From positions 337,776,001-337,840,000 of the forward strand of contig OZ024742.1 of the NCBI GenBank assembly GCA_964016885.1: DNA of 64,000 nucleotides. The letters are read 5' to 3'. The position numbers and the translations under genes are program-made. Under the pieces are notes generated by a model. The model was given only the letters and a program-made list of their open reading frames with translations. It was not told the DNA's origin and did no database searches. Shown in pieces: positions 1 through 64,000 of the stretch. Source of the stretch: Eledone cirrhosa. Taxonomy: Eukaryota. Within the stretch, counting starts at the first letter, position 1; every line of letters starts with the position of its first letter.

Positions 1-2548
1 GTCGTTTGCCATACACATAGATGTTTGGTTCAGTGTACTGCCTACCAGGTGCAGGTTGGTACATGACGACGGTTTTCTTGAGACTGACAGTCAAACCCAG
101 GGCAGTGCAAGCGTCAGAAAATACATTCAAAATGTGCTGCATATCACTCTCTGTGTGCGCTACAAGATCGCAATCATCTGCATACAAGAGGTCTCTTATG
201 ACTGATGTAAATACTTTTGTCTTCGCAGCAAAGCGCCTGATGTTAAATATGCTGCCTGAGGTTCGATATCGGATGTAAACACCATGCTCGCAATTCCTGA
301 ATGCAATACAGAAAACCATTGCAAAGTATATGGCAAACAGGGTCGGTGCTGGAATATCCCCCTGTTTCACACCATTTTTTACTGAGATAGGCTCCGACAT
401 GTTACCTCCGACATTAACCCAAGCCTTCATGTCGTCATGGAAAGACCTAACTAAAGCAAGGAACTTATCAGGGCAACCAAGTTTCTGGAGAACCTTCCAT
501 AATGCATCTCTGTTGACAGTATCGAAAGCCTTTGTCAGATCGACAAAAACCTGATACAGATCCAAGCCCTGTTCAATGCACTTCTCCTGGAGCTGTCTAG
601 CTGAGAAGATCATATCAGTAGTGCCGCGTCCAACACGAAAACCAGATTGACTTTCAGGAAGGACACAATCTGCAATGTGTGTCAGCAGACGGTCCAGAAG
701 CACCCTACATAAAACTTTCCCCACGACAGAAAGCAATGATATACCTCTGTAGTTCCCACAATCATTCCTGTTACCCTTTCCCTTGTACAAGACCACCATT
801 ACCGCATCTCTCCAGTCCTCAGGCACGGATTCATTAGCCCATATCCCTCCAAACAGAGAGTGAAGATGTTGCAGGAGTCTCTCACCACCATATTGTAGGA
901 GCTCAGCATGTATGCCATCCATACCTGGAGATCTTCCACTGTTCAGCTTCGAAATAGCCACTGCAACCTCCACAAGTGTCGGAGGCTCTGCGAGAGCTAC
1001 TTTCACAGGACTTTCCGGAATGAGATTGAGGAAATCTTCACTGACGACAGACGGCTGATTCAAAAGATCATCAAAGTGCTCCCGCCACCTTCGTAGAATT
1101 CCCTGTGAGTCACGAAGAAGTTCTTTGCCATCCCTGCTGCGAATCGGTGTCACCAGAGAAGAAGACGGTCCATAAACCTCACGCAAGAGACTGTACAACA
1201 GCTTTGTGTTATTGCAATCAGACGCAGTTTGTATCTCACCAGCCTTCTCACTCCACCACTGATCCTTCATCTGAGAAAGACTCCGCCTAACACGTGATTT
1301 TACATCCCTGAGCTCCTCATGCAACGTATTCCTCTCCTGTGGTCTTGCCGTCAAGTAGCGTGACAGAGCGCGCCTCTTATCAGCCAACAAGTCATCTATA
1401 TGCACATCTTTCTCATTAAACCAGTCCTGATGTTTTCTCTGCACCAAACCCAGAACACGTCTGCCTACATCATAAACCGACTTTTTAAGGGTCGGCCAAT
1501 CCTCACCAAGATCTGCAGCCTGCATCTCTTCTTCCAATGTCCTCTTCACATTTTTATCCTTAAGACGAGCAGCATTCAATCTTTTGGGCAGGGTAACACC
1601 AGGAGCCCGGATTTTACGTTTGGTGATTAGATTCACTTTTGCGCGTACCAGGCGGTGGTCCGTCCAGCACTCAGCTCCACGAAGAACACGAACACACCGC
1701 ACATCCTGTCTGTCACGCATCCTGACTAGGACGTAGTCCAAAAGATGCCATTCCTTAGATGCAGGATGCATCCATGTGGTCTTGAATTTGTTCTTTTGTT
1801 GGAACATGGTGTTGGTAACACACAGATCCAGCTCCTCACACACCTGCAGCAAGAGCATACCATTGCTGTTACACTTTCCCACCCCATGCCTTCCGATTAC
1901 ATTCCATGTGTTAAAATCCCTACCCACTCTAGCATTAAAGTCACCAAGCACGATGACTTTGTCTGCCTGAGGGATATTTCTTAAAACACCTTTCAAGGCA
2001 TGGTAAAAGGACAGTTTTTCCTCATCGACAGAATTCATAGTTGGAGCATACACACTCACCAGGGTAGCATATCTTCCCTTGTCCAGCGGAACTCTCATGG
2101 ACATAAGACGCTCACTAATCCCCACTGGGAATTCTTCCAATTTATTCACCAGTACAGTCTTAACAGCAAATCCTACCCCAGCCTCTCTTCTGGTTCCTTC
2201 ATCTCTTCCTTTCCAGAAGAATGTATATTCTCCACAAAATTCCGTAAGATGACCATCTCCAGCTAACCTCGTCTCAGACAAAGCCACGATGTCAAGATCG
2301 TAACGTCGAAGCTCCTTCGCAACAAGAGCGGTCCTTCGTTCAGGACGCTCCAAAGAATCCCTGTCAAGCAGCGTCCGTACGTTCCAGCAGCCAAGACTAA
2401 ATGCCCTGTTTGGCTCTATTACAATGGCACGATGACGGGCGGGCCCAGGTTGTGATAACTTGGGGCCCCTGCCCTTATTGCCAATGATCCTTTTTGTTCC
2501 AGAACCCAAATTGGCAATTATCTCGTTTACATTGTTCTGGAACATCAT
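1..2548 (-). CDS. RTE/BovB-like LINE ORF (APE endonuclease + reverse transcriptase), runs off window start
   Basis: Manual translation from ATG at 2548 gives MMFQNN...LGCWNVRTLLDRDSLERPERRTALVAKELRRYDLDIVALSETRL (APE N-terminus). RDLLYADDC lies near 165-195 and QPAPGRQYTEP at the window start, in the same frame. It is absent from the ORF track, consistent with no in-window stop. Confidence 0.9.
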   Translation of the reverse strand, partial: MMFQNNVNEIIANLGSGTKRIIGNKGRGPKLSQPGPARHRAIVIEPNRAFSLGCWNVRTLLDRDSLERPERRTALVAKELRRYDLDIVALSETRLAGDGHLTEFCGEYTFFWKGRDEGTRREAGVGFAVKTVLVNKLEEFPVGISERLMSMRVPLDKGRYATLVSVYAPTMNSVDEEKLSFYHALKGVLRNIPQADKVIVLGDFNARVGRDFNTWNVIGRHGVGKCNSNGMLLLQVCEELDLCVTNTMFQQKNKFKTTWMHPASKEWHLLDYVLVRMRDRQDVRCVRVLRGAECWTDHRLVRAKVNLITKRKIRAPGVTLPKRLNAARLKDKNVKRTLEEEMQAADLGEDWPTLKKSVYDVGRRVLGLVQRKHQDWFNEKDVHIDDLLADKRRALSRYLTARPQERNTLHEELRDVKSRVRRSLSQMKDQWWSEKAGEIQTASDCNNTKLLYSLLREVYGPSSSLVTPIRSRDGKELLRDSQGILRRWREHFDDLLNQPSVVSEDFLNLIPESPVKVALAEPPTLVEVAVAISKLNSGRSPGMDGIHAELLQYGGERLLQHLHSLFGGIWANESVPEDWRDAVMVVLYKGKGNRNDCGNYRGISLLSVVGKVLCRVLLDRLLTHIADCVLPESQSGFRVGRGTTDMIFSARQLQEKCIEQGLDLYQVFVDLTKAFDTVNRDALWKVLQKLGCPDKFLALVRSFHDDMKAWVNVGGNMSEPISVKNGVKQGDIPAPTLFAIYFAMVFCIAFRNCEHGVYIRYRTSGSIFNIRRFAAKTKVFTSVIRDLLYADDCDLVAHTESDMQHILNVFSDACTALGLTVSLKKTVVMYQPAPGRQYTEPNIYVYGKR

Positions 2549-2591
2549 TGAATTGGGAAAAAAAAAAAAAAAAAAAAAAAAAGTAATAATA

Positions 2592-2626
<35 letters not shown>

Positions 2627-2925
2627 ACACTATTAATAATTATTAATGCACTCGTGCAATGCCTGTGCGTGACGAATATTTTTAAAGTGAGGAAAGACTG
2701 TGCACTGAACCAATCCCACTCTCTGAGCGACAGTAGCTATAACCCGAAAAGAAGAAAAGATCAACATCATCGGTAACTACTGAGCCGCAGGTTTTATATC
2801 GGAGTTAACCCAGTTTCCTGAGATGCCTTCTCCTAGAAGAATACCCTGACATGGGCTAGGGGTTCTTCACTCCCAGTGGTTTAACTGCGCGATCGGGCAT
2901 CCAGCCCGATTATTTCTGTCCCCGC

Positions 2926-2926
<1 letters not shown>
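2549..2926 (-). mobile_element. 5' UTR of the BovB-like RTE, interrupted by poly-A/(AAT)n
   Basis: Lies directly upstream of the ORF and contains a ctaggagaagg motif (minus strand). Homologous to 5485-5690. Confidence 0.7.
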
Positions 2927-2960
<34 letters not shown>

Positions 2961-3339
2961 ACTTATTGACACTTATACGTACGACATACACACACACGCA
3001 TACATATGCGTGCACACAGCAACACTCACACACACAACAAACACACACACACGCTACTCTACTCACTTACACGCACACACACACATATATATATATATAT
3101 TACCGTCATTACTGATACAAGATTACCAGATTATGTCAACTGTTGACTTTCAAGAGTTTGTATAGTTGAAGCCGATCGTATTACAGTCCAGTATTACTAT
3201 AATTGCTTTACAGCATAGAGTTATGGCTCTCCACGGAGTCAACAAAAGAGAGTACCAGTGATGCGCTGGCCAGTCGCTGGATCCGTGCCAAAAGCAGAAA
3301 AATTATTATTAAAGTTGTTCTTAAGGCCAGGTCGCTGGT

Positions 3340-3660
3340 GATGGTGATGGCGACGGCGGTGGCGGTGGTGGTGGTGGTGGCAGTTGATGTTGTTGTTCTG
3401 TTGTGTGTGTGTGTGTGTGTGTGTGTTTTGTTATTTTGAGTTTGTTTTTTTTTTCCTTTCTTTTTTTTCTCCTTTTTTTTTTTTTTTTTTTTTTTTTCCC
3501 CTTCCCTTTTCTTTTTTCTTTTCCCTTCCTTTTTTTATGTTTTGATGCCGCTGTTGTTGTTGTTGTTGTAATTGTTGTAAATGTTCATTTCAGTTCATTC
3601 TGAAGCTGTTGTTGCTGTAAACATTAGGGCCGGTGTTGTTGTTGTTGTAGATGTTGGGGT
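3340..3660. repeat. Low-complexity simple repeats (GGT, GTT, GT, poly-T)
   Basis: Seen directly. Confidence 0.9.
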
Positions 3661-4086
3661 TGAAATCTGGTTGTTTGACTGAGTGATGTATATACACACA
3701 TATACATACACACACATATATATATATACATTCAACAGAGAGTAGAGAGTTTGACAACAGGTCGATGACTTTAGTCTCGATAGGGTATGGTATGGTAATG
3801 ACATGTGATGGTGGGGAGAGAGTGTAGACGTTATTGTGGTGGTGTGGACAGTGAGATGTATCTAGTTCATTTGACCGTTTTCTTCTCTTAGCAAAATTTG
3901 AATTCTAGCCATGTTATATTGAGATGTAAGTAAATGTAAAATATAAATAAGGATTGCTCTGCTAAAATATACTAAAATATTTGTGTAACTTCCACAAACT
4001 TCTGTCGTGACATTCCCGAGACCAGTAACCAACAAATTGTTGTATTTTGATGTTTCAGAATACAAAAATTAATTAAAAACTTACCC

Positions 4087-4366
4087 CATACATACATATA
4101 CATATATATATACAAATATATATACAAATATACATACATATATATATATACATATATATAGAATGTACATATTTTTCTATCATCTCTACCTCCACACTCC
4201 TATTTCGTATCAAGTCCAAATAGCCAATCTATTGCTAAAACAAATCTGCATTTTTTGTTATCATTAATTGTTAGATACGAGAGTTTTTGCTGTATTGAAC
4301 AGAACAAATCTTGTTTTTGTTAATCGCTTGTTAAATACAAGGACCTCATTCAATCATTACCTTCTA
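4087..4366 (+). repeat. 280-bp direct duplication, copy 1 (probable long target-site duplication)
   Basis: Matches 8611-8890 at a constant offset of 4524, with two visible mismatches. Confidence 0.9.
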
Positions 4367-4439
4367 CCTATATACATACACACATATATATATATATATA
4401 TATACTTACACATATACATATACATATATATATACATAT

Positions 4440-4483
4440 ATGCTAGCGTGGAGGAACGGATGTAAAACGGTGATGATGATGAT
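4440..4483 (+). mobile_element. RTE family A 3' tip with (GAT)n tail
   Basis: tgctagcgtggaggaacggatgtaaaacggtgatgatgat matches 26358-26397. Confidence 0.85.
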
Positions 4484-4523
4484 ACATATATACATATACA
4501 TACATACATATACACATACATAC

Positions 4524-4554
<31 letters not shown>

Positions 4555-4830
4555 CATATATATACATACATATATACATACATATATACATTCATATATA
4601 TATATACATACATATATATATATACATATATATACATATATATATATATACATATATATACATACATATATACATACATATATACATTCATATATATATA
4701 TACATACATATATATATATACATATATATACATACATACATATACATACATATATATACATACATATACATACATACATATATACATACATACATATATA
4801 TACATACATACATACATATATATATATATA

Positions 4831-4864
<34 letters not shown>

Positions 4865-5041
4865 CATACATACATATATGCATACATACATACATATATA
4901 TATATACACATACATACATACATATATATACACATACATACATACATATATATATACATACATACATATATATATACATACATATATATATACATACATA
5001 CATATATATATACATACATACATATATACATACATACATAT

Positions 5042-5074
<33 letters not shown>

Positions 5075-5163
5075 TATACATACATACATATATATATACA
5101 TACATATATACATACATATATATATATATACATACATATATACATACATATATATATATATAC

Positions 5164-5242
<79 letters not shown>

Positions 5243-5271
5243 CATACATACATACATACATACATACATAC
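4484..5271. repeat. (TA)n/(TACA)n microsatellite
   Basis: Seen directly. Confidence 0.95.
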
Positions 5272-5690
5272 ATTGTGGCTGCCAACTCGTTTTCGAGTAC
5301 GGCCACTACTTTATATCCATGTAGGAGAACCCCTACTGATGCGCTGAACGAGTGTGACTTTTTAGTTCAGCCAGCGACTTGAAAACTCTGGTACAAACAC
5401 TACACTTGTGACAATTATTGACACATAGTGCTGGGCCCATTGTACCCTGTGATGACATGTGCAGAGAGATCTCCAGATATAAACCAATGCCTGTGCCGTG
5501 AAGCTTTTATAGTGAGCAAAGGCACTGCACAAAGCCAGTCCCACTCTCTTAACCAAGATGATATTTACCAAAAAGAAGAACAAGTCAACATCATTGGATA
5601 CCATCAAGGTTGCAGGTGTTATATCAGAGTTTTCCTTCTCCTAGAATTCTGCCTTGACAAAGGCTAAGGGGTCATCTCTCATACATACAT
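5272..5690 (-). mobile_element. Diverged BovB-like RTE 5' UTR fragment
   Basis: 5485-5690 shares collinear blocks with 2657-2862 (caatgcctgtgc, tcccactctct, aaaagaagaa, tcaacatcat, ccttctcctagaa). Confidence 0.7.
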
Positions 5691-5766
5691 ATATATACAT
5701 ACATATACATATATATATACATATATATACATACATATACATATATATATACATACATATATATAT

Positions 5767-8160
5767 ATCATCATCACCGTTTTACGTCCGTTCTTCCACG
5801 CTAGCATGGGTTAGACGGGTTGTCCTGTTGTGGGCAGTGTCTGGTCGGCTGACCATGCCTTGCTCATACAGGAACTGATCTGGCTTGATTTCTACAGCTG
5901 GATGCCCTTCCTAACACCAACCTCATTTACAGTGAGTGCTGGGTGCTTTTTCGTGGCGCCTACACGTCCACTTTACAGTGTGGGCTGGGTGCTTTTTTGC
6001 CGTGGCACCTCCACGACCACCTTGCGGTGGGGGGAGTGGGGGCATATTGTTTATATGCTTCAGCATGTACCCATGGGAGGTCGGGTACCCTGTATTACTA
6101 CGTGACGCCAGAAGTCACGGTCGTGTGTCATTGTCTTTGAGAGGTGTAGTTGGGTAAGGTCGGCTTTTATCACCTCATCCCAAGTCATCTTGGGTCTCCC
6201 CCACTCCGCGGTTTCCATCAACTTCTAGTGCTCTGCACCTTTTTATGCAGCTGTCATCCTTCATACGCATCACATGTCCATACCAGCGTAACCGCCTCTC
6301 CTGCACGCAGCATTTGATTCCTCTTATGCTCAGTCTCTCTCTCAATTCCTTTATGCTTTGTCGTTCACGTATATTACTGTTACACATCCATCGGAGCATG
6401 CAGGCTTCGTTTCTCTCTAATCTACGTAAGTCTTCCACCTTAAGCACCCAGGTCTCACTACCATGCAACATCGCTGTTCGGATACACGCATCATACAGTC
6501 TGCCTTTCATTCTGAGGGAGAAGCCTTTTGCAGCTAGCAGTGGTAGTAGTTCCCTAAACTTCTTCCATCCCGTTCTTACCCTAGTTATTGTACTTTCTGA
6601 GCACCCACCTCCGTTGCTAATTCGGTCACCTAGGTAGCAGAAGCTGTCTACTGTTTCTACAGGGCCCTCCCAGAGATTGGTGGTACTTGTTTCCTGTGGC
6701 TGTTTGCTTGCTGTTTCAGCACAGCTGCTGCATGTGAATCCTACATTCTTAATTAAGCTTCCTGAGATCCCGCTACATCTCTTGTGTACCCATTGTTTGC
6801 ATTTGGGGCAGAGAATGGAGTTCCTACCTACACCTTTCCTACATACTGAGCAAGGCCATTTCCCTGAGGGGATCTGGGTTCTGTTTCCTCGTCTACTTAT
6901 AAGGACCTTAGTCTTTGTCATGTTGACTTTGAGGCCCTTTCTCTCTAGTCCCTGCTTCCAGGTTTGGAATTTATTCTCTAGTTCTACCATAGATTCAGCT
7001 ATGAGTGCGAGGTCATCAGCATACAGGAGTTCCCATGGGCATCCGGTCTTAAACTCCTCCGTTATTGCCTGCAGGACTATGATGAACAGGAGAGGGCTAA
7101 GAACAGAGCCCTGGTGGACCCCAACCTGTACGCTAAATTCCTCGCTATACTCATTGCTAATCCTAACTTTGCTGACTGCTCCCCCATACATGGCTTGTAC
7201 CGCTTTCACAAGCCATTCATCTACTCCTAGTTTTCTAAGAGCCCACCAGATTACTGCACGTGGAACTCTGTCAAAGGCTTTCTCAAGGTCGACAAATGTC
7301 AAGTAAAGTGGCTTACTTTTAGCTCGGTACTTTTCCTGTAATTGCCTCACAAGGAAGAGGGCATCAGTGGTGCCTTTCCCTGGTACAAACCCAAATTGCA
7401 TCTCGTCTATATTCACCTGGTCCCAATCAGCTGTGCTATAACTCTTTCTGTTACTTTCATGACCTGGTCCATCAACTTTATACCTCTATAGTTTCCTCTA
7501 TCTAGTGCATCGCCTTTACCTTTGTAGCAGTTGACAATGATGCTACTGCACCAATCTTTTGGTATGGCCCCCTCTAGTATTACCTGGTTAACGATACGTG
7601 TGGTTATAGTGTGACCTACAGACCCAGATGCCTTCAGCATCTCGGCAGCTATACCCGATGGACCGGTTGCCTTTCCTATCTTCATATCTCTGATTGCCTT
7701 ACTTACTACGCTGCCGCTGACTTGTACTGCTGGTCCCTCTATAGGGTCTACGTGGGGTAGGGTCTCTTCTTCCCATGCATTCTCCTCATTTAGTAATCTA
7801 TCATAATGACTCTTCGATGCATCTTTCTTCTCAGCACTTGTGACGGCAAGCTCACCTTTATCATTCCGGATACACTTCTCTCCAATGACATCACAACTAT
7901 CTCTGACACACTGCCTCGCAATCTTGAATACCTCCTGTTTCTGGTCCTCACGTTGTAAGACATGCTTGAATTTTCTATCCTCTGCTTCCCTCCTAGCTAA
8001 GTATACTTGTCGCCTAGCTTCCCTCTTGGTCTCTATGTAATGTACCCTGCTCCCCTCGTTCTTCCATTCTGTCCATGCCTGTCTCGTGAGGTCGCTGACA
8101 ACTAAGCTATGTTGGGATGTACATTCCTCACTAGGGAAGGCTTTTGTGTTTACGACCATC
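5767..8160 (-). mobile_element. RTE family A, 5'-truncated, internally deleted, frameshifted
   Basis: ORFs 6175-7416 and part of 7413-8663 are near-identical to the 1039-aa ORF. A ~280-bp deletion sits at gacctcacg|agacaggca. The 3' UTR and (GAT)n tail end at 5767. Confidence 0.95.
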
Positions 8161-8226
8161 CATATACATATATATATACATACATACCTATATATATACA
8201 TATATACATATATATATACATACATA

Positions 8227-8286
<60 letters not shown>

Positions 8287-8463
8287 TATATACATACATA
8301 TATATATATACATACATATATATATATACATACATATATATACGTACATATATATATACATACATATATATATACATATATATATATATACATACATATA
8401 TATATATATATACATACATATATATATATATATACATACATATATATATACATATATATATAT

Positions 8464-8496
<33 letters not shown>

Positions 8497-8610
8497 TACA
8501 TACATATATATATATATACATACATACATATATATATATATACATACATACATATATATATACATACATACATATATACATACATACATATATACATACA
8601 TATATATATA

Positions 8611-8890
8611 CATACATACATATACATATATATATACAAATATATATACAAATATACATACATATATATATATACATATATATAGAATGTACATATTTTT
8701 CTATCATCTCTACCTCCACACTCCTATTTCGTATCAAGTCCAAATAGCCAATCTATTGCTAAAACAAATCTGCATTTTTTGTTATCATTAATTGTTAGAT
8801 ACGAGAGTTTTTGTTGTATTGAACAGAACAAATCTTGTTTTTGTTAATCGCTTGTTAAATACAAGGACGTCATTCAATCATTACCTTCTA
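8611..8890 (+). repeat. 280-bp direct duplication, copy 2
   Basis: Matches 4087-4366. Confidence 0.9.
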
Positions 8891-11800
8891 GCTAGCTACC
8901 CAACACCCCTCCCTTCCGCCCCACGCACCACCATTGTTATTACGTGGACCAATCATAAGCCAGAGCCCCCACGCATCACCAGTATTATTATGACGCGGAC
9001 CAATCATAAGCCAGAGGCCTATACTATCGCTTGCCTGGTTGCCTTTCGATATATGATGGATGGATGGACTGCGGAATCCTGGAGAGTGGAGGAGAGAGAG
9101 AAAAATCTGGACGCTCAGCGACAATGCCAAAGATAAAGACAAATTCACCTCGTGGACGAGAATGCGAGCACTCCTCATTGTTTCGACCGCGGACGGCTAA
9201 CATAACCCCATCGCCCCCCGCCCCCCACAACCCCCAAACGCAATCCAAAACTTCAGAGTTGGTACCATAAATGTAGGCACCTTAAAGGGTCGCGCTAACG
9301 AGGTTGTAGAAATGCTTGAACGTAAGGAGGTCGATGTTTGTTGTATTCAAGAGACCAGGTGGAGGGGTGGGCCTGCTAGATTCATTGAGGGTAAAAAACG
9401 ATGTTATAAGCTTTTCTGGGCGGGAAACGACGATGGGCTGGGTGGAGTAGGAATCATGGTAGCAGAAAAGTGGGCAGATAAGATAATAGACGTAAATAGA
9501 GTGAACGACAGAATAATTAAAATAAGACTTGTCCTCAATAGAACTACGGAGACACTAATATCTGCGTACGCACCCCAATCTGGACTGCCCGGCACTATAA
9601 AAGACAGATTCTATGAGACACTGTTGCTAACTACCTCCCAAATATCTGACAGTGACTATATAATTATCGCAGGCGACCTAAATGGTCACGTTGGACAACA
9701 TTGTGACGGCTACGACGAAATCCATGGAGGCTATGGGTTTGGTACAAGAATTGAGGAAGGCTCCAGAATCCTGGAATTCTGTGACGCAAATAACCTAACT
9801 ATCTGTAACACTAACTTCAAAAAACGTGACAATCACCTGATCACCTATAGATCCGGGGAACACACAAGCCAGGTAGATTATATCCTTATCAGAAGACGTG
9901 ACAGAGTGTCTGTTGTAAACACTAAATCCCTCCCCCATAAAGAATGCACCTCCCAACATAGACTGATAATTAGCGACCTCATAGTCAGGACGAGACGTAC
10001 TCGACAGCAGAAGAGGACTATCCTCAGGAGAAAAATATGGAAGCTAAAGGACCCCACAGCCAGAAATAAATTTCAAAGCATATTACTTGATGCTTTCGAC
10101 AGTAAGGAAGAGCATTTAGAGTCGGACAATATAGAGGGACAGTGGGAATTTCTGAAAGCAAACCTGCTGATGGCGACAGACGAAGTCTGTGGCTCGAGCA
10201 GGCCTGTAGGCAGTAGGAGAGTAACATGGTGGTGGAACAGTAGGGTGGAGGGGTCAATTAAGGCCAAAAAGCAGGCTTGGAAAGTATGGCGGGATGGGGG
10301 AAGTAGAGAAGACTATCAAGTGGCCAGGAGGGAGGCTAGGAGACAAGTGTACTTCGCAAGAAGGGAAGCAGAGGAAAGAAAGTTCAAGCATGTTCTACAA
10401 CGCGAGGACCAAAAACGTGAGGTGTTCAGGATTGCTAGGCAATGTGTCAAGGAAAACCGTGATATTGTCAGGGAGAAGTGTGTACTTAATGATGACGGCG
10501 TACTTGCCATCACCGACGCTGATAAGAAGGTAGCTTGGAAGTGCTACTATGAAAGGCTACTAAATGAGGAGAATAAATGGGAGAAAGACAGTCTCCCCCA
10601 CATCGACCCAATAGAGGGACCAGCAGTGTTAGTCGAGGGTAGTATAATAAGTAAGGCAATCAAGGATATGAAGACGGGTAAGGCGGCTGGGCCTTCGGAA
10701 ATAGTTGCTGAGATGCTGAAGGCATCTGGCTCGGTGGGACACACCTTGGTCACCCGGATAGTTAACCAAGTCGTACAGAATGGGGTTGTTCCGAAGGTCT
10801 GGCATAGCAGCATCATCGTTAACTGTTATAAGGGTAAAGGAGATGCTCTAGATAGAGGGATAACTAGAGGAATAACTAGATAGGAGTAACTATAGACGCA
10901 TAACTTCAGGTCATGAAGGTCACGGAAAAAGTAATAGCGCAACTAATCAGAGAGAGAATTGACCTAGATGAAATGCAGTTTGGGTTTGTGTCAGGCAAAA
11001 GTACCACAGACGCTCTTTTCATTGTACGTCAACTACAGGAGAAGTACCTAGCTAAAGGTAAACCCCTCTACTTAGCTTTTGTCGACTTGGAGAAAGCCTT
11101 CGACTGAGTCCCCCGTTCCATTATCTGGTGGGCCCTTAGAAAACTAGGTGTCGACGAATGGCTTGTGAGAGCTATACAAGCCATGTATAAAGAAACAGTC
11201 AGCAAGGTTAGAATTAACAACGAATATAGTGAAGAGTATAGCATAAAAGTTGGCCTCCATCAGGGCTCTGTTCTCAGCCCCCTACTATTTATTATTGCCC
11301 TTCAGGCTATAACAGAGGAGTTCAAGACCGGCTGCCCATGGGAACTCCTATACGCAGATGACCTGACACTCATAGCTGAATCAATGGCCGAGCTAGACAA
11401 GAAATTCCAAACATGGAAGCACGGCCTAGAATCAAAAGGACTTAAAATTAACCTGGCTAAGACTAAAGTTCTAGTTTGTAGGAAAGAAAATAAGGCGACG
11501 GTCCCTTCCGGGAATTGGCCATGCTCAGTGTGTAGGAAAGGCGTAGGTAGAAACTCCATTTTATGTCCCCAATGCAAAGTATGGGTGCATAGAAGATGTA
11601 GTGGGATCACAGGTAAGCTAACTAAGAACATAAATTTTACATGTGGGCGGTGCTCTGGTGCAATAAGTAGCAGCAAGTGCCCACAAAATACTAGCTCCTT
11701 CAACTGCGCAGAGGGCTCTATAGAAATAGTGGAAAGCTTCCGTTACCTGGGTGACAAAATCAGCAGAGGGGGAGGGTGCTCTGAAAGTACAGTAGCTAGA

Positions 11801-12684
11801 GTCAGAACTGGATGGAAAAAGTTCAGAGAGCTTATACCACTATTAGCCGCTAAAGGGTTCTCCCTAAAAGTGAAAGGCAGGTTGTATGATGCCTGCATAC
11901 GAACAGCAATGTTGCATGGCAGTGAGACCTGGGCATTGTGTGCAGAGGATATACGCAGACTAGAGAGGAACGAAGCTTGCATGCTCCGCTGGATGTGTAA
12001 CAGTAATATACGTGAACGGCAAAGTATAAACGAACTAAGGAAAAAATTAGAAATAAGAGGGATCAGATGTTGTTTACTCGAGAGAAGGCTACGTTGGTAT
12101 GGACACGTGATGTGCATGAAAGTCGATAGCTGTATAACAAGGTGCAGGGCAATAAAGATAGACGGTAGCCACGGAATAGGCAGACATAGAAAAACCTGGG
12201 ACGAGCTGATAAACTCCGACCTCACACACACCTCTCCAAGACAATGTCACTGGACCGAGACCTTTGGCGGTACTCAGTAATAGAGAAGACCCGCCTTACC
12301 TAAATACATAGTAAAACCTACTACAGCCAGTAGGCATCTCTAACAAAATACACCCCCGTCCCACCACCCACACCCCCATCCACACCACCCCCTCCTATGT
12401 AAAGTTATGTTGGTGCCACAACATCCAGGCCGAAACAAATGAGATCGTGTAGGTGTCACGACAAAAAAAAGACAGTCCACGCTGTAATGTGGCCGTGTAG
12501 GCAACACGGTAAAAACCTCCCAGTCCCACACTGTAAATGTGGTTGGTGTTAGGAAGGGCATCCAACTGTAGAAAACCTGCCAGACAGTCCTGTGCGAGCA
12601 AGACAATCACTCTTGCCTCAAGTGGGAAAACCCCCGTCCAAAACCATGCAAGCGTGGAACACGGACGTTAAACGTTGATGATGA
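8891..12684 (+). mobile_element. RTE family B, near full length, ORF broken by stops/frameshifts
   Basis: APE (VCCIQETRW, GDLNGH, SQVDYIL), RT ([22 protein letters not shown]), PHD-like finger, 3' UTR and (GAT)n tail. Confidence 0.95.
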
Positions 12685-12780
12685 TATATGTATATATCTA
12701 TGTATGTATATATATATATATATATATCTATGTATGTATATATATATATATATGTATGTATATATATATATATATGTATG

Positions 12781-12811
<31 letters not shown>

Positions 12812-12878
12812 ATATATATATATGTATGTATATATATATATATATGTACATATGTATATATATGTATATGTATATATG

Positions 12879-12911
<33 letters not shown>

Positions 12912-12961
12912 GTATGTATGTATGTATATATGTATGTATATATATATATATGTATGTATGC

Positions 12962-14563
12962 ATCAACGAATATAGTGAAGAGTTTAGCGTAAAAGTTGGT
13001 GTCCATCAGGGCTCTGTACTTAGCCCCCTACTATTTATTATTGCCCTTCAGGCTATAACAGAGGAGTTCAAGACCGGCTGCCCATGGGAACTCCTATACG
13101 CAGATGATCTAACGCTCATAGCTGAATCAATGACCGAACTAGAGAAGAAATTCCAAACGTGGAAGCACGGCCTAGAATCAAAAGGCCTTAAAATTAACCT
13201 GGCTAAGACTAAAGTTCTAGTTTGTAGGAAAGAAAATAAGGCGGCGGTCCCATCGGGGAAATGGCCATGCTCAGTGTGTAGGAAAGGCGTAGGTAGAAAC
13301 TCCATTTTATGTCCCAAATGCAAAGTATGGGTGCATAAAAGATGTAGTGGGATCACAGGTAAGCTAACTAAGAACATAGATTTTACATGTGGCCGGTGCT
13401 CTGGTGCAATAAGTAGCAGCAAGTGCCCACAAAATACTAGCTCCTTCAACTGCGCAGAGGGTTCTATAGAAATAGTGGACAGCTTCCGTTATCTGGGTGA
13501 CAAAATCAGCAGTGGGGGAGGGTGCTCTGAAAGTACAGTAGCTAGAGTCAGAACTGGATGGAAAAAGTTCAGAGAGCTTATACCACTATTAGCCGCTAGA
13601 GGGTTCTCCCTAAAAATGAAAGGCAGGTTATACGATGCCTGCATACGAACAGCAATGCTGCATGGCAGTGAGACCTGGGCATTGTGTGCAGAGGATATAC
13701 GCAGACTAGAGAGGAACGAAGCTTGCATGCTCCGCTGGATGTGCAATAGTAATATACGTGAACGGCAAAGCATAAACGAACTAAGGAAAAAATTAGAAAT
13801 AAGAGGGATCAGATGTTGTTTACTCGAGAGAAGGCTACGTTGGTACGGTCACGTGATGCGCATGAAAGACGACAGCTGTATAACAAAGTGCAGGGCAATA
13901 AAGATAGACGGTAGCCACGGAGTAGGCAGACCCAGAAAAACATGGGACGAGCTGATAAATTCCGACCTCACACGCTTACACCTCTCCAAGACAATGTCAC
14001 TGGACCGAGACCTTTGGCGGTACTCAGTAATAGAGAAGACCCGCCTTACCTAAATACAAAGTAAAAACCTACTACAGTCAGTAGGCACCTCTATCAAAAC
14101 ACACCCCCGTCCCACCACCTCCACCCCACCCACACCGCCCCTTTCAATGTAAAGTTATGTTGGTCCCACAACATCCAGGCCGAAACAAATGAGATCGTGT
14201 AGGTGTCACGACAAAAAACACACAGTCCACGCTGTAAATGTGGCCGTGTAGGCAACACGGTAAAAACCTCCCAGCCCCACACTGTAAATGTGGTTGGTGT
14301 TAGGAAGGGCATCCAGCTGTAGAAAACCCGCCAGACAGTCCACGCTGTAATGTGGCCGTGTAGGCAACACGGTAAAAACCTCCCAGCCCCACACTGTAAA
14401 TGTGGTTGGTGTTAGGAAGGGCATCCAACTGTAGAAAACCCGCCAGACAGTCCTATGCGAGCTAGACAACCACTCTTGCCTCAAGTGGGAAAACCCCCGT
14501 CCAAACCCATGCAAGCGTGGAACACGGACGCTAAACCTGATGATGATGATGATGATGATGATG
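12962..14563 (+). mobile_element. RTE family B, 5'-truncated; 3' UTR has a ~117-bp internal duplication
   Basis: RT C-terminal half is open to 14053. The cagtccacgctgtaa...cgccaga block occurs twice (about 14223 and 14336). Confidence 0.95.
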
Positions 14564-14569
14564 TATGTA

Positions 14570-14605
<36 letters not shown>

Positions 14606-14656
14606 TGTATATATGTATGTATGTATATATATATATGTATGTATGTATGTATATAT

Positions 14657-14715
14657 ACCCCCGTCCAAAACCATGCAAGCGTGGAACACGGACGTTAAAC
14701 GTTGATGATGATGAT
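14657..14715 (+). mobile_element. RTE family B 3' tip
   Basis: ccccgtccaaaaccatgcaagcgtggaacacggacgttaaacgttgatgat. Confidence 0.9.
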
Positions 14716-14997
14716 ATACAAATATACATATATATATATATATATACATATATATACATATATACATATACACACATATATACATATACACACATATATA
14801 CATATATACACATATATACACGTATATACATATATATATACATAAATATATATATATATACATAAATGGAAAGTTATATTTAAAATTGTTGGGTTACAAC
14901 TAGTAAATATTTATAACTGATATAAAAGCACTCGACAAATATTTGGAGTATATTCACAATATTTAATAAATGGAAACTATATTTATAAAACCATATT

Positions 14998-15063
14998 TAT
15001 TTCATTATATATATTTCGGGGATATCATATTAACAATATGCTATGCCTTCCTCAGACAAAATA
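14998..15063 (-). ncRNA. Minimal type I hammerhead ribozyme motif (Penelope pLTR-like)
   Basis: Minus strand: tattttgt-CTGAGGA-aggcatagcatattgttaatatgatatcccc-GAAA-tatatata-atgaaata. Stem I is 8 bp (2 GU), stem II is long with 2 internal mismatches, stem III is palindromic, and the triplet is AUA. Confidence 0.65.
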
Positions 15064-15166
15064 CAATATAAACAGTTTTATAGATAAATGACTGCCAGCT
15101 TAAACCTCTTCAAATGGAAGTCGGTGTTATAACGGTATGTCGAATCTATTTATCTATAAAACTGTT

Positions 15167-18100
15167 AATATTGAAGAGATAAGACACTTTGCCATTCTTC
15201 TCTGCTAAAATGTACCACTAGAGCTGACTCAAATTTTCCCAGCCAGCCATCCACCTAATCTACGAAGGTATTTTAGCCTACATATTGTCGTTAATATTAT
15301 GATGTTCCCTGCTGTATTAGCGTTAAATTTTCCCTGCTGTATTAGCGATAAATTTTCGAGGGTTTCTCTTAGTAGCTTTTTCATGTCGTTAATATTATGA
15401 TGTTCCCTGCTGTATTAGCGTTAAATTTTCCCTGCTGTATTAGCGATAAATTTTCGAGGGTTTCTCTTAGTAGCTTTTTCATGTCGTTAATATTATGATG
15501 TTCCCTGCTGTATTAGCGTTAAATTTTCCCTGCTGTATTAGCGATAAATTTTCGAGGGTTTCTCTTAGTAGCTTTTTCATGTCGTTAATATTATGATGTT
15601 CCCTGCTGTATTAGCGTTAAATTTTCCCTGCTGTATTAGCGATAAATTTTCGAGGGTTTCTCTTAGTAGCTTTTTTCATGACGTTATTATTGTTAATTTT
15701 ACTGATGTAGTATTAACTTATTAACTTGGATATTTACCATGCGGTATTCTAATCCTATTGTATCTCTCTCAGTTATTTACCATGCGACCCTCAGTTCCTA
15801 CCCCCCCCCTCTATGCACTTCTTTAAGGCTTACTACCCTGTCTTTAACCTAATTCATTCAATCTGAAAATATTGAAGAGATAAGACACTTTGCCATTCTT
15901 CTCTGCTAAAATGTACCACTAGAGCTGACTCAAATTTTCCCAGCCAGCCATCCACCTAATCTACGAAGGTATTTTAGCCTACATATTGTCGTTAATATTA
16001 TGATGTTCCCTGCTGTATTAGCGTTAAATTTTCCCTGCTGTATTAGCGATAAATTTTCGAGGGTTTCTCTTAGTAGCTTTTTCATGTCGTTAATATTATG
16101 ATGTTCCCTGCTGTATTAGCGTTAAATTTTCCCTGCTGTATTAGCGATAAATTTTCGAGGGTTTCTCTTAGTAGCTTTTTCATGTCGTTAATATTATGAT
16201 GTTCCCTGCTGTATTAGCGTTAAATTTTCCCTGCTGTATTAGCGATAAATTTTCGAGGGTTTCTCTTAGTAGCTTTTTCATGTCGTTAATATTATGATGT
16301 TCCCTGCTGTATTAGCGTTAAATTTTCCCTGCTGTATTAGCGATAAATTTTCGAGGGTTTCTCTTAGTAGCTTTTTCATGTCGTTAATATTATGATGTTC
16401 CCTGCTGTATTAGCGTTAAATTTTCCCTGCTGTATTAGCGATAAATTTTCGAGGGTTTCTCTTAGTAGCTTTTTCATGTCGTTAATATTATGATGTTCCC
16501 TGCTGTATTAGCGTTAAATTTTCCCTGCTGTATTAGCGATAAATTTTCGAGGGTTTCTCTTAGTAGCTTTTTCATGTCGTTAATATTATGATGTTCCCTG
16601 CTGTATTAGCGTTAAATTTTCCCTGCTGTATTAGCGATAAATTTTCGAGGGTTTCTCTTAGTAGCTTTTTCATGTCGTTAATATTATGATGTTCCCTGCT
16701 GTATTAGCGTTAAATTTTCCCTGCTGTATTAGCGATAAATTTTCGAGGGTTTCTCTTAGTAGCTTTTTTCATGACGTTATTATTGTTAATTTTACTGATG
16801 TAGTATTAACTTATTAACTTGGATATTTACCATGCGGTATTCTAATCCTATTGTATCTCTCTCAGTTATTTACCATGCGACCCTCAGTTCCTACCCCCCC
16901 CCCCCCTCTATGCACTTCTTTAAGGCTTACTACCCTGTCTTTAACCTAATTCATTCAATCTGAAAATATTGAAGAGATAAGACACTTTGCCATTCTTCTC
17001 TGCTAAAATGTACCACTAGAGCTGACTCAAATTTTCCCAGCCAGCCATCCACCTAATCTACGAAGGTATTTTAGCCTACATATTGTCGTTAATATTATGA
17101 TGTTCCCTGCTGTATTAGCGTTAAATTTTCCCTGCTGTATTAGCGATAAATTTTCGAGGGTTTCTCTTAGTAGCTTTTTCATGTCGTTAATATTATGATG
17201 TTCCCTGCTGTATTAGCGTTAAATTTTCCCTGCTGTATTAGCGATAAATTTTCGAGGGTTTCTCTTAGTAGCTTTTTCATGTCGTTAATATTATGATGTT
17301 CCCTGCTGTATTAGCGTTAAATTTTCCCTGCTGTATTAGCGATAAATTTTCGAGGGTTTCTCTTAGTAGCTTTTTCATGTCGTTAATATTATGATGTTCC
17401 CTGCTGTATTAGCGTTAAATTTTCCCTGCTGTATTAGCGATAAATTTTCGAGGGTTTCTCTTAGTAGCTTTTTCATGTCGTTAATATTATGATGTTCCCT
17501 GCTGTATTAGCGTTAAATTTTCCCTGCTGTATTAGCGATAAATTTTCGAGGGTTTCTCTTAGTAGCTTTTTTCATGACGTTATTATTGTTAATTTTACTG
17601 ATGTAGTATTAACTTATTAACTTGGATATTTACCATGCGGTATTCTAATCCTATTGTATCTCTCTCAGTTATTTACCATGCGACCCCCAGTTCCTACCCC
17701 CCCCCCCCCCCCCTCTATGCACTTCTTTAAGGCTTACTACCCTGTCTTTAACCTAATTCATTCAATCTGAAAATATTGAAGAGATAAGACACTTTGCCAT
17801 TCTTCTCTGCTAAAATGTACCACTAGAGCTGACTCAAATTTTCCCAGCCAGCCATCCACCTAATCTACGAAGGTATTTTAGCCTACATATTGTCGTTAAT
17901 ATTATGATGTTCCCTGCTGTATTAGCGTTAAATTTTCCCTGCTGTATTAGCGATAAATTTTCGAGGGTTTCTCTTAGTAGCTTTTTCATGTCGTTAATAT
18001 TATGATGTTCCCTGCTGTATTAGCGTTAAATTTTCCCTGCTGTATTAGCGATAAATTTTCGAGGGTTTCTCTTAGTAGCTTTTTTCATGACGTTATTATT

Positions 18101-21100
18101 GTTAATTTTACTGATGTAGTATTAACTTATTAACTTGGATATTTACCATGCGGTATTCTAATCCTATTGTATCTCTCTCAGTTATTTACCATGCGACCCT
18201 CAGTTCCTACCCCCCCCCCCTCTATGCACTTCTTTAAGGCTTACTACCCTGTCTTTAACCTAATTCATTCAATCTGAAAATATTGAAGAGATAAGACACT
18301 TTGCCATTCTTCTCTGCTAAAATGTACCACTAGAGCTGACTCAAATTTTCCCAGCCAGCCATCCACCTAATCTACGAAGGTATTTTAGCCTACATATTGT
18401 CGTTAATATTATGATGTTCCCTGCTGTATTAGCGTTAAATTTTCCCTGCTGTATTAGCGATAAATTTTCGAGGGTTTCTCTTAGTAGCTTTTTCATGTCG
18501 TTAATATTATGATGTTCCCTGCTGTATTAGCGTTAAATTTTCCCTGCTGTATTAGCGATAAATTTTCGAGGGTTTCTCTTAGTAGCTTTTTCATGTCGTT
18601 AATATTATGATGTTCCCTGCTGTATTAGCGTTAAATTTTCCCTGCTGTATTAGCGATAAATTTTCGAGGGTTTCTCTTAGTAGCTTTTTCATGTCGTTAA
18701 TATTATGATGTTCCCTGCTGTATTAGCGTTAAATTTTCCCTGCTGTATTAGCGATAAATTTTCGAGGGTTTCTCTTAGTAGCTTTTTCATGTCGTTAATA
18801 TTATGATGTTCCCTGCTGTATTAGCGTTAAATTTTCCCTGCTGTATTAGCGATAAATTTTCGAGGGTTTCTCTTAGTAGCTTTTTCATGTCGTTAATATT
18901 ATGATGTTCCCTGCTGTATTAGCGTTAAATTTTCCCTGCTGTATTAGCGATAAATTTTCGAGGGTTTCTCTTAGTAGCTTTTTCATGTCGTTAATATTAT
19001 GATGTTCCCTGCTGTATTAGCGATAAATTTTCGAGGGTTTCTCTTAGTAGCTTTTTTCATGACGTTATTATTGTTAATTTTACTGATGTAGTATTAACTT
19101 ATTAACTTGGATATTTACCATGCGGTATTCTAATCCTATTGTATCTCTCTCAGTTATTTACCATGCGACCCCCATTTCCTACCCCCCCCCCTCTATGCAC
19201 TTCTTTAAGGCTTACTACCCTGTCTTTAACCTAATTCATTCAATCTGAAAATATTGAAGAGATAAGACACTTTGCCATTCTTCTCTGCTAAAATGTACCA
19301 CTAGAGCTGACTCAAATTTTCCCAGCCAGCCATCCACCTAATCTACGAAGGTATTTTAGCCTACATATTGTCGTTAATATTATGATGTTCCCTGCTGTAT
19401 TAGCGTTAAATTTTCCCTGCTGTATTAGCGATAAATTTTCGAGGGTTTCTCTTAGTAGCTTTTTCATGTCGTTAATATTATGATGTTACCTGCTGTATTA
19501 GCGTTAAATTTTCCCTGCTGTATTAGCGATAAATTTTCGAGGGTTTCTCTTAGTAGCTTTTTCATGTCGTTAATATTATGATGTTCCCTGCTGTATTAGC
19601 GTTAAATTTTCCCTGCTGTATTAGCGATAAATTTTCGAGGGTTTCTCTTAGTAGCTTTTTCATGTCGTTAATATTATGATGTTCCCTGCTGTATTAGCGT
19701 TAAATTTTCCCTGCTGTATTAGCGATAAATTTTCGAGGGTTTCTCTTAGTAGCTTTTTTCATGACGTTATTATTGTTAATTTTACTGATGTAGTATTAAC
19801 TTATTAACTTGGATATTTACCATGCGGTATTCTAATCCTATTGTATCTCTCTCAGTTATTTACCATGCGACCCTCAGTTCCTACCCCCCCCCCCCCTCTA
19901 TGCACTTCTTTAAGGCTTACTACCCTGTCTTTAACCTAATTCATTCAATCTGAAAATATTGAAGAGATAAGACACTTTGCCATTCTTCTCTGCTAAAATG
20001 TACCACTAGAGCTGACTCAAATTTTCCCAGCCAGCCATCCACCTAATCTACGAAGGTATTTTAGCCTACATATTGTCGTTAATATTATGATGTTCCCTGC
20101 TGTATTAGCGTTAAATTTTCCCTGCTGTATTAGCGATAAATTTTCGAGGGTTTCTCTTAGTAGCTTTTTCATGTCGTTAATATTATGATGTTCCCTGCTG
20201 TATTAGCGTTAAATTTTCCCTGCTGTATTAGCGATAAATTTTCGAGGGTTTCTCTTAGTAGCTTTTTCATGTCGTTAATATTATGATGTTCCCTGCTGTA
20301 TTAGCGTTAAATTTTCCCTGCTGTATTAGCGATAAATTTTCGAGGGTTTCTCTTAGTAGCTTTTTTCATGACGTTATTATTGTTAATTTTACTGATGTAG
20401 TATTAACTTATTAACTTGGATATTTACCATGCGGTATTCTAATCCTATTGTATCTCTCTCAGTTATTTACCATGCGACCCTCAGTTCCTACCCCCCCCCC
20501 TCTATGCACTTCTTTAAGGCTTACTACCCTGTCTTTAACCTAATTCATTCAATCTGAAAATATTGAAGAGATAAGACACTTTGCCATTCTTCTCTGCTAA
20601 AATGTACCACTAGAGCTGACTCAAATTTTCCCAGCCAGCCATCCACCTAATCTACGAAGGTATTTTAGCCTACATATTGTCGTTAATATTATGATGTTCC
20701 CTGCTGTATTAGCGTTAAATTTTCCCTGCTGTATTAGCGATAAATTTTCGAGGGTTTCTCTTAGTAGCTTTTTCATGTCGTTAATATTATGATGTTCCCT
20801 GCTGTATTAGCGTTAAATTTTCCCTGCTGTATTAGCGATAAATTTTCGAGGGTTTCTCTTAGTAGCTTTTTCATGTCGTTAATATTATGATGTTCCCTGC
20901 TGTATTAGCGTTAAATTTTCCCTGCTGTATTAGCGATAAATTTTCGAGGGTTTCTCTTAGTAGCTTTTTCATGTCGTTAATATTATGATGTTCCCTGCTG
21001 TATTAGCGTTAAATTTTCCCTGCTGTATTAGCGATAAATTTTCGAGGGTTTCTCTTAGTAGCTTTTTTCATGACGTTATTATTGTTAATTTTACTGATGT

Positions 21101-22743
21101 AGTATTAACTTATTAACTTGGATATTTACCATGCGGTATTCTAATCCTATTGTATCTCTCTCAGTTATTTACCATGCGACCCTCAGTTCCTACCCCCCCC
21201 CTCTATGCACTTCTTTAAGGCTTACTACCCTGTCTTTAACCTAATTCATTCAATCTGAAAATATTGAAGAGATAAGACACTTTGCCATTCTTCTCTGCTA
21301 AAATGTACCACTAGAGCTGACTCAAATTTTCCCAGCCAGCCATCCACCTAATCTACGAAGGTATTTTAGCCTACATATTGTCGTTAATATTATGATGTTC
21401 CCTGCTGTATTAGCGTTAAATTTTCCCTGCTGTATTAGCGATAAATTTTCGAGGGTTTCTCTTAGTAGCTTTTTCATGTCGTTAATATTATGATGTTCCC
21501 TGCTGTATTAGCGTTAAATTTTCCCTGCTGTATTAGCGATAAATTTTCGAGGGTTTCTCTTAGTAGCTTTTTCATGTCGTTAATATTATGATGTTCCCTG
21601 CTGTATTAGCGTTAAATTTTCCCTGCTGTATTAGCGATAAATTTTCGAGGGTTTCTCTTAGTAGCTTTTTCATGTCGTTAATATTATGATGTTCCCTGCT
21701 GTATTAGCGTTAAATTTTCCCTGCTGTATTAGCGATAAATTTTCGAGGGTTTCTCTTAGTAGCTTTTTCATGTCGTTAATATTATGATGTTCCCTGCTGT
21801 ATTAGCGTTAAATTTTCCCTGCTGTATTAGCGATAAATTTTCGAGGGTTTCTCTTAGTAGCTTTTTCATGTCGTTAATATTATGATGTTCCCTGCTGTAT
21901 TAGCGTTAAATTTTCCCTGCTGTATTAGCGATAAATTTTCGAGGGTTTCTCTTAGTAGCTTTTTCATGTCGTTAATATTATGATGTTCCCTGCTGTATTA
22001 GCGTTAAATTTTCCCTGCTGTATTAGCGATAAATTTTCGAGGGTTTCTCTTAGTAGCTTTTTCATGTCGTTAATATTATGATGTTCCCTGCTGTATTAGC
22101 GTTAAATTTTCCCTGCTGTATTAGCGATAAATTTTCGAGGGTTTCTCTTAGTAGCTTTTTTCATGACGTTATTATTGTTAATTTTACTGATGTAGTATTA
22201 ACTTATTAACTTGGATATTTACCATGCGGTATTCTAATCCTATTGTATCTCTCTCAGTTATTTACCATGCGACCCTCAGTTCCTACCCCCCCCCCCTCTA
22301 TGCACTTCTTTAAGGCTTACTACCCTGTCTTTAACCTAATTCATTCAATCTGAAAATATTGAAGAGATAAGACACTTTGCCATTCTTCTCTGCTAAAATG
22401 TACCACTAGAGCTGACTCAAATTTTCCCAGCCAGCCATCCACCTAATCTACGAAGGTATTTTAGCCTACATATTGTCGTTAATATTATGATGTTCCCTGC
22501 TGTATTAGCGTTAAATTTTCCCTGCTGTATTAGCGATAAATTTTCGAGGGTTTCTCTTAGTAGCTTTTTCATGTCGTTAATATTATGATGTTCCCTGCTG
22601 TATTAGCGTTAAATTTTCCCTGCTGTATTAGCGATAAATTTTCGAGGGTTTCTCTTAGTAGCTTTTTTCATGACGTTATTATTGTTAATTTTACTGATGT
22701 AGTATTAACTTGGATATTTACCATGCGACCCTCAGTTCCTACC
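15167..22743 (+). repeat. Higher-order tandem array 1: 10 units of (~310-bp linker + n x 98-bp monomer), n = 4,8,5,2,7,4,3,4,8,2
   Basis: Unit starts (aatattgaagag) at 15167, 15868, 16965, 17772, 18279, 19250, 19955, 20559, 21260 and 22355. The monomer has a 25-bp internal repeat. Confidence 0.95.
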
Positions 22744-22986
22744 TCACAATTTCCCTCCCCCCCACCCCCACACACCACCATAGTCAATTCGACCAATCAA
22801 ACCTAGCATGCCATTTCCACTGCTGCTGCTGCTACTACCTGCCTAACTAACTCTCTCCTCCTCTGGCGCATCCCAACACACCCTGCCATTACCCCACCAC
22901 CACTGTCCTTCTAGCCCTCAATTTTCCCACCGTTAGGGATGGATGAGCTGGGAATACACGAGCAACTCTGAATCAATAGATGAAAT

Positions 22987-25900
22987 ATGAATCTGCGAGC
23001 TACCAAGCACCCACGTGAAGCGCCAACCCAGAGACCCTCCCCTACGAGTGTCGACAAATGCCCAAAACTCCGAGTTGGTACCATCAATGTAGGCTCAATG
23101 AAAGGAAGAGCAGGAGAAATCGTAGAAATGCTAGAGCGAAAGGAAGTTGATGTATGCTGTGTGCAAGAGACTAGATGGAGAGGAGGGTCTGCTAGAGTCC
23201 TTGTAGGAAAAAGCCAGTGCTACAAATTTTTCTGGGTGGGAAATGACGATGGGATGGGTGGTGTAGGTATACTATTAGCTGACAAGTGGGTAGATAAAGT
23301 AATCTCAGTGTACAGGGTAAATGCAAGAATCATTAAACTCAGACTAGTCCTGAATAAGACAATTACCACAATAATATCAGCTTACGCACCCCAATCGGGG
23401 CTGCCAGACGAACTTAAGGATAGGTTTTACGAGTCCCTAATACACACTACTGCTCTAACAGACGACAAGGACTTCCTAATCATTGCAGGAGATTTTAACG
23501 GACACGTAGGTAAACACTGCGACGGCTTCGATAGAGTACATGGAGGCCATGGAGTTGGCACAAGGAATGAGGAAGGATTCAGACTTCTAGAATTCTGCGA
23601 CGCCAATGACATGTCGATATGTAACACAAACTTTAAAAAACCCGACAACCACCTGATCACCTATAGATCAGGGGAGCACTCTAGTCAGTTAGATTTTATC
23701 CTCATCAGAGGACGTGACAGATGGACGGTCGTAAACACAAAAGCCTTCCCTAGTGAGGAATGTACATCCCAACATAGCTTAGTTGTCAGCGACCTCACGG
23801 TCAGAACTAGACGAGCCCTGAAACAGAGGCCAACCTGGAGAAGAAAGATCTGGAAGCTGAAAGTCCCCTCAACCAGTAACAGATTTAAAGATATTTTACT
23901 CAACGCCTACGACAGTAAAGAAGAACAGATAGAGACATTTAACGTAGAAGAGAACTGGGAGTTCCTAAAAAATAACTTACTAGAGGCGACGGATGAGGTT
24001 TGTGGCTGGAGTAAGACCTCAAGCAGGAGGAGAGTGACTTGGTGGTGGAACAATAAGGTAGATGAAGCAGTCAAGGCCAAGAGACAGGCATGGAAAGAAT
24101 GGAAGAACGGGGGGAGCAGGGTACATTACATAGAGACCAAGAGGGAAGCTAGGCGACAAGTATACTTAGCTAGGAGGGAAGCAGAGGATAGAAAATTCAA
24201 GCATGTTTTACAACGTGAGGACCAGAAACAGGAGGTATTCAAGATTGCGAGGCAGTGTGTCAGAGATAGTTGTGATGTCATTGGAGAGAAGTGTATCCGG
24301 AATGATAAAGGTGAGCTTGCCCTCACAAGTGCTGAGAAGAAAGATGCATGGAAGAGTCATTATGATAGATTACTAAATGAGGAGAATGCATGGGAAGAAG
24401 AGACCCTACCCCACGTAGACCCTATAGAGGGACCAGCAGTACAAGTCAGCGGCAGCGTAGTAAGTAAGGCAATCAGAGATATGAAGATAGGGAAGGCAAC
24501 CGGTCCATCGGGTATAGCTGCCGAGATGCTGAAGGCATCTGGGTCTGTAGGTCACACTATAACCACACGTATCGTTAACCAGGTAATACTAGAGGGGGCC
24601 ATACCAAAAGATTGGTGCAGTAGCATCATTGTCAACTGCTACAAAGGTAAAGGCGATGCACTAGATAGAGGAAACTATAGAGGTATAAAGTTGATGGACC
24701 AGGTCATGAAAGTAACAGAAAGAGTTATAGCACAGCTGATTAGGGACCGGGTGAATATAGACGAGATGCAATTTGGGTTTGTTCCAGGGAAAGGCACCAC
24801 TGATGCGCTCTTCCTTGTGAGGCAATTACAGGAAAAGTACCTAGCTAAAAGTAAGCCACTCTACTTGGCATTTGTCGACCTTGAGAAAGCCTTTGACAGA
24901 GTTCCACGTGCAGTAATCTGGTGGGCTCTTAGAAAACTAGGAGTAGATGAATGGCTTGTGAAAGCGGTACAAGCCATGTATAGGGGAGCAGTCAGCAAAG
25001 TTAGGATTGGCAATGAGTATAGCGAGGAATTTAGCGTACAGGTTGGGGTCCACCAGGGCTCTGTTCTTAGCCCTCTCCTGTTCATCATAGTCCTGCAGGC
25101 AATAACGGAGGAGTTTAAGACCGGATGCCCATGGGAACTCCTGTATGCTGATGACCTCGCACTCATAGCTGAATCTATGGTAGAACTAGAGAATAAATTC
25201 CAAACCTGGAAGCAGGGACTAGAGAGAAAGGGCCTCAAAGTCAACATGACAAAGACTAAGGTCCTTATAAGTAGACGAGAAAACAGAACCCAGATCCCCT
25301 CAGGGAAATGGCCTTGCTCAGTATGTAGGAAAGGTGTAGGTAGGAACTCCATTCTTTGCCCCAAATGCAAACAATGGGTACACAAGAGATGTAGCGGGAT
25401 CTCAGGAAGCTTAATTAAGAATGTAGGATTCACATGCAGCAGCTGTGCTGAAACAGCAAGCAAACAGCCACAGGAAACAAGTACCACCAATCTCTGGGAG
25501 GGCCCTGTAGAAACAGTAGACAGCTTCTGCTACCTAGGTGACCGAATTAGCAACGGAGGTGGGTGCTCAGAAAGTACAATAACTAGGGTAAGAACGGGAT
25601 GGAAGAAGTTTAGGGAACTACTACCACTGCTAGCTGCAAAAGGCTTCTCCCTCAGAATGAAAGGCAGACTGTATGATGCGTGTATCCGAACAGCGATGTT
25701 GCATGGTAGTGAGACCTGGGCGCTGAAGGTGGAAGACTTACGTAGATTAGAGAGAAACGAAGCCTGCATGCTCCGATGGATGTGTAACAGTAATATACGT
25801 GAACGACAAAGCATAAATGAATTGAGAGAGAGACTGAGCATAAGAGGAATCAAATGCTGCGTGCAGGAGAGGCGGTTACGCTGGTATGGACATGTGATGC

Positions 25901-46099: not shown

Positions 46100-47731
46100 T
46101 ATAGTTGCTGAGATGCTGAAGACATCAGGGGACGTAGGCACTAAACTGGTTGCACGCATCATCAATCAGGCTATATATGGTGGTGTCATACCCAAAGACT
46201 GGTGCAGCAGTATTCTCATAAATTGCTACAAAGGTAAAGGGGATGCTTTGGAGAGGAGCAATTATAGGGGTATAAAACTGATAGATCAGGTTATGAAAGT
46301 GGCAGAAAGGATTTTAGCACAACTAATTAGAGAAAGGGTCAAACTAGATGAGATGCAGTTTGGTTTTGTGCCTGGGAAGAGTACAACAGATGCCCTCTTC
46401 TTGGTGAGACAAATGCAAGAGAGGTTCTTAGAGAAGAATAAGCCACTATACTTAGCCTTTGTTGACCTAGAGAAGGCCTTTGATAGGGTACCCCGATCTG
46501 TCATCTGGTGGTCCCTAAGGAAGCTAGGTGTTGAGGAATGGCTTGTGAGGACAGTGCAAACTTTGTACAGAGGTACTCTCAGTAAAGTCAGGGTAGGAAT
46601 GGAGTTTAGTGAGGAATTCCAGATACAAGTAGGAGTACATCAGGGTTCGGTCCTCAGCCCGCTCTTGTTCATTATAGTCCTCCAAGCCATAACAGGGGAG
46701 TTTAAGACTGGCTGTCCATGGGAACTTCTCTATGCTGACGATCTGGCTCTTATAGCAGAATCAGTAGAGGAGCTAGAGAATAAATTCCGGCTATGGAAAC
46801 AGCAGTTGGAAGCAAGAGGACTGAGAGTAAATCTAGCTAAGACAAAAGTGTTGATGAGTAGAAAAGAGGACAAAACCCTGATTCCGTCAGGGAAATGGCC
46901 ATGTTCGATATGCAGAAAGGAACTGGCATAAATTCTATAAAATGCACACAATGCAGGTCCTGGGTACACAAGAGATGTAGCGAGATAGCAGGCAAACTAA
47001 CAGGTAGGGAGAAATATGTATGCAATAGATGTACAGGGAAATTAGACAGTAGAAGTCGCACTGATAGACACATTTTTCAAATGCGAGAGGACGCTATAGA
47101 AGTGGTGGATAGCTTCCGGTACCTAGGAGATCAGATTAGCATGGGAGGAGGGTGTTCCGAGGCCATAGTATCTAGAATAAGGACGGGTTGGAAGAAGTTT
47201 AGGGAGCTGCTTCCTCTGTTGACGAAGAAGGGTTTCTCCCTGCGTACGAAAGGCCGGTTGTATGATGCCTGTGTGAGGAGCGCGATGCTGCATGGTAGTG
47301 AGACATGGGCAGCAACCGCAGAGGATATGCGACGGCTGGAGAGAAATGAGGCAAGCATGCTCCGTTGGATGTGCAGTGTAAATGTGCGTGAACGACCCAG
47401 CATAAATGTGTTGAGAGAGAAACTGTGTCTGAGAGGGATAGAATGTAGTGTACGGGAGAGGAGACTGAGGTGGTATGGACATGTGATGCGCATGGAGGAT
47501 GACCGATGAGTGAAGAAGTGCCAGGAAATGCCAGTTGAAGGAAGACGTGGTAGAGGTAGACCACGAAAAACATGGGCGGAGGTGGTGAGAACAGACCTCA
47601 GATCATTGAAGCTCACGGTGGAGATGACGAGGGACCGTGACGAGTGGAGAGATGCTGTGCTGAATAAGACCCGTCCCACCCTTGCAAGCAGGGAAAAGCG
47701 GACGTAAAATGATGATGATGATGATGATGAT
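46100..47731 (+). mobile_element. RTE family C, 5'-truncated, frameshift and stop; essentially no 3' UTR
   Basis: ORFs 46083-46931, 46895-47509 and 47510-47707 give RT, PHD-like finger and C-terminus. The stop is followed almost directly by (GAT)n. Confidence 0.93.
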
Positions 47732-47799
47732 ATATATATGTATATATATAAATATAAATATATAAATATATATATAAATATATATATAAATATATATAA

Positions 47800-47846
<47 letters not shown>

Positions 47847-47899
47847 AATATATATATATAAATATATATAAATAAATATATATATATAAATATATATAA

Positions 47900-47944
<45 letters not shown>

Positions 47945-47955
47945 AATATATATAA

Positions 47956-48002
<47 letters not shown>

Positions 48003-48052
48003 AATATAAATATATATATATAAATATATATATATAAATAAATATATATATA

Positions 48053-48102
<50 letters not shown>

Positions 48103-48179
48103 AATAAATATATATATATAAATATATATATATATAAATATATATATATAAATATATATATATAAATATATATATATAA

Positions 48180-48212
<33 letters not shown>

Positions 48213-48535
48213 AATATATATAAATATATATATAAATATATATAAATATATATATAAATATATATATATATATAAAAATATATATATATATATATAAAAA
48301 TATATATATATATATATAAAAATATATATATATATATAAAAATATATATATATAAATATAAAAATATATAAATATATATAAAAATATATAAATATATATA
48401 AAAATATATAAATATATATATATAAATATATAAATATATATATATAAATATATATATAAATGTATATATATATATAAATATATATATATATAAATATATA
48501 AATGTATATATATATATAAATATATATATATATAA

Positions 48536-48918
48536 ATCATCATCATCATCATCATCACCGTTTTACGTCCGTTCTTCCACGCTAGCATGGGTTAGACGGG
48601 TTGTCCTGTTGTGGGCAGTGTCTGGTCGGCTGACCATGCCTTGCTCATACAGGAACTGATCTGGCTTGATTTCTACAGCTGGATGCCCTTCCTAACACCA
48701 ACCTCATTTACAGTGAGTGCTGGGTGCTTTTTCGTGGCGCCTACACGTCCACTTAACAGTGTGGGCTGGGTGCTTTTTTGCCGTGGCACCTCCACGACCA
48801 CCTTGCGGTGGGGGGGGGGGGGGGCATGTTCTTTATATGCTTCAGCATGTACCCATGGGAGGTCGGGTACCCTGTATTACTGCGTGACGCCAGAAGTCAC
48901 GGTCGTGTGTCATTGACT
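48536..48918 (-). mobile_element. RTE family A 3' end fragment
   Basis: KSMTHDRDF...MGTC, UTR and tail. Confidence 0.93.
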
Positions 48919-49217
48919 TATATACATATATATAAATATATATAAATATATATATATATAAATATAAATATATATATATACATAAATATATATATATATA
49001 TATATAAATATATATATATACATAAATATATATATATATATAAATATATATATATACATAAATATATATATATACATAAATATATATATATACATAAATA
49101 TATATATATACATAAATATATATATATACATAAATATATATATATACATAAATATATATATATATAAATATATATATATATAAATATATATATATATAAA
49201 TATATATATATATAAAT

Positions 49218-49248
<31 letters not shown>

Positions 49249-49325
49249 AATATATATATATATAAATATATATATATATAAATATATATAAATATATATA
49301 TATATAAATATATATATATATAAAT

Positions 49326-49356
<31 letters not shown>

Positions 49357-49391
49357 AATATATATATATATAAATATATATATATATAAAT

Positions 49392-49422
<31 letters not shown>

Positions 49423-49473
49423 AATATATATATATATAAATATATATATATATAAATATATATATATATAAAT

Positions 49474-49504
<31 letters not shown>

Positions 49505-49557
49505 AATATATATATATATAAATATATATATATATAAATATATATATATATAAATAT

Positions 49558-52500
49558 TATTAGCGTTAAATTTTCCCTGCTGTATTAGCGATAAATTTTC
49601 GAGGGTTTCTCTTAGTAGCTTCTTCATGTCGTTAATATTATGATGTTCCCTGCTGTATTAGCGTTAAATTTTCCCTGCTGTATTAGCGATAAATTTTCGA
49701 GGGTTTCTCTTAGTAGCTTCTTCATGTCGTTAATATTATGATGTTCCCTGCTGTATTAGCGTTAAATTTTCCCTGCTGTATTAGCGATAAATTTTCGAGG
49801 GTTTCTCTTAGTAGCTTTTTCATGTCGTTAATATTATGATGCTCCCTGCTGTATTAGCGTTAAATTTTCCCTGCTGTATTAGCGATAAATTTTCGAGGGT
49901 TTCTCTTAGTAGCTTTTTTCATGACGTTATTATTGTTAATTTTACTGATGTAGTATTAACTTATTAACTTGGATATTTACCATGCGGTATTCTAATCCTA
50001 TTGTATCTCTCTCAGTTATTTACCATGCGACCCTCAGTTCCTACCCCCCCCCCCCCCCTCTATGCACTTCTTTAAGGCTTACTACCCTGTCTTTAACCTA
50101 ATTCATTCAATCTGAAAATATTGAAGAGATAAGACACTTTGCCATTCTTCTCTGCTAAAATGTACCACTGAGCTGATTCAAATTTTCCCAGCCAGCCATC
50201 CACCTAATCTACGAAGGTATTTTAGCCTACATATTGTCGTTAATATTATGATGTTCCCTGCTGTATTAGCGTTAAATTTTCCCTGCTGTATTAGCGATAA
50301 ATTTTCGAGGGTTTCTCTTAGTAGCTTCTTCATGTCGTTAATATTATGATGTTCCCTGCTGTATTAGCGTTAAATTTTCCCTGCTGTATTAGCGATAAAT
50401 TTTCGAGGGTTTCTCTTAGTAGCTTCTTCATGTCGTTAATATTATGATGTTCCCTGCTGTATTAGCGTTAAATTTTCCCTGCTGTATTAGCGATAAATTT
50501 TCGAGGGTTTCTCTTAGTAGCTTCTTCATGTCGTTAATATTATGATGTTCCCTGCTGTATTAGCGTTAAATTTTCCCTGCTGTATTAGCGATAAATTTTC
50601 GAGGGTTTCTCTTAGTAGCTTTTTCATGTCGTTAATATTATGATGTTCCCTGCTGTATTAGCGTTAAATTTTCCCTGCTGTATTAGCGATAAATTTTCGA
50701 GGGTTTCTCTTAGTAGCTTTTTTCATGACGTTATTATTGTTAATTTTACTGATGTAGTATTAACTTATTAACTTGGATATTTACCATGCGGTATTCTAAT
50801 CCTATTGTATCTCTCTCAGTTATTTACCATGCGACCCTCAGTTCCTACCCCCCCCCCTCTATGCACTTCTTTAAGGCTTACTACCCTGTCTTTAACCTAA
50901 TTCATTCAATCTGAAAATATTGAAGAGATAAGACACTTTGCCATTCTTCTCTGCTAAAATGTACCACTGAGCTGATTCAAATTTTCCCAGCCAGCCATCC
51001 ACCTAATCTACGAAGGTATTTTAGCCTACATATTGTCGTTAATATTATGATGTTCCCTGCTGTATTAGCGTTAAATTTTCCCTGCTGTATTAGCGATAAA
51101 TTTTCGAGGGTTTCTCTTAGTAGCTTCTTCATGTCGTTAATATTATGATGTTCCCTGCTGTATTAGCGTTAAATTTTCCCTGCTGTATTAGCGATAAATT
51201 TTCGAGGGTTTCTCTTAGTAGCTTCTTCATGTCGTTAATATTATGATGTTCCCTGCTGTATTAGCGTTAAATTTTCCCTGCTGTATTAGCGATAAATTTT
51301 CGAGGGTTTCTCTTAGTAGCTTTTTCATGTCGTTAATATTATGATGTTCCCTGCTGTATTAGCGTTAAATTTTCCCTGCTGTATTAGCGATAAATTTTCG
51401 AGGGTTTCTCTTAGTAGCTTTTTTCATGACGTTATTATTGTTAATTTTACTGATGTAGTATTAACTTATTAACTTGGATATTTACCATGCGGTATTCTAA
51501 TCCTATTGTATCTCTCTCAGTTATTTACCATGCGACCCTCAGTTCCTACCCCCCCCCCTCTATGCACTTCTTTAAGGCTTACTACCCTGTCTTTAACCTA
51601 ATTCATTCAATCTGAAAATATTGAAGAGATAAGACACTTTGCCATTCTTCTCTGCTAAAATGTACCACTGAGCTGATTCAAATTTTCCCAGCCAGCCATC
51701 CACCTAATCTACGAAGGTATTTTAGCCTACATATTGTCGTTAATATTATGATGTTCCCTGCTGTATTAGCGTTAAATTTTCCCTGCTGTATTAGCGATAA
51801 ATTTTCGAGGGTTTCTCTTAGTAGCTTCTTCATGTCGTTAATATTATGATGTTCCCTGCTGTATTAGCGTTAAATTTTCCCTGCTGTATTAGCGATAAAT
51901 TTTCGAGGGTTTCTCTTAGTAGCTTCTTCATGTCGTTAATATTATGATGTTCCCTGCTGTATTAGCGTTAAATTTTCCCTGCTGTATTAGCGATAAATTT
52001 TCGAGGGTTTCTCTTAGTAGCTTTTTCATGTCGTTAATATTATGATGTTCCCTGCTGTATTAGCGTTAAATTTTCCCTGCTGTATTAGCGATAAATTTTC
52101 GAGGGTTTCTCTTAGTAGCTTTTTTCATGACGTTATTATTGTTAATTTTACTGATGTAGTATTAACTTATTAACTTGGATATTTACCATGCGGTATTCTA
52201 ATCCTATTGTATCTCTCTCAGTTATTTACCATGCGACCCTCAGTTCCTACCCCCCCCCCCCTCTATGCACTTCTTTAAGGCTTACTACCCTGTCTTTAAC
52301 CTAATTCATTCAATCTGAAAATATTGAAGAGATAAGACACTTTGCCATTCTTCTCTGCTAAAATGTACCACTGAGCTGATTCAAATTTTCCCAGCCAGCC
52401 ATCCACCTAATCTACGAAGGTATTTTAGCCTACATATTGTCGTTAATATTATGATGTTCCCTGCTGTATTAGCGTTAAATTTTCCCTGCTGTATTAGCGA

Positions 52501-54799
52501 TAAATTTTCGAGGGTTTCTCTTAGTAGCTTCTTCATGTCGTTAATATTATGATGTTCCCTGCTGTATTAGCGTTAAATTTTCCCTGCTGTATTAGCGATA
52601 AATTTTCGAGGGTTTCTCTTAGTAGCTTCTTCATGTCGTTAATATTATGATGTTCCCTGCTGTATTAGCGTTAAATTTTCCCTGCTGTATTAGCGATAAA
52701 TTTTCGAGGGTTTCTCTTAGTAGCTTCTTCATGTCGTTAATATTATGATGTTCCCTGCTGTATTAGCGTTAAATTTTCCCTGCTGTATTAGCGATAAATT
52801 TTCGAGGGTTTCTCTTAGTAGCTTCTTCATGTCGTTAATATTATGATGTTCCCTGCTGTATTAGCGTTAAATTTTCCCTGCTGTATTAGCGATAAATTTT
52901 CGAGGGTTTCTCTTAGTAGCTTTTTCATGTCGTTAATATTATGATGTTCCCTGCTGTATTAGCGTTAAATTTTCCCTGCTGTATTAGCGATAAATTTTCG
53001 AGGGTTTCTCTTAGTAGCTTTTTTCATGACGTTATTATTGTTAATTTTACTGATGTAGTATTAACTTATTAACTTGGATATTTACCATGCGGTATTCTAA
53101 TCCTATTGTATCTCTCTCAGTTATTTACCATGCGACCCTCAGTTCCTACCCCCCCCCCTCTATGCACTTCTTTAAGGCTTACTACCCTGTCTTTAACCTA
53201 ATTCATTCAATCTGAAAATATTGAAGAGATAAGACACTTTGCCATTCTTCTCTGCGAAAATGTACCACTGAGCTGATTCAAATTTTCCCAGCCAGCCATC
53301 CACCTAATCTACGAAGGTATTTTAGCCTACATATTGTCGTTAATATTATGATGTTCCCTGCTGTATTAGCGTTAAATTTTCCCTGCTGTATTAGCGATAA
53401 ATTTTCGAGGGTTTCTCTTAGTAGCTTCTTCATGTCGTTAATATTATGATGTTCCCTGCTGTATTAGCGTTAAATTTTCCCTGCTGTATTAGCGATAAAT
53501 TTTCGAGGGTTTCTCTTAGTAGCTTCTTCATGTCGTTAATATTATGATGTTCCCTGCTGTATTAGCGTTAAATTTTCCCTGCTGTATTAGCGATAAATTT
53601 TCGAGGGTTTCTCTTAGTAGCTTCTTCATGTCGTTAATATTATGATGTTCCCTGCTGTATTAGCGTTAAATTTTCCCTGCTGTATTAGCGATAAATTTTC
53701 GAGGGTTTCTCTTAGTAGCTTTTTCATGTCGTTAATATTATGATGTTCCCTGCTGTATTAGCGTTAAATTTTCCCTGCTGTATTAGCGATAAATTTTCGA
53801 GGGTTTCTCTTAGTAGCTTTTTTCATGACGTTATTATTGTTAATTTTACTGATGTAGTATTAACTTATTAACTTGGATATTTACCATGCGGTATTCTAAT
53901 CCTATTGTATCTCTCTCAGTTATTTACCATGCGACCCTCAGTTCCTACCCCCCCCCCCCCCTCTATGCACTTCTTTAAGGCTTACTACCCTGTCTTTAAC
54001 CTAATTCATTCAATCTGAAAATATTGAAGAGATAAGACACTTTGCCATTCTTCTCTGCTAAAATGTACCACTGAGCTGATTCAAATTTTCCCAGCCAGCC
54101 ATCCACCTAATCTACGAAGGTATTTTAGCCTACATATTGTCGTTAATATTATGATGTTCCCTGCTGTATTAGCGTTAAATTTTCCCTGCTGTATTAGCGA
54201 TAAATTTTCGAGGGTTTCTCTTAGTAGCTTCTTCATGTCGTTAATATTATGATGTTCCCTGCTGTATTAGCGTTAAATTTTCCCTGCTGTATTAGCGATA
54301 AATTTTCGAGGGTTTCTCTTAGTAGCTTCTTCATGTCGTTAATATTATGATGTTCCCTGCTGTATTAGCGTTAAATTTTCCCTGCTGTATTAGCGATAAA
54401 TTTTCGAGGGTTTCTCTTAGTAGCTTCTTCATGTCGTTAATATTATGATGTTCCCTGCTGTATTAGCGTTAAATTTTCCCTGCTGTATTAGCGATAAATT
54501 TTCGAGGGTTTCTCTTAGTAGCTTCTTCATGTCGTTAATATTATGATGTTCCCTGCTGTATTAGCGTTAAATTTTCCCTGCTGTATTAGCGATAAATTTT
54601 CGAGGGTTTCTCTTAGTAGCTTTTTCATGTCGTTAATATTATGATGTTCCCTGCTGTATTAGCGTTAAATTTTCCCTGCTGTATTAGCGATAAATTTTCG
54701 AGGGTTTCTCTTAGTAGCTTTTTTCATGACGTTATTATTGTTAATTTTACTGATGTAGTATTAACTTGGATATTTACCATGCGACCCTCAGTTCCTACC
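49558..54799 (+). repeat. Higher-order tandem array 2: n = partial+3,5,4,4,6,5,6
   Basis: Unit starts at 50117, 50916, 51617, 52320, 53217 and 54020. The array begins mid-monomer at the (TA)n junction. Confidence 0.95.
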
Positions 54800-55042
54800 T
54801 CACAATTTCCCTCCCCCCCACCCCCACACACCACCATAGTCTATTCGACCAATCAAACCTAGCATGCCATTTCCACTGCTGCTGCTGCTACTACCTGCCT
54901 AACTAACTCTCTCCTCCTCTGGCGCATCCCAACACACCCTGCCATTACCCCACCACCACTGTCCTTCTAGCCCTCAATTTTCCCACCGTTAGGGATGGAT
55001 GAGCTGGGAATACACGAGCAACTCTGAATCAATAGATGAAAT

Positions 55043-58000
55043 ATGAATCTGCGAGCTACCAAGCACCCACGTGAAGCGCCAACCCAGAGACCCTCCCCTA
55101 CGAGTGTCGACAAATGCCCAAAACTCCGAGTTGGTACCATCAATGTAGGCTCAATGAAAGGAAGAGCAGGAGAAATCGTAGAAATGCTAGAGCGAAAGGA
55201 AGTTGATGTATGCTGTGTGCAAGAGACTAGATGGAGAGGAGGGTCTGCTAGAGTCCTTGTAGGAAAAAGCCAGTGCTACAAATTTTTCTGGGTGGGAAAT
55301 GACGATGGGATGGGTGGTGTAGGTATACTATTAGCTGACAAGTGGGTAGATAAAGTAATCTCAGTGTACAGGGTAAATGCAAGAATCATTAAACTCAGAC
55401 TAGTCCTGAATAAGACAATTACCACAATAATATCAGCTTACGCACCCCAATCGGGGCTGCCAGACGAACTTAAGGATAGGTTTTACGAGTCCCTAATACA
55501 CACTACTGCTCTAACAGACGACAAGGACTTCCTAATCATTGCAGGAGATTTTAACGGACACGTAGGTAAACACTGCGACGGCTTCAATAGAGTACATGGA
55601 GGCCATGGAGTTGGCACAAGGAATGAGGAAGGATTCAGACTTCTAGAATTCTGCGACGCCAATGACATGTCGATATGTAACACAAACTTTAAAAAACCCG
55701 ACAACCACCTGATCACCTATAGATCAGGGGAGCACTCTAGTCAGTTAGATTTTATCCTCATCAGAGGACGTGACAGATGGACGGTCGTAAACACAAAAGC
55801 CTTCCCTAGTGAGGAATGTACATCCCAACATAGCTTAGTTGTCAGCGACCTCACGGTCAGAACTAGACGAGCCCTGAAACAGAGGCCAACCTGGAGAAGA
55901 AAGATCTGGAAGCTGAAAGTCCCCTCAACCAGTAACAGATTTAAAGATATTTTACTCAACGCCTACGACAGTAAAGAAGAACAGATAGAGACATTTAACG
56001 TAGAAGAGAACTGGGAGTTCCTAAAAAATAACTTACTAGAGGCGACGGATGAGGTTTGTGGCTGGAGTAAGACCTCAAGCAGGAGGAGAGTGACTTGGTG
56101 GTGGAACAATAAGGTAGATGAAGCAGTCAAGGCCAAGAGACAGGCATGGAAAGAATGGAAGAACGGGGGGAGCAGGGTACATTACATAGAGACCAAGAGG
56201 GAAGCTAGGCGACAAGTATACTTAGCTAGGAGGGAAGCAGAGGATAGAAAATTCAAGCATGTTTTACAACGTGAGGACCAGAAACAGGAGGTATTCAAGA
56301 TTGCGAGGCAGTGTGTCAGAGATAGTTGTGATGTCATTGGAGAGAAGTGTATCCGGAATGATAAAGGTGAGCTTGCCCTCACAAGTGCTGAGAAGAAAGA
56401 TGCATGGAAGAGTCATTATGATAGATTACTAAATGAGGAGAATGCATGGGAAGAAGAGACCCTACCCCACGTAGACCCTATAGAGGGACCAGCAGTACAA
56501 GTCAGCGGCAGCGTAGTAAGTAAGGCAATCAGAGATATGAAGATAGGGAAGGCAACCGGTCCATCGGGTATAGCTGCCGAGATGCTGAAGGCATCTGGGT
56601 CTGTAGGTCACACTATAACCACACGTATCGTTAACCAGGTAATACTAGAGGGGGCCATACCAAAAGATTGGTGCAGTAGCATCATTGTCAACTGCTACAA
56701 AGGTAAAGGCGATGCACTAGATAGAGGAAACTATAGAGGTATAAAGTTGATGGACCAGGTCATGAAAGTAACAGAAAGAGTTATAGCACAGCTGATTAGG
56801 GACCGGGTGAATATAGATGAGATGCAATTTGGGTTTGTTCCAGGGAAAGGCACCACTGATGCGCTCTTCCTTGTGAGGCAATTACAGGAAAAGTACCTAG
56901 CTAAAAGTAAGCCACTCTACTTGGCATTTGTCGACCTTGAGAAAGCCTTTGACAGAGTTCCACGTGCAGTAATCTGGTGGGCTCTTAGAAAACTAGGAGT
57001 AGATGAATGGCTTGTGAAAGCGGTACAAGCCATGTATAGGGGAGCAGTCAGCAAAGTTAGGATTGGCAATGAGTATAGCGAGGAATTTAGCGTACAGGTT
57101 GGGGTCCACCAGGGCTCTGTTCTTAGCCCTCTCCTGTTCATCATAGTCCTGCAGGCAATAACGGAGGAGTTTAAGACCGGATGCCCATGGGAACTCCTGT
57201 ATGCTGATGACCTCGCACTCATAGCTGAATCTATGGTAGAACTAGAGAATAAATTCCAAACCTGGAAGCAGGGACTAGAGAGAAAGGGCCTCAAAGTCAA
57301 CATGACAAAGACTAAGGTCCTTATAAGTAGACGAGAAAACAGAACCCAGATCCCCTCAGGGAAATGGCCTTGCTCAGTATGTAGGAAAGGTGTAGGTAGG
57401 AACTCCATTCTTTGCCCCAAATGCAAACAATGGGTACACAAGAGATGTAGCGGGATCTCAGGAAGCTTAATTAAGAATGTAGGATTCACATGCAGCAGCT
57501 GTGCTGAAACAGCAAGCAAACAGCCACAGGAAACAAGTACCACCAATCTCTGGGAGGGCCCTGTAGAAACAGTAGACAGCTTCTGCTACCTAGGTGACCG
57601 AATTAGCAACGGAGGTGGGTGCTCAGAAAGTACAATAACTAGGGTAAGAACGGGATGGAAGAAGTTTAGGGAACTACTACCACTGCTAGCTGCAAAAGGC
57701 TTCTCCCTCAGAATGAAAGGCAGACTGTATGATGCGTGTATCCGAACAGCGATGTTGCATGGTAGTGAGACCTGGGCGCTGAAGGTGGAAGACTTACGTA
57801 GATTAGAGAGAAACGAAGCCTGCATGCTCCGATGGATGTGTAACAGTAATATACGTGAACGACAAAGCATAAATGAATTGAGAGAGAGACTGAGCATAAG
57901 AGGAATCAAATGCTGCGTGCAGGAGAGGCGGTTACGCTGGTATGGACATGTGATGCGTATGAAGGATGACAGCTGCATAAAAAGGTGCAGAGCACTAGAA

Positions 58001-58162
58001 GTTGATGGAAACCGCGGAGTGGGGAGACCCAAGATGACTTGGGATGAGGTGATAAAAGCCGACCTTACCCAACTACACCTCTCAAAGTCAATGACACACG
58101 ACCGTGACTTCTGGCGTCACGCAGTAATACAGGGTACCCGACCTCCCATGGGTACATGCTGA
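55043..58162 (+). CDS. RTE-clade protein, 1039 aa, intact
   Basis: One visible amino-acid difference (GFDRV to GFNRV) from 22987-26106. Confidence 0.97.
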
Positions 58163-58177
58163 AGCATATAAACAATA

Positions 58178-58967
58178 TGTGTATGTATATATATGTATAT
58201 ATATGTGTATGTATATATATGTATATATATATGTGTATGTATATATATCTATATATATGTGTATGTATATATATGTGTATGTATATATATATGTGTATGT
58301 ATATATATGTGTATGTATATATATATGTGTATGTATATATATGTGTATGTATATATATATGTGTATGTATATATATGTATATATGTGTATGTATATATAT
58401 GTATATATGTGTATGTATATATATGAATATATATGTATATATATGTGTATGTATATATATATGTGTATGTATATATATGTATATATATATATATGTATGT
58501 ATATATATATATATGTATGTATATATATATATATGTATGTATATATATGTATATATATATATATGTGTATGTATATATATGTATGTATATATATGTATAT
58601 ATACGTATGTATATATATGTATATATATATGTGTATGTATCTATATGTATATATATATGTGTATGTATATATATATATATGTGTGTATGTATATATATGT
58701 ATATATATATGTGTGTGTATGTATATATATGTATATATATATGTGTATGTTTGTATATATATGTGTATGTATATATATGTATATATATGTGTGTTTGTAT
58801 ATATATGTATATATATATGTGTATGTATATATATATGTGTATGTATATATATGTGTGTATGTATATATATGTGTGTATGTATATATATGTATATATATAT
58901 GTGTATGTATATATATGTGTATATATATGTGTATATATATGTGTATATATATGTGTATATATGTGTG

Positions 58968-59002
<35 letters not shown>

Positions 59003-59027
59003 GTGTATATATATATATATATGTGTG

Positions 59028-59060
<33 letters not shown>

Positions 59061-59107
59061 GTGTATATATATATATATATATGTGTATATATATATATAT
59101 ATATGTG

Positions 59108-59142
<35 letters not shown>

Positions 59143-59220
59143 GTGTATATATATATATATATATATGTGTATATATATATATATATATATGTGTATATAT
59201 ATGTGTATATATATGTGTAC

Positions 59221-59252
<32 letters not shown>

Positions 59253-59570
59253 GTGTATATATATATGTGTATATATATATGTGTATATATATATGTATAT
59301 ATATACATATGTTTATATATACATATGTGTATATATATATGTGTATATATACCTGTGTATATATATACCTGTGTATATATATATATGTGTATATATATAT
59401 ATGTGTATATATATATATGTGTATATATATATATGTGTATATATATATGTGTATATATATATATGTGTATATATATATATGTGTATATATATACCTGTGT
59501 ATATATATATATATATGTGTATATATATGTGTGTGTATGTGTATATATATATATGTGTATATATATATGT
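58178..59570. repeat. (TA)n/(TG) interrupted microsatellite
   Basis: Seen directly. Confidence 0.95.
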
Positions 59571-60054
59571 AAGAAAAACCTGGGATGAGCTGATAAACTC
59601 CGACCTCACACACTTACACCTCTCCAAGACAATGTCACTGGACCGAGACCTTTGGCGGTACTCAGTAACAGAGAAGACCCGCCTTGCCAGTAGGCATCTC
59701 TAACAAAATACACCCCGTCCCGCCACCACCCCCACCCCATCCACACCACCCCGTTCTATGTAAAGTTATGTTGGTGCCGCGCCATCCAGGCCGAAACAAA
59801 TGAGATCGTGTAGGTGTCACGACAAAAAAACACACAGTCCACGCTGTAATGTGGCCGTGTAGGCAACACGGTAAAAACCTCCCAGACCCACACTGTAAAT
59901 GTGGTTGGTGTTAGGAAGGGCATCCAACTGTAGAAAACCTGCCAGACAGTCCTATGCGAGCAAGACAATCACTCTTGCCTCAAGTGGGACTACCCCCGTC
60001 CAAACCCATGCAAGCGTGGAACACGGACGTTAAACGTTGATGATGATGATGATG

Positions 60055-60056
<2 letters not shown>
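59571..60056 (+). mobile_element. RTE family B 3' fragment
   Basis: [11 protein letters not shown]..., UTR and tail. Confidence 0.93.
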
Positions 60057-60087
<31 letters not shown>

Positions 60088-60088
60088 A

Positions 60089-60165
<77 letters not shown>

Positions 60166-60180
60166 AATATATATATAAAT

Positions 60181-60213
<33 letters not shown>

Positions 60214-60228
60214 AATATATATATAAAT

Positions 60229-60261
<33 letters not shown>

Positions 60262-60264
60262 AAT

Positions 60265-60297
<33 letters not shown>

Positions 60298-60300
60298 AAT

Positions 60301-60333
<33 letters not shown>

Positions 60334-60375
60334 AATATATATATAAATATATATATATATAAATATATATATATA

Positions 60376-60922
60376 AATAAAGATAGACGGTAGTCACGGA
60401 ATAGGCAGACCTAGAAAAACCTGGGACGAGCTGATAAACTCCGACATCACACACTTACACCTCTCCAAGACAATGTCACTGGACCGAGACCTTTGGCGGT
60501 ACTCAGTAACAGAGAAGACCCGCCTTACCTAAATATATAGTAAAACCTACTCCAGCCAGTAGGCATCTCTAACAAAATACACCCCGTCCCACCACCCCCA
60601 CCCCATCCACACCACCCCGTTCTATGTAAAGTTATGTTGGTGCCGCGCCATCGAGGCCGAAACAAATGAGATCGTGTAGGTGTCACGACAAAAAAACACA
60701 CAGTCCACGCTGTAATGTGGCCGTGTAGGCAACACGGTAAAAACCTCCCAGACCCACACTGTAAATGTGGTTGGTGTTAGGAAGGGCATCCAACTGTAGA
60801 AAACCTGCCAGACAGTCCTATGCGAGCAAGACAATCACTCTTGCCTCAAGTGGGACTACCCCCGTCCAAACCCATGCAAGCGTGGAACACGGACGTTAAA
60901 CGTTGATGATGATGATGATGAT
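60376..60922 (+). mobile_element. RTE family B 3' fragment
   Basis: Closely matches the 26963-27516 copy. Confidence 0.93.
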
Positions 60923-61000
60923 ATATATAAATATATATATATATATAAATATATATATAAATATATATATAAATATATATATAAATATATATATAAATAT

Positions 61001-61031
<31 letters not shown>

Positions 61032-61047
61032 AATATATATATATATA

Positions 61048-61079
<32 letters not shown>

Positions 61080-61164
61080 AATATATATATATATAAATAT
61101 ATATAAATATATATATATATAAATATATATATATATAAATATATATAAATATATATATATATAA

Positions 61165-61457
<293 letters not shown>

Positions 61458-63553
61458 AGGCCGCTCAAACGAGGTTGTAGAAATGCTTGAACGTAAGGAG
61501 GTTGATGTCTGCTGGATCCAAGAGACCAGGTGGAGAGGCGGGTCTGCTAGATTCATTGTGGGTAAAAAATGATGCTATAAGCTTTTCTGGGTGGGAAATG
61601 ACAATGGGCTGGGTGGGGTAGGAATCATGTTAGCAGAAAAATGGGTGGATAAGATAATAGACGTAAATAGAGTAAACGACAGAATAATTAAAATAAGACT
61701 TGTTCTAAATAGAACTACTGTGACGATAATATCTGCGTACGCGCCCCAATCCGGACTGCCTGGCGCTATAAAAGACACTTTCTATGAGACACTGATGCTC
61801 ACTACCTCCTAAATAACCGACAGTGACTATATAATTATTGCTGGCGACCTAAATGGTCACGTTGGACAACATTGTGACGGCTATGATGAAATCCATGGAG
61901 GCTATGGGTTTGGTACTAGAAATGAGGAAGGCTCCAGAATCCTGGAATTCTGTGACGCAAATAACCTAACAATCTGTAACACTAACTTAAAAAAACGAGA
62001 CAATCACTTGATCACCTACAGATCAGGGGAACATACCAGCCAGGTAGATTATATCCTTACCAGAAGACGTGACAGAGTGACTGTTGTAAACACTAAATCC
62101 CTCCCTCATGAAGAATGCACCTCCCAACATAGACTGATAATTAGCGACCTCATAGTCAGGACAAGACGTACCCGACAGCAGAAGAGGACTATCCTCAAGA
62201 GAAAAATATGGAAGCTAAAGGACCCCACAGCCAGAAATAGCAGTGATGGCGAGTACGCCATCATCATCATTTAGTACACACTTCTCCCCAACAATATCAC
62301 GGTTTTCCTTGACACATTGCCTAGCAATGTGTCAAGGAAAACCGTGATATTGTTGGGGAGAAGTGTGTACTAAATGATGATGGCGTACTCGCCATCACTG
62401 ATGCTGATAAGAAGGTCGCTTGGAAGTGTCACTACGAGAGGCTACTAAATGAGGAGAATAAATGGGAGAAGGATAGTCTCCCCCAGATCGATCCAATAGA
62501 GGGACCAGCAGTGTTAGTTGAAGGTAGTATAATAAGTAAGGCAATCAAAGATATGAAGACGGGTAAGGCGGCTGGGCCTTCGGAAATAGTTGCTGAGATG
62601 CTGAAGGCCTCTGGAACGGTGGGACACACCATGGTCACCCAGATAGTAAACCAAGTCATACAGAATGGGGTTGTTCCGAAGGACTGGCGTAGCAGCATCA
62701 TCATTAACTGTTACAAGGGTAAAGGAGACGCCCTAGATAGGAGTAACTATAGAGGCATTAAATTAATCGACCAGGTCATGAAGGTCACGGAAAAAGTAAT
62801 AGCGCAACTAATCAGAGAGAGAATCGATCTAGATGAAATGCAGTTCGGGTTTGTTTCAGGCAAAAGTACCACAGACGCTCTTTTCATTGTACGACAACTA
62901 CAGGAGAAGTACCTAGCTAAAAGTAAACCCCTATACTTAGCCTTTGTCGACTTGGAGAAAGCCTTCGACAGAGTCCCCCGTTCCATTATCTGGTGGGCTC
63001 TTAGAAAACTAGGTGTTGATGAATGGCTTGTGAGAGCTATACAAGCCATGTATAAAGAAACAGTCAGCAAGGTTAGAATTAACAACGAATATAGTGAAGA
63101 GTTTAGCGTAAAAGTTGGTGTTCATCGGGGCTCTGTTCTTAGCCCCCTACTATTCATTATTGCTCTTCAGGCTATAACAGTGGAGTTCAAGATGGGCTGC
63201 TCGTGGGAACTCCTATACGCAGCTGATCTAACGCTCATAGCTGAATCAATGGCCGAGCTAGAGAAGAAATTCCAAACATGGAAGCACGGCCTAGAATCAA
63301 AAGGCCTTAAAATTAACCTGTCTAGTTTGTAGGAAGGAAAATAGGGCGCCGGTCCCATCCGGGAAATGGCCATGCTCAGTGTGTAGGAAAGGAGTAGGTA
63401 GACACTGCATTTTATGTCCCAAATGCAAAGTATGGGTGCATAAAAGATGTAGTGGGATCACAGGTAAGCTAACTAAGAACATAGATTTTATATGTAACCG
63501 GTGCTCTGGTGCAATAAGTAGCAGCAAGTGCCCACAGAATACTAGCTCATTCC
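61458..63553 (+). mobile_element. Degenerate RTE family B (APE to PHD-like finger) with internal deletion/fold-back
   Basis: Collinear with 9290-11703; stops present; YADD changed to YAAD. Confidence 0.93.
62241..62400. repeat. Long palindrome, ~80-bp arms, 3-nt loop
   Basis: cagtgatggc...gacacattgc cta gcaatgtgtc...gccatcactg. Confidence 0.95.
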
Positions 63554-63969
63554 ATTGCACAAATGGATCGTCCACTGCGAGTACTTGCCACAGGGCCAGA
63601 CGATCAACCAACATGTCTACAAAGAGATACTGCAGCATTTGCTTCGTTCAGTGAGTGAGAAGAGGCAAGAGTAGTGGCAGGACAACTCGTAGCTGCTTCA
63701 CCATGACAACAGTTCCAGGCCAAAAAGAACATTGCCATGCTGGAGCAACCTCCCTACTCCCCCGACCTGGCTCCGTGCAATTTTTTCCTATTCTCCAAGC
63801 TCAAAGGGTCATCAAGGGGAGCCGTTTTGAAGACGTGGACGACATCAAAAAGGCCGTGACGACAGAACTGTGGAGGATCCCAGAAGAATCTTTCCAGGAG
63901 TGCATGCAAGCATGGCAGAAAATGATGGAAAAGTCCATTAGACTCCTGGGAGATTACTTTGAAAAATAA
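63554..63969 (+). pseudogene. Mariner-family transposase C-terminal relic
   Basis: IVHCEYLPQGQTINQHVYKEIL, LLHHDN, QPPYSPDLAPCNFFLF, KGSRFEDVDDIK; stops and frameshifts present. Confidence 0.9.
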
Positions 63970-64000
63970 AACTCTTAGTGTGAAGTTTAAGTTTGAAATA

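What the first reader, a model, noticed from the sequence alone, without database searches (positions are those of the whole stretch)
14866..15166. Antisense hammerhead and 19-bp inverted repeat fused to the head of array 1
Seen: a 300-bp AT-rich segment lies between (TA)n and the first array unit. It holds a minus-strand hammerhead motif (14998-15063) followed by aataaa, plus a perfect inverted repeat aacagttttatagataaat (15071-15089 / 15148-15166) that ends exactly at the array junction. Inference: either a Penelope-type pLTR abutting the RTE by chance, or the true 5' end of family A. The latter would be a PLE/RTE chimera with a self-cleaving antisense transcript through the array.
Basis: partly seen in the sequence, partly recalled or inferred. 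Interest (0 to 1): 0.7.

Follow-up and report, generated by a model that had tools for sequence, protein, structure and literature searches.

The report
Penelope stub clipped by another retroelement
The self-cutting-RNA motif and the short mirror repeat are real, but they are the clipped leftover of a very common back-to-back insertion of a Penelope-type jumping gene, joined at this one spot only to an unrelated jumping gene, so this is likely an accident and not a hybrid element.

Summary
The motif and inverted repeat are real; the chimera reading fails. Bases 14866-15166 are two 5'-truncated terminal repeats (pLTRs) of a Penelope-like element (PLE) joined head to head in a (TA)n tract; both arms are 99-100% identical to another copy's pLTR. 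The 48-nt hammerhead motif occurs 3,757 times in this genome. An intact parent (pLTR, 737-aa ORF, pLTR) carries the motifs of the published Hydra clade. In 28 of 29 other loci the right arm is complete; here its last 114 nt are missing, and the 19-bp repeat is just the surviving overlap. The junction with the array occurs once in 3.0 Gb; 0 of 11 other array heads, nor array 2, carry the segment. It lies at a 6-of-7 microhomology, so it is likely a one-off insertion or deletion scar. The hammerhead points away from the array. Side result: 25 of 25 inverted pairs carry the 91-nt tail on one end only, and 14 of 30 arms start at an initiator-like site. The scan reported this layout before on other DNA (e1-9512201, e1-9877229).

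The parts
14714..14865 (.). (TA)n-rich microsatellite, the target of the PLE insertion; follows the 3' end of an upstream RT-coding element
14866..15089 (-). Left arm: 5'-truncated pLTR of the Hydra-type PLE, intact 3' end with tail, reading away from the array
   Evidence: 224 nt, 99.1% to L167 and 97.3% to the intact parent L155
14866..14956 (-). PLE tail, about 91 nt between the two fixed 3' end sites (borders blurred by a few bases of TA)
14998..15063 (-). Type I minimal hammerhead motif; core CUGAGGA 15055-15049; predicted cut between 15006 and 15005
   Evidence: cleavage not tested
15090..15090 (+). Single G between the arms, templated by neither arm nor parent
   Evidence: a cap-derived origin was tested and stayed inconclusive
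15091..15166 (+). Right arm: first 76 nt of a second pLTR copy, starting at the A of an initiator-like TCACTG site; cut 114 nt before its usual end, so its hammerhead is lost; holds a GTATGT donor-like hexamer at 15135
   Evidence: 76 of 76 identical to L167; 114 nt missing; start-site pile-up
15071..15166 (.). The 19-bp inverted repeat (15071-15089 / 15148-15166): the part of the pLTR still present in both arms
15160..15173 (+). Unique junction: the PLE would continue TATATTG, the array continues AATATTG (6 of 7 bases shared)
15167..22683 (+). 5' tandem array of family A (98-bp subrepeats in longer higher-order units), 5'-truncated at an arbitrary point
22984..26106 (+). Family A ORF, 1040 aa stop to stop: endonuclease, reverse transcriptase, PHD-like finger; the element ends in GAT repeats near 26395, before a (TA)n tract

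Best explanation
The segment is two shortened end-repeats of a Penelope-like element joined head to head in a TA microsatellite, and its right arm was likely clipped in a single accident that joined it to the truncated head of an unrelated RTE-type element. Shown: family membership, the autonomous parent, the missing 114 nt, the uniqueness of the junction, the one-tail rule. Inferred step 1: the PLE protein cut the (TA)n tract and primed two cDNAs, one from each end of the break, at two fixed RNA sites about 91 nt apart (tail and no tail). Inferred step 2: the cDNAs ran to or near the 5' end of an RNA starting at the TCACTG site in the pLTR and were joined, giving a hairpin of about 415 bp with a hammerhead on each strand. 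Inferred step 3: family A then inserted into the right-hand (TA)n, and its truncated 5' end annealed at TATATTG/AATATTG, deleting 114 nt of the arm; a later deletion between the same two words would give the same product. The surviving hammerhead is predicted to be nearly silent, as a lone minimal motif without its start site.
For: The segment is a dispersed family: 30 loci fetched from 40 scored of 1,141 candidates. 28 of the 29 other loci continue into a full inverted arm and (TA)n. The motif occurs 3,757 times. Parent L155 has hammerheads 4.1 kb apart around a 737-aa ORF, and L154 adds an inverted truncated copy. The ORF has YRDD, RWR, DKT, CxCx5C, CxxC and CxH, conserved in 40 aligned homologues. 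Its profile hits five ORFs picked from the GIY-YIG search at E 1e-15 to 3e-22, against 0.004 for the family A ORF. The junction is unique. 0 of 11 other array heads carry the segment, and their start points differ. 0 of 109 PLE loci hold an array unit. The tail is on exactly one outer end in 11 of 11 pairs among the first 30 motif hits on contig 1 and in 14 of 14 further pairs chosen by spacing. 14 of 30 arms start 0-7 nt downstream of the TCACTG A, and none 1-29 nt upstream.
Against: The order of events cannot be read; there is no target duplication in (TA)n and no empty allele. The microhomology is imperfect (6 of 7, offset by a mismatch). Pfam and PDB did not recognise the parent ORF, and no tree with reference Hydra sequences was built. 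One of 28 two-armed loci in the query-biased set (L012) has tails on both ends. Arkhipova et al. 2013 explain head-to-head repeats by self-priming on an antisense template, not by two primings. Only 11 of about 1,200 candidate array places were traced to their heads, although the pattern searches covered the whole assembly.
Confidence: 0.9

Rival explanations
1. The segment is the true 5' end of family A: a stable PLE/RTE chimera whose antisense transcript self-cleaves.
For: The join is flush, with no (TA)n between arm and array. Both elements are young (arms 99-100% to L167; family A copies 99.9% alike).
Against: The junction occurs once in 3.0 Gb. 0 of 11 other heads and array 2 lack it, and arrays elsewhere start further upstream in the unit. 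The hammerhead arm reads away from the array. The active monomer fold scores -1.7 against -7.6 kcal/mol for the free fold.
Confidence: 0.02
2. The array was there first; the PLE stub inserted into (TA)n just upstream of it, and a later deletion between the two ATATTG words removed the arm end, the TA tract and some array.
For: Gives the same sequence; 5 of 12 array heads (L065, L066, L067, L073, array 2) are directly preceded by TA tracts; long palindromes are deletion-prone (own knowledge).
Against: Needs one more event than insertion with target deletion; no intermediate allele seen. It does not change the verdict.
Confidence: 0.3
3. The segment is a fold-back DNA transposon (MITE) whose inverted repeats happen to hold a hammerhead-like motif.
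For: Short copies look like 415-430 bp palindromes in (TA)n.
Against: The arms are the 3' ends of an RT-coding element and vary from 20 nt to several kb upstream of the motif; the ends are asymmetric (tail on one side); helix II covaries.
Confidence: 0.02

Closest known systems
Hydra clade of C-terminal-endonuclease PLEs (Craig et al. 2021, PMC8557442; passages, section 11 and part 2 of supplementary file 1 read), including Hydra-1_Obim from Octopus bimaculoides
   Same: Single ORF; RW(K/R), DKT, CxCx5C linker, CxxC and CxH around conserved E and N; hammerhead near the 3' end; (TA)n targets; an inverted truncated copy is listed for Penelope-13_HM; several listed Hydra hammerheads also have a non-Watson-Crick pair at the base of helix II.
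   Different: The hammerhead sequence differs from that of Hydra-1_Obim, so this is another family. The unit is 4.1 kb with a 1.6-kb low-complexity 3' region (published: mostly under 3 kb). The helix III insert is 8 nt (most listed Hydra motifs have 9-10).
Inverted-pLTR-plus-tail insertions of endonuclease-bearing PLEs (Arkhipova et al. 2013, PMC3846280, passages; Craig et al. 2021)
   Same: Head-to-head truncated pLTRs, a tail at one end, palindromes at the inverted junction, and an initiator-like TCACT in the pLTR.
   Different: The tail is about 91 nt, not 30-40; here the one-end rule held in 25 of 25 pairs; one arm of this copy is secondarily clipped.
Minimal hammerheads of metazoan PLEs (Cervera and de la Pena 2014, PMC4209133; parts 1-2 of 4 read)
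   Same: Type I, long helix II, short helix III with a palindromic loop; that paper already notes dual motifs 100-700 bp apart on opposite strands and low, dimer-dependent activity.
   Different: G10.1-C11.1 forms only if the A after the core is bulged; covariation favours an A-C mismatch at that position in this family.
PAc Poseidon element in vitro (Frangieh et al. 2024, PMC11167929; passages and second half of the main text read)
   Same: Two RT start sites inside the RNA bracket the tail; both DNA strands are cut and extended; AT-rich targets; hammerhead cleavage not needed for insertion.
   Different: Another clade; its two sites are closer; the paper passages read do not show the strict pairing of one site per end.

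Membership tests
Hydra-clade PLE (parent of the segment) | Segment is the pLTR of an element laid out pLTR-ORF-pLTR | tested here: met
   L155 and L156; window arms 97-100% to pLTRs
Hydra-clade PLE (parent of the segment) | Single ORF with PLE-type RT and C-terminal GIY-YIG endonuclease | tested here: met
   Indirect: invariant D259, YRDD, Y618/YxG631-633/R642/H646; profile hits PLE ORFs at E down to 3e-22; Atlas neighbours carry PF26215 and GIY-YIG. Pfam and PDB gave no direct hit for P0001.
Hydra-clade PLE (parent of the segment) | RWK, DKT, CxCx5C, CxxC and CxH motifs | tested here: met
   P0001 has RWR38, DKT119, CNCRDRSKC597, CDLC695, CKH722; among 64 proteins of 650 aa or more: 52, 61, 43, 62 and 61. 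RWR is a variant of RWK.
Hydra-clade PLE (parent of the segment) | No CCHH motif inside the GIY-YIG core | tested here: met
   The only cysteine in the core (C620) is alanine in 35 of 40 aligned proteins
Hydra-clade PLE (parent of the segment) | (TA)n insertion preference and a hammerhead in the pLTR | tested here: met
Hydra-clade PLE (parent of the segment) | Phylogenetic placement with reference Hydra RTs | not tested
   No reference proteins were fetched
Minimal PLE hammerhead | CUGANGA and GAAA cores, NUH triplet, helix I | tested here: met
   8 of 8 diverged relatives found without a core requirement keep TGANGA and GAAA, one with C3 changed to U
Minimal PLE hammerhead | Compensatory change in helix II; palindromic helix III/loop 3 | tested here: met
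   5 of 6 helix II pairs change on both sides in 14 hand-picked variants, 0 of 500 shuffles as high (relatedness inflates this); helix I has only one-sided changes; AUAUAUAU is self-complementary
Minimal PLE hammerhead | Extra nucleotide after position 9 and G10.1-C11.1 pair | tested here: inconclusive
   Possible by bulging the A, but the fold and covariation put A opposite C
Minimal PLE hammerhead | Self-cleavage | not testable with these tools
   Needs an assay
PLE/RTE chimeric family | Same junction in several independent copies | tested here: not met
   1 match genome-wide; 0 of 11 other heads
Non-LTR retrozyme | Hammerhead in each unit of a tandem array | tested here: not met
   The motif scan found it once in the window, outside the array units
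RTE clade (family A) | RT phylogeny | not tested

The most novel reading that the evidence does not exclude
The clipped right arm keeps the PLE's start site and a splice-donor-like hexamer and points in the sense direction into the array and an intact family A ORF. It could act as a captured promoter, making this locus a newborn PLE-headed LINE source that has not yet produced copies.
Probability: 0.05. Interest if true: 0.5.

Novelty: new member of a known kind. Interest (0 to 1): 0.14.

Why it matters
As found, it matters little: one nested-transposon scar. The family behind it is of modest use. With thousands of near-identical young copies and an intact parent, it offers large counts for how PLEs insert (one tail per insertion, a fixed RNA 5' end), which is still an open mechanism. 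A true PLE/LINE chimera would have shown modules moving between retroelement classes, but the data reject it.

Tried and rejected
Rfam at gathering score: no hit. GIY-YIG family search to find the parent: none of 30 loci and none of 20 long-ORF stretches held this hammerhead; the parent was found through motif spacing instead. Pfam and PDB searches with the parent ORF and its alignment: nothing useful. Expression: no RNA holder listed, which says nothing either way. Contigs of four runs from one study: no listed piece bridged the junction, which is uninformative. Cap-derived G at the right arm's start: 154 arms begin G-ACTG, 201 begin A/T-ACTG and 1,209 read through; in 11 of 30 G loci the opposite arm could supply the G, 6 were scored untemplated (one probably spurious) and 13 unclear, so inconclusive. 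A coding role for the arms: no shared open frame among relatives. MITE and retrozyme readings rejected (see rivals and tests). Paper searches for an RTE/Penelope chimera with a hammerhead and for octopus Penelope hammerheads listed no report of such a chimera, judged by titles and abstract starts; five searches in all. Sequence look-up in earlier scan notes: nothing.

Full report
Observation. The window lies at G000:C3:337,776,001-337,840,000 in a 3.0-Gb animal assembly. The 19-bp repeat is exact and folds far better than shuffles. The minus strand of 14998-15063 carries a complete type I minimal hammerhead layout, which my descriptor found in 0 of 20,000 simulated sequences. It is not a stable fold on its own (z = +0.89; active conformation -1.7 against -7.6 kcal/mol). 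Rfam did not report it. AATAAA overlaps stem I and is not constant.

The segment is a free-standing repeat. A search with 14866-15166 had 1,141 candidates, of which 40 were scored and 30 fetched, the window's own included. In 28 of the other 29, the sequence runs on past the window's junction into a full inverted arm with a second hammerhead and then (TA)n; L028 has a shorter arm. The 19-bp repeat is therefore what remains of a palindrome with arms of about 170 bp, after the loss of 114 nt. The exact 48-nt motif, one base free, occurs 1,868 + 1,889 times, with 0 for the reversed control. Among the 100 listed hits most are divergent pairs, from about 50 bp to 5.7 kb apart.

The parent. I fetched 20 stretches chosen by motif spacing. 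L155 has two direct pLTRs 4.1 kb apart around an intact 737-aa ORF; L154 shows the same element with an inverted truncated copy upstream; L156 is a broken copy closer to the window's subfamily. The window's arms match the pLTRs of L167 at 222 of 224 and 76 of 76 bases. Pfam and PDB do not recognise the ORF. It has 136 homologues at E <= 1e-10 among 7,996 scored; the named ones are Argonauta hians proteins at 37-41%. Its profile hits other PLE ORFs of this genome. It shows the motifs that Craig et al. give for the Hydra clade (counts, columns). Their supplement already lists a cephalopod Hydra family, with a different hammerhead. Clade membership rests on motifs, not on a tree.

The hammerhead. 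Eight diverged relatives found by a profile, without asking for the core, all keep TGANGA and GAAA. For the pair count I hand-picked 14 of 33 distinct variants from a scan that did require the core, dropping near-identical copies, one partial duplicate and two rows with poor stem I. Helix I is paired in all cells with one-sided changes only; 5 of 6 helix II pairs change on both sides; 0 of 500 shuffles score as high, though relatedness inflates this. This is the motif that Cervera and de la Pena describe, including pairs on opposite strands and weak, dimer-dependent cleavage. In intact copies a read-through RNA would bury the motif in a hairpin of about -220 kcal/mol.

The junction. The 25-mer across it occurs once with up to one mismatch, and a pattern allowing a 0-30 nt shift also occurs once. 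I took 12 stretches upstream of arrays among the best hits (40 scored of 1,214); 11 held an array head. All start at different points of the unit, and none has the PLE segment upstream; array 2 of the window starts directly after TA repeats. None of 109 PLE loci holds an array unit. No other part of the PLE lies in the window, so the lost arm was deleted, not displaced. At the join the PLE would read TATATTG and the array reads AATATTG. Microhomology of this kind at truncated 5' ends is known for LINEs (own knowledge; also invoked in PMC3846280).

How it works. Among the first 30 motif hits on contig 1, every arm ended at one of two sites about 91 nt apart, and 11 of 11 pairs had one of each. 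14 further pairs chosen by spacing behaved the same, one with a base variant that the script scored 'other'. L012, in the query-biased set, is a counter-example with two tails. 14 of the 30 arms begin 0-7 nt downstream of the A in TTTTCACTG, 5 are shorter, 11 are longer by 30 nt or more, and none ends in between; alignment through the pyrimidine tract is imprecise. TCACT is the initiator-like word noted in rotifer pLTRs, and Penelope has an internal promoter (abstract). With the in vitro results for PAc (two internal RT starts, both strands extended), the likely route is two cDNAs primed from the two ends of one break on RNA that starts in the pLTR. This is inference; self-priming on an antisense template is the published alternative. 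The window's right arm starts exactly at that A and points into the array, so any leftover promoter would give sense, not antisense, RNA. The hammerhead arm reads outward and lacks the start.

Verdict. An ordinary PLE stub with a one-off junction to a second retroelement; chimera about 2%; interest 0.14. Earlier scan notes, read only after these tests, reached the same class for similar inserts; they are not independent support. One of them led me to PMC3846280. Papers seen: PMC4209133 parts 1-2 of 4; PMC8557442 passages, section 11 and supplement part 2 of 59; PMC11167929 passages and second half of the main text; PMC3846280 and PMC13282606 passages; PMC2377424 abstract; bioRxiv 10.64898/2026.07.22.740005 part 1 of 5. 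The unread supplement parts (Hydra consensus sequences) may show how close this family is to published ones.

Noticed in passing
window 15167-26395 and 49558-58179; L032-L073: Family A carries multi-kb 5' tandem arrays with nested 98-bp subrepeats, truncated at arbitrary points; 8 of 9 array-end loci tested run into the element's 5' region. Array hits on G000:C2 span about 34 kb (403.806-403.840 Mb; not read continuously). A LINE with a satellite-sized 5' array may deserve its own look.
   Followed up: partly
window 22984-26106 and 55040-58162: Two intact family A ORFs, 99.9% alike, with a PHD-like finger after the RT domain; several more copies of it and of a 74-76% relative lie nested in the window's TA tracts.
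   Followed up: no
L155:619-2835 (G000:C1:68544800-68550300): Intact, young Hydra-type PLE with a 1.6-kb low-complexity 3' region that diverges faster between subfamilies (80%) than the ORF (96%).
   Followed up: partly
L155:338-541; window 15135-15140: A GTATGT donor-like hexamer about 45 nt after the apparent start site is kept in diverged relatives, and acceptor-like sites lie in the tail: a possible 5' UTR intron containing the hammerhead. Read from sequence only.
   Followed up: no
L006:1047-1254, L008:909-1443, L009:1171-1345, L016:775-836, L025:2984-3087, L067:1547-1731, L114, L131, L132, L145: Several diverged sister families share the core, stem I and the downstream AT-rich block but have different helix II stems; a C-C mismatch three pairs into helix II is nearly constant.
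   Followed up: partly
L199, L182, L014, L026, L172: Centres of some palindromes hold small tandem or fold-back copies of the first 10-15 nt of the arm, as if the cDNA end re-primed several times before joining.
   Followed up: no
L104-L123: Other PLE-like ORFs up to 1096 aa with GIY-YIG matches, some in inverted pairs, without this hammerhead; 10,596 GIY-YIG candidates in the genome, 150 scored.
   Followed up: no

Follow-up and report, generated by a model that had tools for sequence, protein, structure and literature searches.

Two LINE copies and their 5' arrays

The window, meaning the whole 64,000-nucleotide stretch analysed here, holds two copies of one LINE, at 15170-26395 (copy 1) and 49558-58182 (copy 2), and belongs to a 3.0-Gb genome in which AT microsatellites and LINE fragments are abundant. 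The 5' end of the element is a two-level array, in which blocks of 98-bp monomers are separated by 308-bp linkers and a tether closes the array. Monomers are coded by their ends, with c for cttcttca, t for ctttttca and T for cttttttca. The features of the two copies are as follows.

15170..22671, + strand: array 1, with one partial and nine full linkers and 4, 8, 5, 2, 7, 4, 3, 4, 8 and 2 monomers per block
22672..26395, + strand: copy 1 tether, 5' UTR, ORF (22984-26106), 3' UTR and (GAT)n tail
49558..54727, + strand: array 2, seven blocks of 98-bp monomers (4, 5, 4, 4, 6, 5 and 6) in the order c..c t T, with six linkers of ~308 bp between them; the 5' end is truncated at monomer base 29 and abuts an AT microsatellite
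53827..54138, + strand: last full linker of array 2, with a variable poly-C tract inside
49923, 50727, 51428, 52129 and 53028, + strand: starts of the other full linkers of array 2
54728..54799, + strand: copy 2 tether, a linker front with two deletions, which closes the array
55040..58162, + strand: copy 2 ORF, single and intact, 1040 aa from stop to stop with an ATG at 55043, encoding an APE-type endonuclease, a reverse transcriptase and a PHD finger
58163..58182, + strand: copy 2 3' UTR stub, from which the last ~270 bp and the (GAT)n tail are missing

Elements of the RTE clade have a single ORF with an APE endonuclease and a reverse transcriptase and no ORF1, and their 3' tail is built of short tandem repeats in place of poly(A). 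The LINE described here likewise has one 1040-aa ORF with APE and reverse transcriptase domains and no ORF1, and (GAT)n tails were present at the copies examined and missing at copy 2; the ORF1 and poly(A) tail of the L1 clade were not found. Its single ORF and (GAT)n tail would thus fit an RTE-like element. Exo_endo_phos, RVT_1 and PHD domains were detected in both copies, and the best 120 relatives, mostly unnamed, reach at most 55% identity. No ORF of 100 aa was found in the array or tether. The two bodies differ at 4 of 3,480 bases, and the near-identity of the ORFs that had been noted beforehand extends to two differences, which change one amino acid. Array 1 and array 2 form the 5' ends of separate insertions of this RTE-like LINE, which is very young.

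The original prediction held that each array is filled by its own linker variant, and this was borne out in every linker. All six linkers of array 2 read ACCACTGAGCTGATTC (at 50164, 50963, 51664, 52367, 53264 and 54067), and all ten of array 1 (nine full and one 5'-truncated) read ACCACTAGAGCTGACTC. The 34 monomers of array 2 form the blocks cctT, ccctT, cctT, cctT, cccctT, ccctT and cccctT, all seven of which follow the expected order c..c t T. As expected too, the c monomer is absent from all 47 monomers of array 1. Genome-wide, the array 1 linker variant occurs 10 times, always in array 1, and the c monomer 21 times, 20 of them in array 2 and one in a C9 copy (L100). Searching with the array 1 5' UTR returned no second copy of the array 1 type among the 40 that were scored. 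Variants do fill the arrays, but to call them fully homogenised was a slight overstatement: the poly-C tract varies in length from linker to linker, single units hold private changes, and in array 1 one change is common to two of the nine linkers and one monomer has a 25-bp deletion.

Array uniformity and its timing across the family

The tether junction has 365 exact matches in the genome (545 with up to three mismatches), and the LINE family comprises at least 365 copies. We sampled 179 stretches of 10 kb from the listed matches, mainly C1 and C2 and not at random, and the main counts use 128 copies with a full body. Those lacking one were left out before counting, together with a gapped and error-rich copy (L075), a duplicate of L076 (L077) and three copies that were not parsed (L104, L136 and L137), as were L079 and L141 for the hotspot and mosaic counts. 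Comparing divergence within arrays, between arrays and in bodies had been proposed as a check; linkers diverge by 0.29% within and 1.66% between copies (48 copies with two or more linkers), and bodies by 0.37% (94 bodies). The 44 copies with three or more linkers hold 23 fixed haplotypes, and 12 of these copies carry a haplotype found in no other sampled copy, fixed over 4-12 units. Nine copies whose bodies are identical beyond base 110 have nine different arrays, several of them internally uniform, and L027 and L030 likewise combine identical bodies with different arrays. Array-specific uniformity is therefore the rule across the LINE family, beyond a chance feature of the window.

Not every array derives from one haplotype. 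Ten of the 78 multi-linker copies combine variants known from other copies, and in L039, L058 and L129 multi-site haplotypes are mixed, yet their bodies show only 0-1 private changes. Tether-like fronts are also present upstream, as copies. Exactly periodic arrays occur in L013 (three monomers, five times), L038 and L041, as well as in L018 with its 20 short units, and patterns of period 2 to 4 are found in some arrays. The largest array, that of L079, spans 63 kb with 169 predicted start sites, and both it and L141 contain repeated multi-unit blocks. Four-gamete tests were positive for 28 of 180 linker-body pairs and 14 of 153 within-body pairs, indicating recombination or homoplasy, and placed no clear break at the array. 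The last block differs from the modal block in 13 of 26 arrays against 7.7 expected, an excess that is suggestive only.

L100 is the sole other copy to bear a c monomer, which it has once, as the first monomer of the ORF-proximal block. Its body joins a young 5' part to an older 3' part, and it shares with copy 2 a rare body allele that has 11 genome occurrences, at a CpG site where it recurs on other backgrounds. This pattern would fit an origin of c next to the ORF, followed by copying in the 5' direction.

The family comprises hundreds of near-identical copies whose nested units carry marks, which makes the time of regrowth readable from sequence. Among private ORF substitutions, 105 of 343 are synonymous against 26.7% expected (p 0.11), which is near-neutral, whereas 31 of 61 shared substitutions are synonymous (p 6e-5), which is not. 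Private counts therefore mostly measure time since insertion. If units had separated at insertion, single-unit changes should equal the private rate of the body, and a star test was built on this expectation; its size bins were chosen with the data already in view, and a bin of short arrays favours those that underwent few events. In 34 arrays of 3-8 linkers, we counted 47 single-unit substitutions against 36.5 expected (ratio 1.29, bootstrap 0.87-1.88). Seven arrays of 9-14 linkers, array 1 included, had 5 against 20.9, and L079 and L141 together 11 against 117, giving 16 against 138 for all arrays of nine or more linkers.

Among the 29 copies whose bodies lack a private substitution, full linkers already number 0-8, with 13 copies at three or more and none at nine or more, and across 128 copies array length shows no increase with age (Spearman -0.11, p 0.22). 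In the oldest subfamily, 20 of 20 copies hold no more than two full linkers, and shrinkage may have shortened the arrays of old copies. The segmental duplicates L139 and L140 are 10 substitutions apart and equal in unit number. Simulated DNA turnover at a speed that turns 2 units into 5 within half a body substitution would preserve 7-13% of the singles of old arrays, whereas the real old arrays keep 14 of 17.9 expected, or 78%. The two linkers of L161, however, are identical even though its body has 15 private changes (0 singles, with 3.2 expected), so DNA-level homogenisation reaches short arrays too; the new set likewise had 0 singles against 4.2 expected. A history in two phases is likely from these counts: arrays first gain up to about eight units around insertion, and block duplication at the DNA level follows, for the most part in long arrays. 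The original prediction had each lineage rebuild its array very quickly from one unit. Speed is upheld, since copies with identical bodies have different uniform arrays and haplotypes are fixed over 4-12 units, which puts the rebuilding within less than one body substitution; the source was likely one or two units.

Predicted promoters and a probable mode of regrowth

Each linker carries a predicted internal promoter, called from consensus letters that we take to define an Inr and a DPE.

54006..54040, + strand: predicted internal promoter of the last linker of array 2, with Inr TCATTC, G at +24 and a DPE-like AGACAC at +28..+33
50105, 50904, 51605, 52308, 53205 and 54008, + strand: predicted A+1 positions, at linker base 178

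The spacing from Inr to DPE is identical in every linker. A start within linker bases 175-189 is seen in 14 of 57 linker-truncated copies (scan P 5e-5), which have 1-10 linkers after that point, and array 1 itself starts ~12 bases past a predicted start site. Most of the clustered copy ends lie between +4 and +9, and joining there may also be helped by AT-rich microhomology with the target.

We favour, with moderate confidence, a reading in which one or two units seed the regrowth of each array around the time of insertion, likely by template switching of the reverse transcriptase, and long arrays are likely enlarged later by DNA-level duplication. Transcription would start at the Inr and DPE of any linker, and an RNA begun at the ORF-proximal linker would hold one or two units, a bottleneck that would fix the variant of those units. 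During target-primed reverse transcription, the cDNA end would re-anneal in register to another repeat, in the same RNA or in another RNA of the family, and recopy it, up to about eight units. Such switching would preserve the c..c t T order and vary the number of monomers anywhere in a block, while switches between RNAs would give arrays of mixed haplotypes. Once inserted, arrays of nine or more units would then be enlarged, to as much as 63 kb, by duplication of multi-unit blocks; the repeated blocks are observed, and the mechanism behind them we infer. Array 2 would match regrowth at insertion, and array 1, with nine full linkers, may include later enlargement at the DNA level. No donor-daughter pair was seen among the sampled copies, and both the promoter and template switching are therefore inferences. 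Mixed haplotypes and copied fronts would fit in-register template switching, and DNA-level events can give the same products. Some arrays may also stem from long RNAs of donors that underwent DNA-level expansion and are missing from this haplotype.

The original prediction confined copy-number change to the 5' monomers of each unit. That does not hold for the family, given that duplication affects the middle monomer in L030, a two-monomer 3' piece in L027 and the 3' monomers in L048; L052 also varies in middle or 3' monomers. Under a simple in-register model, the array 2 pattern, in which only c monomers vary, has a probability of 0.2-0.6, and block order is kept because in-register duplication preserves it by construction. 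A stricter model, with jumps at the 5' end of the RNA only, was rejected: it predicts an unhomogenised last unit, but the last linker and block are filled with private variants, which in old copies also occupy the tether.

A possible alternative, which we lean against, would place all growth at the DNA level. Slippage or unequal exchange would enlarge the arrays of resident donors, long RNAs from upstream promoters would transmit them, and reverse transcription would only shorten them, as in the classical view of mouse L1. The scarcity of single-unit changes and the repeated blocks in arrays of nine or more linkers agree with this, as do the extent of L079 over 63 kb, the identical linkers of L161, the 1-10 linkers in copies that begin at the predicted start site, and the DNA-level remodelling described for the VNTRs of SVA and LAVA (PMC4432496). 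It is harder to reconcile with copies that have identical bodies and no common block pattern from the 3' end, with an array 1 variant that has no second carrier genome-wide, with star-like short and medium arrays and unchanged segmental duplicates, and with array length that shows no rise with age; the mixed haplotypes of the youngest copies would require frequent ectopic conversion.

Rolling-circle copying of a one-unit circular RNA or DNA could build exactly periodic arrays such as those of L013, L038, L041 and L018, but block size varies from unit to unit in arrays 1 and 2, and neither patterns of period 2 to 4 nor mixed haplotypes are expected of it, and we consider it improbable. Of the three mechanisms originally named, it thus fits worst (on variable block sizes and mixed haplotypes), while template switching and unequal exchange both seem active, at different times and array sizes. 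Least probable of all is that the uniformity is an artefact of assembly or polishing, for although the c monomer is absent from contigs of two runs (from other or unknown samples, with no piece spanning an array) and a non-T base stands at the c site in 7 of 1,104 and 1 of 807 raw RAD reads of two other samples, where errors could explain it, polishing would draw units to the family majority and not to variants found nowhere else, units differ in poly-C length and keep private changes at the rate of the bodies, and L100 shares c at an unlinked locus.

Comparable systems and a hotspot of linker change

The array appears to work like the monomer promoter and tether of mouse L1 in an element that is not an L1. 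The 5' UTRs of mouse L1Md (A, Tf and Gf) and rat L1 are described as a variable array of promoter-bearing units (predicted here) joined to a tether, with position-dependent unit types, rare very long arrays and mosaic arrays (PMC6454616; PMC5381506; bioRxiv 2022.08.06.500894), and the variable tandem 5' array with its tether shares these traits here. In contrast to rodent L1, however, this LINE has a single ORF without ORF1, a PHD finger and a (GAT)n tail; its array has two levels, with 98-bp monomers inside units of 400-1100 bp; its predicted promoter is an AT-rich Inr and DPE, whereas rodent monomers are CpG-rich and contain YY1 sites; and its variants are fixed per copy rather than per subfamily. 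Units appear to be gained at insertion here, whereas five of five mouse daughters are reported to have 0.6-1.8 fewer monomers than their donors (bioRxiv 2022.08.06.500894). For mouse L1, the mechanism of monomer regrowth is called unclear (PMC6454616), template switching is offered as speculation (bioRxiv 2022.08.06.500894), and three routes to the regain of units, namely unequal exchange, mispairing of the second strand and template switching, have been put forward without quantitative support (both sources). The array-plus-tether design is already known, and what this family may add, as read from its copies, is evidence on how promoter arrays regrow.

LINEs of Drosophila and Bombyx with an Inr and DPE have one such promoter per element, whereas the predicted promoter here is repeated in each unit. 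Among these insect elements, jockey, Doc, G, I and F of Drosophila and SART1 and TRAS1 of Bombyx are described with an Inr and a DPE located +28 to +32 relative to the start (PMC4748587), a spacing that the motifs in each linker match. The VNTRs of SVA and LAVA are also ordered arrays of repeat units in a non-LTR element and are longer in younger subfamilies (PMC4432496; PMC12593883), but these are internal, belong to non-autonomous elements, are ordered per subfamily and are remodelled at the DNA level; in the LAVA insertions reported there as de novo, the VNTR was unchanged (PMC4432496). The reverse transcriptases of R2 and L1 can move between templates (PMC2718515; PMC8857657), and here an RTE-like enzyme would do the same. 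The openly accessible literature searched, octopus repeat papers included, held no comparable array in an RTE element and no account of a promoter unit being recopied in register again and again.

A dispersed satellite under concerted evolution was rejected, as the sampled arrays are joined to LINE bodies (most were found via the tether, which biases toward this) and differ between loci. The family may also offer a route from a LINE promoter to a satellite-sized array of 63 kb. L079 has reached satellite size.

Fixed changes are concentrated in one short part of the linker.

54066..54098, + strand: hotspot of 33 bp spanning linker bases 236-268, at +59..+91 relative to the predicted start

This interval holds 14 of 28 distinct copy-fixed linker variants and 6 of 55 single-unit variants. 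A scan that allows for the post hoc choice of window reached this level in 0 of 5,000 trials, and the Fisher value of 2e-4 is uncorrected for that choice. A validation set of 20 older copies, whose short arrays account for the result, yielded zero new fixed variants. The clustering suggests, as a lead, selection on a site bound by some factor, and the hotspot is a candidate site of conflict between promoter and host. We tentatively suggest, as an idea that falls short of probable, that on each insertion the LINE's reverse transcriptase copies the element's promoter unit anew several times, within and between RNAs, in a telomerase-like manner. The stack would then be reset from one or two units, new promoter variants would sweep a whole array in one generation, and the 33-bp element would evolve under selection, possibly escaping a host repressor. 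Both linker differences between array 1 and array 2 lie inside the hotspot, and the array 1 change creates TGACTCA, a presumably AP-1-like motif that array 1 shares with no other sampled linker.

Array structure across subfamilies and copies

Arrays in the oldest subfamily (stretches L160-L179) are short, with 0-2 full linkers and one monomer per unit; long arrays and multi-monomer blocks are found with the younger subfamilies. The array in genomic stretch L079, taken with L125 and L146-L150 (G000:C1:422727598-422790500, by assembly and contig), is 63 kb long with ~169 units, and the rest of the LINE copy that bears it is ordinary. It is the predicted promoter of a LINE, enlarged to satellite size.

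Aberrant units have been amplified in two further stretches: a 62-bp piece of the tether stands as 14 tandem copies in L112 (4390-6119), and L018 carries 20 short units, each tether-linker-monomer. The body of another copy, L100, is recombinant, with young-type alleles as far as ~base 2136 and older-type alleles from base 2338 onward.

The 3' end of copy 2 and other sequence of the window

Window features
6043-14032, 27383-28306, 41349-41977, 46100-47503, 61477-63479: additional pieces of the LINE family and related families
28314-35646: AT-type microsatellite, 7.3 kb
36086-37201: 200-N gap, then a 472-bp exact duplication
48545-48919 (-): 3' end piece of the LINE family with (GAT)n tail, 375 bp, upstream of array 2
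58163-58182: 3' stub of copy 2, which lacks its 3' end

The reverse-strand piece and copy 2 overlap by ~95 bp. The piece and the missing end of copy 2 stem from an inversion, or else from two events: the separate insertion of a truncated copy and a deletion. The exact duplication after the gap may mark an assembly join.

The additional pieces are 99-100% identical for the LINE family itself and 72-77% for related families. Because most of them lie within AT microsatellites in the window, a target preference is suggested.
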